Positions 1-64,000 of a stretch of DNA of 64,000 nucleotides are shown one piece after another; position 1 is the first letter of the stretch, and each line of letters starts with the position of its first letter. The notes beneath the pieces were generated by a model. That model searched no databases. It had not been told where the DNA came from and was given only the letters and a program-made list of their open reading frames with translations. The stretch spans positions 27,590,001 to 27,654,000 of the forward strand of contig CM060732.1 in NCBI GenBank assembly GCA_030704615.1, written 5' to 3'. Source of the DNA: Takakia lepidozioides (Eukaryota > Plantae > Bryophyta). A program made the translations under genes and the position numbers.

Positions 1-410
1 GAACTGGAAATTCGGCGTCATTTTTTCTGGTTGGGTCGGAAAGTGGCTAAGTCCCAGAAAGGGCTGGGCCCCAACCTGGAAAAATGGTGCTGAATTTCCA
101 CTGTCGGTGCTAGCCACCCCCGGGACTTAGCCATTTTCAGGGCACGGAACTGGAAATTCGGCACCATTTTCCCAGGTTGGGTCCAAAAGTGGCCAAGTCC
201 CAGAAAAGGCTGGGCCCCAACCCGGAAAAATGGCGCCGAATTTCCAGTTTCGGTGCTAGCCACCCAAGGGACAGCCATTTCTGGTGCCCAAAAGTGGAAA
301 TTTGGCGCCATTTTTCTAGGTTGGGCCCCCAAACGTCTAAGTCCCAGATAGAGCTACCTCGCCCTCGGGAAAAATGGCGCCGAATTACCACTTTCGTTGC
401 CCGGCACCCT
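1..410. repeat. ~146-bp tandem repeat with internal inverted GGAAATTCGGCGCCATTTT / AAAATGGCGCCGAATTTCC motifs
   Basis: GAACTGGAAATTCGG at 1 and 147, degenerate third unit near 292; each unit carries opposed GGCGCC-type motifs. Confidence 0.8.
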
Positions 411-420
411 GGGGAGCCTG

Positions 421-800
421 CTCACCCTTTCAACCATATTTGACTGACCTCATACTTGTACGGTACCTTTAAGATGGCATGTGAAATACACTTGCAAAGT
501 TTCAAAACACTCAAAAATCATTTGATATGTTCATGATTGATTCACCCTTTCAACCATTTTAGATTGACTTGAAACTTGTGAAAGACCTGTAAAATGGCAT
601 GTGCAAGACACTTGCAAAGTTTCAAATCAATTTAAAATCATTTGGTAGGGGGACGATTGGTTCACCCTTTAAACCATTTTAGATTGATGTCATACTTCAC
701 AAAGACGTGTAAGAGGGCATGTAGAAGACACTTGCAAAGTTTCGGAGCAATAAAATATCATTTCATTGAGGAAGTTTCCGTTCACCCTTTCATCCAATTT
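421..800. repeat. 120-bp tandem repeat (3 units plus a partial fourth)
   Basis: (C/T)TCACCCTTT at 421, 541, 661, 781; ACACTTGCAAAGTTTC recurs at the same period. Confidence 0.85.
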
Positions 801-2097
801 TGGATTTGTACTAAATAAAATGATTTAGAGGGCATAAGATTGTGGATTTGTGGGGCGCAATGATTTTGTTTTTGGCTTGATTTTGTTCTGTGAGTTGAAC
901 CCTCACACCACCACATCCTTGCCAAAAATTGTACTAAAGAAAAATGTTTGAAAAAAAACATTCATCCTTTGCTCTATGCTCACTATTGCAGAACTCTCTA
1001 TGAAGAGTGCATAAAGTTGAAGATCACTGCACCTTGGAGTGCAAATGAGGGAATAAAATAGTTCCACTGGTCATAGATGTGACAAGTTGCCCCTTACATG
1101 AAACCGTATGGTCTCGATGTCCTCAGTCGGGTGTTGGATCCTAGAGCAAGGGTCATATGTAACGGGAATCCCGATGTGTTCGCAAATGTTGCAAGGTTCA
1201 CCAATAGTTTGATTGGTAAACCTAAAATGACCAATGTATTGTGGGATGAGCGACATGAGGGGGATGTTAGGCTGGCATCCAAGACATCAAATTTTGTTAA
1301 AAGAAATTTTAGAGCAAATTTGACAAAAAAAGATTTCTTAATAATCCAGTTTTTATTTTTCCCCATAAATCTGGGAAGCATCAAGACTGTGCGCTGATGA
1401 TGTGATCTCACCTAGCAGATAGGGTGACATCCTTTTTATTTTTCTTATTTTTTTAAAAATTTAAGTTTTTAAAATTTTCGGGTAGTCCAAGCAGCTTTAA
1501 GCAAATGACAGCAATGATGTGGCATGACAATGGCTTGGCACTATGCACCCTATTAATGAAGTACAAGACAGGAAATTTTGGGTTTGTCTCGGCACCCCTT
1601 GAATTAGTTGAATACTAATGTTGTGCATTATATATTTATGCAGTGGGACTATAAAGGATGACTTCCTGGGCCTCATTGGTGACCCTGGTGGAGCCACATA
1701 GGACCGGTGGTGTGAACAATCCACAGGTTTTTGTGTGGATGCATCCAGCTGCCATTGGGAAGGACAAAGACACAGATGCAGGGTTGGCCATAAACTGAGT
1801 TTGGGCAAAGCTCTCATCAGACGATGCTATTACACTGAGGTGTGGCAGGCTAGCTTTAGGACTTAGGGTTTAGGGTCAGTCAAAATCCTCCTTTCATTAA
1901 TTACCTCCACAAGTCAAGTGCAATTATGGGCTGAGATGCTGCGTAGGCCCCACTACCATTTCCTGTGGATATGCCACAGGAAATGCCCTCAACATCACAT
2001 CATGGTCAATATTCTCAGGAAATGGTGGATGAACTCAGTAGCTACACAAATCAATGAATGAAGCAAGACACTTGCACCTTTCCAGAAGAACATCGTT

Positions 2098-5000
2098 TCA
2101 CCAGTAATCCCCACAAGAACAAACCCCATCTTCAAAGTGGTGAAAGCGGTTAGCATCCCGTACAACAATTGCTCGGCCAACAATCTTTGAAATGAACTTG
2201 GTGGAGGTGTGGCAGTCACCACACACCCGAAGATTCTTGATGAGGAGGAGAGGCGCCCGAGGGGCCGTGCTGATCAGCCCAAAGCCAATGGCCAGCTTCT
2301 CACTGTGGTGGCAAAGAGAAAACTCCTTTTGCTCCTCCCCGACATCATGCAATACAAAGCGCGTGTCAGGCACATACCCTGCCTCCTTCATCTGCCCAAA
2401 CAATCTTCTTAGCTCAGCATGGATTTCCTTAATTTTGGGATGCAATTTGTCATCTACAACAAAGGTGTGCACTCTGTTGCCAACCTCAATGCAGCAGCAA
2501 CCTGCCTCCTTTCTGACCCCTCTGACCTTCATCATTTTTCTCACCTTTGCACTATCATCCCACCTGCCAGCTGCAGCATAGATGTTTGATAGCAACACGT
2601 AAGTCGCGGCGTCCTGTTCATCCCACTTAAGAATAGATGTTGCCGCACGTTCAGCCATCTCCACATTGCCATGGACTCTGCAGGCACCAAGCAAGGCCTT
2701 CCACACCACAGCATCTGGTTTGATTGGCATTTTATTAATGAGGTCCTCTGCCTCATTCAATTGCCCCGCACGTCCAAGGAGGTCCACCATGCAGCCAAAG
2801 TGCTTCACTGTTGGAGTGACACCATGATCTTGACTCAGGGAATCAAAGTAGCGTCTTCCTTCATCCAGTAGGCCAACGTGGCTGCACGCAGAGAGAACAC
2901 ATACAAAGGTGATACTGTCTGGCTTCAAGCCTTCGTTCAGCATTCCTTCAAATAGTTGCAGGGCCTCCATATGACAACCATGCTGGGCATATCCTGCGAT
3001 CATCCCATTCCAGGACACCACATCTCGTTCAGCCATATTGTCGAACACTCCCTTTGCATCCTTGATGCACCCACATTTGGCATACATATCCATAAGGGTA
3101 TTGTTCAGAATGACATCTGGTACAATTCCAGCTTTCACGATGACACCATGGACCTCCTTGCCCTTATCCAGGGCAGCCAGGCTCGCACATGCATTACAAA
3201 TGGAAACAAACGTGATGTGGTTGGGCGTCACCCCTTCCTGCATCATTTGCTCATAGGTCTCCAAAGCCTCCATCCCGCACCCCTGCTGTGCATATCCTGC
3301 GATCATCGCATTCCACGACACAACATCTCGTTTGGCCATATGGTCAAACACTCCCTTTGCATCCTTGATGCACCCACATTTGGCATACATATCCACGAGG
3401 GTATTGTTCAGAATGACATCTGGTACGATCCCAGCTTTGACGATGTCACCATGGACCTCTCTGCCCTTCTCCAGGGCTGCCAGGCTCGCACACGCATTGC
3501 AAACACAAACAAACGTGATGCGGTTGGGCTTCACCCCTTCCCCCATCATTTGCACATAGGATACCAAAGCCTCCATCCCGCGCCCCTGCTGTGCATAGCC
3601 TGCGACCATTGTATTCCATGATACCACATCTCGTTCAGCCATATCGTTGAACACTCCCATTGCATCCTTGATGCTCCCACATTTGGCATACATGTCCACC
3701 AGGGTATTGTTCAGAATGACATCTGGTACAATTCCAGCTTTCACGATGTCACCATGGACCTCTTTGGCCTTTTCCAGGGCTGCCAAGCTCGCACACGCAT
3801 TGCAAAGGCAAACAAACGTGATGTGGTTGGGCTTCACCCCTTCCTGCATCATTAGCTCATAGGTCTCCAAAGCCTCCAGCCCGAGCTCCTGCTGTGCATA
3901 TCCTGCAATCATTGTGTTCCACGACACCACATCTCGTTCAGCCATATTGTCAAATACGCTCTTTGCATCCTCGATGCACCCACATTTGGCATACATGTCC
4001 ACGAGAGTATTGTTCAGAATGATATCTGGTACAATTCCAGCTTTCATGATGTCACCATGGACCACTTTGCCCTTTTCCAGGTCTGCCAGGCTTGCACATG
4101 CATTACAAACACAAACAAATGTGATTCGGTCAGGCTTCACCCCTTCTCGCATCAATTGCTCATAGGTCTCCAAAGCCTCCATCCCACGCCCCTGCTGTGC
4201 ATATCCTGAGATCATTGCATTCCACGACACCACATTTCGTTCACCCATACTCTCGAACACTCCCTTTGCATCTTCAATGCTCCCACATTTGGCGTACATG
4301 TCCACAAGGGCAGTGCTCAGAACGACAGCTGGTACAATTCCAGCTTTCACAATGTCACCATGGACCTCTTTGCCCTTTTCCAGGGCAGCCAGGCTCGCAC
4401 ACGCATTGCAAATGCAAACAAATGTGATGTGGTTGGGCTTCACCCCTTCCCGCATCATTAGCTCATAGGTCTCCAAAGCCTCCATCCCGAGCTCCTGCTG
4501 TGCATATCCTGCTATCATTGCGTTCCACGACACCACATCTCGTTTGGCCATATGGTCAAACACTCCCTTTGCATCCTCGATGCTCCCACATTTGGCATAC
4601 ATGTCCACCAGGGCAGTGTTCAGAACCACATCTGGTACAATTCCAGCTTTGATGATGTCACCATGCACTTCTTTAGCCTTTTCCAGGGCTGCCAGGCTTG
4701 CACATGCATTGCAAATGCAAACAAATGTGATGTGGTCAGGCTTCAACCCTTCCCCCATCATTTGCTCATAGGTCTCCAAAGCCTCCATTCCGCACCCCTG
4801 CTGTGCATATCCTGTGATCATTGCATTCCACGACACCACATTTCGTTCAGCCATATTGTCAAACACTCCCTTTGCATCTTCAACGCTCCCGCATTTGGCA
4901 TACATGTCCACCAGGGCAGTGTTCAGAATGACATCTGGCACAATTCCAGCTTTAATAATGTTACCATGGACCTCTCTGCCCTTTTCCAGGGCTGCCAGGC

Positions 5001-5628
5001 TTGCACATGCATTGGAAACACAAACGAACGTGATGTGGTTGGGCTTCACACCTTCCCGCATCATTTGCTCATATGTCTCCAAAGCATTCCTACCACACCT
5101 ATGCTTTGTGAATCCTGCCATCATTATATTCCACGTGATCAAACATCGTTGAGGCATTCTGTTGAACACTTGGTGAGCATCGACGATGCTCCCGCACTTA
5201 ACATACATGTTGACAAGGGTGTTGTGTAGAAAAACGTTTGGCTTGAATCCACTGTGGATAATGTGAGCATGCACCTGCTTTCCAGCTTCCAGGCCTTTCA
5301 TCTTGATACATGTATGCAAGAGACAGACATAAGTATCTGAATCTGCTGAAATGACTCCTTGATTTAAAGTTTTTAAAGCCTCTTTCAGTCGGCCTGCCTC
5401 ACATAGCATCCTCACATGCCCAGGAGTGCCAGGAGAGGCATTCTGGACCTCCTCTCTTGGTCCTCTTTCGGAAGCTGTGGTCATGGTCGAGGTTCGTGAT
5501 TTTATCAACTGTGCCACTGCTGCTGCTGGTTCCAGTTGACCATCTACCCATGCAGGTTTCTTGCGGCTATTGATCCAGAGGGAATCGTAGGAAATTTTGT
5601 GCTTGAAATCCGGCTCTCTTGGATACAT
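2098..5628 (-). CDS. PLS-class pentatricopeptide repeat protein with E1/E2 and DYW cytidine deaminase domain (organellar C-to-U RNA editing factor)
   Basis: 1176-aa intronless ORF; eight 101-aa P-L-S periods (LVDMYAKCG, VVSWNAMI, ITFVCVCNACAS); HSEKLA and CGDCH zinc ligands; ends CSCGDYW. Start codon uncertain. Confidence 0.95.
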   Translation of the reverse strand: MYPREPDFKHKISYDSLWINSRKKPAWVDGQLEPAAAVAQLIKSRTSTMTTASERGPREEVQNASPGTPGHVRMLCEAGRLKEALKTLNQGVISADSDTYVCLLHTCIKMKGLEAGKQVHAHIIHSGFKPNVFLHNTLVNMYVKCGSIVDAHQVFNRMPQRCLITWNIMMAGFTKHRCGRNALETYEQMMREGVKPNHITFVCVSNACASLAALEKGREVHGNIIKAGIVPDVILNTALVDMYAKCGSVEDAKGVFDNMAERNVVSWNAMITGYAQQGCGMEALETYEQMMGEGLKPDHITFVCICNACASLAALEKAKEVHGDIIKAGIVPDVVLNTALVDMYAKCGSIEDAKGVFDHMAKRDVVSWNAMIAGYAQQELGMEALETYELMMREGVKPNHITFVCICNACASLAALEKGKEVHGDIVKAGIVPAVVLSTALVDMYAKCGSIEDAKGVFESMGERNVVSWNAMISGYAQQGRGMEALETYEQLMREGVKPDRITFVCVCNACASLADLEKGKVVHGDIMKAGIVPDIILNNTLVDMYAKCGCIEDAKSVFDNMAERDVVSWNTMIAGYAQQELGLEALETYELMMQEGVKPNHITFVCLCNACASLAALEKAKEVHGDIVKAGIVPDVILNNTLVDMYAKCGSIKDAMGVFNDMAERDVVSWNTMVAGYAQQGRGMEALVSYVQMMGEGVKPNRITFVCVCNACASLAALEKGREVHGDIVKAGIVPDVILNNTLVDMYAKCGCIKDAKGVFDHMAKRDVVSWNAMIAGYAQQGCGMEALETYEQMMQEGVTPNHITFVSICNACASLAALDKGKEVHGVIVKAGIVPDVILNNTLMDMYAKCGCIKDAKGVFDNMAERDVVSWNGMIAGYAQHGCHMEALQLFEGMLNEGLKPDSITFVCVLSACSHVGLLDEGRRYFDSLSQDHGVTPTVKHFGCMVDLLGRAGQLNEAEDLINKMPIKPDAVVWKALLGACRVHGNVEMAERAATSILKWDEQDAATYVLLSNIYAAAGRWDDSAKVRKMMKVRGVRKEAGCCCIEVGNRVHTFVVDDKLHPKIKEIHAELRRLFGQMKEAGYVPDTRFVLHDVGEEQKEFSLCHHSEKLAIGFGLISTAPRAPLLLIKNLRVCGDCHTSTKFISKIVGRAIVVRDANRFHHFEDGVCSCGDYW

Positions 5629-7160
5629 CTGGACCCACAGTCTATCCCTGCTCCTTCATCTATCCCTGCCTCTGCACAAATCACGTACATATCCTCGCCT
5701 TGCTGCTAGCAGCTGAAAATGACAGCGTAGATTTGTTCTAGCAAACACCCTAACCCTACTTATCAAACTATATCACATGCTGAATTGCTCCCAAGACTTT
5801 AAAAATGTGCTGGGGAGAGAGAGGATGACAATTATTAACAAAGCTTTTGCATTGCATCTTGTTGTCTTCTTGTCTCTGTAATTTAACAGGCATTCACCTT
5901 CTTGCTTCGACTGTCCCACCATTGACTGGGGTAGGGAAAGGATTCATTCCAAAGCTTGTCCTCATCTCTGTTATCTGTTTTTGGATACTTTCCTGTTGCC
6001 ACATTGGCAGTAACATGTCAAAAACACTCCAAACAACCATAGGTTCAGAATTCAACATGAAAGTTCAGGAACAACTGTGATAAGAGGGAAAAATAGGCTG
6101 AAATGTGTTGAAGATGTGCCCTTGCTAGCAATGCGTCTATTGAGCCACCGCCATCACTGCTTCCAGTTGACCATCTAACCATGCTGGTTTCTTGTAGCTA
6201 TCGCACCACAAGGAATCGTAGGTAATCTTGTGCTTGAAATCCGGACCCACACTCTATCATCTGCACCAGTCATGTATAGATCCTGTTGCCTTGCTGCTAG
6301 CAGCTGACAGTAATAGCCTAGATTTGTACACCCCAACCCTACTTATCACACACTAGTTCCTATGCTAAATTGCTCCAAGACTTCAAAAATTTGCTGGGGA
6401 GAGAGAGGATGACAATTTCCAAGAAAGATTTGCAAAGCATCTTGTTGTCTGCTTCTCTTGGTAATCTAACAGACATTCACCTTTTTGGCGCAATTGTCCC
6501 ACCATTGACTGGGGTCGGAAATATATTCATTCCAAAGCTTCACCTTGTCTTTGTTATTTGTTTTTGGGTACTTTCCTGCTGCCACATTGGCAGCAACATG
6601 TCAAAATCACTCCAAACCACTGTAGATCCACCCAACAAGCTTAATTAGGGCTGAGTCTGATAAGAGGGCAAAACAGGCTGAAATAGGTTGAAGACGAAGG
6701 TGCCTCACCACATTGTCCTTGACCTTGTGTCACGAAAGCAGCTAGCTTTTCTTTCACCCATGGAGGATTCAACCAACCATCAACCCAAAAGGACCTCTTG
6801 TGTGTGCTGCTTGTGTCTGTAGTCAGGTGATCTCCGATAGGTCTGTGAGGAGAACCACCATGGTGCAGCTGAGCAGACATAGATTTAAGCTCGGCCTCCT
6901 AAGACCAAGCTGACCCTCCCAAGTACCTTGTAAAGACCAAGAAAGATATCATTTCATGATACTAACAGGAAGAGCCCACATTTGCAAGACAGACAAACTT
7001 CTTTGTACTTTAAGAAAGTCACACCTTGCAATTGTGGTTGTCCCACCATTGTGAAGGATCTTTAAAAAACTCATGCAAGCTCTCCTCCATGCTCCACAGC
7101 AGACCTTTGTGCCCCAAAATCCGGCAGAATCAACATTTTGACAAGTTCCTTTAAGGAGTG
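5500..7160. repeat. Locally duplicated PPR 5'/upstream blocks
   Basis: TTCCAGTTGACCATCT, GTGCTTGAAATCCGG and GTCCCACCATTGACTGGGGT recur at ~5530-6110 and ~6160-6700, with further copies at 23030-25500 and 59500-62900. Confidence 0.75.
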
Positions 7161-8329
7161 CTAGTGAGCTTTCAACAATATTCCCGCAACTCACTCTTGG
7201 CTCTGACTCTACAGAATGAGGAACATATGAACATGTCCAAACTTACACACTTCCACCAGCTTATGTCGTAGTCTGGAGATTTTGGAGTGTTCCGTGAAAA
7301 CGACCAGGGAGCAGCTGAGCAGCCACAGTCTCAACCTTCCCAAGTACCTTGCAAACTCCTGGGAAAAGACCTTGCGAAGCCCACTTTCGAGCCCTGCTCA
7401 GGAAGAGCAACCAGCGATACGCAGTTTTCGCAGAGCAAAGCCAGATTCTTACTTTACTCATCAACTAGGGGCACAATCCAATCCAGACATTACGATCATA
7501 ACAGAGTTCAGTCAAACTCCCTCAGACTCCTTCTCATCCTGGATGAAGAAAGCTCACATTGTCAAGGCTAAAGAACTCCTGCCACCGCTGTTCCATGCTC
7601 CAGCGTTGACCTACGCGTCAGATGTACCATCAGCCTTGTCTAACGATCCCGTGCGGTTTCTTGCTTCTTTGCCCGGTGTACATTCGGTTCTGCAGAATTG
7701 CGCATAATACAATTCCGACCCCGGATCCGAGGGCGCATACATACAACACAGCGACCCCAACAAAGAAACCCGCGAGGTGTTTCGTGGTATTACCTAATTT
7801 GAATAGCATCCCTGAAGGTGCCATAACCACCACATGCAAGGGTCTCCGTCGTCTTCTGCGCATTGCCAAAGGGGATGCCGCTTTCAGCTTCACAGCCCAG
7901 GCCTTTAATTACATAACATGAGGCCGCTCGCATTACCGAAGCCAGAGAACAGGAAGCCAAGGGGCGCTGTGCATGTGAAATTAGGAGGGGTAAATGAGCC
8001 TCCAAGTTCTCATAACTCTACAGGCCAAAACACCTACGATCATCCAGCTTCAAATACCATGGTCTGTCACTTGCTGCCGCTTCTTTCACGTTTCTTTCCT
8101 TGTCTTCAAAATTTATGTCGATCAGAATGAAAATTTTGTGGTGAATGTTGGGACGAGGGGATTCCACCTGCGTGACTATTCGACTTGTGGATGAAATATA
8201 GATGGATGAATTAAGGATGAGCGTTGCATGAAGTGATGACGATGAGTTGGAATTACTTAGCTATAATAAAGACTTGTCTTATTCTAACAACTAGTTTAGG
8301 ATGAGATTAGGATAGCACTAGGTGATCTG

Positions 8330-8529
8330 GCATCTTTCGTCAATGGCTTGAATCGGACAGCATCAATCTGCATAGGATCATTACCGGATGTTGGTGCCGT
8401 AGTAGCAGCGGCATGGTGCGTCGCCGACCATCCAGATCGCTTCTCTTGACGTATTTTGAATAAAAAATTATCGCATGCAATGACTTGGGTGATGAATTCG
8501 CTCAGTGTACTCACGTTTGGCATTCTCAA
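8330..8529 (-). pseudogene. 3' part of a Gypsy (chromovirus-like) gag, interrupted by the DNMT element
   Basis: RMPNVSTLSEFITQVIACDN...DPMQIDAVRFKPLT; the frame joins 20350 onwards (..EDVKDLLL|RMP..) when the insertion and one TCAA are removed. Confidence 0.8.
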
Positions 8530-8762
8530 TGTCAAGTTATTTTACCATTAGCGTGAAACTAGCTAGGAAATAGCTAGCTTTTACATATTGACATTTGGGA
8601 TTGGCCCAAGTGTCAATCCAGGGGTCAAGGCAGATTTAGGCCCTGGAGTGGTTATCTTCACGGCAAGCGCGGGAGGCTCATCTTTCTCGAGTTGAGCCTC
8701 ACCGCGCCTAGCTATGGCGCCGTAGATTTGTGAGCTCGTGCTTGTATTCTTCTTCTTTATCA
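8530..8762 (+). repeat. Terminal repeat block B1 (3' half of LTR)
   Basis: Near-identical to 19858-20174 apart from an 84-bp deletion; starts TGTCAAG, ends TTATCA. Confidence 0.9.
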
Positions 8763-8774
8763 CTCGAGAAAGAT
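8762..8774 (+). promoter_or_regulatory. Putative self-priming primer-binding site
   Basis: ACTCGAGAAAGAT is the exact reverse complement of ATCTTTCTCGAGT at 8680-8692; no TGG tRNA-type PBS present. Confidence 0.6.
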
Positions 8775-10329
8775 CAGCTCGAGTCTGTGAGTGCCAGGTT
8801 CGAGTTGTTTTGTAGCACTTGTGTTTTCATGAGAATCGGTTCAGCCTAGAGTGCAGGGATCCGTGCATGAGCCTATCCAAAGTGGATAGAGTGCAAAGGC
8901 GAACAGGTTGCAGGTTTGCAATGGATAGAGAGGCGGGTAGCTTATGTTGAAGAGCGGCGTTGCATAGCTCAACGCTATGGCAACCAAGTTTGGGCTTGTA
9001 GTGTGAAGCGGGGGAGATGCTGGTCTCGAGTGGGTGAACTGGTGGTCGTCTTCTTCAGCTGCAGGCCAAGTTAAGGAGCTGCAACAATGTGGAGCTGCGA
9101 GGGTGTTAGATGTAAGTCACAGTTATCGGGAGCTCCAACTTCAAGCTCATCAGGAGGTATGAGTGAAGAGAGATGGCTGATTTCTCTTGTATGCAAGCCA
9201 ATGCATTTGTGGCTATGTTGAGTTGGGGGTTTCAATCTGAAACTCCAGCGGTATGAGGGCTCTTGCCATGGCAAGAGCGGGGCTGGAACATGAGCTAAGA
9301 GGTGCGGCAAGGCCATGGAATGTGCACCTAGGGTTTCAGAGCTTGGAAGAAAAGTTCTTGCACCACAAGAGGAGTGTCTGGTGGCTGGAAATGTAAGCCT
9401 TAGGGTTTCAGGAGCTTGGCAAGGGCTGTGGAGTGCTTAGTCTTGTCTTAGAGAGCATCAAGGAGCTAAGGAGCCAAGATAGGGGGCTGATATCTCTTGT
9501 GTGAAGAGGTTGCATGTGTGGAGCATGTATTCAGCTCATTGAAGCTTCCATCTTCAAGCTTGGAGGGCAAGCAAGGAAGAGGGAAGGGCTGATTTCTCTT
9601 ATGTGAGGGCAATGCATGTGTGGAGCATGCTATCAGCCTGGTGAAGGCTTGCACTTTCAGGTGTGGGAGTGCAAGAAAGGAAGGAAGGGGCTGGTTTTCG
9701 TGTAGGGCATGTGGAGCATGCTTTCAGCCTGTTGAAGCTTGTATTTTCAGGTTTGTGGGTGCAAGAAATGAAACAAAGGAGCTGATTCTCTTATGGTGAG
9801 AGTGGGGCATGTGTGGAGCATGCCTTCAGCCCATTGAGGCTCTTGTTTTCAAGTTTTAGAGAGCTAGAACGGAAGGTCTAGGGCTGGTTTCCACTTGGAG
9901 TGAAAGAAAAGCACTTGTAGGGCCTATGTGAGTTGGGGTTTCAACTTCAAGCTTGAAGGGAGCGCAACTCTTGAAGCAGCAGGTGTAGGGGGCTAGAATA
10001 GGCTCTAAGACAGATGCTATGGCCAAGGAGAGTGCTTGAATGAGTGCTCACAAGGGCTGGGAACCAGCAGGGCTTGGTTGTTTGCCATTGAGTTTAGTGG
10101 CATGTTTGGGGAGGCTAAGTGAGAAAGAAGGCTTGGTTTGTGGCAACCACCTCATGGCTTAGGGCTACTATGGTGGTGTGTGGGAGCCGAAAGAGCAAGA
10201 ATACCTTGCTGATTTCCTCACAGCCGCCATAGCTCGGTGGAAAGAAGCCTAGAGTCCAAGAGACACAAACCCTAGCTTGGCGTGGCTAAACCCCTTGGAG
10301 AAATGGCTAAACTGCCAGAGCGACCATGG

Positions 10330-11570
10330 ATGGGGATGTGACGGGCTGTCCCTGTGGCCTTGGGGGCTGTGAGGGGCTGTGAGGGGCTGTGTTGGGCTGC
10401 GCTGGTGGCCTTTAGGGCTTTGACGGGCTGCGCCGGTGGCCTTCGGGACTGTGACAGGCTATGCCCAATGGCCTGTGGGGCTGTGACGGGTTGTGAGGGG
10501 CTTGACAGGCTGTGCCCTGTGGCCTGTGGGGCTGTGACGGGTTGTGAGGGGCTTGACAGGCTGTGCCCCGTGGCCTGTGGGGCTGTGACGGGCTATAAGG
10601 GGCTGTGACAGGTTGTGCCTTGTGGTCTGTGGGGCTCTGACAGGCTATAAGGGGCTGTGACAGGCTGTGCCCTGTGGCGTGTAGGGGCTGTGAGAGGCTG
10701 TGGCGAGCTGTGACGGGCTCTGAGGGGCTGTGAGAGGCTGTGGCGGGCTGTGACAGGCTGTGCCCAGTGGCCTGTGGGGCTGTGCGGGGCTGTGACAGGC
10801 TGTGCCCTGTGGCCTGTGGGGCTGTGACGGGCTGTGACGGGCTGTGGCGAGCTGTGATGGGCGATGAGGGGCTGTGACAGGCTATGCCCAGTGGCCTGTG
10901 GGGCTGTGAGGGGCTATGAGGGGCTTGATAGGCTGTGCCCTGTGGCCTGTGGGGCTGTGACGGGCTATGAGGAGCTGTGACAGGCTGTGCCCTGTGGCCT
11001 GTGGGGTTGTGACGGGCTATGAGGGGCTGTGACAGGCTGTGCCCTGTGGCCTGTGGGGCTGCGACGGGATGTGACAGGCTGTGACAGGCTGTGATGGGCT
11101 GTGATGGGCTGTGGCAAGCTGTGACAGGCTGTGCCCTGTGGCCTGTGGGGCTATGGCGGGCTGTGACAGGCTGTGCCTAGTGGCCTGTGGGGCTGTGGCG
11201 GGCTGTGACAGGCTGTGCCCTGTGGCCTGTGGGGCTGTGACAGGCTATGCCCAGTGGCCTGTGGGGCTGTGAGGGGCTGTGGCCTTTGGGGCTGTGACCC
11301 CTGTGACCTGTGTCGGGCTGTGATAGGCTATGCCCTGTGGCCTATGGGGCTGTGAGGGGCTGTGAGGGGCTGTGATAGGCTGTGGCCTTTGGGGCTGTGA
11401 CCCTGTGACCTTTGTAGGGCTGTGACAGGCTGTGCCTGTGGCCTTTGGGGTTGTGATGGGCTGTGACATATGGCCTTTGGGGCTGTGACAGGCTGTGGCC
11501 TGTGAGCTGTGTGGGCCTGTGCTGGTCTGTGGTGGCCCGTGTTGACCTGTGGATGGCCTGTGTTGACTCG
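10330..11570. repeat. GGCTGTG(A/G)-based minisatellite in the long 5' leader of the DNMT element
   Basis: Dozens of GGCTGTGAC / GGCCTGTGGGGCTGTG units. Confidence 0.9.
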
Positions 11571-12150
11571 TGGAGGCACTGGTGGACTGCCTAAGGACTG
11601 GTATGTGGTCTTGAAGGCCGAATTTTGAAGCTCGTGGAGGGCGGTTTGAGGAGTATCTTCATGATATTCCCATGGTCATGCACGTGAGGGAAGAGAGGAG
11701 AGGAAGAGTGTTGGGATGAGGGCATGCTGGGGTTAGGCATTGCTTTAGTTTCTCTTCCTCATAGTTTCCACCCTCTCATTATGTCAAGACCTTTCCGTAG
11801 GTGGAGGCAAGAGTCAGTCCGGGTTTGGGCTGGGGTGTCCTTGCAGGAGCAACACCGTGGAGTTGTTTTTTGGTGTGGGGGAGTTGTCGTTTTGATTTCT
11901 TGTGTTTGGATCCCCTCCATACCTGCATGCTTGACTGTGCGCCATGCTAGTTTTGTGTGGGCGCTTGTTTTTATAGGTGATTGGTCCGGATTTGATCACT
12001 GGCCAGTCCTAGAGCATGCTGTCGGTGAGGCTGGGGTGATGACCAGCCAACCATAGGAGTGCTTGCGGTGGATGCAGGTACAGGTGTAGGCTATGTTAGG
12101 AACTTAGTATTCCAAACCCTAAGCCGCAACAGGTTCTCTACCCGGTTACC

Positions 12151-14310
12151 TTGTGGAGAGGGGGTTATGGACATATTCATGACCGGTTGAGTGTCAACAC
12201 GGAGGTGCCACTAGTTGCTGGGGACAGTGCCGGTTCGAGCACTAGCGATACTAGTGGGTACACGAGACGAGGTGTGCGGTTTAGGCCACCTTCACCTCCT
12301 GTGTCTTCTACGGAAGATTCTGATTCGGATTGTGAATCAGGAGGACTCATATCGGCGGTGCAAGTTGTTTCTTTGCCATTGTTGTGGGACACAATGGAAA
12401 AGATGTATGGAGCTACCAAAGGGCCACGAAGGTACTCTGGGGCGGTGGGCACCATCGAGTTGGATGATTTTATCCAAGAGTTTGATAGTTGGTGTGATTT
12501 GCAGCAAATGCGCAAATCCACAACTATTTACGCCTTTCATGGCATGGAAGGGGCTGTTTCAGCACCTTGAGGGGCCGCCTATGGATGATTACCATGAGTT
12601 CAGGCGGGGGCATGAGGTTGAGATCGAGGAGTGGAGGTTGTACTGGTCACCCGACTATGTCTCCATCACTAGGGGCACTAGAGCCACGAGGGCAGTGGCT
12701 ACACCTGCCGCTGCACCGGCAGCTTCAGCAAGTAGTAGTAGGACTAGTGGGACTGGTGGTACAGTAGCTACGACGTCCACCCAAGCCACTACCGCACCAG
12801 CACTAGTACCCGTGCCTGCCTTTAACCCTGTTGTGGAGTTCTTCGAAGAGTTGAGAGGGAACTACCAAGGGGTGAGGACAGAGAAGTTGCGGAGCTTGCA
12901 AGAGTTCCAATGGAAGCCGACCGAGAGCTTGATGGAGGCTTTCACTTGCATGAGGCGCTTGATAAATGTAACCCAAGGGGTTACGGAAGCTCAGGCAGTC
13001 CAATTCTGGTATGGGATATTGGACAAGGAGCTGGGGAGAAGGGTGCGGGATGCAACTCTCCTACAAGTGGCCCAACCCACCTTAGCAAATGTGTTTTTGC
13101 TGGCAGCGCGGATAGAGCTCGACATGGTGGAGGAACGAGTGGTCATGGTGGGATTTGCTAAGGAGACGCCACGGGGTAGTGGTGCTCCTAGCCAACCACT
13201 ACCTCAACGTGCTCAAGGCAACAAGGGGGCTCAGGTGAAGCTCAGGGAAGGGCAGAGAGGACCTCAGATGCAGGGGTCTCTCCCTTCATTTGCTGGCCAA
13301 CAACGGGCGGATGTGGTGTGCTGGACATGTGGAGGACCCCATGTCAAGAAGGATTGCCCAGAGGGAGGCAAAGGGTCGGCACATGCACAGCCTGCACAGT
13401 TGTAGTGTGGGCATTGTGGCAAGCACGGGCATGGAGAGGCCCAGTGTTATGGTTTGCATCCTGAGTTGCGCCCAGGCCAGTTCCAAGGGAACAATGGTGG
13501 CCGGGGGCGAGGTGGAGCAGCCCAGAGAGGACGAGGTGGCCAGCCACGAGGTGCAGGCCAAGGGCAAGCTCAACATGGCCAAGGACGCGGAGGTCAGGGT
13601 GTTGACCAAGGCATGGCCAACCGGCTTCAGCAGCTAGAGCAGAGGCTCGCTGCCATGGCTACAGCTCAGGTGGTACCGGCTCTAAGGCCGGATGGTCCAC
13701 CTCCTGCTCCTGAGGGAGGAGATATGGGAGGCATGGGATTCATGTGTGGAGCAGCACTACCACTAGTGCAGGTGGAGTCTGCTGCAGCCGTGACTCGAGG
13801 AGCAGCACGAGTTCCTGAGCCACGAGGTGTAGAGGTGGAGTTGGATCCACAACGTGGGGAGGCAAGCCGTCAGGCTAGGCTTCCTCAGTCATTCACATTG
13901 GCGGAGACAGTGTCGACGCCATCCATGGCACCTAGTTCTCGCCCGACTGTTACCGAGGCGGAGGTTACTATGCCATTGAGGAGAGCTACACGGGTAGCAC
14001 CACTACCTAGTGTTGCCAAGGCTACGGCAGCTAGTGTGCTGCTAGGAGCGGCCACATCTGTGTGCCAGGCTCTATTGTTCTCCGCTACCATGATTGCGAC
14101 GCCGGGGGTAAGACCAGCTGAGGTGTTCAGGCTGGCAGCTACACTCTGTGAGAGTGGGGAGGTTACTTCATCTTCTGCGGAGATAGTGGGAGGTGTAGTG
14201 CCGGAGGGATCCTCGGATTTGAGGGTCAAGACTGCCACGGCGGTGCCATGGCAAGCTACAGCTGCCAGGTTGATGGAGCTGCCAGCTAGGCCAGTCGTAC
14301 CGGCCACTGC
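12151..14310 (+). pseudogene. gag: gag (two CCHC zinc knuckles), disrupted
   Basis: ELDDFIQEFDSWC; frameshift near 12515; CWTCGGPHVKKDC; TAG at 13403 then CGHCGKHGHGEAQC; RGG-rich tract follows. Confidence 0.85.
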
Positions 14311-14315
14311 GGGTC

Positions 14316-14680
14316 TTGTTGGACTCGGGAGCTCAGCCATTGATGCTGGGCAGAGCTGCTATTGCAGGCTTGGGCCTCACGGAGGCGGATATGGAGCCTT
14401 GTCCTTTCCAGATACAGACGTCTCTGGGAGGATCGGAGCAGGCTCGGGGCATGACACGGCGTGAGTTGGCTATCAGACTACAGCCGGATCACCCTACAGA
14501 TGGCTCAGTGATGCGAGCCAAGGCCATTGTGACAGACGCGGTCTCATACGATGTCCTGGTTGGTGGGGCAGTGTTGTACCCCATGGGCTTCACCCTGGAT
14601 TTTTGGGAGGAGTCAGCTTCCTATAGGCCTGCATGGCAGTCAGGGGAGGGTTGGCGTGTGCAGCTCCCTGTGACGTTCAT
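14316..14680 (+). CDS. Retroviral-type aspartic protease domain of pol
   Basis: LLDSGA catalytic motif and YDVLVGG flap/end motif. Confidence 0.85.
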
Positions 14681-15029
14681 AGGAGGAGTTGCGGTTGCCC
14701 AACGAGGCAAGATGCCGACACTAGCAGCATTCACAGCGGCAGTGAGTTGGCCTAGAGAGTTGCTTGAGGGCAACGCTCATTCAGAGGATGTACCACCTCC
14801 GGGAGAGCAGGATGACATGTATGGTATGGCGGAGTTGCCTACCATGGTTGCTCAGACTCCATTGTGGGGCACGAGCAAGGATTTGCAGCGGAATGCTGAT
14901 CGACGGGTGCAACAAGCCTGGGTGGAGGCTTTTGTACCGTCAGGAGAGGAGGAGAGTGCGGGGATTGCACCAGGACCACCTCAGTTGTCTCCATTGGACA
15001 CCACACCTATTGTGTGGCAGTATCCGGAT

Positions 15030-15990
15030 GAAGGCATTTGTCTTCTGGACTTGTTTGGCGGGATCAGCACCGGATTGGCTGCTGTGTTACAGGCAGGTGT
15101 ACGAGTTTGGCGTTACCTGTATGTGGAGAGGGATGAGACTGCACGACGCGTTTCACTTCGCCATGTTGCTCAGTTGGTGCAGCGGTACCCTGAGTTGTTG
15201 TCGGTGTCTGCAATTCGTGGATATCAGCAGGCCTTGCCAGCAGACATTTCGTTGCTGGGGGCGCAGGATTTGGAGCGGGTTGGCTCCATTGATCTGGTAG
15301 TGGCAGGTTGGCCCTGCCAAGGGCATTCATCAGCCGGGCATGGCAATGGATTGCGAGACTCGAGGTCGGGTCTGTTTTGGGAGATGGTGCGGGTTTTGCG
15401 CCACTTGCAGCTTCATCAAGCTGTATCTCCAGCATACATCTTGGAGAATGTGCCACTGATGGGCGATTCTTGGGCCAGGGTGATGGCCAGTGTGCATCAA
15501 GTCCGGTCGTGGCTTGGGTCAGCAGTGTTGCTAGATGCAGCTACAGTGGGGTCACGGGCTCATCGTCCACGGCTATGGTGGACTAACTTGATGCCACCCG
15601 CACTGCTCAAGCGTGCATTTGATGGGGTGCAGCGGCCAGCACATCTCACAGTGGATAGCATTCTGGACACAGGGAGGCAGTCTCAGCGTGTGAGACACGA
15701 TGACCGTTTGCCTTTGGCAGTGGTCAACAAGGTGGGTCAACCACGAGCAGCATTACCTACACTGCTCAGCTTCCCAGGATCGCATGCTTTCCGGGATAGT
15801 GGACCTGGCCTCTTGTGGGATGCTCAGTTGCAGCAGTTAGTGGAGCCTAATGCTGACGAGCGTGAGCGGGCAATGGGTTTTACCACTGGTACCACGGCGG
15901 TGTTGTCTCTTTCTGAGGCATCACGTCGTCAAGTGTTGGGGCAAGCAATGGATCTCAATTGCTTGACCTGGATTATCAGCTTGGCTATGG
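15030..15990 (+). CDS. C5-cytosine DNA methyltransferase domain, in frame with the protease
   Basis: Motif I LDLFGGISTG, II YVERD, III ADI, IV AGWPCQGHS, V DSRSGLF, VI LENV, VIII AHRPRLWW, IX ERERAMGF, X LGQAM; no stop codons. Confidence 0.93.
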
Positions 15991-16434
15991 CTGAGCAACG
16001 CAGAGTGCGGAGTACACTTCCCTCGATGGTCTCTCTGCCTACCGAGACGGTACAGGCAGTGAGTGGGGGCGAGCATGTGAGGACCACGGGGTGCATGCAT
16101 CCATGGCACACGTGGGAGGTGCTCGAGGTTCAGAGGGAGTTGGCAGCCAAGGTGGCGATGAAGATGAGGTTGGGGATTTTTCTCGGGTGGAGGAAGTCCT
16201 CAGGATGAGATGATGGGGCAAGATGAGGTCTTGTCATTGACTGAGCAGGTAGGGAGTATTGCTCAAGAGGTTGCAACATAGCAACCACTGGACGCGTCCT
16301 CTACCTCTAAGCCCACTGGACTTAAGGTTACGGAGGACAATTGGGAGCCTGACATTGGACCCATTGTCACCGGAGGAGAGAGACGACGTATACGGCGGTT
16401 CCTGAGGGCTTACAGGAATTGCTTTGCCTTCAGT

Positions 16435-17316
16435 TTGAAGGACTTGGGAGCACTGAAGGGTCAAGAGATCCGTATTGAGTTGGCCATTGACACGCCAATC
16501 TTTCGGAGACCCTATAGATACAGTGACATGGAGAGGTCTTTGATTCAGATGAGGACTCAAGATCTCTGGGAGGCAGGTTTGGTGGAGCTCTCTGGTGGAG
16601 AGTATGCTTCAGCCACAGTGATGCCAGCCAAGAAGGATGTCTATGGCAATTGGATGGAGAGACGTATGTGCGGTGATAACCGGCCTGTAAATCGTCAGAC
16701 CAAGTCCGATAAGTATGCCATGCCAACACCAAAGGAGATCTTTGATGCCATTGGGCATGCTAAGGTCTTTAGCACTTTGGATTTACGATCCGGATATCAC
16801 CAGTTGCCAATCAAGGAGGCGGACAAGCAGAAAACGACATTATGGGGGATCAATGCGCACGACAAGGATTGCCTATATCAGTGGCGGTTCTTACCATTTG
16901 GGCTTAAGAATGCTCCTGCAGAGTTTCAAAGAGTCATGGATAGGATTCTAGCAGGGGTGGACTTTGCTCGGTGCTACATAGATGACATCATCATCTTTAG
17001 TGTTACGATGGAGGAGCATGAGAGACACCTTCAGGTGGTATTGGAGCGCTTGAGAGCACACGGATTGAAGTTGCATCCGGGGAAGTGCAAGTTTTTCCAC
17101 AACCAGATTGAGTATCTGGGTCACATGATATATCCTGGAGGATTGGGGGTACAGCAGACTAAGGTAGAGGCCATTGCACAAATTCCACGCCCCATAGATG
17201 TGAGCCGAGTTCGAGCTTTCATGGGGTTGGCAAACTATTATAGACGGTTTGTCAAGGGATTTAGTACCATTGCAAAGGCTCTAACCAAGCTGACTAAGGT
17301 GGACCAGGAGTGGTAG
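16435..17316 (+). pseudogene. Reverse transcriptase (Gypsy type)
   Basis: LDLRSGYHQ, LPFGLKNAP, YIDDIIIF, YLGH; premature TAG at 17314. Confidence 0.95.
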
Positions 17317-17361
17317 TGGGAAGATGAACAGGAACGAGCTTTTCAAGAGCTCAAGGCAAGG

Positions 17362-17799
17362 TTGATCTCGGCGCCTATCTTGAGACGACCTATCAGGGGG
17401 CGTCCCTTTCAGCTGCATACGGATTGGAGCATGCTGGGGCTTGGAGCAGTGCTCACACAGGTGGATGATGAGGAAAGAGAGTTCGTAGTGGCTTATGCTA
17501 GCCGCTTGAACAACGCTGCAGAGGCTAAGTACAGTTCATATGAGGGAGAGTGCTTAGCTGCAGTGTGGGCCGTGGCACACTTTAGGTGCTATCTATACGG
17601 CAATATTTTCACCCTTGTCACGGATCACCAGCCACTCAAGTGGTTGATGGAGTCAGACAAGCTTACGGGGAAGCTTGCATGGTGGGCACTCATACTCCAG
17701 GAGTATGACTTTCAGGTTGTGCATCGACCGGGTTTGGTCAATCGGGATGCGGATGGATTGAGTTGCAATCCATGCATGAGCCAGCAGGATGACACTTGA
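17362..17799 (+). pseudogene. RNase H domain
   Basis: LHTDWS, YSSYEGECLA, TDHQPL, ADGLS. Confidence 0.9.
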
Positions 17800-18159
17800 G
17801 CTCAGTGGCATGGTGAGACGGACGAGGAGATGGTGTCGGGATGGCACGCATCTGCATTTTTGTGTATCTTGGCATCGGGAGGTCAGGTTGGACCTACAAC
17901 AGGGATGACTGTAGACGGAGTGTCTGCGGACCCTGAGGCTAGTGATGAGCTAGGTGGTGCCAGAGATATACATAAGGATTCGGCTGTGTTGGGCTACCTC
18001 TGCACGGGAGACACGGCAGCCACTGTGACTGCCAGGGAGAAGGATCGGATCCTGCAACGAGCCAAGAGGTTCAAGTGGGAGGGGATACACCTACTTCGAG
18101 TGTGGGAGGATGGTCGGGTGAGGATTGTGCCTCACCCCACACAACGTGCACGGTTAGTG

Positions 18160-19210
18160 CGGCATGCCCATGAGGAGTTGGGGCATTTTGGAGTGTGACG
18201 CATTCACAGTTTACTGCAAGGGCAGTATTGGTGGCGTGGTATGCATACAGAGGTGCAACAGTTCGTGGCTAGGTGCATGGTGTGTGACAGGGTGCATGCT
18301 TCATTCAACGCCCCTACACCACAGTTGCATCCTTTACCAATCATGGGATTGGGCTACAGGTGGAATCTTGACTTCGCAGGACCGTTGCCACTGACTATGC
18401 GCCACCACAGATATGTGTTGGTGATGGTGGAGCACTTCTCCAAGTGGATTGAGTTGGTTCCATTGCCTGACAAGGCTAGTGAGGGGGCTGCGTATGCATT
18501 CTTGGATCGTGTGCTTAGCCGATTTGGTGCTCCAGCTGAGGTACTCATGGACCAAGGGAGAGAGTTCTTGGGGGAGTTTCAGGCTTTGTGTGATAAAGCC
18601 TTGATAGACCACCGCACCACTTCTCGGGATCATCCTGAGGCCGATGGCTTGGTAGAGAGAGTTGTTCAGACGGTGAAGAGGGGTTTGCGCAAGTATGGCT
18701 TGCAGAAGGGACATCTAGGAGATTAGGATCTTCAAGTTCCTTGGTTAGCCATGGGCTACAGGTTCAGCAAACAAACATCACTTGTCTCCTTCTCACCATA
18801 TTTCCTTCTCTTTGGCCGAGAGCCGGATTTTCCTGCAGCCATTCGTAGGGACACTGCTCAAGTCCTTAACCTTGACGATCCGGATGTGTGGGTACGTGCA
18901 TGTGATCAGCGTGCAGAGTTGTTCAAGAAAGTCATGCCCATGGCTTTTGAGAACCTTGCCATTGCACAGCACCGTGATACGTTGAGGTATGCCACTATAC
19001 GTGGTGGAGGCTATCGTCCTGGGGTTCGGAGGTTTAGCCCTGGGGACTATGTTTATTTGCAGCAGACTGCTCCTACGACTCTGGATGTTACTACAGGGCG
19101 TGTTATTCTGAGGGTTCAAGAGGTGTTGCCCTCAGGAGTCCTGATCTTGGAGGGTCGGGATGGCATGACTTAGAAGGACCATGTGCGTAATTGTGCGCCA
19201 TGTCACCTTC
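18160..19210 (+). pseudogene. DDE integrase with HHCC zinc finger
   Basis: HEELGH...CMVC, LDFAGPLP, DQGREF, GLVERVVQ, SPYFLLFG; stops at 18196, 18724, 19171. Confidence 0.92.
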
Positions 19211-19263
19211 CCAATGTCGATGGCAGAGTTGACCCAAACTTGGCAATGGTACCTGTAGGTTTG

Positions 19264-19400
19264 AGGTGCATGCTGTGGGTCTGCCAAAGGGGCAGCCACC
19301 ATGCTGGTGTGTGATCGATGCTCAAGGGTTGGCATATGGGATGCTTGACACCACCTCTTGAGAAGGTTCCTGACAGAGATTGGTTGTGTCCACACTGCTT
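19264..19400 (+). pseudogene. PHD finger at the pol C-terminus (frameshifted)
   Basis: Reconstructed RCML...MLVCDRC..GWHMGCLTPPLEKVPDRDWLCPHC (C4HC3 pattern). Confidence 0.85.
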
Positions 19401-19667
19401 GGGATAGTGGCAGTGGACATGACTGGAGGCAACTAACAAGACATGGGAGGCCAAGCTCATAGGAGTCAATACATGAGATCCCAAGCTCAAGTTCACAGGT
19501 TGCAAGACGACGACTAACGATGGGGCAACTCTTGCACCCGGCCTCTTGATCTATCGAGTTTGAGTGTAGTAGGGATAGTGGTGGAGGACTTAGTGAGGCT
19601 ATGGTCACTATCACATCTTGTGGCTACCTGGACTTAGAGGGACCTAAGCACCAGCTAGGGGGGCGAT

Positions 19668-20174
19668 TGTGTGGACTAGTGACTGCCATAGTGGGCAGCA
19701 TAGTGGCAGCCTAGTGACTGACTAGTTGTAGCCTAGTGGTTGGACTAGTGGTTGGACTAGTGGTGGACTAGTGGTATACTAGTGTGTGGTGTGCACATGT
19801 GTTGTGTGGTTTTGGACAGCGATGTAGTTGTGTAGCGATATGTATGCGCACGATAGCTGTCAAGTTATTTTACCACTAGTGTGAAACTAGCTAGGAAATA
19901 GCTAGCTTTTACATATTGACATTTGGGATTGGCCCAAGTGTCAATCCAGGGGTCAAGGCAAATTTAGGCCCTGGAGTGGTTATCTTCACGGCAAGCGCGA
20001 GAGGCTCATCTTTCTCGAGTTGAGCCTCACCGCGCCTAGCTATGGCGCCGTAGTGTGGATTTCCCATGGCGTGGGGTGCACTTGGCTTGACTTGTATTTG
20101 AGTGATGAGGTTATATATGCATGAGTTTATGCTTCAGATTTGTGAGCTCGTGCTTGTATTCTTCTTCTTTATCA
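19668..20174 (+). repeat. Complete LTR (A1 + B2), preceded by the polypurine tract
   Basis: AGGGGGGCGAT then TG...CA; A1 19668-19855, GC, B2 19858-20174. Confidence 0.85.
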
Positions 20175-20175
20175 T

Positions 20176-20345
20176 TGTGTGGACTAGTGACTGCCATAGT
20201 GGGCAGCATAGTGACAGCCTAGTGTAGTTGTAGCCTAGTGGTTGGACTAGTGGTGGACTAGTGGTATACTAGTGTGTGGTGTGCACATGTGTTGTGTGGT
20301 TTTGGACAGCGATGTAGTTGTGTAGCGATATGTATGCGCACGACA
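20176..20345 (+). repeat. Extra terminal block A2 (5' half of LTR)
   Basis: Near-identical to 19668-19855; ends GCGCACGACA directly before the TSD. Confidence 0.9.
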
Positions 20346-20980
20346 TCAACAACAAATCTTTTACATCCTCTTTTAGGCCACATCGAGGTCGCACGCAAGT
20401 TGTCGAAATTCGGCAACATAAACGAAAGCTGGACGTGTTCATTGTCGAGGATTTCGCATCTTTATCTCTGCAACTCTCTCTCTATCATTCTCTCCAAACA
20501 TTGTAGTGAACTCGGACATGAACGCTTCAAAATTGTATTGTAAATGCGAATTTTTCTCTAATAGCGGTGCAAACCAAGATAGGGCAGTGCCGGATAGAAG
20601 GATGCCCACAAATCCCACTTGAATATCTTCATCAGGGCGTTATGGATGTATTCGTAGGAACAATCGTATTTGTTGAATACAACCGCGAAATCTTGATCTC
20701 GTCCTATCAAATTTTTCGGGTATGCTGACCTTTGATTCCTTTGTAATCTGTTGAAAATTTGGAGAAACCGTTGCAGTATGATTTATTGTAGTAGGGACTT
20801 GTAAGGTTGAAGATCCATTGTTCGACTCCTTCTGAAATTTGTTGTTGCAAATTGTTGAGAGCGTTGTCAAGATCTTGAGACTGATTAGTTTGTAGTTGGG
20901 CAGTAGAGGCACAAAGTTCTTGCATCTGGAGCTGGAGACTCTACAATGTAGCGACCATTTCCGCAAATGTGTCTTCCATC
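20346..20980 (-). pseudogene. gag: 5' part of the host Gypsy gag
   Basis: IPEKFDRTRSRFRGCIQQIRLFLRIHP...LLSGTALSWFAPL. Confidence 0.8.
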
Positions 20981-21020
20981 AACTTAACTAACTAAGGAAC
21001 AAACTTTAGTCTCGCCAAAC

Positions 21021-21615
21021 TGTCAAGGACAAGAACATGACTGAACACAAACAAGAGATCAGACTAGAGGTACAAGACTAGACAAGAAGTCAAGGTCGAC
21101 GTGGCCGAATGCATGGTTGGTAAACATGAATCAAAATAATCTTTATAACAATGGACAAGAGTACAAGATACTGGAATTCGACTCGAATATTGGAATGCTG
21201 GAAACTGGACTGGGGTACCAGATACTGGAAACTGGACTTGAGTACAGGAAGCTGGACTGGAGTACTGGGACTGGGAACAAGAGTAGCTTAAACTTGTGTT
21301 GGCGAGACTGAAGAGTGTCCAGTCTCGCTTCCTATATATACTGGCTACTAAGAAACTTCCATAAGAAGCTCATATGGAGGTTTCTTGCTAGAGAAAATTC
21401 CAAGATTAAACAAAGGTTTCTTGATAGAGAAGTTTCCTCCAAAAGAAGCTTCCTCAACAGTTTCCCAAGTTAATCTTGATAATTTGGTAAACTCCCGGTA
21501 ATTTGATAAGTAATGGTAAATCATGGTAGATCATGGTAAATTATAGTAATTTCCGGTAACATGGTAACTTCTGGTATTTACTCCTGATAAGTTCCTCTGG
21601 GCTATGTCCGTGACA
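21021..21615 (-). mobile_element. 5' LTR of the host chromovirus-like element (3' LTR not seen)
   Basis: TGTCA...TGACA termini, TATA box near 21333-21340, gag immediately downstream in element sense. Confidence 0.75.
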
Positions 21616-22118
21616 GGCCATGCCAAGCTCGGAGCCCATTGGAGCTTGAAACTTGGCATGATGTTGCGTTGATTTGCTGTCAGCCAAGTCTGCCATCTTA
21701 AGGTTAATTTCTACTAACATGGTTTTGTCATTGATAAAATGACGACGCTGAGCCCAATTTTGATTAGCAGGGGGCAAGCCAAGGAGAAAATACCTTTTGA
21801 CCATGCGATCTCTTTCTGCCGGGTCAATGATGTTCTCAACTGCAGCAGACTTGATGTCCATGTAAAATTGCCACATGGATTCTTCAGGCTAGTAAGTCTT
21901 TGAAGAGAGCTTAGCAAAGCAGTCTAGAGGTCTTTCAGGAGGCTTGAACAATGTCTTAGCCTATTCTATAAGGATCACCCAATTGAAGCTAGGATCATCC
22001 ATGACTGCTGCATGCAGCAAGTCCCGAGCTGACCCCTTCATGCTCATCCTAAAGATGGTCATCTTGAAGTTCTTAGGCACTCCATTTACGCTAGCAATGA
22101 CTTCAAACATTTGAAGGT
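21616..22118 (-). pseudogene. Retrotransposon gag-like fragment
   Basis: FEVIASVNGVP..KMTIFRMSMKGSARD; KRYFLLGLPP. Confidence 0.5.
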
Positions 22119-25100
22119 ACACTACAACAGATTGCGGCTTTTATGACTCCCATGGCTGCGCAGTCATGACAGATTTGTGGCAGAAATGCCATTTGAAGTC
22201 GTAGATGGCTTTTGAAGTCATAACGCAGGTCCGGGGAAGGCGTATATGCGATTGCATGACTCCGGACTCTGCGCAACACATGTCAAACATGTTTGACCAC
22301 GAATATTGGCATGGCAGATATGACTACCAGTCACGGTCATACCTACACTGGAATGACGTGTACAAATTGCTAGACGGACATATGACTTTATGACTCTCAC
22401 TCTAATGCATTCTGCCAGATCATCACATGGATGAATCACTACATGACTGCACGTGTCGACACATGCTTTTCTGGTTATATATATAATATATCAATATTTA
22501 TATTTTGAAAAAATGTCGGAGACTCTAACCACTAGAATGAATTTTTTTTTTTTAAATCAAAGTGCAAAAGATTTGAAAAAAACAAATCGGCTGGAGGTGC
22601 ACAGTGTGTCGCCCCGGTGGTTCGGGGTTCAAACCCGCTGCCCTACCCCGTGTGTGGGATTGTTCATGACGATATGTTTGGGCGTTGATCGTCCTGTAGG
22701 TCTCATGGCCCAAATGAAAGGGGGTTAATTTTTCCCCCTCCTCAAGGGCATGAGGCTTCCTTTAAAAATTAAAAAAATTAAAAAATCAAAAAATTGCTTA
22801 TAGGGTTTGCAAGAAGGTTAAAAAACTTAAAAAGTTGCCCATCACGGTAGTCGTGAATCGAATTAGAGTGAGCGGGAGGGAGGGAGATAGAGAGAGAGGG
22901 CTGGGACTTAGAGCGAGCGGGAGGGAAGGCAAACATGTATGGGAGGCCGCAGTTGGAGCAACCTTTGCATCTGAAGCAAGCAACCCTAGAAACGCTAGGG
23001 TATGTGTGCGAGGAGGTTTTGGCTGGGAGCTCGTCGTTCTTGGGAGAGTCAGCTTGGCTTAGCTAGGCCATGTTTCAATCTCTACCCGCTCAGTTGCACC
23101 GTGGTGGTTCTCACAAACCAATCCGACATTACCTGACTACAGAAACAAGTAGCACACTGAAGAGGTCCTCTTGGGTTCATGGTCAGTCAAATCCTCCATG
23201 GGTCATGACACAAGGTCGAGGACAATGTGGTGAGGGCAACCTTCTTCTTCGACCTATTTCAGCCTATTTTTCCCTCTCATCAGACTCGGCCCTTCATTTG
23301 CAGCACGGAGTAGAGTTGGCATGAGATTTTTAAAGATCCTTCACGATGGTGCGACAACCGCAATGGCAAGGTGTGGCTTTTCCTTAATGTACGATGTAAA
23401 GAAGTTTGTCCATCCTGCAAATGTGGGCTGTTGGCTCCTGTTAGTACCATGATTTGGTATTCTTCCTGATGTTTCAAGGTTCTTGGGAGAGTCAGCTTGG
23501 TCTTAGCAGACCGTGTTTCAATCTCTGCCTGCTCATCTACACCGTGCTGGTTCTCATAGACCAATCCGACATTACCTGACTACAAGACACAAGCAGCACA
23601 CACAAGAGGTCCTTTTGGGTTGATGGTCGGTCAAATCCTCTATGGGCTCTTCTTCAACCTATTTCAGCCTGTTTTGCCCTCTCATCAGACTCGGCCTTGA
23701 GATGCATATTGAATTATGTAAGTTAGCTCGTTGCTCATTGATAAGTAGGGTTGGGGGTGTTTGCTGGAATGATTGTTGTATGCATGATTTTGTGCAGAGG
23801 CATAGATAGCTGAAGGAGCAGGGATAGAGTGTGGAAGAGGGCCAGATTTCAAGCTCCAGATTATCTATGATTCCCCGTGGAAGGATAGATACAAGAAACC
23901 TGCATGGGTAGATGGTCAATTGGAAGCTGCAGCAGCAGCGGCACAATTGATAAAATCAAGCACTACTAATGAAGGCACCTTCTGAAACACATTTCACCCT
24001 ATTTTCCCCTCTTATCAGAATCGGCCCTAAATTTTCATGTTCAATTCTGCAAGTTAGCTGGTTGAGTGAATCTAGTTGGAGTGACTTTGACATGATACTG
24101 CCAATGTGACAAGAGTATGCATTGAACCCATTGGTAGCGGGATATTGGGATATCTCTTGGCCATGTGCCATCGTCAAAGCTGAAATTGTACTAGTTGTCA
24201 TTCTGACCACTGCCCTAGTGGACATATATGCCAAATGTGGGTGCAGCAAGCCTGATGCAAAGGGAGAGTTCGACAACATGGCTAAATGAGATGTGGTGTT
24301 ATGGACTGCCATGATTGTAAGGTGTGTGTAGCATAGGTGTGGGAGTAAGGCTTTGGAAACCTAAGAACAAATGATGTAGGAAAGGATGAAGCCAAACCAG
24401 GTCATGTTCATTTGTGTTTGTTAATATGCATATGCGAGCCTAGCAGCCCTGGGAAGGGGCCAAGAGGTTCATGGTGACATCATCAAAGCTGGAATTGTAC
24501 CTGATGTCATTCTGAACATTCCCCTGGTGTACATGTATGTCAAATGCGAGCCTGGTAGCCCTGGAAAGGACGCAAAGGTCCATTATCAAATCTGGAATTG
24601 TACCACTAGATGTCACTCTAAAGACTGCCTTGGTGGATATGTATGTCAAATGCATGTCTGGCAGCCCTGAAAAAGGGTACAGAGGTCCACGGTGATATTG
24701 TCAAAGTTGGTATTGTATCTGATGTGATTCTGAACGTTGTCATAGTGGACATGTATGCCAAGGTTGCAGGGTGCAACTACAAGGATACATGGCTGTTTTG
24801 ATAATATGGTTGAATGAGATGTGGTACCAGCCTAGCCCATAATTGCACTTAACTAGAGTAGGCAATGAGTGAAGACGGGGTTTGTGATGACATCGTCCAA
24901 GCTGGAATTAAACAAATGTTGTTCTGAACTATGCCCTTGTGGACTTGTATGCCAAATTGGGGTGCATGGAGGATGATGATTCTAGGATATGCACAACAGC
25001 GGCGTGGGATGGAGGCCCTTTGGAGAGGTCTATGAGCAAGTGGTGTGGGAAGGGATACTGCAGCGCAACCACATTGGTACATTTGCAACATGTGTGCAAG

Positions 25101-25504
25101 CCTGGCAGCCGTGCAAAATAGCAAAGAGGTTCGTGGTAACATCGTCCAAGCTAGAATTGTACTAGATGTTGATCTGAACTTTGACATGATGCCAATGTGA
25201 CAACAGGAAAGTATCCAGAAACAGGTCACAGAGACGAGGAGAAGTTGTGAAATGGTGGGACAACCGAGGGAAAAAGGTTAATGCCTGTTAGATTATAGAG
25301 GGCAGACGCAATTCAGCATAGGAACTAGTGTGATAAGCTGAGTTGGGTGTTTCCTAGAACAAATCTAGGTTGTCATTATCAGCTGCAAGGCAAGGAAGTA
25401 TGCATGATTTGTGCACAAGCAGTGATAGTTGAAAGAGCAGGGATAGAGTATGGGTCCAGATTCATCCAAGAGGGCCAGATTTCAAGCACATGATTACCGA
25501 TGAT
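22119..25504 (+). repeat. Left arm of a large inverted duplication
   Basis: Colinear reverse complement of 60223-63843; paired ORFs such as 23956-24312(-)/61404-61760(+) and 24440-24655(-)/61061-61276(+). Confidence 0.9.
24160..25150 (+). pseudogene. Degenerate PLS-PPR fragments
   Basis: GTGGACATATATGCCAAATGTGG and GCTGGAATTGTACCTGATGTCATTCTGAAC match PPR repeat units, with stops and frameshifts. Confidence 0.8.
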
Positions 25505-25590
25505 GGGGGCTGCTATTTCATGAGCCATGAGCCATGAGCGGCATGAGCCATGAGCAGAGTCGTAAGTGTGGAAAAAAACATGAGCAGCAC
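25505..25590 (+). repeat. Left terminal inverted repeat with CATGAGC iterations
   Basis: GGGGGCTGCTATTTCATGAGCCATGAGCCATGAGCGGCATG; interrupts the PPR-derived flank abruptly. Confidence 0.75.
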
Positions 25591-25967
25591 TATTTTCCGG
25601 AAATGAGTGTCCGCGGGAATAGGGTTTAGGGTGCCACGGTCATAGGGGGAGAAGGACCTCCCGATGAAGGAGGTTCGGCAATGTTATTTAGAATTATATA
25701 TTGAAAGGCAATGTTTCGCGAATGGTAGGGTGGTACTGCTCTGTACAATGGGGGCCCATTTCAGCCTACCAGCCATTTGCAAAATTCACCCACACTCCCA
25801 ATCCCAAACGAAATGAGCAATGACGCATTCTCGGAACGATGGACACAGAATAGAATAAAAAGAGGGCACAATGAGGTTTTTATTGATCCACATGAATTGC
25901 ATTTGAAGCACGTCTACTGTGCTGATTGTGCCATCAAATCTTGAGCCCTGTGCCTACTGAATACAAG

Positions 25968-26531
25968 TCACGTTGTCAATGGGACTTTGACTGCTCTCAG
26001 AACTAGCTCATGAGTCATGGGGCTCCTCCATGTAAAGTCGATTGCAGCCGTTGTACCGCCCCTAGTGATGTTCACCACAATGTCCTGCCCTTCAATCATA
26101 CCACCATCGAATATGGAAATCTTCACGTTTTCGTCGTCCACACCAATGCGAATGTCCCCATACAATGGAGAAGAGGAGCGCACTCCTCGAGGAGAATAGG
26201 TCTCTCCGATGGAGTCCACCCACGTCCAGTGGCAGCAGTTCCACCGCAACAGCATAGCAGTGCGCCTTCTTCTGCATAGGTGACCGTCGTAGCTGGGAAA
26301 ATCGGAATCGAGGATGCGCAGGAGCCACGGACTCCTCAGACCAAGATCGTCACCCCGCTCGAAGGCGTAGTGGCCTACGATATACTCAAAAGCCACCAAT
26401 GTTTCCACAATCGAACCAGTATCTTCTGTGTAATCTGTGTACCAGATAACAATGTCTCCCGATGTGGCCGAATACATTGCATAATCGATGCCTCCAAAGG
26501 GGCAGTCGTCCCGGTTCCGGAAGCACGGCAT
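25968..26531 (-). CDS. Unknown ~190-aa protein, RWNCCxWT family, copy 1
   Basis: Open frame; aligns over its length with 27082-27651 from MPC onward (GDIVIW, AFEY, WLLRILD, RWNCCHWT, YGDIR, DGG.I.G.DIVV). Confidence 0.7.
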   Translation of the reverse strand: MPCFRNRDDCPFGGIDYAMYSATSGDIVIWYTDYTEDTGSIVETLVAFEYIVGHYAFERGDDLGLRSPWLLRILDSDFPSYDGHLCRRRRTAMLLRWNCCHWTWVDSIGETYSPRGVRSSSPLYGDIRIGVDDENVKISIFDGGMIEGQDIVVNITRGGTTAAIDFTWRSPMTHELVLRAVKVPLTT

Positions 26532-27081
26532 CCTTGCAAAGGAGGACCTGAGGACGACTTGGATGCCGATGACCTTGCGGACAGCTACGAAGCCCTTAGA
26601 TTTTGGAAATGATACGAAGCGGAAGAGCAGTCCGGCCTCCAATAATGGAGCATCTGGGTCACACGTACCCACCGACGGAGGTGGAACGTGTTCATCACGA
26701 CAGCGGTGGATGAAGCCATACATCTTTCTCATCAACAAGTTATAGTTTGAGATCTGCCACCGAAGTCCATCCCCCCGGATGGAAATTCGGCGCCGCATTT
26801 ACATCGAAGAGGGGATGGACTTCGTCGTGTCCAGTGGCTATCGGCCCACCTGGCAGTGACTGCCCATAGTTTGCATGGCAGGGTAGGAAACAGAAACGGC
26901 TACATTCATGCAGCAGCCAATCTTCATCGGTCCAGGATCCTGTAGGGGGGAAATTTAAATGTGCCCTGGAGTGTTTGTGAGGAATTGCAGCGTTAGCTTG
27001 AACTTTTTCCAGCCACCGCGCTGCTCCTCCTCCATCCGGGAGCTGCTGTCATTGAGCGTACTCCGCTACTCTTTTTCAAGG

Positions 27082-27651
27082 ATGCCGTGCCGCCGAAATC
27101 CAGCCGACTGCCCTTATCATGGCCACGATTATGCTATGTTCAAACCAGAATCAGGAGACATCATTGTCTGGCTCTCTGTTTTCACAGACGCTGCTGGAAT
27201 CAAGCAAGAGTCTTTGCGCGCAATGGAGTATCTGGAGGGCTATTACCGCTTTGAGCGAGGTGAGGGCGAGGGTCAATGCGGTCCGTGGGTCCTGAAAATT
27301 GTTGACCTCGATATACCAAGGATGCCGGACAGATCACGCACGGCCTCGCTTTGGCGCTGGAACTGCTGCCAGTGGACCAGGGAGGACGGCACCGGGGAAA
27401 ACTATATACGTGCAGATCACTCCGCTCTTCCAGTGTATGGAGACATTCGGCTGCGTTGCGAAGACGAATCGCACGGGCACATGAGGCCCACAGTGACCTT
27501 GTCAATGTATGATGGTGGTATCATTGATGGACATGACATTGTCGTCGGCTCCAGTAAGGGCAGCAGAACGACCGAATTGCAGTTTACCTCGAGGTGCCGC
27601 AGCAGTGATGAGCTTGTTTTGAGGGGTATCGAAGTTCCGTCGACTTGGTGA
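27082..27651 (+). CDS. Unknown ~190-aa protein, RWNCCxWT family, copy 2
   Basis: MPCRRN..., GDIIVW, AMEY, WVLKIVD, RWNCCQWT, YGDIR, DGGIIDGHDIVV, ELVLR; head-to-head with copy 1. Confidence 0.7.
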   Translation: MPCRRNPADCPYHGHDYAMFKPESGDIIVWLSVFTDAAGIKQESLRAMEYLEGYYRFERGEGEGQCGPWVLKIVDLDIPRMPDRSRTASLWRWNCCQWTREDGTGENYIRADHSALPVYGDIRLRCEDESHGHMRPTVTLSMYDGGIIDGHDIVVGSSKGSRTTELQFTSRCRSSDELVLRGIEVPSTW

Positions 27652-27904
27652 AGCCCATGTAGAAGGAGGAAGGGCTTAGTTTTGTCTGCAGTTGGTAAAT
27701 GTGAGACATCGTGTCCGATCAATAAACCCATCGTACCTCACTTCTGTATGATTGTGTTTCATTCTGTTGAATAACTGTCGGAATTGGCCCACTGTTTACA
27801 ATTTGATGTCTCATTTCTACAATGTTTCTGTCCGGATGAATATAGCAGAGTAACCGTTATGTGAGTCATGTGTCAAGAATATACCAGAGTAACACCATGT
27901 CGGC

Positions 27905-28590
27905 ATTGAAATGCGGCGCCGCATTTCCATGTCGGGATTGAAATGCGGTGCCGCATTTCCATGTCCGACAAGAAAATGCGGTGCATCATTTCCGTCCAGG
28001 TACACGAAATACCAACACGGGTCTATAAATGATCAAAAACGAGGTTGGCATTGCAAATGCGGCGACGCATTTCCAGCTTGGCAATGGAAACTTCTTTTTG
28101 GACAAGGGAATGCGGTGCCGCATTTCCGTACAACACTTCGAAAAGTGTGACATTTCCGACCAGCGCGATGGAATGCGTTACCGCATTTCCGAGAGAGGGT
28201 CTGCAAATGGACAAATTGCGATGTCCATTCTGGAAATGCGGCGCCGCATTTCCATGTCCATCAGCGACTTTTTTTTACAATGGAATGCGGTGCCAATTTT
28301 TTGCTGATGGGCCTGCAGTTCGAACAACGACCATCCCCAATACTGAAATGCGGCACCGCATTTTCAATCCCGCCATCTCGACCTCCTTGTTCGACCTCCT
28401 TGTTCGACCTCTGTAAGCGTGGTGGCATCCATGCGATGAGCGGGAGAGGCCAAAACTGGCGTGTGGACAAAGGAAATTTTGGAAATGCGGCACCGCATTT
28501 CCAATTCAGATTACTTTTTACTATGCCAACATTGAAATGGAAAATTTAGTCCCTCCCCTGTTTTGGAAATGCGGTGCCCCATTTCTGATT
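27905..28590. repeat. Array of ~11 palindromes AAATGCGGCGCCGCATTT
   Basis: Copies near 27909, 27941, 27973, 28055, 28109, 28171, 28234, 28283, 28346, 28483, 28567; outliers near 26783 and 29891. Confidence 0.9.
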
Positions 28591-28722
28591 TTGGGAGCGT
28601 CGTGGTTTGGGCGATTGTGTGGCTGGAATGCACACTGGAGAGGGGTCACGAATGTCGGGCAGAATTTCCTTTATATACTCTGGAAGAGAATTTACATTTA
28701 CAGAGACTTCATTAAAATTCTA

Positions 28723-30552
28723 TTAATCTTGAAAATCATCCGAATCCTCATCCTGTTCTAGACTGTCCTGCTCATCCTCCACCCCCTCAGTGCCTCTCTC
28801 ATCTCCAGCGGACTGCTCGTTGGCCAGGCTTTCGAAAATCCCATCTTCCCCTTGCGGAACTGTCCATCTCACCTCCGTTGGGTCGTCTTCCTCCCTGTCT
28901 GCGTCGCTCTCATCCGCTGAATCACATATGTACTTTCGTACCCGTCTACCTGTCTGAGCTGCTGCCAACTCTTTCCTTATCCTTCTGTCCTCCCTAGCCC
29001 TCTCCAAAATCTGCTCTACTTTACTGGGATTCTCACTTCTTCTAATCACTGTATTTGCGAGTTTAGCTGCATAACTAGGAAGGGAGTAGTCCCTCACCGG
29101 GCTCGTCATGAATCGGCCCTCGCAAAGAACGGGACATTCTTCCTGGCAGGAAGTGTAGGCCCTACATGTTTCGACCCGGACCCTGCAATCCTGCACATGA
29201 CAATCATCAACGAGACTAATGAGAACCACAGTCGGGAAATTCGTTTGACATAAATGACCCAGAAGGCTTTGCAAACTTACAATGTTTGCACTCACTCGTA
29301 TTCCGGGTTCTCCTCCGCATCAATGTCCACTGTGTCTTCCTCGGACTCCGACGAATCCGAGGAGACTTCCGCTCTGTCGGGAGCCTTCACATTCCGTTGC
29401 AGCCCCTCCAGATGGGATCCCCACACGGATGAATCCTCCTCGTAGGCAAAGAGGTGCCGGTCGGAAAACCGCCCAGCCCACATTGAGGCACCTGTTACAA
29501 TGCCATCCACACATTACCACATGGCGCTTCAGATGTTGCGAACTACATCCTAACGAGAATTTGCAGAACAGCATAGATCAAGATTCTGCATACCTGTCCC
29601 ACAGATGAGGTCGAGCACTGTGCCCTCCACGTCTGTGCATGTCTCCATAATTGTCTGAATGAAGGCAGGGCTCCGAGTCCGTGAGTACCGCAGGGGTTCC
29701 GTTGAAGTGAGGCTATGAGGGAGAAGTTCCTTGGGAACGTTGTTGAACAGAACGTCGTAATCGAGTGGGTCGCAGTTCGGGTCAACCTTTCCTCCCTCCT
29801 TCCGGAAAGCAAAGGTGGAGTTCTCCTTCACAAAGCAGTATGCATCGAACTGCTTCGTCTGCATACACAGGGGGAAAACGATTAGAAACCGAATGCGGCA
29901 CCGCATTTGAAAACACCCAAGCAAATGAATGGACGAGTGCCAGTGTCGTAATCACCTTCTTCCCTTCCGACCGAAGGCCCAGTGTGTTGATGCACGTCCA
30001 CTTCTTTTTCAGAATCGGGACGGCGCTCTTGCGGGTCCACTTCGCAATTCCTGTCTGAGTGTTTTTTCCTCTGCTCGCCAGGACAACCACACAGCCTCTG
30101 TCGTCCAACACCATGCGGGCAAGCCCGAATCCTTTCTTCCAAAAGTCCTCCGAGTACCTGTTCCAAGATGGCAAAGCTTGCAGTCCTTCCACAGGCTCTC
30201 CGTCCGGAATATCCAAGATGATCATATCGCAAGACCACTCGGTGGCATTTCCGCCCCTCCTACAATCCTTGTCTGCACACACCCTCTCAAAGAACGAGAC
30301 CATATTCTGAAATCCTGGGGTGTCGGAAGGCTCTTCGGCAGTCGCCTTCTTCAGTGCTCTGCCCTTCAGACCCTCCATGGTCTTCAGGTATGCCAACTTG
30401 GCTGCCCGTCCATCCAAAGCCGCCAAGAAACTCTCATTTACACACTGGACTACAGTTTCGGGAGCCACTTTCGGCCTCTTCATTTCCACCGGCTCGAAAG
30501 GGTGCCCCCCTGGGGGGTTGAAGAGTGCCTTCTTTGCCGAGCCAGTTCTCGT
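28723..30552 (-). CDS. Spliced beta-class N4C/N6A DNA methyltransferase-like gene, copy 1 (5' end lost in gap)
   Basis: Exons >30552-29956 (CDMIILDIPDG..LDDRGCVVV), 29858-29594 (RSPAFIQTIMETCTDVEGTVLDLICGTG), 29491-~29298 (ASMWAGRFSDRHLFAYEED), acidic last exon to 28723; GT-AG introns. Confidence 0.7.
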
Positions 30553-31052
30553 NNNNNNNNNNNNNNNNNNNNNNNNNNNNNNNNNNNNNNNNNNNNNNNN
30601 NNNNNNNNNNNNNNNNNNNNNNNNNNNNNNNNNNNNNNNNNNNNNNNNNNNNNNNNNNNNNNNNNNNNNNNNNNNNNNNNNNNNNNNNNNNNNNNNNNNN
30701 NNNNNNNNNNNNNNNNNNNNNNNNNNNNNNNNNNNNNNNNNNNNNNNNNNNNNNNNNNNNNNNNNNNNNNNNNNNNNNNNNNNNNNNNNNNNNNNNNNNN
30801 NNNNNNNNNNNNNNNNNNNNNNNNNNNNNNNNNNNNNNNNNNNNNNNNNNNNNNNNNNNNNNNNNNNNNNNNNNNNNNNNNNNNNNNNNNNNNNNNNNNN
30901 NNNNNNNNNNNNNNNNNNNNNNNNNNNNNNNNNNNNNNNNNNNNNNNNNNNNNNNNNNNNNNNNNNNNNNNNNNNNNNNNNNNNNNNNNNNNNNNNNNNN
31001 NNNNNNNNNNNNNNNNNNNNNNNNNNNNNNNNNNNNNNNNNNNNNNNNNNNN
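30553..31052. other. Assembly gap (500 N)
   Basis: Run of N. Confidence 1.
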
Positions 31053-31199
31053 CAACGGGCTTGCACCGTTCTCGGGGTCACTACTCCCCTTATATATACT
31101 TCTGTAGCTGTCCGCGGGGGTTTCACAACCAGCCATGCCATTTTATGGCGAACCACCACGAAAACCCTCGACTCCCTGTGATGAGTCGCGGTGAGTCTT

Positions 31200-31961
31200 G
31201 CAATATTTGAACTCAGATCATCCACTTGAGTCTGCAGGCCTTCCACATCCTCTTGTAGCTCCGCTATCCTACTATAGACATTGTCCATAGTAGTTGTGGC
31301 AATGTTCTGCACCTGCAATCTGAGCTCATTCATCTCGCCCTGGGTGAGCTTCCTTGGTGCTTTGCCTTCTACTGGCCCTTGTGCTAACCAGACCTGCATA
31401 AGGTGGTTATCCACCAAGTCCTGTGTGGCACCCCTGAGAGTCTGCTCCTCCTTGAGTCTATACACATTTAACTGCTGCTGTAAAGCCTCCATGCGCTTCG
31501 CATGAGGTTCAACTAGGCCCGCATAGGCAGCAGCCAGATTATTGGCTTCCTCCCAGCCTTGTTCTTGAATGAGGCTTAGTTCATGCAAGCTGTAGAATTA
31601 TACAGTAGGATAGAATAAAGACACCATGGCATAGGCATGATACATGATTAATCTTAATCCGATACTGAATCAATACGAACATACTGTGTAGAGAGACACG
31701 AGAGAAGCTGTGGAATGAATGCATGATTAACTGGAACTTAGTAGATACTGAAGCAATCTGATGCTTCAGTATACACGGTAAGGTAAATTGATAACATGAA
31801 GGCAGGAAGGAATACAAATAGGAAGCACAACCATGATTCACTAGCTGCAGGTCATGACTGATTGTTCTGAGCGGGCTGAGTGCTTAGAGATATCCAACTC
31901 TTCTATCTTGGAGTTTCCACCTCGGATAGCGAAGGGATGGGTGAGTAAAAGCTGCTCGACA
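31200..31961. mobile_element. Rearranged fragments of the second Gypsy family (extra-ORF piece on minus, LTR 3' part on plus)
   Basis: PRKLTQGEMNELRLQVQN matches 52496-53608; LTR end GGGTGAGTAAAAGCTGCTCGACA at 31961. Confidence 0.8.
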
Positions 31962-33290
31962 GGAGATTAAGACTGTCAATGAGGGATGGCTGACGATGAT
32001 GGAGAGTCGGAAGAAATGATACACTGGGGTGCCTTCGCCTACTTGGGATAACATGATCTATTTCCTTAATCTGTTGGGAATTTAACTTTCTTTCCTTTGC
32101 ATTTGTAAGTGACATTGGCAGTATTGATCTTTGTTTCTTTGCAAACATTCTTCTCTTCGTTCTCAAATTGAACATGTCTGTCGCAGGTGAGCACTGGTCC
32201 CTCCTTCGTGTGCGGTGTGCAGAAAACGTTTGCTGCTGACATGGTCATTCTTGACATCCCGGACGGCCAGGCTGTGCCAGAAGTTCTTTTGAAGGGAAAG
32301 ATGCCAAGCTAGAACAAATTCGATGACAACTACTGGAGTTGGGTATTCGGGTTCTGCAATTATTTCCTTTCTAATGCAGAGACACTTCTGATCTTTCAGT
32401 CATGTGATAACGATAGTCGTCGGGCATTGGCATCATACCTGAAGTCCTCTGGGTTTGAAGTTCTGCGCACGTGGAATTGTGTGAACATCCTCTACCTTGT
32501 GAAATGGGGTTGTCCTGGTCAGCTGGTATGACGCCTCTCTCTTGGATGTGCTTTATTGCTGCGTTTCAATGTTTTTTGCAGTGTAACTCTAGAAGAATCT
32601 GTGATGATCGGCACCGATCATCACAAATATGTGATTGATCAGTTTGTTGCATGTCTATGTTTTGAAGTGCCAATCTACAAATTCCACTAATGGTTGTGTT
32701 TTGCACCCTAACCTTTAGTCTTTCGCAGACGAAGATGTTCGAGGCGATCTGCCTGCGAAGGATTCGCACCTCAAAGACACCATCCTCCATCCGCAGCTTC
32801 GAGATTTCTGACAAGGGGTGTTTCATCAATCCCCCGCATGAGCCGCATGTCGATGACATTTTGTACAACTTCATGTAGCCCAGTCAGACTCTCAAAAGAC
32901 CAGATGGCACTCCCTGGAGAGGTGCAAAGGAGAAAACCCCCGCGTTCATGCAGACACTGCTGGAGTCATGCAGATACTGCACGGATGGTCGACCTCTCAG
33001 TATCCACAGGTTTGTTTTCTCCATTCAGATTTGGTTTTCTTTCACCAGTTTCATCTTCATTAATGCCCCCCTCCAAGCTGTTCATGTCATCCTATCTGTT
33101 GCAGGAGCAACTTACCATGCGTGCAAGGCAGGCGGAAGAGCCATTTTTGGCATGGAGGGTGACTCTGACCTATACAAGACTGTGCTCCTCCCCCTTTTGT
33201 CTGGCTCTACATCAGGCACACAAATCGAAACGATTCAATTCCAAAATGATGAGGATCCCGAGGATAAGCAGGTCCACAACGACTTTTCAT
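31962..33290 (+). pseudogene. N4C/N6A methyltransferase-like gene, copy 2 (stops, frameshift)
   Basis: ADMVILDIPDG..PS*NKF (32187-32525); TKMFEA..DDILYNF..KEKTP..MVDLSVSTG (32729-33009); ATYHACKAGGRAIFGMEGD (33105-33290); same intron positions as copy 1. Confidence 0.7.
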
Positions 33291-34269
33291 GTGAGTAAGT
33301 CTGTCATGGATTTGTCATTCCACTTTGGGTGCCCTGTTCAATCGCATACATCAAATTTGCAGTAATAACATTTTTTTTGCTGTGACTTGAAGGAAAGGCA
33401 GCGATGGATCTTCAGGAGACACCCCCATTTGTGGCGAGACTATTTTCGACAGCCCCCTTTCCACTTTTGTGCTTCCTGTGTATGCCGAAGTAATGGCACT
33501 TCAAATGGCCGAGGCTCTCTCCCCTGACTTTTTATTGCCCGACCGCAGGTGTAGCCATCGTAGATCCGGAGTTCTTAAATTCTTGGACTTGGATGCAGAG
33601 GACGCGGGGATACATTGTACTGACTCTGAGTCAGACTGAACTATGCATTTTTAATGTTCTATTCTCATCCTCTTCGGAAAAGATTGAATCCCCTACTCTA
33701 TTGCAGATGTTCCGACAGAAAAAAAAAAAAAAAAATGGAACAAAGAATCCACTTAGAAGGAAATGGCAATTTTCATAAATCCATCCCACAAACACCACAC
33801 ACTCATGTCATATCCATTGTTCATATACATTGTGCATTCATCTATTGTGTATGAATGCATCCTCCATTCATGAATGTTTTCCATTATTCAACATCCATTG
33901 TACATTCATCAATTATACATTCTTCCATTGTACTCTCATCCATCCCTCTTTCATCCATCTACTTGCATTGTTAGCACTCATCCATCTATTATTCATCCAC
34001 TCTACATTCATCTATCCTGCATTCATCTGTTGCTTTCATGTGGGAATGACCACATCCTTTTATTATGTTGTCCAATTTGTTTCCGCGATTAAGGGTGCTC
34101 TTCCGCGGAAATACACTCCGCTTCTTCCTTGGCGTGCGGTGACGCGGCATTTAAGCGCGATGACGTGGAGTGAGATTGGTAATGTGGCGTGGGTGCAAGG
34201 TGACATGGCGTGAGTGCAGCTGCGCTCACGCGACCACGCTCACGCCGAGGCATCCTTGGACCTACAACT

Positions 34270-35655
34270 AGTGTATCATGGGGGTGCTTCCTATTTGTAT
34301 TCCTTCTTGCATTCATGTTAGCAAGTTACCTCACTGTGTATGTTTAAGTATCAGATTGCTTCTGCAATCTACAATATTCCATCTACTTAACCATTCATTC
34401 CACAGCTTCACTCTGGTCTCTCTACACAGTGTGAGTATGAAATCTGTATCAGATTAATATCTATCAAGTATCAGGCTGAAGCCATGGTGTCTCTAATCTG
34501 CTCTACAGTGCATCTCTACAACTTCCATGAATCAAACATCATCTCGTCGTATGTGTAATCTCCATCCCTGTGCTCCAAGATCGTGCTCTCCGCTTGATCT
34601 TCTCCCGTGATGTCCAAGACGTGATGCAAGAAGTGACCCCCTCCATGTCGCTACTCTGCCTATTCTTCATGCAAGCTGTTCTAACCGCCTAACTAATTAA
34701 TTGTCATCCAAAACAGAACACACGATCCCTCCGCAGATGTCGTTCCCGCACTGTCGTTCCCTGCCAATGATATCCGTTCTATGTGAATGCTGTGACGGGC
34801 TGTGCTAAGCTGTGTCAGGCTGTGACTGTGCTGAGCTGTGACTAGCTGTGTCGGGCTGTGATAGATTGTGATAGGCTTGAGGCCTTGTTAATCACAGAAA
34901 GCTCATTCTCTCGTACTATGATTGTTTGCTGCAATTCAAATATGTACTTGTCCTTCTGGGCATCGACCTGATGATACTGTTGAAATGTATCCTCATTGCG
35001 ACAGATAATAGCCTTTATGTCAGCAATGAGTTTCCCCTGCTTCATTGACTCATTCTCTGCCATTAAACATCCATCAGCTTGGTTCTTAATTTCTAGTGCA
35101 GTCAGCTCCAGATTAGTCGTTAGTGTGACATACTATATGTCGCGGCCCTTTGCCTTGAGGGCAGGGGGTCGGGACACATGAGGGGCTGCCCCTGTGGTGG
35201 GGGCAGCGGCAGCAATAGGTATGGGGGGCTGAAGCACCCTTGAGTGCCCAAGGCACTCAAGGAGGCGGAGGCGCTCACTAGGTGGAGCCCCGCACACCGG
35301 GTTGCGGTGGGGGTGGCTCCACAAGGGGTGGTGGTAGCTTAGCGGGACTTAGTGGGGGTGGCATAGGACTCACCATGGGGGCGGAGACCTCGTGGTGGGA
35401 GTCGTGGGGAGTCTTGGGACTCATCACGGTCCATAGGGGCCATGGTGAGTACAAGAGAGTTTTTGTTCCTGAGGAGCAGCTGATGGCTACTTATTTACAT
35501 GCCAAGACTCTAATTTTTCAGTCTTCTTTGCAGGGGGTGCAGGAGATGCCAGTGGTAGAAGGGCCAGTGGTACCAATACCACAGCAGGTGCCTGTGCAGG
35601 TAGCTGACCCTATTGCTACTACAGCCAAACCACAGCCAGAAGTATGGGGGGATGT
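34270..35655. mobile_element. Nested LTR and ORF fragments of the second Gypsy family
   Basis: LTR-like 34270-34870 (minus), ORF pieces 34880-35120 (minus) and 35450-35655 (plus, RVFVPEEQLMATYL). Confidence 0.7.
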
Positions 35656-38600
35656 TGTCGAACGGCTTTTACTCACCCATCCCTTCGCTATCCGAGGTGG
35701 AAACCCCAAGATAGAAGAGTTGGATATCTCTAAGCACTCAACCCGCTCAGTACAATCAGTCATGACCTGCAGCTAGTGAATCATGGTTGTGCTTCCCATT
35801 TGTATTCCTTCTTGTCCTCATGTTATCAATTTACCTTATCTGATACTGAAGCATCAGATTGCTTCAGTATCTTCTTAATTCCAATTAATCATGCATTCAT
35901 TTCACAGCTTCACTCATGTCTCTCTACACAGTGTGCTTGTATCGAATAAGTATCAGATTACGATTTATCAGGTACTAGGCCAATGTCAAAGTGACTCTAA
36001 TCCGCCCTACAGTATCACTACAGCTCTGCATGAAATAAACCTACATCAAGTCATCATCTCCTCTTCTGTGTAATCATCATCCCTGAGCACCAAGATCGTG
36101 CCCTCCGTCTGACCTTCTCCCCTGATGTATAAGAAGTGATCCAAGAAGTGATCCCCCAGAAGTCCCCGCTCTTCGCTTTATCTACCTACAAGCTGTTCTA
36201 ACCGCCTTGCTAACTAACCGTCACCCCTGAAGTAACATATTCCCTCTGCAGATGTTGTTCCCACACAGTAGTTCCATGTCCATGTTAACCGTTCCCCCTG
36301 TACTGTGACAACTGTGCAAAACTGCGTTGGGCTGTGTGAAGCTGTGACGGGCAGTGACTGGCTGTGATTGGCTATGACGGACTGTGACGGAATGTGACAA
36401 CTGTGACGGGCTGTGATGGCTATGCCGGGTTGTGACTGGCTGTGTCGGCTGTGTCGGGCTGTGTAAAGTTGTGGCGGGTTGTGTCAGCTGTGTCTGGCTG
36501 TGACGGGCTGTGTCAGGCTGTGTAACCCTCCCCTAAAGTCCGCTGCTGTCACCCCTAAGGCTCCTGTTGGTCTCAGTCTATGTAAAAAATAAGGGTACCC
36601 CACAGAACCTGTAAAAGCGTTAAAGTCCCAAGCAGCCCTCTAACATTTACCCCTCCCCCTCTCAAAAAACCGTGTCCTCACGGTTTACTGTTTAGGATTA
36701 GCAAACCTTTGTGATCGAACACCCTTCTGACGGTGAGAGTCTTGTGAAGGACTCCGTGTGCAAGCCCGAGTCTTGTCACTGGTTGACGGAGATGATTGAG
36801 CACTACCCGGAAATGTCTGACCTTCCTTTGGTTGATATCGAGGTAATCTCTTAGGCATATGAGACCCTCGTCGTTTCTTCTCTGCCATCTGAATTGCATA
36901 GTCCTCTGCCATGTCAAAAGAGTGCGCTGAAGAAACAGTAGTATCAGAATCCTCGTCACCCCTCAGGTGTTTTAACGGTCGAACTCTAACTGGAATCCTC
37001 TGGGGCATATAATGTGGTCCCACCATGTCTGGAAGTTTAAACTGTACAACTTGCTGTAAGCGCTTAATGGCAAAATTGGTGAACACTCTGAACTCCTTGT
37101 CCGTAAAGGTGAGTGGTGTGCCAATGACTTGGGAACAGTGCAAGTATATCCATGCCTCATGTCCCTTAAAGAAAATATCATCAGGGCCGAATTTCTGTGT
37201 TGTCAAATTGTTCCAGGCCGAATGAAACCATGAATGAAGTTGGGAATCCTTTTGCATCATAACTTTTGCTTCATATAGGTACATAGGAGATGGCACTGAA
37301 GGTAAGACCCAATGATCCCCACTGGAATAACTCAGAAATCGTGATTGCATCTTCTGCTGCTCAATGAGATAACGTGCCAGAAAACAAGCAGCATAGTATA
37401 ATCCATAACCCATGACAATACTTGCTACCTCCTTGGTCTTGGTATAAATGTACCCATGTACAACTTGGAAGGCAATTAATTCCTTCAACATGGTACTTGC
37501 TTCATACCATTAGCTCGCAAAGTGATGATCCTCAATGGGTCGATTGTTCGGAAGAACCTTAGTCCTAGTTGCCACTGGCAGCCAAATGCGCATGATCTGG
37601 TAATAATGTGCCAACGACTGCGGAGGACTAAATTCCTTCCAAGCCAAATCCAACACAATGGGAATTTGGTTGAAGGGCATAATCATAGCCCGACTGTACT
37701 CTCGTAGCAGGAGTCTTAGGTGGGTTAAAAGCAGCATCCCCCCATACCTCAGGCTGTGGTGTGGCTGTAGTAACAACAGGGTCCGCTACCTGCACAGTCA
37801 CTTGTTGTGGTATTGGTAGGACTGGCCCTTCTACCACTGGCATCTCCTGCACCCCTTGCGAAGAAGACTGAAAAATGAGAGTTTTGGCCTGTAAATAAGT
37901 AGCCATCAGCTGCTCCTCAGGTACAAAGACTCTCTTATCAATATTGGAAGTCAGGTCATCCACCTGAGTCTGCAGGCCTTCTACATCCTCTTGTAGCTCC
38001 GCTATCCTACTATAGACATTATCTATAGTAGTTGTGGCAATGTTCTGCACCTGCAGTCTGAGCTCATTCATCTCGCCCTGGGTGAGCTTCCGTGGTGCTT
38101 TGCCTTCCACTGGCCCTTGTGCTAACTAGACCTGCATAAGGTGGTTATCCACCAAGTTATGTGTGGCACCCCTGAGAGTCTGCTCCTCTGTGAGCCTGTA
38201 CACATTTATCTACTGCTGTAAAGCCTCCATGCGCTTTGCATGAGATTCAACCAAACTTGCATAGGCAGCAGCCAGATTATTGGCTTCCTTCCAAGCCTTG
38301 TTAGCCACAGAGAGTTCATTTCTATTTACCATGACCGTTTGCTGCAATTCCAGGATGTACCTCTCTTGGTCAGCTTCAACCTGTCTGTATTGCTTGAAAG
38401 TATTCTCATTACGACAGATTGTATTCTTCATATCAACAATGAGTTTCGTCTGCTCGACATTCTCTGCTTCTGCCGTCATACACCTCTCCCCTTGTCTGTT
38501 AACTTCTAATGCAGTTTGCTCAGAGTAGTTGTGAGTGTAGCACATTGATGGTCATCCTCTCATGTACTGCCTGCAACTTTGTATGTAGTGCATTCACTTC

Positions 38601-40482
38601 TTGCATCTTGCCCTCATGCTTCACCTGCATTTGGTATAACTGTTGTTTATGTGCTTCGTGCAACTAGTCCTGCGCGAGACCTGCTTCAATCAAATGTTCC
38701 TTGGCCAACTGCAAAACAGCTTTTGTATCCTCTAACTCTTGCTGTAACTTGAGATTGATCTCCTCATCGACCTTGTTTGCACACTCAGTGGCAAAGTCAA
38801 GCCTCAAACTCCTACTGAGTTCTCCTCAAAGCTGCCAATTGGGTAGATAGAACATGGGATTTCACATAAGTGCCCAACAAATTAAGTGTCTGCTTATGGG
38901 AACTCATAAGCATGGCCTGCTGAGGGTTATCATGGGAGCTTGCTGCTGGTTCTCCCCTGATCCTCAATAGTGTGATGCCTCACAAACCATTCAAAGCCAT
39001 TGCTTTCCCCAGTTTTCTTCCTGAACCACCCTATCCGCCACAGATGCTTGCAGTTTAGTTCTTGATCTTCTACCCCTGATACCTCCGTCACAGGTGTGGG
39101 TATTACATGCACAGCAGGGTTTCCCCTAGACAACCGCTGCTTGCACACCTCTGGAATCACTGTTTCCCTTACCAAGCCAGAATTTCATAGAGAAGGCCCT
39201 TCTCAATTTCGGCCACGGCCTGCTCTGTTGTAGTGGGAATGTCCAACTTTCTCCTTCCAGAGCAATTGGGGGTGATGCCACAGCACATACTAACTGTGGA
39301 AACCTCTAAAACAACAGAGTCAATTGGTTGTGGTGGCTTGTGGTATCGAAGTGACTTCCTCTTCCCTCTCTGAAGGCCCTGCTTCCAATAATAGCAGCTC
39401 TCTGTGCTGCTGTGCCCCACTGGCACAGAGCTTGGGAACATTATCGTGCGGTTTCCGTGAAGCCAGTGGATCCGCCACTACAGTCAGTCCCCGCCTCTGT
39501 CTCTTAGACTGGTGTTGCGATTGCCAGTCACCCTCACTGTGTGTGAAGGCTTGCTCTCATAATTGCAGTGGTTTCTGCCTCAAACACTCCCATTCTCCTT
39601 ATGCTCCCGAGTATCAAGTATGCAAGAATCAAGAATTATTTGGCCATGACTGGACCGGACACAATGATCGGAGGAGACTTAGCAGCAGTGCCCTGTAACC
39701 TCTTCATTTGTCCACCAATCGTTGTACATTAACTCCGCCCAAGCACATTTTCTCTCCCCTCAAAGCTTTCAGGATCTCTCGTGAATGACCTGCTCAAATA
39801 CTGTTGGTTCTATTTCGTGGCAAACAGAACATTCAAGATTTGGCCAACTTCCCCTAAGCCCTGGGTATCTCGGCTTTGGTACAAGCAAAACCTTGAGTTT
39901 TAAAGAAACTCCCTTCTTGGAACAAATTCCCTATCTGCAATCTTGCCCTGTGCTCATCCACATCCACATGTCCTGATGGCAAATCAAACAACTGCTGCAG
40001 GTACTGGGGAGTAATTTCTATATCTACTACCCTCACCTGAGTGACTCCTGTCCAAGGCTCAAAGTTCTGAAGAAATTGTATCATGAACTGCCGATGATGC
40101 AAGGACCAGTCCTTGCGTAGCAATCCCTCCACTCACAGCTCCTTCAGTAGCTGCACCGCTTGTGGTGTAGCAATCGTTTGCTTCTGTAAGATTGTGGTGT
40201 TCTTCACCCTGATATCCTCCATTCCTCTCACTTCTTCATTCTAGACAAACAGAAAGGTTTTGTGGCAACAATGAAGAAGAAACGTCTGCAGGGCACAAAG
40301 CATAAAAGTATGGTTGGCACAGAATGAAATGGGTAAGTGCTTGTAAGCCTGTGGGCTTGCAAGTATCGATTTAGAGAAAAGGTACTCTCCGTTCGTTCAT
40401 CCTTGTGCGAGTGTGTAGTCTGTTATTTCCGCCATAGCTTCAAAGCTATAGCTTTGATTGTCTCTCCCGTCGAGACGCCCGT
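35656..40482 (-). mobile_element. 5'-truncated copy of the second Gypsy family (extra 3' ORFs, PPT, 3' LTR 35656-36645)
   Basis: Homologous to 50240-55049; PPT complement CCCCTCCCCCTC near 36650; LTR TGTTAGAGG...TTCGACA. Confidence 0.85.
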
Positions 40483-41870
40483 GAAGACCTCTCAAATTGC
40501 TGGGTCATGTTCGACCACATCCGGCGAATTACCAACCACGATTGGGTGACAAATGGGGGCACATGTATACGACCCACATTGCAGAAAGTTGATGACCATT
40601 GCTATCTGCGAAATGAAAGGAGAAGACAAAGATTCGGAGTTAAGTTTGAATATGTGGCGTGGAATTAATGAGCACATGGCGAGAGCGAAGTTGCCCCCCC
40701 CGATATTTTAGGGGGCTTCATGGCTGACAATGCCCAGGCAAACTGGCTGCAGTTGGCGAGGGTATATGGGGACGACCCAAAGGACTCCAATAGAAGGTTA
40801 AAGAGAGATTGTGCGGGTTCCACTTCATGCAGAGTTTGATGCAAAACACGAAAAGGTTCGTGGCGTCACGCCACCGGCAGGATCATATCAGTATGTGCCT
40901 TGCGTGGAAAAATGTGAATTCCATCGACGAGGCGGAGACCGAGTTTGCAACCATACGCGCCTGGTGGGTCTTCTTCAAGGGCAGTGGATGTGAAAGATCA
41001 GCAGAACTGCAAACGTGGCTTGCATGGTGGCACTATAGATTCCGCCAGTTTGGAGAATACATGAGACAGGTAAACATTTCTGTACTTGACAATTGTTCTG
41101 TTTTGTGCTTGGACATTCTCCACAAATGAGTCGACCATTTTTAATTTCCTTCAACACGACATGAGCTTGGAGGGTGACACGGATATGCCGATGACGAACA
41201 TGGCCGAATCGGTGCCCTCTTCGGCGTGCTCCTCTGCGAGCACATCTCGTTGACATGTTGACAGCAACAACAGAAGATATTGTGAGGGCCATCATGCAAC
41301 AATCTCGTTACTACCAGTTTCTGGGAGGAAAGCAATGGGGTATCGGACCAGACAGGCAGGAGGTGCTGATGAGGCGGCGCATCGTTCGACCCGATCCCAA
41401 AAAATGGACTGCTGCATTGCTTGAAACAATAAGGTCAACGCCGTTACACAGTCGGGGGAACTGCCTGGAGGGCGATGTCCGCAGCCGGCCGGTTGAAGAG
41501 AAGAATTGAGGACATGCCCAGAAGGCGACGGGGATTCATGGAGATCAGATATGAACATCCGCACTCAACCCTCGGGGACGCAACGATGTTGCGTCCCACG
41601 CCTACTCCCAGCAGGACTCGTTACCCCCTCTACTGCCAGCATCCATGGAATCGCTGCAAGACTCGGGACACCATGCCGATGATGAGCATGTTTGCTCCTA
41701 TTTTCGTTACCATACAGCATTTCCAATCGTGGAGCAAGATGTGTCGGGCTCCCTCGCAGGGGAGAATTGCACGGACCCGTCCGACATTTCGTTGCAAATG
41801 TTGTGCTGTTCGTTGTCGACACCACCAGAGATGCAATGGGATGAATTCGGAGGAGCCGCAGGGCGGTGTG
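40483..41870 (+). pseudogene. Mutator-like (MULE) DDE transposase, core region
   Basis: NCWVMFDH..WVTMGAHVYDP..TIAICEM..ED, FMADNAQANW, CGFHFMQS (CxxH), WLAWWHYR; frameshifts. Confidence 0.7.
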
Positions 41871-42850
41871 TGTTAGAGGACGTAGGGGACTTAGACACTT
41901 ATACGGGATCTGTAGGGTACCCTTAATTTTGCACAGAATGAGACCAACAAGAGCCTTAGGGGTGGGACAGCAGGCACTGTAGAGGGGGGTTACACAGTCG
42001 TCACAGCAGACACAGCCAACACAGCCCGTCACAGTCGTCACAGCCCACACAGCCAACAAAGCCCGTCACAGTCGTCACAAACCACACAGCCAATCACAAG
42101 CCCGACCAGCCGACCACGCCAGTCACAGCCCGACACAGCCAAACCAGTCGCACAGCAGTCACAGCCGTCACAGTTTCACACAGCCAGTCCAAAGCTTGAC
42201 ACCGCGTGGTCACGATCATAGGGAACGAAGAGTAGGACAGGAAACGACTGTGGGAACAACACCTGCGAAGGGAACATGTGTTAGTTCACAGACACGGTTA
42301 GTGAGGAGGGAAACGGTTGGAACCGCGGAAGGAGGAAGATAAAGGGGGAAAAACGGGTGATTGAAGGACATTCATTCGGAGGAGGACTTCTAGTCAGGCT
42401 GGAGCGGAGATCGAAGCAGAGGATGGAGAGGCACGAGAAGGAGAAAAGAGGATTAGTAGATGCTTGTATATGCAAAGCTAGTGTGTGTATGATATGAGGA
42501 GCAGATTAGAGACATAATGGCTTCGGCCTGATACTGATAAATCATACTCTGATACTTATACGAGTACAATCACACTGTGTTGTGAGACGATCTGAGTGAA
42601 GCTGTGGATTGAATGGATGAGTGAAGGAAAATGATAGATTGATGAAGCAAACTGATACTTAATTATCAATGGTAAGGTAGCTAAGATGAATGCGGAAAGG
42701 GAACAAAAATAGAAACACCCCCATGATACACTAGCTGTAGGTCATGACTGATTGTTCTGCGCGGGCTGAGTACTTAGAGATTTCCAACTCTTCTATCTTG
42801 GAGTTCCGCCTCGGATAGCGAAGGGATGGGTGAGTAAAAGCCGCGCGACA
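41871..42850 (+). repeat. 5' LTR
   Basis: Direct repeat of 54084-55049. Confidence 0.92.
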
Positions 42851-44279
42851 TTTGGCGACCATACTGGGGAACTGGGACATGAACAACCAGATGTGACAGG
42901 CATCTGGTGGGATCATGGTGGTTGGACCATTAAAGATTTTGAAGTGAATCAAATTCCCTGGTGGAACGAAGGACGAAAGATTGTCCAACAATTCTTTCAA
43001 GGTTCTTGGAATTGCAAGACGGTTGTAAAGAAAAATTCTTTAAACGAGTGCATGATGCTGATCCAGAATGGGGTCTGGAGGAAAGGAGTGATAAAGATTT
43101 ATCAGGTAGCCTGTAGAGGAAGAGCACGTTGGTTACCAACATTGGTTTATGTGATAGCATTGCTATCCATTAAACGAGTAGTAGAGTTTGAAGGCTGGGA
43201 AAGAAGAAAGGTGAATGTTTATACTCATATGCATGAAGAGCTTGTACTGTAAAGAATTGGATTCCAAAGGTATTTTGTGGATCAACTCACACCAAGAACA
43301 GCTTTTCAGACTGTTTGCCATATGGTTATATGGTAACGGAGACTTCAAGTATAGCCAAGGGTTGCATTGAAGCTTGAAAGAAACCCAGGCATTACGAGAG
43401 ATATTACAGAAGAGAGTTTTGGTTATTGCACATTAAAAAGAATGAAAGAACATGGGACATGAGTGATGAAAGAGAAGCTAGACGACAGAGATATTCAGCA
43501 AAGAGAGAAAGCTATCTGAAAGCTAATTATCCATATCTTTGGGGAGAGAGGAATAGACATAGGGGAATCATCTGGACCTCTCACACCATCAAGATCAAAG
43601 AGTGCATCACCTATACCGGAAGAACTAGAGTTGGATGCCACTCCTTCTGTTTCTTTGCAAGAAAGGGATAAGGGAATTGGTACAGAAAGAAGATCAATCA
43701 CGAGGTGAAAGATTGAGGTACATCCTTGGATTAAAAGATTTGACAGAGAAATCTTTGATAAGAGTTGGCATGGAAACACCAAAAGCAGGAACTCCAGTTT
43801 CTGAAAGCAGAATGTGAAGAAGGAGAAGAGGATGTGGCAGAGCCAACGGAGAGGTCAGACTCTCCAACACCATATACAGTTTGAGTTACATGAGTGAAGA
43901 AGAAAACCAAGGGCAGAAACTTGGAGGATGAAAACAGAGAGAAGAAATTGGAAGAGGAAGAAATGAAGAAGAAGTAGGACCCAACAGCTGAGGTTGAGAC
44001 TACAACCAGGACATCCAACCCGTTGGACCTGGATCAATTGGAGCACTTGGATCACAGGCCAACGAAGGTGTCGGCTCAGGGGGATCAGGCGGGCTGCCTG
44101 GATCTGGCTCTGGGGGGACAGGGAGTGTGGGAAGTAGTGCAACTGAAGCTGGGAATACTGTGAATATCGTGGGGCCAGAAGCAAGGAGTGCTCAAGGGCC
44201 ACCACTTGGTGGAGATCACCACAAAAAAACAACAGGTCCAGAAGGACCAGCACCAGAAGGGTGCCAGCACCTGTCAGTG

Positions 44280-47200
44280 GTAGAAGGTAGGGCCACAGAT
44301 GGCGTTACAACCAACAGGGCAAAACCACCCTTTCCAATATATTCAGGGAAAAGGGGATCCCGATGTACACATTAGCCAATTGAGCACATGTGTATAGTGA
44401 ACAATGAGAATGGCGATGATGATGCCAAGATGAGACTGTTTCCTTGTTCACTTATCAAGAAAGCAAGTGAATGGTATGCAAGATTCCTGATAATCATTTC
44501 CAACCTGGAATGGCATTGAATACAGCATTCGAAATAGGTTCAGGACAAGTAAATGGAGGATGAGAGTGTATGGAAAAGTGACAACAGCTGACGCAGAAGA
44601 CGACGACGCATGAAACTGTTGAAGAGTATATGGAAGAAGATGGAGATTGATGATGTGACAAAGCTGGCTGTAGTAACGCGCCGGTTAACAAAACTTGGTT
44701 TGTGAGTGGACTCAAGACCAGAGTGCAAAAGACAAGTGGGGGTTAGGGTACCCCATAATTACAGTGGAGGAGGATTTGAAACTGCGAACGAATTGAGCAA
44801 TGGGAATGGGACACATTGGAGGAAGGGTGTATGGTGTGCAAAGTGCCAGAATGAAGGCCATACCACCACAGAATGCCACATGAAGGAGAAACACTGTACT
44901 ATCTGTAAAATGGATAACCATTCTACTGAGAATGTTACTACAACAGAAGCACGCTGCAAGAGAACCTAGGCAAGTAAGGGTGCATCAGGTGCAGCCCCAG
45001 CCAGAAAGAAACAATGATCAGGACCACTATGGTAGGTCTGGTGGTTATAACAATGGCATGGAAGGGAGAGGTAATTCAAGAGGGAATTACCAAGGAAATT
45101 CCAGAGGCAACTATCAGGGTAACCCAAGGGGGAATTACCAGCCCGGGAATCAGGATTATAGAAATAATCCAAGAAGAGACCAAGGGCGAGGACCCAATGG
45201 TGTGAAGAGCTATTTACTATTGTAATCAGCCAGGACATCGCAAGGCAGCCTGTTCATTCTGGATAAGACACCAGAATGAGATGAGAGCTCCTGTGAATGA
45301 GGGCCTAGTGGTGGCAGCTCACATGGTTAGGCCATGTGTTGTACCAGAAGTAAGTACAATGATAGTAACAAGAAGTAAAGCCAAACTAATACCTCCAGTA
45401 GAAGAGGAAGAAGATGAGACTGGAAGGGGCAATGATATGCCTGAAGATGAAGAGACTTGGAAAGATGAGAAGGAACTGCACAAGGAAGTGGCAGATACTA
45501 TAAGGGAAATGCAAAAGAGTGCTGATATTCCTGTGGCAGATTCCTCTGATTCGGATGGAGAAAAGAAGGGAGGAGGAAGGAAGGAAAAAAGAAGAGGCAG
45601 ACATGCAAAGTAATGAAGAGACTTTGGCTGAAGTAATATGTCAGCCCACCAAACAGAAATTACCATTTGGATCGCTATTAGCTGTGGCACCTTATTGTAG
45701 GCACAGGCTTGTATCAAGAAATCAATCAAATTGCCCTAGAGACAGGAAACACAGACCTGAACAGCATGTGACCAGTTATAATGTGAAGCCGGAAGCGGGC
45801 GAGAACCAGTCATGGACTTTGATGATTCTAGCCAGTAATCCAATTGAGAATTGGAAGCACAGAACTAACTGAATGTATGATAGATGGTGGTTCTGGAGTA
45901 AATATCATGACAGACCAATTAAGGAAGAAGCTTGGTCTAAGTTAACATGAAACCAGCCCCATTTACAGTAACAATGGCAGATCAAAGAAGTGTACAGCCA
46001 TTGGGATTAATAAGAGGAGTTAAGATACAGATACAGAAAATGATCTTTATGATCACTGTAACTGTATTAAAATGGATGAAGTCATGGAGGCTTACTCCTT
46101 ATTATTGGGACGCCGTGGCTGAAAACAGCCAGGGTATATTCCATGACTGGAATTCTCAGTTACTAACCGTGCATATGGGATACACGAATACAAATACACA
46201 AAGAAATCTAGTAGATTACCTGCTACAAGAAGACCTCGAGGAGTCAGAGAGTATTGACTGGAGAGGAGGACTGGATGAGGAGCAGGAAGCTACCCATTTG
46301 CTGCACACCCAGAGTGGGAGCAGGTTGCAGAGATGCGGCTGAAAGCCTAAGTTGTTTGAGAGGTATCTGCTGTGGGTAGTGCCAGCAACACCAAACAAGG
46401 AAGAAGGAAACCAGCATTTACCCATCACATTTCTATGAAGAAAGAGAAGGAGACATAGAAATCTAGAAGACCAGCCACTGTGAGCTTACAGGATAGTGGT
46501 GACTGGTTGGACAATCACAGCTGATGAGCAGGGGAGAGAAGTAAATGGTGGGAACAAAGAGGAACCGAGGATGGTGAAAGTAGGAGCTGATTTGGAGCAG
46601 GAATTCTTCGAAGAAGCTAAAAGCTTGTTCATCAAATACAGAGATGTATTTGCTTGGAGCTATGAGGATCTAAAAGGGATACCACCTGAAGTCTGTCAGC
46701 ATAAGATTGAACTGGAACCAGGGTCAGTACCAATCAAGAGGGAGGTATAGCATGAATCCCAATACGCACAGAGGTTGGAGAAGAGATAAAGAAGTTGGCT
46801 GAGGCTAAGTTTATATACCAATAGAGTATACAACTTGGTTGTCACCATTGTATAGTTCCCAAGAAGAATGGCAAACTAAGAGTATGTGTGAAACTATAAG
46901 AAGCTGAATGCTTGTACGAAGAAAGCTCCTTTCCCTTGCCGTTCACAGAAGCAGAGTATTAGACACTTGTGGCAGGGCCATGAGAGTTGTACTCATCATG
47001 GATGGCTTCAAGTGGTTATAATCAAGTGCAAGAGTGCAAGTGGCAGAAGAAGACCAGGGAAAACAGCTTTCATCACAGACTGGGGGGCTTATGATACAGA
47101 GTCATGCCCTTTGGACATTTGTAATGCACCAGCGACCTTTCAGAGAGTGATAAGTGAATCTTTTCATGAGTATCTGGATGATTTCATGCAGGTATCTTGG

Positions 47201-49420
47201 ATGATTTCAGTGTGTACAGCTCTAAGAGTGAGCACTTGCTAAATGGAGTTAGTTATGTTTGGCCAGATGCAGGATGAGAGGTCTGGGCTGAATCCAGAGA
47301 GAGTGTACTTTCTGTGTGACTCAGGTGGTGCTTTGGGACCCATTGTGTGTGAAGGGACTTCTTGTGGATCCCAGGAAGACAGAGTCATTAAAGTCTCTCC
47401 AACCACCAGTGAATGTTTAAGAGTTTAAGGAGATTCCTTGGGCAAACCAGTATTCACAGAAGATTTGTCAAAAAGGTATGCCACAACTAGCAGCACCATG
47501 AGCAAGCGTCGAAGAAAGATGAGATGCAGTGTTTGCCTGGACAGCCAGAAGATTTGTCAAAAGGTATGCACAAATAGCAGCACCATTGAGCAAGCTTCTG
47601 AAGAAAGATGCAGTGTTTGCCTGGACAGCTGAATGTCAACAGGCGTTTGAGGAACTTACACTGTCAGTAACAACTACACCTGTGCTGATTAACCCTCACT
47701 GGCATGTAGTATTTCATGTTCACTGCGATGCATCAGGAGAAGCGTTGGGAGCGGTGTTAGCCCAGAATGTTACAAGAAATATAGATTCACCTGTGTACTA
47801 TGCTAGCAGGTTGATGAACAGTGCTGAAAGGAACTATAGCACAACGGAAAGAGAAGCATTGGCAATGATCTATGCAGTGAAGAAATTCAGGCATTACCTG
47901 TTGGGCAAGAAAGTTTATGTTTATGTGGATCACCAGGCTCTGATATATCTGGTGAACAAACCTTTGATAAGTGGAAGGATAGCAAGGTGGTTAATAATCT
48001 TGCATGAGTTTGAGTTCGAGGTTATTTACAAGCCTGGCCGTTTGCATCTTGTGGCAGATCATTTGTCACGACTAACAACAGGAGAGCCCGCCACAGGAGT
48101 GGACGATCAGTTACCTGATGCGAGTTTATTTGTAATGGAGGTGCAAGGAAGTGCAGATGAATGGTTAGATTGGCAGTGGCCAATCAGATACTACCTTGCT
48201 CATGGTCAGTGCCCACCTAGTTATGGTAAGGAGCAGAGGAAGAGAATCGCTATCAAGCTTTACCTTATACTATGGTAGGAAGCAGAATGTATAAGTTAGG
48301 ACCAGATGGGGTACTAAAACGATGCTTGTACCACCATGAAGTAAATAAAGTTTGGGGAAGTTCATAAAGGAGTGGCTGGAGGTCATTTTGGAGAAGAGAC
48401 TACCAGTAGAAAGATACTACTCGCAGGATACTGGTGGCCTACTTTGTTCAAAGATGTACACGAGTATTGTCAGAAGTGTGATGAATGTCAGAGGCTAGGA
48501 CCTTTGCAGAGAACTGGAAGGATGGCTTTGCATCCTACAATGCCTACGGAACCATTTCAGAATGGGGACTAGACTTTGTTGGACCAATTAACCACCATCC
48601 AAGAATACACGAAACAGGTACATAATTACAGCCACTGATTATACTACAAAATGGGTGGAAGCTAAAGCTTTGAGGGACAACATAGCCAAGTCCACAGCAA
48701 CTGTACGAGAACATACTTACACGATTTGGATGTCCCTTAGAATTTATCAGTGATCAAGGAAGTCACTTCATGAATGAGACCATTGAGTTGTTGACTAAAG
48801 AGTTTATGATTGTGCATAGAAAGAGTACAACATATTACCCACAGGGTAATGGGCAGGCAGAGGCTACCAACAAAAATACTATGTACTATCTTGGCTAAGA
48901 TAGTCAATGCAAACAGAACGGATTGGGATACAAAGCTGCTGACAGCTTTGTGGTCATACAGGACTTCATATAAAGTCACCACTAAGTATACACCATTCCA
49001 ATTAGTTTATGGTATGGAAGCCTTACTTCCAGTGGAATTCCTGTTACCTACCATGAGAACGGAGTGGGGAAAAAGAATGGAATTGCAAGACTCCATCAAG
49101 GTCAGGAAACATGAATTATACCATGTGGAAGAAGTACGTGCTGATGCAGCTGATAATATGACCAGAATTCAGATGAAGCGAAAGGAACAGTTTGATGAAG
49201 GCAAGTAAAGACTTTTAAGACGGGGGATTTGGTTCTATGGTTGCAGAAGAAAGGAAAGATTCAAGCTTCTAAGCTTAAATCACCATGGAAAGGACCTTAT
49301 GTCATACAAAAGATGTATGATAACAACACCGCCATGTTACAAACCATTAACAAAGAAATGCTGGGAAGAGTCAATGCAAATAAGTTGAAGGGGTACAGTG
49401 GTATCCATGACAAACCCCTG
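44280..49420 (+). pseudogene. gag-pol (zinc knuckles, PR, RT, RNase H, INT), heavily frameshifted
   Basis: CAKCQNEGHTTTEC, IDGGSGVNI, CNAPATFQR, VHCDASG, YSTTEREALA, GHFG..CDEC, TPFQLVYG, WKGPY. Confidence 0.9.
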
Positions 49421-49534
49421 CAGCATGATTTGCATGTTGAACCGCAAGAGCAGTCACGGGCTGCACCAGTGTTACGAACGGAGTATGGAGCACTTGTCGC
49501 TAGCCAGCATATATGACCAGGGTGGGCAAAACAA

Positions 49535-49810
49535 ACGTGACACAGCCTATCACAGCCCAGCAAGGCGCAACACAGCCTATCACAGCCCATCACGACGTGA
49601 CACAGCCTATCACAGCCCAGCAAGGCGCAACACAGCCTATCACAGCCCAGCACGACGTGACACAGCCTATCACAGCCCAGCAAGGCGCAACACAGCCTAT
49701 CACAACTTACCACAGCGTGTCACAGCCTATCACAGCTTACCACAGTGCATCACAGCCTATCACAGCGAAACACAGTATGACACAGCCTGTCACAGCTCAA
49801 CACAGCCTAC
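49535..49810. repeat. 30/60-bp tandem repeat CACAGCCTATCACAGCCCAG
   Basis: About nine ~30-bp units after integrase. Confidence 0.9.
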
Positions 49811-50189
49811 TAAAGTTACACGATCCATAGAATCAGTGACAAGTGGACACATATAACAACTTCAGGAAAATGGCTGAAGGAAAGAAAGAAGAAACAGAAT
49901 TACTTAAAAATAAACACGTGGAGGTCGAGGTCAGGGTGCGACACACAGCAGAGAATGAAGTGCAAGGACAGGTGTCAAAAAGAAAGAGGACAAGAACGGC
50001 CGTCAAAGGGATGAAAGGCGGGCCCATTAATGAGTACGGAAAAAGGGAAACGGAACGAACGGCAAGTACAGAAAAGCCGAATTCATGTCGCATGTGTGAT
50101 CCTAGTGGACTATCCAACAGGGAAAGTCCACTAAAGAAGATAAAAGTTAAAATCCAGTCACAGCAGATACAGCCAATAGAAAACCAGAA

Positions 50190-53100
50190 AAATGATCAAG
50201 AAATGGAGGGAATTGAGCGCAAGAGGCGGCATCGTTCTGAGTAACGGGCGTCTCGACAGGACAGGCCATAAATGCTATAACTTGGAAACTATGGAGGAAC
50301 TAACAGACTATACGCTCGCAATATTACTTACGCAGTGGCATAGACACGAACCGACAGAGCAGAGCTTTTCTCTTGAGCAATGCTTGCAAGCCCGCAGGCT
50401 TACAAGAATTACCCATAGCTTTCTGCGGCAACCATACGTTTATGCTTTGTGCACTACAGGCATTCCTGCAGTTGTTACAGCCAAAGCAGTTCTGTGAGTC
50501 TAAGATGAAGAGAGTGAGAGGAATGGAGGAAATCAGGGTGAAGAGCACCAATTCTGCAGAAACAAACAACGATGGCTACCCCACAGGCGATAAAGATACT
50601 GGAGGAGCTGAGATTGGAAGGATTGCAAAGCCTAGATTGGACACTACACCATAGACAGTACATGTTACAATTTTTGCAGAACTTTGAGCCAAGGACAGGA
50701 ACAACAACGGTGAAGGGAGTTGAATTAATGATTACTCCCCTATACCTCCAGCAATTGTTTCGATTGCCAGCAAATCAGGGCATGTGGAGGAACACAGGGC
50801 AAGACTGCAAATAGGGGACTTATTCCAAGAAGGGAGTTTCTTTAAAACTCAGGGTTATGCTTGTACCAAAGCTGTGTACCCAGGGTTAAAAGAGATAGGC
50901 CAGGTATTGAACGTTCTGATTGCCCTGAAACAGAACCAACAATATTTGAGCAGATCCTTCACAGAGGAAATACTCAAAGGCCTGAAGGGACAAGAGGTAC
51001 AATGGGCGGACATAATGTACAACGCACTAGTAGAGGAGATGAAAAGATTACAAGGTACTACCGCAAAGTCTCCTATCATAGTGTCTGGCCCAATCATTGC
51101 TCAAATAATCCTTAATTCTGGCATACTTAATGCACAAGAAAGAAAGGAAGGAAATGGGAGTGTTTGAGCCAGAAACAACTGCAATGGAAGAGCAAGGCTC
51201 TTCACACAGTGAGGGTGGACTAGCAGCACAACCGAGACTAAGAGGCAGAGAGAGGGGAAAGACTGTAGTGGCGGATCCACTGGCTTCACGGATTCCGCAT
51301 GATAATGTTTCCCAAGCCATATGACCAGGAAGGGGCACAGCAGCACAAAAGAATGTTATTACTGGAAGCAGGACCTTCAGAGAGGGAGGAGGAAGTTACT
51401 TCTGCATCACAACCATCACAGCCACCTGAACGACTTGTCACAAGGTCACGAGTTATCCATGCAGCTCAACCAGAAATAATTGATTTGGAAAGTGAAGGGT
51501 TAGAAATTCCAACTACAGAACAGATAGTGGCAGAAATAGAGAAGGGGGACCTTCTCTATGAATATTCTGGTCTGATCAAGGAGACAGAAATCCCAGAGGT
51601 GCAACAGTTGCCCAAGGGGAATCCTGAGGTACACACACCTGTGCCGGAGGTACCACAGGCGGAAGGTCATGACACTGTAGCACCGGTGATAGATGAAGTA
51701 GTTCAGGAAGAAAATCCGGTGGGACAATGGCCTGAATGGTTAGTGAGACATCACACTGTTGAAAATGAGCAGGAACAGCAGCAACCTCATGATGACCCTC
51801 AACAGGCAATGCTGATGAGTTCCATAGGCAGGACACTTAATTTGTTGGGGACTTATGTCAAATCCCATGTTCCAATTACCCAATTGACAGCCTTGAAAGA
51901 GGAACTCAGGAAGGAGTTTGAGGCTCGACTTGCCACTGAGTGTGCAAACAAGGTAGATGAAGAGGTCACTCTCAAGATGAAGCAGGACTTGGGAAATACA
52001 GAAATGGCTTTGCAATTGGCCAAGCAACAATTGATTGAGGCAGGCCTCGCGCAAGACCAGTTGCACGAAGCACATAAGCAGAACAGCTATACCAAATGCA
52101 GGTGCAGCATGAAAGCAAGTTGCAAGAACTGATGCACTACATACGAGAGTTGCAGACAGTGCATAACAGGATGGCGATACAATGTGCTACGTTCACAACG
52201 ATGCTTGACCAATCTGCAAAAGAAATAAACAGTCAAGCGGAAAAATGTACGAAGGCAGAAGAAGAGAATGTGAGCAAATGAAGCTCATTGTCGATATGAA
52301 GAATACAATCTGTCGCAATGAAGATACTTTCAAGCAATACAGGCAGATTGAAGCTGATCAAGAGAAGCACATCGTGGAGTTTGCAACAAACCATCATGGC
52401 CAATAGAAATGAAATCGCGGTCAATAACAAGGCTTGGAGGAAGCCAATAATCTACTGGCTGCTTATGCGCAATTGGTGAACCTCAGGCGAAGCGCATGGA
52501 GGCTTTACAACAGCAGTTGGAATTGTACAAGCTAAGAGAGGAGCAAACTCTCAGGGGAACCACAAGCAACTTGGTGGATAACAGCCTTATGCAGGTCTGG
52601 TTAGCACAAGGGCCAGTAGAGAGCAAAGCACCACGGAAGCTCACCCAAAGCGAGATGAATGAGCTCAGGCTGCAGGTGCAGAACATTGCCACCACTACTA
52701 TAGACAATGTCTATAGTAGGATAGCAGAGTTACAAGAGGATGTAGACGGACTGCAGACTCAAGTGGAAGACCTCACTTCAAACATCGACCAAAGAGTCTG
52801 TATTCCTCAGGAACAGCTAATGGATTCTTATTTAAAAGCCAGAACTTTGGCTTTTCAGTCTTCACAGGAGGTGCAGGACATGCCAATGATACAAGAGCCA
52901 GTACCACCACCACCACAACAAGTCACTGTACCAGTAGCTGAACCTGTGGTTACTACAACCACACCACAGCCACAACAGCCGGAGGTATGGGGCAATGCCG
53001 CTTTTAACCCACCTAAAACTCCAGCTGCCAGGGAATATAGTAGGGCTATGATTATGCCCTTCAACCAAATTCCCATCATGTTGGATTTGGCTTGGAAAGA

Positions 53101-54060
53101 ATTAGTCCTCCGCAGTCATTCGCACATTACTACCAAATCATGCGTATATGGCTGCCAGTGGCAACTAGGACTAAAGTTCTTCCGAAACAATCGACATATT
53201 GAAGATCATCACTTTGCACAATACTGGCACGAGGCAGGTTCCATGTTGAGGGAATTGATTGCTTTCCAGGTTGTACATGGACTCATTTATACCAAGACCA
53301 AGGAGATAGCAAGTATTGTCATGGGGTGCGGGCTATACTACGCTGCTTGTTTTCTGGTACAATACCACATTGAGCAACAAAAGATGCAAACACACTTTCA
53401 AAGTTATTCCAGTGGAGATCATTGGGTATTACCTTCGGTGCCACCTCATATGTACCTATATGACCCAAAAGTTATGATGCAAAGGATTCTCAAATTCGTT
53501 CATGGTTTCAAGCAGCCTGCAACCAATTGTCAACACAGAAATTCGGACTTGATGACATTTTCTATAAGGGACATGTGGCATGGAAGTACTTGCACGCTGC
53601 ACCAGTAATTGGTACCCCACTCATCTGGACAGACAAGGAGCTCAGTGCCTACACCAATTTTGCTGTTCAGCGGTTACACAAGTTGTAAAATACAAACTTC
53701 CAGACATGGTAGGACAGCATTGTATGCCCCAGATGATTCCACAAAAAGTTCGAAAATTAAAACACTGAGAGGCGATGAGGATTCTGATACAACTGTTTCT
53801 TCAACGAATTCTTTTGACATGGGAGAAGACTATGCAATTCAGATGGAAGAGAAGAAACAAAGGGATCTCCTATGCCGGAAAGATTACCTCGATATCAGCC
53901 TCCAGAGGGCCTCACTTATCCAGGTAGTGATCAACCATCTCCGTCAACCAGAGACAGACCTCGGGCTCGTACACACAGCCCGCCACGAAACTTCAACGTC
54001 AATAAGGTGCTCACTCACAAAGGTTTGCTACTCGAAACAGTAAACCGTGAGGACACGGCT
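50190..54060 (+). pseudogene. Extra post-integrase ORF(s), partly coiled-coil, function unknown
   Basis: Long frames 50784-51167, 51299-52132, 52496-53608, conserved as protein in the copy at 36685-40132. Confidence 0.7.
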
Positions 54061-54083
54061 TTTTGAGGGGGGAAAGGGGTAAA

Positions 54084-55049
54084 TGTAAATGAGGGACTGT
54101 AGGGGACTTAGACACTTATACGGGATCTGTAGGGTACCCTTAATTTTGCACAGACTGAGACCAACAGGAGCCTAGCCTTAGCCCCCCCGCACTGTAAAGG
54201 GATGGGCACAGACAGCGCACTGTAGAGGGGCGGTTACACAGTCGTCACAGCAGGACACAGCCAACACAGCCCGTCACAAGTGCACAGCCAACACAGCCGT
54301 CACAGTCGTCACAGCCCACACAGCCAATCACAGCCAGGCACAGCCCAACACAGCGCACAGCCAGTCAGGCAGCCCGACACAGTTTCACACAGCCAGTCAC
54401 CGCTTGACACAGCGTCACGATAATAGGGAACGAAGAGTAGGACAGGGAACGACTGTGGGGAACAACACCTGCGAAGGGAACATGTTAGTTCACAGACACG
54501 GTTAGTAGGGAAACGGTTGGAACCGCGGATAGGAAGATAAAGGGGGAAAAACGGGGAGGAATTGAAGGACATCTTCGAGGAGGACTTCTAGTCGAGGCTG
54601 GAGCGGAGACGGAGATCGGAAGCAAGAGATGGAGAGCACGATGAGGGAAAAGAGGATTAGTAGATGCTTGTTATATGCAAAGCTGTAGTGATATTGGAGA
54701 GCAGATTAGAGACATAATGGCTTCGGCCTGATACCTGATAAATCATAATCTGATACTTATACGATACAATCACACTGTGTAGAGAGATCTGAGTGAAGCT
54801 GTGGATTGAATGGATGAGTGAAGGAAACCGATAGATTGATGAAGCAAACTGATACTTAATTATCAATGGTAAGGTAGCTAAGATGAATGCGGAAAGGGAA
54901 ACAAATAGGAAACACCCCCATGATACACTAGCTGTAAGGTCATGACTGATTGTTCTGCGCGGGCTGAGTACTTAGAGATTTCCAACTCTTCTATCTTGGA
55001 GTTTCCGCCTCGGATAGCGAAGGGATGGGTGAGTAAAAGAAGCGCGACA
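54084..55049 (+). repeat. 3' LTR
   Basis: Follows the PPT; ends GCGCGACA before the TSD. Confidence 0.92.
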
Positions 55050-55054
55050 GTGTG

Positions 55055-55810
55055 CCTGCCCCTTGCTTCACGGTGAGTTTGTGTGCGCAATTGTGGAGGC
55101 CACATGAAGGAGTTTTGGGTTCTGCCAAGCACACATCATGTAGTGTGAGGTTTGGCAAGCCCAAGTATGGTTGTACAAGGCATGCCTGAACCACCGACAG
55201 TCTGGCTGTGGAAACTGTTACAGATCTACACTGGAGGAGGCAGACGCTATAGGAAGTGCAGGGGTTTCGACTGGTGGATGGAGAGGAACAGACGTTCCAA
55301 CAAAAATCAATTCCCAGTCGTCTCCTCCTCCCACGAGAAGGCTCTTCGCCCCGCATACCGGTGGTGACCCCGCAGCTTGGGACCACCCATCGGTGGGGAA
55401 ACTATGAAAAGACGGCGACCACCAACAAAGGTGAACGACCACCAGGAGCCACGCTCTTGCCTTGCCATTTGCATAGGGCAAGGTTGCAGGAGATGTTCTC
55501 ACCCCGGGATGGGGCGCATATTTCAGTTGTCAACAGCGGGTCACCGGCGTATGTTGGAGCGCAGTGCGTGTATGCAATCACGGTTCTCAGTACCAGCTTG
55601 AACTGTGAGGACTTCATGTCTATGGAATCGAAGAATGCGCATACATCCCCTGGACAAACAATTATACATTTTGACAAACAATTATACATTTTAACGAGCT
55701 GCACAAGGCCCTACGGCAGGATACAGATCGGACTGCTTGACATCCACATGCAGGAAGGAGAAAGTGCAATTATCTTATTCATCTTCTTGCACCCCTATTT
55801 TTTGTGAGGA
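55055..55810 (+). pseudogene. Continuation of the MULE transposase gene with degenerate SWIM-like finger
   Basis: Resumes after TSD GTGTG; YAITV..NCEDF..YIP resembles a decayed CxCxDF...CKH motif. Confidence 0.45.
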
Positions 55811-56391
55811 ATTATACACTTGGTGGTGCCGCACCGCAATGGCTCAGGTGCATTTCGGTGCCCGCAATACATGAGACTGTGGTTTTTTGGCCGTGAATGG
55901 CATGCACATGTTTTTATTTTGGTTGTCTATAAATGGATCCGAGTAAGAATCAACATTGTGGAAGATACACGGCATTGAGGCCTATTTCACGCGTTATGTC
56001 TGTATTACTGCATAGTGCTTCCTTGTTATGGTCTTCATTCAATTTTGTGGTGAATTCGTAGCCCATCCTGGCGTTTTCGTCCACCTTGTATGAGAAGACT
56101 CCAATTTGTACCAATACATTGTCAGGTTTTGCAAATGTGATGCCTTTACAGATTGCTAGTTCTGTGTCCCCAGTGGGAAGGGTCCTACTGCACATTCCAG
56201 CATTTGCATACTGCACCTTATGCAAACAACAATCCATACGACAAAGGACAAGTCCCAAACATACTGGCAGTGAATGCAAAAAACGTTAACAGAAGATTAT
56301 CCAAGCATGTATATTCCCCATATGGCACAGGAAGCTACTTGATTTCTGAATCAAAATGTAGTGCCATGAGTGGCGCGAGTCGAAACATATT

Positions 56392-56961
56392 TTACTCTAG
56401 CATGCAAGACCTATGGTCCCCTTGCCCAAGAAGAAGGAACTCGAACTGGCCTCTCAAGGACCTCCTGAGTGACCGGGTGCGATATTTGAACAAAATGTCA
56501 GCGGTTTCTGTCGCTCGGTTGAAACTAACGAGGATGTCGTGTTTATCGATAGCGCCCCCTTGGTAGAAGGACATTTGCACAGTGGGCCCTGTGTTCCCCT
56601 CCTCCTCATCCTCATAACTGGAGAGAATGTCCCCACTTTCCGAGCCAATCCGTCCACGCGTGAAGTTTTCACCTATGCACTCATCATACGTCCACTCGCA
56701 ACAATTCCAGCGATACAGCAACGCTGTGCGTGATCTGTTCGGCTCCCACTCAAGCGGAAAGTCCAGATCCATGATGCGTAGAAACTACCTGCTCCCCAAC
56801 CGGGGTCTAGGAGAATCGTGCAATCCTAGAAGAAACTCCATTGCTCTCAGCTGGACAAGACGAGGATCGTCCCTGTAAACATCTAGGAAGACAATGATGT
56901 CGTCTACTTTCGGGACAATGACTCCCGTCTGGCGTCGATAGATGTGATTCAGGCACGACAT
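56392..56961 (-). pseudogene. RWNCCxWT family, copy 3 (one premature stop)
   Basis: MSC.., DDIIVF, AMEF, *FLRIMDLD (TAG where paralogues have W), RTALLYRWNCCEWT, GGAIDKHDILV. Confidence 0.7.
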
Positions 56962-57189
56962 GGCCTCACGACACAGCAAGAACTCAGAGTAGGGAGGAGA
57001 TGGGCACAACAGAGAAGAGTGAAGAGCAAAATGAGAGCGAGGCCGACGGAAGAGGGATATATCATTGCTGCACTGCCAATGTCGTATACGGCAGAACTTC
57101 TATTTCCTCCGAAATGTGTGCTTTTATTAGACAAATCCGCACCAGTTTCAGGAGAGTTTGCAAAACTCCCTCACCGTAAGGTGGGTATT

Positions 57190-57670
57190 TGCTCTCCGGA
57201 GCCCAATTTCGGCGCCGTTATTGGATGGACTGCGGAAGCTTCAGCCGAGAATTTTGTTTCCAGAGCCCAATTTTGGCGCCGTTATTGGTTGCATTGCCCA
57301 GCCTTCAGCCGGGTATTTGGTTTCCGGACCTCTATTTCGGCGCCGTTCGGCTGCACTCCGGTGGCTTCAGCCGAGTATTTGGTTTCTGGGGCCAATTTTG
57401 GCGCCGTTATTGGCTACACTCCAGAGGCTTCAGCCGGGTATTTGGTTGGCGGAGCCCAATTTCGGCACCGTTATTGGCTTCACTCCCGAGCCTTCAGCCG
57501 GCTATTTCTTTTCCTGTGCCCAATTACGGCGCCGTTATACCCAACCTTCCTGCACTTCTGCAACTGTACTATCCACGGTTATAGGTCACCATTGCGTTTT
57601 CGGAGTCTGCAAACCCGGATCCTAATTCCGCTTGCGTCTCTGCCTCTGGGATAATTTCGGTGCCGTTATT
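57190..57670. repeat. ~63-bp subterminal tandem repeat with CCAATTTCGGCGCCGTTATTGG core
   Basis: Cores near 57203, 57266, 57330, 57392, 57455, 57518, 57652. Confidence 0.85.
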
Positions 57671-57869
57671 GCCCAGAATTCAGTTTTTCTATGACCTGGC
57701 TTGGCAGTCCATGAGCCTGGGCTCCAAGTCATGAGCGGACACTGGTACTTATGAGCGGAGTGCTTCCAGCATGAGCGCGGAAATCTTCGAAAACCTTCTC
57801 TTCTTATACTACTTTCGTTATTTTATAGTTTTGGGCCCGAAAAAAATCTGCCGAAATTCGAAGTGTGTT

Positions 57870-57935
57870 ACTTTGCGGCTCATGGGTGAGCCATGCCCGC
57901 TCATGAGCTCATGAGCTCATGGAATAGCAACCCCC
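57870..57935 (-). repeat. Right terminal inverted repeat
   Basis: Reverse complement reads GGGGGTTGCTATTCCATGAGCTCATGAGCTCATGAGCGGGCATG. Confidence 0.75.
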
Positions 57936-60222
57936 ATGAGAGTTAGTCCTCACAAACACTTTAGCTAACCATCATAACACCACCTCTATGTTTAATGGAT
58001 ACATTCTAATTCACACCAAGCTGATTCTAGTGCTCACTTCAAAATGATAATAATCTCCATGCTTTACTTCAAGAAGAAACGTAAGCTAGTACCAAAAATC
58101 TGAGAGATGACTATCCGCAACCACTTGTTTTACACCTAGCCTGCTCATAAACTTGGTCTTATCTATGCCGCCACTCCACGTGATCATTTAATAACTAGAC
58201 CCCACAACTTAATCAGCTGCAACCTTAGGCTTGAAGACTTAGTGGCCACCGGGTATTATTCTCCTCTATGCCACATGCCTGATTGTTGCTAAATACATCT
58301 TAAGGCGACGTGTACCTCCTTCTATCCACCCTTTATCTTAGTGCCACCTAGCTAATATTATTGTGGACACTCTACCCACTAAATCACCGCTGAGTCCTTT
58401 GTCTCATTTCTGCAGTATCATCCCCACATGATGAAGAATCTATTTTTTCATTGGTGCTTTCTCGCCCTGTCATCCTGCTAGCTCGTCATCCATCCACTAT
58501 TGCCAATTAGTGATCTCATCCTTATTTGTCATCCAATTTTCCCACCGTCCATCCGCTGAGGAAAATTTGTCAATTTCATCCTGTTAACATTAATGATAAA
58601 TCGCGATTTCATCCAGCTAGCCCGCCATCGTTCCTTAAGCACAAAACCCCAATTTCCTTGTCTTGCCCATGGGGTTCTCCCGTGTATCCCTCGTTACCTC
58701 TTTTTGACTCACAGATGTAAGTAGTCCCTTCTTTAGCTGACTGGCCCTCCAGCCAATGCTTCACTCAAATATGCAGGTGCTTCACGTCTCGCCTCGCTCT
58801 GTTCCATCGCTTTCCTGCTGCATCTTCCAGAATGCATACTCGTTCGCCTTCCTTCTTGGTACGGTCAGTGTGCTTGTCTACATAGCCTTGAAAGGAGTAT
58901 GGACCTTCCCTAGATGTCTCTATGTCACTACAACAAATTGCGGCTTTTACGTCTCTGTGTTATGACTGCAAATGCAGTCATGGAAGCCATTTACGACTTC
59001 CTGACTCTGCAGACGTAAAGACCTAGTCAGTTGTGACATGGCAGATATGACTCTCCAGGCTGGCTGTCACGTGGCGCCAGAGCAGCTGTGGGGGTAGTCA
59101 TACACGCTGGCATTACTGAATGACTGAACGGGTCCATGTCAGCCGCTGTGTAATAGAGACACGTGCTCTCTACAGAACACGCCACGTGTCAGACTGCGAC
59201 GCCATCCGACTGCAGAGGAGGGAATCAGACGTCAGCATGTGTCGCATCGTGATTTTGACACGTGGTTCCTCATGTCAATTGACACGCGTCGCTGTTGGGG
59301 GTTGTAGATTTACTTTATTGTTATTATAATTACTAAAATAATTATTATAATTATTTGTTATTATAATTATTATTACTGACCAACATGGGACAGTGGCACA
59401 TTATTAAATAACGAATTTTTGAAATTATATTCTTAGATAAAATATTTATTCGCTCAGATACCAAAACACACCCTTACGGGGAAGGAGAGTTTGCCTTAGT
59501 GCCTGTGCTGAATTGCATCTGCTACTGTTACCTGTTTATGGATATTTTTTTATTGTCACTTTGGCAGTATCATATCAAAGTCACTCCAAACTATCTACCA
59601 TCTACCCATGACCATCTACCCATGCAGGTTTCTTGTAGCTATCCTTCCACAGGGAATCATCGGTAATCTGGAGCTTGAAATCGGCTTTCTTGGATGATCT
59701 GGACCCACACTCTATCCCTGCTCCTTCAGCTATCCATGCCTCTGCATAGATCATGCATATATCCTTGCATTGCTGTTAGCAGCTGACAATGACAGCCTAC
59801 ATTTGTTCCAGCAAACACCCAACTCAACTTACCACACAAGTTCCTATTCTCAATTGCATCTGTTACTCTCTGTAATCCAACAGGCATTTACCTTTTTGCC
59901 TCGGTTGTCCCACCATTGACTGGGGTCAGAAAAGTATTCATTCCACAGCTTCCCCTCATCTCCGTTAACTGTTTTTCGATACTTTCCTGTTGTCACATTG
60001 GCAATATCATGTCAAAGTCACTCCAAACTAGATTCACTCAACCAGCTAACTTGCAGACATTGAAATTTAGGGCCGGTTCTGATAAGAGGGAAAAACAGGG
60101 TGAAATGTGTTGAAGAAGGTGCCTTTATTAGCAGTGCTTGATTTTATCAATTGTGCCGCTACTCCTGCGGCTTCCAGTTCACCATCTACCCATGCAGGTT
60201 TCTTATAGCTAAATCCACGGTA

Positions 60223-63200
60223 ATCATAGGTAATCATGTGCTTGAAATCTGGCCCTCTTGGATGAATCTGGACCCATACTCTATCCCTGCTCTTTCAGCT
60301 ATCACTGCTTCTGCACAAATCATGCATACTTCCTTGCCTTGCAGCTGATAATGACAGCCTACATTTGTTCTAGGAAACACCCAACTCAGCTTATCACACT
60401 AGTTCCTATGCTGAATTGCGTCTGCCCTCTATAATCTAACAGGCATTAACCTTTTTCCCTCGGTTGTCCCACCATTCCACAACTTCTCCTCGTCTCTGTG
60501 ACCTGTTTCTGGATACTTTCCTGTTGTCACATTGGCATCATGTCAAAGTTCAGATCGACATCTAGTACAATACCACGAACCTCTTTGCTATTTTGCAGGG
60601 CTGCCAGGCTTGCACACATGTTGCAAATGTAACAAACGCGATGTGGTTGCGCTGCAGTATCCCTTCCCACACCACTTGCTCATAGACCTCTCCAAAGGGC
60701 CTCCATCCCGTGCCGCTGTTGTGCATATCCTGGGATCATCATCCTCCATGCACCCCAATTTGGCATACAAGTCCACAAGGGCATAGTTCAGAACAACATT
60801 TGTTTAATTCCAGCTTGGACGATCAACATCACAAACCCCGTCTTCACTCATTGCCTACTCTAGGTAAGTGCAATTATGGGCTAGGCTGGTACCACATCTC
60901 ATTCAGCCATATTATCAAAACAACCATGTATCCTTGTAGTTGCACCCTGCAACCTTGGCATACATGTCCACTACGGCAACGTTCAGAATCACATCAAATA
61001 CAATACCAGCTTTGACAATATCACCGTGGACCTCTGTACCCTTTTTCAGGGCTGCCAGGCGTGCATTTGACATACATATCCACCAAGGCAGTGTTTAGAG
61101 TGACATCTAGTGGTACAATTCCAGATTTGATAATGGACCTTTGCGTCCTTTCCAGGGCTACCAGGCTCGCATTTGACATACATGTACACCAGGGGAATGT
61201 TCAGAATGACATCAGGTACAATTCCAGCTTTGATGATGTCACCATGAACCTCTTGGCCCCTTCCCAGGGCTGCTAGGCTCGCATATGCATATTAACAAAC
61301 ACAAATGAACATGACCTGGTTTGGCTTCATCCTTTCCCACATCATTTGTTCTTAGGTTTCCAAAGCCTTACTCCCACACCTATGCTACACACACCTTACA
61401 ATCATGGCAGTCCACAACACCACATCTCATTTAGCCATGTTGTCGAACTCTCCCTTTGCATCAGGCTTGCTGCACCCACATTTGGCATACATGTCCACTA
61501 GGGCAGTGGTCAGAATGACAACTAGTACAGTTTCAGCTTTGACGATGGCACATGGCCAAGAGATATCCCAATATCCCGCTACCAATGGGTTCAATGCATA
61601 CTCTTGTCACATTGGCAGTATCATGTCAAAGTCACTCCAACTAGATTCACTCAACCAGCTAACTTGCAGAATTGAACATGAAAATTTAGGGCCGATTCTG
61701 ATAAGAGGGGAAAATAGGGTGAAATGTGTTTCAGAAGGTGCCTTCATTAGCAGTGCTTGATTGTATCAATTGTGCTGCTGCTGCTGCGGCTTCCAATTGA
61801 CCATCTACCCATGCAGGTTTCTTGTATCTATCCTTCCACAGGGAATCATAGATAATCTGGAGCTTGAAATCTGGCCCTCTTCCACACTCTATCCCTGCTC
61901 CTTCAGCTATCTATGCCTCTGCACAAAATCATGCATACAACAATCATTCCAGCAAACACCCCCAACCCTACTTATCAATGAGCAACGAGCTAACTTACAT
62001 AATTCAATATGCATCTCAAGGCCGAGTCTGATGAGAGGGCAAAACAGGCTGAAATAGGTCGAAGAAGAACCCATAGAGGATTTGACCGACCATCAACCCA
62101 AAAGGACCTCTTGTGTGTGCTGCTTGTGTCTTGTAGTCAGGTAATGTCGGATTGGTCTGTGAGAACCAGCACGGTGCAGATGAGCAGGCAGAGATTGAAA
62201 CACGGCCTGCTAAGACCAAGCTGACTCTCCCAAGAACCTTGAAACATCAGGAAGAATACCAAATCATGGTACTAACAGGAGCCAACAGCCCACATTTGCA
62301 GGATGGACAAACTTCTTCACATCGTACATTAAGGAAAAGCCACACCTTGCCATTGCGGTTGTCGCACCATCGTGAAGGATCTTTAAAAATCTCATGCCAA
62401 CTCTGCTCCGTGCTGCAAATGAAGGGCCGAGTCTGATGAGAGGGCAAAACAGGCTGAAATAGGTCGAAGAAGAAGGTGCCCTCACCACATTGTCCTCGAC
62501 CTTGTGTCATGGCCCATGGAGGATTTGACTGACCATGAACCCAAGAGGACCTCTTCAGTGTGCTGCTTGTTTCTGTAGTCAGGTAATGTCGGATTGGTCA
62601 GTGAGAACCACCACGGTGCAGCTGAGTGGGCAGAGATTGAAACACGGCCTGCTAAGACCAAGCTAACTCTCCCAAGAACCTTGTAAACATCAGGAAGAAT
62701 ACCAAATCATGGTACTAACAGGAGCCAACAACCCACATTTGCAGGATGGACAAACTTCTTCACATCGTACATTAAGAAAAAGCCACACCTTGCGATTGCG
62801 GTTGTCCCACCATCGTGAAGGATCTTTTAGAAACTCATGCCAGCTCTGCTCCGTGCTGTAAAATCAGGGCCGAGCGGGTAGAGATTGAAACACGGCCTGC
62901 TAAGACGAAGCTGACTCTCCCAAGAACGGCGGGCTCCCAGCCGAAACCTCCTCACACACATACCGTAGCGTTTCTAGGGTTGCTTGCTCCAAATGCGAAG
63001 GTTGATCCAACTGCGGGCCTCCCATGCATGTTTGCCCTCTCTCCCGCTCGCTCGCTCTAAGTCCCAACCCTCTCTCTCTCTCCCTCCCGCTCGCTCTAAG
63101 TCTGTTCACGCTACCGTGATGGGCAACTTTTTAAGTTTTTTAACCTTTTTGTAAACCCTAAAAGCCCCTCTTTGATTTTTTTTCTTTTTTTCTTTTCTTA

Positions 63201-63843
63201 AAGGAAACCACAGGTCCTTGAGGAGGGGGGAAAATTCACCCGCCTTCATTTATGGGCCATAAGACGTACAGGACGATCAACGCCCAGACATACTGTCACG
63301 AACAATCCCACACACGGGATAAGGCAGCGGGTTTGAACCCCAAACCACCAAGGCGACACACTGTGCACTTACCAGCCGATGTGTTTTTTTTTTTTAAAAA
63401 TTGCATTTTGTTTTTAAAAAAATTTGATTCTAGTGGTCAGAGTCTCCGTTTTTTCAAAATATAAATACTCATATATTATATATATAACCAGAAAAGCATG
63501 TGTTGACATGTGCAGTCATGTAGTGATTCATCCATGTGATGATCTGGCAGAATGCATTAGAGTGAGAGTCATGAAGTCATATGTCTTTCTAGCAATATAC
63601 ACACGTCATTCTAGTGTAGCCATGACCGTGACTGGTAGTCATATCTGCCATGCCAATATTCGTGGTCAAACATGTTTGACCTGTGTTCCGCAGAGTCCGG
63701 AGCCATGCAGTCGCATATACGCCTTCCCCAGACCTGCATTATGACTTCAAAAGCATTTTACGACTGCAAATGGCATTTCTGCCACAAATCTGTCATGACT
63801 GCGCACCCATGCGAGTCGTAAAAGCCGCAATCTGTTGTAGTGT
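60223..63843 (-). repeat. Right arm of the inverted duplication (includes PPR pseudogene fragments ~60550-61550)
   Basis: Reverse complement of 22119-25504 with substitutions and an additional internal duplication near 62630-62880. Confidence 0.9.
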
Positions 63844-64000
63844 GTTCTTCTTTTTGTCAGGCTTGAGCATGATCACCAATGCGCATTCCTTCAGCTCAGT
63901 GAGTGCTTTCCCTCTTGATTTCCTGGTTGCATAAGCTTTCTGCTGTGCCCTTTGTGCTACATCAACATTCTCTCTCAATGTGCCCTCTAGCTCCTGTATG

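Follow-up and report, generated by a model that had tools for sequence, protein, structure and literature searches.

A decayed 11.8-kb Ty3/Gypsy retrotransposon carrying a DNMT3-type cytosine methyltransferase lies at 8530-20345 of a 64,000-nucleotide stretch of Takakia lepidozioides contig CM060732.1 (hereafter the window, whose own numbering is used throughout). Its identity as a high-copy Ty3/Gypsy-type element with a DNMT3 domain is almost certain. On balance, we favour reading it as a dead copy in a high-copy family, a likely homologue of KnitGypsy-Dnmt3 of the charophyte alga Klebsormidium nitens, whose live copies would pack the DNA methyltransferase (DNMT) at the level of Gag and likely methylate their own new DNA. 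The DNMT3-Gypsy kind itself is already known; what this element adds is a further host family, a stop codon that assigns the enzyme to the Gag product, and details of how such elements would replicate.

As shown in Table 1, the element is flanked by the 4-bp target site duplication (TSD) TCAA. Contigs of run X1 join position 8525 to position 20346 with four shared letters, which is the joint of an empty site. The order Gag, protease (PR), reverse transcriptase (RT), RNase H (RH) and integrase (INT), together with a D-D(35)-E integrase, supports the initial annotation of a Gypsy-type retrotransposon, and Pfam matches in the 3′ part place RT, RH and INT downstream of the methyltransferase, as that annotation had stated. 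A Pfam protease match was obtained for relatives and none for the Takakia copy. The C-terminal PHD finger was matched in the intact relative L025 (PF00628, E 2.6e-10). The Takakia copy is dead, with six premature stops and five indels; in gag, the reading frame is disrupted near 12514 by a frameshift and at 13403 by a stop.

Table 1. Features of the Takakia element, in window coordinates.
Feature	Position	Strand	Evidence
Left TSD, TCAA	8526-8529	+	identical 4 bases at 20346-20349; X1 empty-site joint
Repeat A, copy 1 (starts TGTCA, ends CA; ~84 bases shorter than copy 2)	8530-8762	+	alignment
12 bases in A complementary to the primer-site position; putative transcript start and self-primer	8680-8691	+	shuffle maximum 9
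Primer-binding-site position, without the TGG start typical of tRNA primer sites	8763-8774	+	
Array of degenerate 10-base repeats, 5′ leader	10325-11540	+	
gag, two CCHC knuckles (13319, 13406)	12394-14294	+	alignment to Gag-PR-DNMT proteins of Marchantia
Aspartic protease, DSG at 14322; deletion near 14295 just upstream	14298-14660	+	alignment with relatives
C5 cytosine methyltransferase domain of the DNMT3 type; no internal stop, complete motif set	15021-16010	+	PF00145, profile, structure model
Motif I	15045-15068	+	alignment
Motif IV (PCQ; Cys codon at 15315)	15303-15329	+	alignment
Motif VI (ENV)	15435-15452	+	alignment
Motif VIII (RxR)	15552-15587	+	alignment
Motif IX	15843-15881	+	alignment
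Motif X	15924-15953	+	alignment
In-frame stop TAG CAA CCA ending ORF1; predicted readthrough signal	16279-16287	+	junction comparison
Reverse transcriptase, YIDD at 16975	16336-17313	+	PF00078, E 4.7e-32
RNase H	17317-17760	+	PF17917, E 9.6e-35
Integrase: H2C2 zinc finger, D-D(35)-E (18370, 18550, 18655); interrupted by stops	18130-18900	+	PF00665, PF17921
C-terminal PHD finger, two frameshifts	19260-19404	+	relatives
Polypurine tract	19657-19666	+	
Repeat B, copy 1	19667-19855	+	
B/A junction, decayed GACA-GC-TGTC palindrome; predicted integrase cutting site	19852-19861	+	
Repeat A, copy 2	19858-20174	+	
Repeat B, copy 2; GACA end is the element's right end	20175-20345	+	
Right TSD, TCAA	20346-20349	+	

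The stop-to-stop ORF at 14274-16208 (+) encodes 644 amino acids, and its part at 14316-16208 (+; 630 codons plus the stop) contains the protease and the DNMT3-type C5 methyltransferase without an internal stop. The ORF scan agrees with the initial annotation, which had described a 630-codon frame running from the protease DSG into the DNMT motifs. That the C5 methyltransferase is complete was also confirmed, since PF00145 matched the 644-residue ORF with E 2.2e-12 (47.5 bits, cut-off 22), the motifs are unpermuted and none is missing from the domain, and PCQ, ENV and RxR are all present. The numbers I-X given to the motifs at 15045-15953 follow the usual nomenclature. The 630-codon frame is bounded on both sides by damage to the Takakia copy, on the left by the deletion near 14295 and on the right by a frameshift of one base near 16161; other copies in run X1 differ from it at both places. 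Among 11 lesions, a lesion-free gap as long as this frame arises by chance with P = 0.39. That the frame is open is therefore no evidence for retention of the enzyme in the Takakia copy. Stops per 100 codons of dead copies are alike across domains (DNMT 1.08, RT 0.70, RH 1.17, INT 1.21 and PR 1.13).

By sequence profile and structure model, the methyltransferase domain is of the DNMT3 type: DNMT3 enzymes match it better than DRM, DNMT2 and the bacterial ones do. The earlier assignment as a C5 methyltransferase therefore stands, with the type now placed by profile, phmmer and Foldseek. DNMT3A ranked top in a phmmer search against solved structures (E 1.5e-10), and a profile of 40 domain sequences matched DNMT3A with E 2.1e-21 versus 9e-12 for DRM, 2e-6 for DNMT2 and 3e-6 for HhaI. 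When an AlphaFold model of the domain (pLDDT 83, pTM 0.87) was used with Foldseek, all listed rows were DNMT3A/B/C, at a query TM of 0.61-0.68. The domain has the fold and motif order of animal DNMT3A/B/C and plant host DNMT3, but is only ~20% identical to them and is without PWWP, ADD and DUF3444 (compared with the host enzymes as described in PMC6453930). Pfam found no DUF3444 in the ORFs of the Takakia element.

The catalytic Cys is conserved in 134 of 142 aligned proteins and in 42/44 loci, and the Glu of ENV in 157 of 168 aligned proteins and in 43/44 loci. Thr247 is invariant in the domain alignment, where Cys, ENV and RxR are conserved too. Between the Takakia copy and 16 loci, pN of the DNMT was 0.17-0.34 and pS 0.72-0.81, similar to RT; with pS saturated, these values indicate purifying selection on the DNMT and no recent transfer among these hosts. 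Between L025 and L029, dN/dS was 0.11; a dN/dS comparison among copies had been proposed in the initial annotation. In live copies the enzyme would likely be active.

In run X1, 137,315 of 3,038,600 contigs fall on the element. The summed depth, which is not a copy number, reaches a similar magnitude (~1e6) over DNMT and RT, versus 47-109 for the eight long single contigs listed. We take the family to be high-copy, likely with thousands of copies. The domain is family-wide and not a one-off, as the initial annotation presupposed, in view of this RT-like depth over the DNMT and the same domain order in Marchantia, Calypogeia and Sphagnum. The matches to the domain that were listed (120 of 296, and 68 in another listing) come from Marchantia polymorpha, M. 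paleacea, Riccia, Calypogeia, Sphagnum and Klebsormidium nitens, and no vascular plant is named among them. The order PR-DNMT-RT is also found in the K. nitens protein KFL_009030040. Marchantia proteins, for example P0123, have Gag-PR-DNMT in one ORF and are 74% identical in the domain; the relatives in M. polymorpha are annotated as hypothetical proteins. The lineage is widespread in bryophytes and seems to be a homologue of KnitGypsy-Dnmt3, not the product of a new capture in land plants.

In a quick DNMT tree of 95 rows, built without a host DNMT3 or other outgroup, the Takakia copy belonged to a 32-row group (support 97) that it shared with Calypogeia, Sphagnum and Marchantia, and within which it lay outside the subgroups of the latter two. 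Klebsormidium stood on a separate long branch in this tree and was not joined to the land-plant group to the exclusion of elements of the order RH-DNMT-INT. In an RT-RNase H tree of 27 rows, likewise quick and without an outgroup, a branch with support 100 separated all PR-DNMT-RT elements, including Klebsormidium, from the RH-DNMT-INT elements. A single capture would be plausible. The DNMT family comprised 518 clusters at 50% identity (E up to 1e-30), and RT-RH-DNMT-INT-PHD, found in 28 of the best 150 representatives, was the commonest complete order there. This second architecture has a related DNMT (P0156, P0158, P0163, P0164, P0168, P0180 and others), and we found no mention of its order in the text of PMC5890265.

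Some neighbours of the family were noted in passing. Protein P0182 (1417 aa) combines C5 methyltransferase and Dam adenine methyltransferase domains and recalls the EpiLTRs in the text of bioRxiv 10.64898/2026.05.21.726589. Chlamydomonas Gypsy-7a, with a PHD finger and 'LTR subparts' (bioRxiv 10.1101/2022.06.16.496473), may by that description be a methyltransferase-less relative. The viral and the prokaryotic collections gave two loci each, of which three are distant partial matches and one, L083, is an intact element. L083 and the related protein P0023 are filed under cyanobacterial/Obscuribacterales MAG names and are likely eukaryotic contamination.

The window belongs to a land plant, as had been supposed. 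All named matches of the intact PPR gene at 2098-5655 (−) are land-plant proteins, and in a FastTree analysis of 117 rows the gene clustered (local support 95) with sequences of lycophytes, liverworts and mosses, nested in none of them, which by itself places the host no more closely than among seed-free land plants. This gene is an intronless PLS-E-E+-DYW gene with near-identical 303-base triplet repeats.

The repeats of the Takakia copy are laid out as A-coding-B-A-B and not as two full terminal direct LTRs. Its first copy of A differs from the second at 4 of 233 aligned bases. The same layout was found in L042, L073 and L077, with the TSDs AAGG and CATA (L073 and L077 being one insertion). 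Second A copies were preceded by YGACA plus two bases at 8/8 loci and first A copies at 0/19, and the GACA-GC-TGTC palindrome is intact even in L029 and L083. The presence of a polypurine tract, a primer-site position and a TSD argues that the element works like one with permuted LTRs. A tyrosine recombinase, a trait of DIRS elements, was not found by Pfam in the ORFs of the Takakia copy or in the intact L025, where an rve integrase was found instead.

Complementarity between the primer site and repeat A extends over 12 bases in the Takakia copy, 16 in L033, L040 and L042, 15 in L025 and 12 in L083, with different sequences in the four families and shuffle maxima of 8-11; for L025 and L083, the end of A was picked by the best primer complement. 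Among 19 peat-moss-like 5′ ends, a complement that clearly exceeds the shuffle maximum is left in only 3; the other 16 reach 4-10 bases. We infer that the primer site may pair with the element's own repeat A for self-priming. Self-priming of the Tf1 type needs a primer site complementary to a 5′ stretch (PMC7175516), and the primer-site position of the Takakia element is likewise complementary to a part of its 5′ repeat, as described for Tf1 and Tcn1 (PMC7175516, PMC6317226). In contrast to these, it is without a chromodomain, has a TSD of 4 bp instead of 5 bp, and has split repeats.

Since B lies after the polypurine tract and A before the primer site, B plus A would be the functional LTR, and the integrated form would then be a two-LTR circle reopened at the palindrome. 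Reverse transcription, self-primed by the 5′ end of the RNA, would give B-A-coding-B-A DNA. The ends would join, and the integrase would open the circle by a staggered cut at GACA-GC-TGTC, giving A-coding-B-A-B and the 4-bp TSD; just one of two such palindromes would be used. If cut in a staggered manner after each CA, the circle would acquire ends resembling the products of 3′ processing by retroviral integrases, with a recessed CA. The permuted repeats hint at a DDE integrase working from a circle.

The initial annotation had pointed to elements of charophyte algae, and the likeness was borne out by the domain order and by the A-coding-B-A-B repeats, which are also those of KnitGypsy-Dnmt3 (PMC5890265). 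Like the Takakia element, KnitGypsy-Dnmt3 has Gypsy domains and an intronless, unpermuted DNMT3 domain, its RT groups with the Takakia RT, and purifying selection was found in both (PMC5890265). KFL_009030040, which appears to be one of the KnitGypsy-Dnmt3 copies of that paper, has PR-DNMT-RT-RH-INT as here and is 45% identical over 260 aa, with EHV where the Takakia element has ENV. The Takakia element differs in having a land-plant host and a stop codon in frame between its DNMT and RT; for KnitGypsy-Dnmt3, the DNMT was assigned to the Pol ORF (PMC5890265). We found no mention of a self-priming site, a palindromic junction or a PHD finger, as seen in the Takakia element, in the text of PMC5890265. 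With the DNMT in the same frame as RT but split from it by a conserved stop, the element is a variant of the KnitGypsy-Dnmt3 kind. SymbioDIRS-Dnmt3, of independent origin (PMC5890265), also has a DNMT3 domain in a retrotransposon polyprotein and A-coding-B-A-B repeats, but it has a tyrosine recombinase where the Takakia element has a DDE integrase. De novo CG methylation by SymbioDIRS-Dnmt3 was shown in yeast, while the KnitGypsy-Dnmt3 enzyme gave no methylation there, a result called inconclusive by its authors (de Mendoza et al. 2018, PMC5890265).

Membership in the REXdb lineage Phygy was considered and rejected on TSD type and primer site. Phygy elements have a 4-bp NCGN TSD and a tRNA-Trp primer site; the TSDs here have that length (TCAA, AAGG, CATA), NCGN occurs in 0/19 left flanks, and the primer site has no TGG start and is self-complementary instead. 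A term search of three supplementary files of PMC5890265 gave no Marchantia or Sphagnum entries. In the text of two later papers of the same group 'streptophytes' are mentioned, with land plants unnamed (PMC12344493, bioRxiv 10.64898/2026.05.21.726589). No account of DNMT3-bearing Gypsy elements in land plants, or of their readthrough, was found in the literature within our scope, which stopped short of Repbase, most subscription journals and the supplements of the streptophyte papers.

The initial annotation had placed the DNMT inside pol. Its place between PR and RT in the coding region holds, but the domain ends a Gag-PR-DNMT ORF and lies upstream of a conserved stop, and so would be made at the level of Gag and not of Pol. 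In intact relatives Gag-PR-DNMT is a single ORF, and many long relatives terminate 60-140 residues past the DNMT domain. At the DNA level, DNMT and RT are in one frame in 40 of 59 junctions, 33 of these having exactly one stop, and the stop context TAR-CAR-YY (TAG or TAA) was found in 54 of 60. The intact L025 has 1369 codons, TAG CAG TTA, and then 1047 codons of RT-RH-INT-PHD; L029 and L083 have TAG CAA TCA, and L006 has TAG CAA CCA as in the Takakia copy. Across 622 contigs of run X1, no variant above 3% was listed at 16279-16287. The consensus of the tobamovirus type I readthrough signal is UAG-CAR-YYA (PMC3542737), and the six bases after the stop match it in six elements, that is 5/60 junctions (Takakia copy, L006, L025, L029 and L031) plus L083. 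The second codon is Leu, Ser or Pro with YYA kept, which fits selection on a signal of this type. DNMT and RT are joined in a single predicted protein in the Klebsormidium clade and in P0154/P0155, so the stop is not universal. P0153 and P0363, taken up as distant-clade relatives for comparing the stop, turned out to be different elements.

We consider it probable that the UAG is read through by a minority of ribosomes. Most ribosomes would halt at UAG-CAR-YYA and release Gag-PR-DNMT, and the minority would continue into RT-RH-INT-PHD. Retand and Ogre elements also have one stop codon that separates the protease side from RT, in the layout GAG-PROT:stop:RT-RH-INT (PMC6317226, supplement 3); the Takakia lineage differs from them in the methyltransferase ahead of the stop, which is the new point, and has no extra RNase H as in Tat elements. 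The position of the stop would put the enzyme in the particle in Gag-like excess, which points to cDNA as the predicted substrate. The protease would free the domains inside the particle, and the methyltransferase would mark the cDNA before integration, so that a new copy would enter a methylated genome already marked. Methylation of cDNA has already been proposed by de Mendoza et al. 2018 (PMC5890265). We lean slightly towards the element's own cDNA as the main substrate; depletion of CG and CHG was uninformative, CG depletion being unable to separate self-methylation from host methylation.

The enzyme could instead act on chromosomal DNA, either at the insertion site by way of the PHD-bearing integrase or on parental copies, limiting its own family. 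Such a role, which we regard as unlikely, would suit the PHD finger on the integrase and the second architecture, where the DNMT lies between RNase H and integrase, and nuclear entry would be within reach of an enzyme produced at the level of Gag; however, in the Takakia lineage the DNMT is translated with Gag, on the opposite side of the stop from the integrase, and target sites show no CG preference, given the 0/19 count for NCGN.

Readthrough has its own competitor, in that RT-RH-INT could be made by reinitiation, splicing or a second promoter, with the methyltransferase still made with Gag. We give this route a rather small chance. At 47 of the 60 junctions, all of one peat-moss-like family, the sequence is CAA CCC ATG, which misses the final A of the strict CAR-YYA; 12 of the 47 have TAA, and the ATG would be usable for reinitiation. 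Against it, the frame is continuous across the stop, and the six elements that fit CAR-YYA, with their three different second codons, have no ATG at the junction.

It is still less probable, in our estimate, that the domain acts on or binds RNA or is a non-catalytic nucleic-acid-binding part of the particle. The inactivity of KnitGypsy-Dnmt3 in yeast (PMC5890265), the EHV of the K. nitens protein and Gag-level amounts suited to RNA coating would agree with this, but the conservation of Cys, ENV, RxR and Thr247 and a fold nearest to DNMT3 and far from DNMT2 argue for a DNA methyltransferase. One-off capture of DNMT3 from a host, or domestication of the methyltransferase gene with its frame preserved in a dead element, may be dismissed, because the 630-codon frame that stays open in an otherwise broken copy is expected by chance, host plant DNMT3s carry the DUF3444 that gave no match here (PMC6453930), and one-off capture is contradicted by the same domain order in many genomes, purifying selection and X1 depth.

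Taken at its fullest, the preferred reading, with cDNA as substrate, would describe a lineage outside any REXdb group, reaching from green algae to seed-free land plants, with self-priming, a palindrome-opened circle, a readthrough-loaded active DNMT3 and new copies that are pre-methylated; this whole is tentative and rather doubtful as a package. If true, a de novo methyltransferase encoded by an abundant repeat could shape a land-plant methylome. Permuted repeats escape finders of LTR pairs, which may explain the absence of the lineage from plant classifications. The function of transposon-borne methyltransferases has been in question since 2018, partly because the described hosts are hard to handle; the genetic model Marchantia polymorpha harbours relatives, which makes this function testable in that species.

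Elsewhere in the window, an assembly gap of 500 N lies at 30553-31052. An inverted duplication (22119-25504 and 60223-63843, 93-98% alike) contains broken paralogues of PPR genes. Three paralogous ORFs at 25968-26798 (−), 26959-27651 (+) and ~56480-57075 (−) are 36-44% identical, two of them head to head, and Pfam gave no match for the two that were searched, including 26959-27651. A repeated ORF family at 52451-53608 (+), 37249-38269 (−) and 31202-31531 (−), 64-80% identical and with no Pfam match, is probably another transposon. An unrelated Gypsy element has left remains of its RNase H and integrase at 47523-48862 (+).

Follow-up and report, generated by a model that had tools for sequence, protein, structure and literature searches.

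Genes for PF01555 methylases carried by transposons are already known from red algae. The available part of a preprint (bioRxiv 10.1101/2025.02.11.637652) describes PAG2 and PAG3 on Plavaka elements, and also on Mutator and Zisupton elements; in the same part, PAG2 is proposed to methylate adenine and the tandem inverted-repeat arrays are proposed as binding sites. These Plavaka/Mutator accessory genes are the closest precedent for the gene described here. In the literature covered, transposon-borne PF01555 genes are described for red algae only, two eukaryotic 4mC writers of the fold are characterised, and we found no report of a land-plant counterpart of the red-algal genes. Prokaryotic enzymes conserve an HPTQKP segment. 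The aromatic residue of the [DNSH]PP[YFW] motif stacks the target base (PMC4738411, section 7).

Here we analyse a stretch of 64,000 nucleotides from the moss Takakia lepidozioides (the window), which contains two methyltransferase-like copies, A and B. We favour, with moderate confidence, the reading that copy A is an intron-containing gene within a high-copy terminal-repeat element, encoding a pseudo-methylase that likely binds SAM, likely no longer methylates bases and would aid the transposon by DNA binding.

Results

Two paralogues with homologous introns

An earlier, sequence-only reading had reported two intron-containing methyltransferase-like paralogues. On re-reading the window we found both copies where it had placed them, with homologous intron positions and phases. 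The features of copy A are:

30552 to 28723, minus strand: copy A, spliced beta-class amino-methyltransferase-like domain, truncated at the 5' end by an assembly gap
30553..31052, no strand: assembly gap of 500 N, concealing the 5' portion of gene A together with the remainder of its element
29956..30552, minus: exon 1, with a linker, motif IV DIPD and a conserved PxWN and Gly; open into the gap
30213-30202, minus: motif IV DIPD
29955-29859, minus: intron 1, 97 nt, GT-AG, phase 0
29594..29858, minus: exon 2, the segment 5' of motif I, then motif I VLDLICGT
29593-29492, minus: intron 2, 102 nt, phase 1, containing in-frame stops
29296..29491, minus: exon 3, with the remainder of motif I and the acidic strand of motif II
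29295-29191, minus: intron 3, 105 nt, phase 2
28723..29190, minus: exon 4, an acidic, probably disordered tail up to the stop

One base is missing from exon 4 near 29112; it is present in the X3, X7 and X6 contigs and in part of those of X1. At the other end, an X3 contig extends about 500 letters beyond 30552, with the frame open in the 30 letters displayed. The gap at the 5' end of copy A makes the adjacency of A and B provisional.

Copy B lies on the opposite strand:

31963..33640, plus strand: copy B, pseudogene paralogue, 5' end truncated by an LTR-like repeat
about 31963-32072, 32187/32223-32525, 32729-33009 and 33105-33294, plus: exons, with a probable last exon near 33550-33640
32253-32264, plus: motif IV DIPD
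32526-32728 and 33010-33104, and a donor at 33295, plus: introns, homologous in position and phase to those of copy A

It has an additional upstream intron beginning at 32073. Copy B is a pseudogene: stops interrupt it at 32310-32312 and 32876-32878, and motif I is reached only via a frameshift near 32975.

The junction 29956/29858, which had been put forward for checking against RNA, was found joined in its B-like equivalent, whereas copy A's own splice junctions appear in none of the contigs compared. In an X14 contig (RNA by guess only) a B-like paralogue is joined at precisely 32525/32729, the counterpart of that junction; a second (likewise RNA by guess only) joins 32072 to 32222, and intron 2 is retained in one X14 contig (32769-33222). 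No RNA runs were listed as matching copy A, and X8, whose RNA label is a guess, showed no splice joint.

Exon pairs of A and B scored 131, 85 and 42, against 45, 59 and 38 for the best of 200 shuffles, and 65 of 211 aligned residues are identical; by these alignments, homology between the copies exceeds chance. Identity at codon positions 1, 2 and 3 is 0.44, 0.57 and 0.34, a pattern that fits purifying selection on the protein. Among the variants displayed in copy A exons, 10 of 20 are silent, and the reading frame of the A-family consensus built from contigs stays open. We rejected the idea that A and B are two arms of a single long inverted repeat, given that their exons are no more than 55-66% alike and their ages differ.

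A high-copy element with palindrome arrays

The unit that contains copy A is present in high copy number, ends sharply and has flanks that vary. The features of this unit and its surroundings are:

25505..25570, plus strand: left terminus of copy A's element, a G-rich terminal repeat that contains short CATGAGC repeats
25968..26798, minus: ORF-X1, intronless, 276 aa, inside the element, of no known family
26959..27651, plus: ORF-X2, 230-aa paralogue of ORF-X1
27895..28600, no strand: palindrome array, 10 copies of 16-bp palindromes with core AATGCGGCRCCGCATT
40482..41870, plus: decayed DDE transposase remnant, resuming at 55050 beyond an LTR retrotransposon that has a target duplication of 5 bp
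56395..56949, minus: ORF-X3, a third ORF-X paralogue, broken
57205..57670, no strand: second array, of near-palindromes that are a variant of the left array
57870..57935, minus: sister terminal repeat, inverted relative to the repeat at 25505

The left terminus sits in a decayed PPR-gene copy, whose similarity to an uninterrupted PPR paralogue at 60223 ends at 25505. An X3 contig begins exactly there, an X7 contig shows another flank before it, and X6 contigs run past 25504 into different sequence. On 5.75 kb we counted 37,219 X1 contigs, with a summed depth of 8,000-25,000 inside 25568-30552 compared to 411-555 at 24800-25183; in that run the step at 25505 is blurred, because another repeat already raises depth at 25184-25567. 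Near-identical consensus contigs of the element were assembled in two tiny runs.

The ends at 25505 and 57935 both abut AT and share a terminus of about 60 nt with short tandem repeats; a gap lies between them. Host sequence to the left of 25505 is not resumed in the flank of the 57935 end. A single 32-kb insertion from 25505 to 57935 was discarded as unlikely on account of these mismatched flanks, the gap leaving it a small probability.

Two further 16-bp palindromes lie outside the left array, one at 26784 and one in intron 1 of copy A at 29892, giving 12 matches where 0.04 are expected by chance; the second array holds 6 matches (0.00 expected). The palindromes are candidate binding sites for the copy A protein, and could equally be sites for the transposase or for ORF-X. 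ORF-X1 had no Pfam, NCBIfam or PDB match, and its PHROG matches were at chance level. It is 44% identical to ORF-X2, to which ORF-X3 is 46% identical (E 1e-29). ORF-X2 is absent from some element copies, as shown by a joint from 26974 to 27733 in X1 and X3 contigs.

The sister end at 57935 borders the decayed transposase, which is linked to gene A only by shared termini, ORF-X and palindromes. Its frameshifted pieces contain the motifs MADNA, CGFH and TNMAES, which we take to be Mutator-like, and the remnant is probably Mutator-like. None of nine remnant fragments matched a transposase family. CxxH is common to MULE and hAT transposases; the hallmarks of MULEs are a target duplication of 8-10 bp and usually long TIRs, and families with short TIRs exist.

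A land-plant family with a predicted beta-class fold

In copy A, motif IV precedes motif I, as in the beta-class layout that had been read from the sequence, and structural comparisons agree with that assignment. The fold was modelled on the fern homologue P0026, 24% identical over the aligned part, standing in for the spliced protein of the window. Domain blocks of this AF2 model mostly have pLDDT values of 60-95. It matches ten beta-class structures with Z 13-17, including M.MboIIA (Z 16.9, rmsd 3.1 over 191 residues), CcrM and PvuII, and N4CMT is among its matches with Z 13.4. Its top 20 structural rows contain only beta-class and MT-A70 amino-methyltransferases; the best row of any other kind has Z 7.5. 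The Foldseek search that had been suggested, run with this homologue's model, agrees (E 2.5e-9), as does the viral library. In the ESM Atlas, the clusters closest to exon 1 of copy A itself are those of PF01555 (0.92). From the model of the fern homologue, the family is predicted to fold as a beta-class DNA amino-methyltransferase.

Profile searches recovered little of this. Copy A exon 2 is 39% identical to P0019, on which PF01555 scored below cut-off (E 0.062), and Pfam on the separate exons gave nothing relevant. PHROGs and NCBIfam returned weak motif-I matches alone on the relatives (best E 7.5e-4), neither exon 2 nor two family profiles retrieved a methylase from PDB sequences, and a word-based search of exon 1 against longer proteins yielded 0 of 1459 candidates. 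Searching metagenome contigs with the window protein, or viral contigs with P0006, gave no locus. All five metagenome loci (L001-L005) are broken, and the transposase fragments and ORF-X had no match in them. This land-plant family is one that Pfam misses, with near-identical copies in this genome, multiple copies in ferns, and motifs ranging from intact DLPY/F to forms lacking the aromatic.

The fern relatives, which include Adiantum proteins, are multicopy, and in them the methylase domain is fused to an N-terminal region with a GNHR-type motif, presumably ParB-like. Language-model similarity gives DUF3723 as the nearest named family of this region, whose model has pLDDT 35; among the relatives scanned there was no Pfam match to ParB or DUF3723, nor any to SET or oxygenase domains. 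Among the relatives found, none is a full-length DIPD protein; for that subgroup the ParB-like region is an assumption, and in copy A the corresponding position falls in the assembly gap. The repeat unit and the fern relatives bear out the suggestion of an old, intronised, TE-borne family: it is multicopy, bears introns and is carried by a transposon.

Loss of the base-stacking aromatic

To describe the active site we compared 17 family representatives from a search seeded with a DIPD protein; P0007, one of its 18 matches, was excluded as a low-complexity match. The first Asp of motif IV is present in 17 of 17 representatives and the Pro at position 3 in 16 of 17; these are the residues that hydrogen-bond the target amine. 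The fourth residue is T in six, D in three, F in three, S in two, E in two and N in one. The stacking aromatic is thus absent in 14 of 17, with varying replacements, and is a Phe in the other three; one further family member has DLPY. Aromatic-bearing relatives include P0011, P0014, P0018, P0038 and P0042.

Both local copies have DIPD, and the sequence-only reading had seen in this conserved aromatic-to-Asp change either altered chemistry or a non-catalytic role. The second part of that interpretation is plausible. The first did not stand: Asp as a conserved new catalytic residue was rejected, with only 3 of 17 representatives carrying it at a position that is mostly small and polar (T, S, D, E, N), and conservation in both copies is a weak argument when copy B is a pseudogene. 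Variable replacement of the aromatic is as expected for a relaxed position.

The family can be aligned to a phage methylase that has DIPY and an adenine-specific annotation. In this alignment the motif I Asp, two motif I Gly and the motif II Glu are all present in copy A. A downstream Trp is also kept in the family, and the phage enzyme has the same Trp alongside its Tyr; the segment matching prokaryotic HPTQKP is altered. As judged from these alignments, what has really changed in the family is that a phage-type D(I/L)PY motif no longer has its base-stacking aromatic. An unrooted tree of 25 rows, with a phage branch of about 5 changes per column, does not resolve the DIPD/DIPE rows and is compatible with a single loss. 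The first-position Asp points to N6A ancestry and not to 4mC ancestry of the Marchantia or rotifer type. The eukaryotic 4mC writers first chosen for comparison, which have SPPY or TSPPY, were therefore the wrong neighbours for an Asp-first family.

Discussion

Lacking the aromatic that grips the target base, the copy A protein is likely a non-catalytic DNA-binding helper of its transposon. It may descend from a prokaryotic or viral N6A methylase of the D(I/L)PY type. Behind the gap, copy A would carry a ParB/DUF3723-like region at its N-terminus, resembling that of the fern relatives, and this region might bind the 16-bp palindromes. The methylase fold could serve for dimerisation and for binding DNA or sensing SAM, and the protein would keep the element expressed or mobile, by analogy with VANC or TnpA.

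The retention of Asp1 and Pro3 could mean residual catalysis. The alternative that survives best, although we consider it somewhat unlikely, is an active transposon-encoded amino-methyltransferase with a remodelled site (6mA being likelier than 4mC) that marks its own element against silencing, perhaps at the palindromes, some fern DLPY/DLPF members being its conventional form. The downstream Trp and motifs I and II are kept as well, aromatic-bearing relatives exist, and adenine methylation is what the available part of the preprint proposes for PAG2. However, the stacking aromatic belongs to a conserved mechanism and has been replaced by several unrelated small residues, the HPTQKP segment is altered, and a Trp already found beside the phage Tyr is no new compensating residue.

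We consider doubtful the proposal that a family of DNA transposons in seed-free land plants carries a ParB-guided amino-methylase system of its own. Under it, fern members with DLPY/DLPF, and possibly those with DIPD, would place or recognise 6mA or 4mC at the element's palindromes, a mark of its own against silencing. Land plants would then have their first example of a transposon-encoded writer of amino-methyl marks, and the family would form a natural gradation between active enzyme and pseudo-enzyme.

We find it quite unlikely that the same fold and SAM site act on a protein (transposase, histone) or RNA, or that the product is the inactive, METTL14-like partner of an aromatic-bearing paralogue. 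Inactive METTL14-type partners are known in the permuted group (accessible part of PMC4738411), beta-class enzymes act as dimers with divided labour, and the SAM pocket is retained; yet nothing points to a specific substrate, A and B are both DIPD, and no aromatic-bearing paralogue occurs in the window or is assigned to Takakia lepidozioides. Passive cargo, a host gene fragment captured in Pack-MULE style and now decaying, is highly unlikely: an open consensus frame, codons fitting purifying selection, multiple copies in ferns and the absence of a single-copy host parent among the matches outweigh the broken state of copy B and of five of five metagenome loci, and the introns, which DNA-level capture would also keep. 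That the gene is a host 4mC writer akin to Marchantia DN4MT1 or rotifer N4CMT is barely credible, for despite the shared fold class (N4CMT, Z 13.4) a Ser-first motif occurs in 0 of 17 representatives, setting them apart from MpDN4MT1 (TSPPY) and N4CMT (SPPY), and the gene is located in a high-copy repeat.

With a protein, a candidate 16-bp site and natural active-site variants, the family offers a testable case of transposons reusing DNA-modifying enzymes against host silencing. It would also call for caution, as transposons may be the source of 6mA/4mC signals in the genomes of ferns or bryophytes.

Among known systems, M.MboIIA, CcrM, M.RsrI, M.BceJIV and M.PvuII have the permuted fold and motif order of the family, and the phage phiNP mtase_2 shares with it a DIPY-type motif, the following Trp and the same non-canonical type of motif I. 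The family differs from prokaryotic and phage beta-class enzymes in its introns, lost aromatic and eukaryotic transposon context, with 9-18% identity in the closest rows of structural alignments. Marchantia MpDN4MT1a/b and bdelloid N4CMT are likewise eukaryotic proteins whose beta-class fold came from prokaryotes, with intron gain in N4CMT, but they are low-copy host genes with an intact motif and proven 4mC activity. The N6A-MTase domains of DIRS1 are described in the available part of PMC4738411 as transposon-borne and judged inactive through substitutions of catalytic residues, as we propose here; they differ in belonging to an unpermuted, PCIF1-derived group inside a retrotransposon polyprotein. 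VANDAL VANC and Spm TnpA are plant DNA-transposon accessory proteins acting on their own element (bioRxiv 10.64898/2026.08.24.746577); no methylase fold is reported for them in the portion of that preprint available, and the likeness is one of analogy only. The DUF3723 auxiliary genes of fungal Starships (available part of PMC13486527) are mobile-element-borne and nearest to the fern N-terminal region, a likeness of language-model similarity only, in elements that are fungal and use a tyrosine recombinase. Compared by description with the red-algal PAGs, the land-plant family is too diverged for a PF01555 score and has mostly lost the aromatic. The accessible part of the red-algal preprint describes two genes, one joining the methylase to SET and the other a ParB-like domain to a 2OG oxygenase, whereas the fern relatives hold a putative ParB-like region and the methylase region in one protein. 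The likeness lies in accessory genes of DNA transposons with a PF01555-type methylase domain, here a predicted one, and a ParB-like domain, here a putative one, next to inverted-repeat arrays.

Gene structure and splicing of the paralogues

The motifs quoted in the sequence-only reading for two methyltransferase-like genes are present in the window, and the introns it placed in both copies share positions and phases. Window translation gives:

30552 (edge of a 500-N gap) to stop at 28723, minus strand: copy A (gene A)
29955-29859, 29593-29492 and 29295-29191, minus strand: introns of copy A
from about 31963, plus strand: copy B (gene B), introns as in copy A plus one more upstream

Of the two proposed paralogues copy A stands, but the reading frame of copy B is interrupted by two stops and one frameshift, which makes it a pseudogene. 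The last exon of copy A is one base short near 29112; this base is present in contigs of sequencing runs X3, X7 and X6 and in part of those of X1, so the family consensus is open up to the stop.

Comparison of sequences lends splicing support in three ways: a contig of X14 (RNA by guess only) joins a B-like paralogue precisely at the intron-1 equivalent; many relatives enter unrelated sequence at the intron-1 position, where the protein P0019 has an in-frame insert; and annotated Adiantum proteins read through the intron 2 position without an insert. Of the junctions predicted earlier, that of intron 1 has a counterpart in the B-like paralogue; copy A's own were seen in no contig of the runs compared. 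One X14 contig retains intron 2.

A predicted beta-class fold

A phmmer search of 1.84 billion representatives with copy A exon 1 returned 18 matches, 17 of them true relatives, whose named cluster members were Adiantum proteins except for one 'hypothetical protein'; further searches returned 4 and 10 proteins, all from Adiantum. Decayed copies that share the intron 1 position occupy five metagenome loci, in DNA that is AT-rich (34-36% GC). The AF2 model of P0026, a complete homologue, matched MboIIA (Z 16.9), BceJIV (16.4), CcrM (15.3), PvuII (13.6) and N4CMT (13.4), with MT-A70 proteins ranking after these beta-class matches (best other row Z 7.5). Foldseek with this model agreed on beta-class amino-methyltransferases in PDB and viral libraries, and the ESM Atlas clusters closest to exon 1 are PF01555 (0.92). 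The beta-class placement was thus correct; since the model was made for P0026, the fold of copy A itself rests on homology and a prediction. The literature covered (subscription papers and Repbase entries mostly lay outside it) yielded no description of the family in land plants, where it is apparently undescribed; a conceptual precedent exists in red algae.

Motif IV and selection

The aspartate ending DIPD had been taken for a conserved change, which the relatives contradict: in the 17 representatives, position four of motif IV carries T (6), D (3), F (3), S (2), E (2) or N (1), and P0042, from a DLPF cluster, has DLPY. A phage methylase, the best-E-value match listed when P0029 was searched against phages (E 0.06, by itself not significant), is itself clearly beta-class and has DIPY followed by Trp, with a similar motif I. 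D-I-P is hence a native prokaryotic variant, and loss of the aromatic the only departure. The conserved mechanism uses this aromatic to stack the target base (PMC4738411, section 7), and the varied small polar residues that replace the aromatic look like relaxation rather than a new catalytic Asp. Retention of Asp1 and Pro3 of motif IV, of motif I and of the acidic residue in motif II makes SAM binding likely.

Nucleotide identity between A and B at codon positions 1, 2 and 3 is 0.44, 0.57 and 0.34 (211 codons), lowest at the third, and 10 of 20 exonic variants are silent among the rows listed (40 of 652 and 40 of 276). About a quarter would be silent under neutrality. Both observations indicate that the protein has been under constraint. 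The main rival would be a writer of 6mA that is still active, its site remodelled; we consider it unlikely. That DIPD members do not perform canonical base methylation seems to us the better reading, and a reasonably probable one. Separately, P0038 (Adiantum nelumboides) keeps DLPF, has a motif-II strand without the acidic residue and an altered GNHR motif, so an aromatic in motif IV is no guarantee that a member is active.

The element carrying copy A

As had been proposed, copy A is transposon-borne: 25505-30552 is in its entirety a high-copy repeat, matched by 37,219 X1 contigs (summed depth is not copy number), and two very small runs also assemble contigs 99% alike. At 25505, left of gene A, a decayed PPR copy switches to a G-rich terminus, and an uninterrupted paralogue of that PPR copy lies at 60223. 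One X3 contig begins precisely at 25505, where the flank of an X7 contig differs; X1 depth immediately to the left is raised by a neighbouring repeat. A sister family (loose ends in X3 and X7, compared with 25505-25549) has a terminus starting with GAG instead of GGG, and has the next motif and CATGAGC repeats in common with this terminus.

The unit contains a palindrome array (12 matches versus 0.04 expected) and two paralogous ORFs of no known family, ORF-X1 and ORF-X2. The ORF-X family comprises three intronless paralogues, 44-46% identical:

25968-26798: ORF-X
26959-27651: ORF-X
56395-56949: ORF-X

Its members sit near both transposon ends, and searches found no family or structure match; ORF-X is a second uncharacterised accessory gene beside gene A. 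A palindrome copy also lies at 29892-29907, within intron 1, and an X8 contig that matches exon 2 at 99% departs from the window exactly there; an autoregulatory site or a recombination point is possible.

A 21-letter pattern derived from both ends marks an inverted sister terminus at 57935, inside which lie a variant palindrome array and the third ORF-X. Gene B is directed toward this end as gene A is toward 25505. Because the two ends have non-matching flanks, the simplest reading is a pair of related insertions that differ in age and were brought together across the gap. Farther inside the 57935 end lie:

40482-41870 and 55050 onward: frameshifted transposase remnant, split by a cleanly inserted LTR retrotransposon
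31053-31961, 34259-40482 and 41871-55049: nested LTR retrotransposon members of one family, interrupting gene B and the transposase

The copy at 41871-55049 has a 5-bp target duplication. We infer the link between gene B and the transposase through these nested fragments. We take the remnant's motifs to be Mutator-like, a reading that Pfam did not confirm on nine fragments.

Other features of the window

2098-5655: intact PLS-E-DYW PPR editing-factor gene
22119-25504 and 60223-63843: two decayed, nearly identical copies of a PPR-related region, inverted
12215-18700, plus strand: Ty3/gypsy-type retrotransposon with a C5 cytosine methyltransferase domain

The intact PPR gene indicates that the window comes from a land plant. 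The C5 domain (ORF 14274-16208, PF00145, E 2.2e-12), with PCQ and ENV motifs intact, lies between protease and reverse transcriptase. Elements of this kind are known from the alga Klebsormidium (PMC5890265); the present host is a land plant.

A candidate accessory gene

Gene A is very probably a transposon accessory gene of beta-class fold. Its full-length Adiantum relatives (~850-1000 aa) bear a GNHR-type region N-terminal to the methylase domain, with DUF3723 as nearest Atlas family (0.92); Starships carry DUF3723 genes as auxiliary genes (PMC13486527). Beta-class proteins function as dimers (PMC10406627). We propose that gene A encodes a protein that would bind the palindromes of its own element, its methylase-fold domain serving as a SAM-binding, non-methylating module for dimerisation and DNA contact, and that the bound protein would protect or activate cognate copies. 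This whole model has in our judgement an even chance of being right. The literature covered also included 10.1101/2021.02.12.428880, PMC8885841, PMC12344493, PMC6431247 and PMC5225508.

Giant Plavaka, Mutator and Zisupton elements of red algae combine a PF01555-SET gene with a ParB-like one, adjoining inverted-repeat arrays proposed as sites of the ParB-like protein (10.1101/2025.02.11.637652); the likeness lies in the accessory role that gene A would have. VANC and TnpA protect or activate cognate transposon copies (10.64898/2026.08.24.746577), as the product of gene A may do for its own element.
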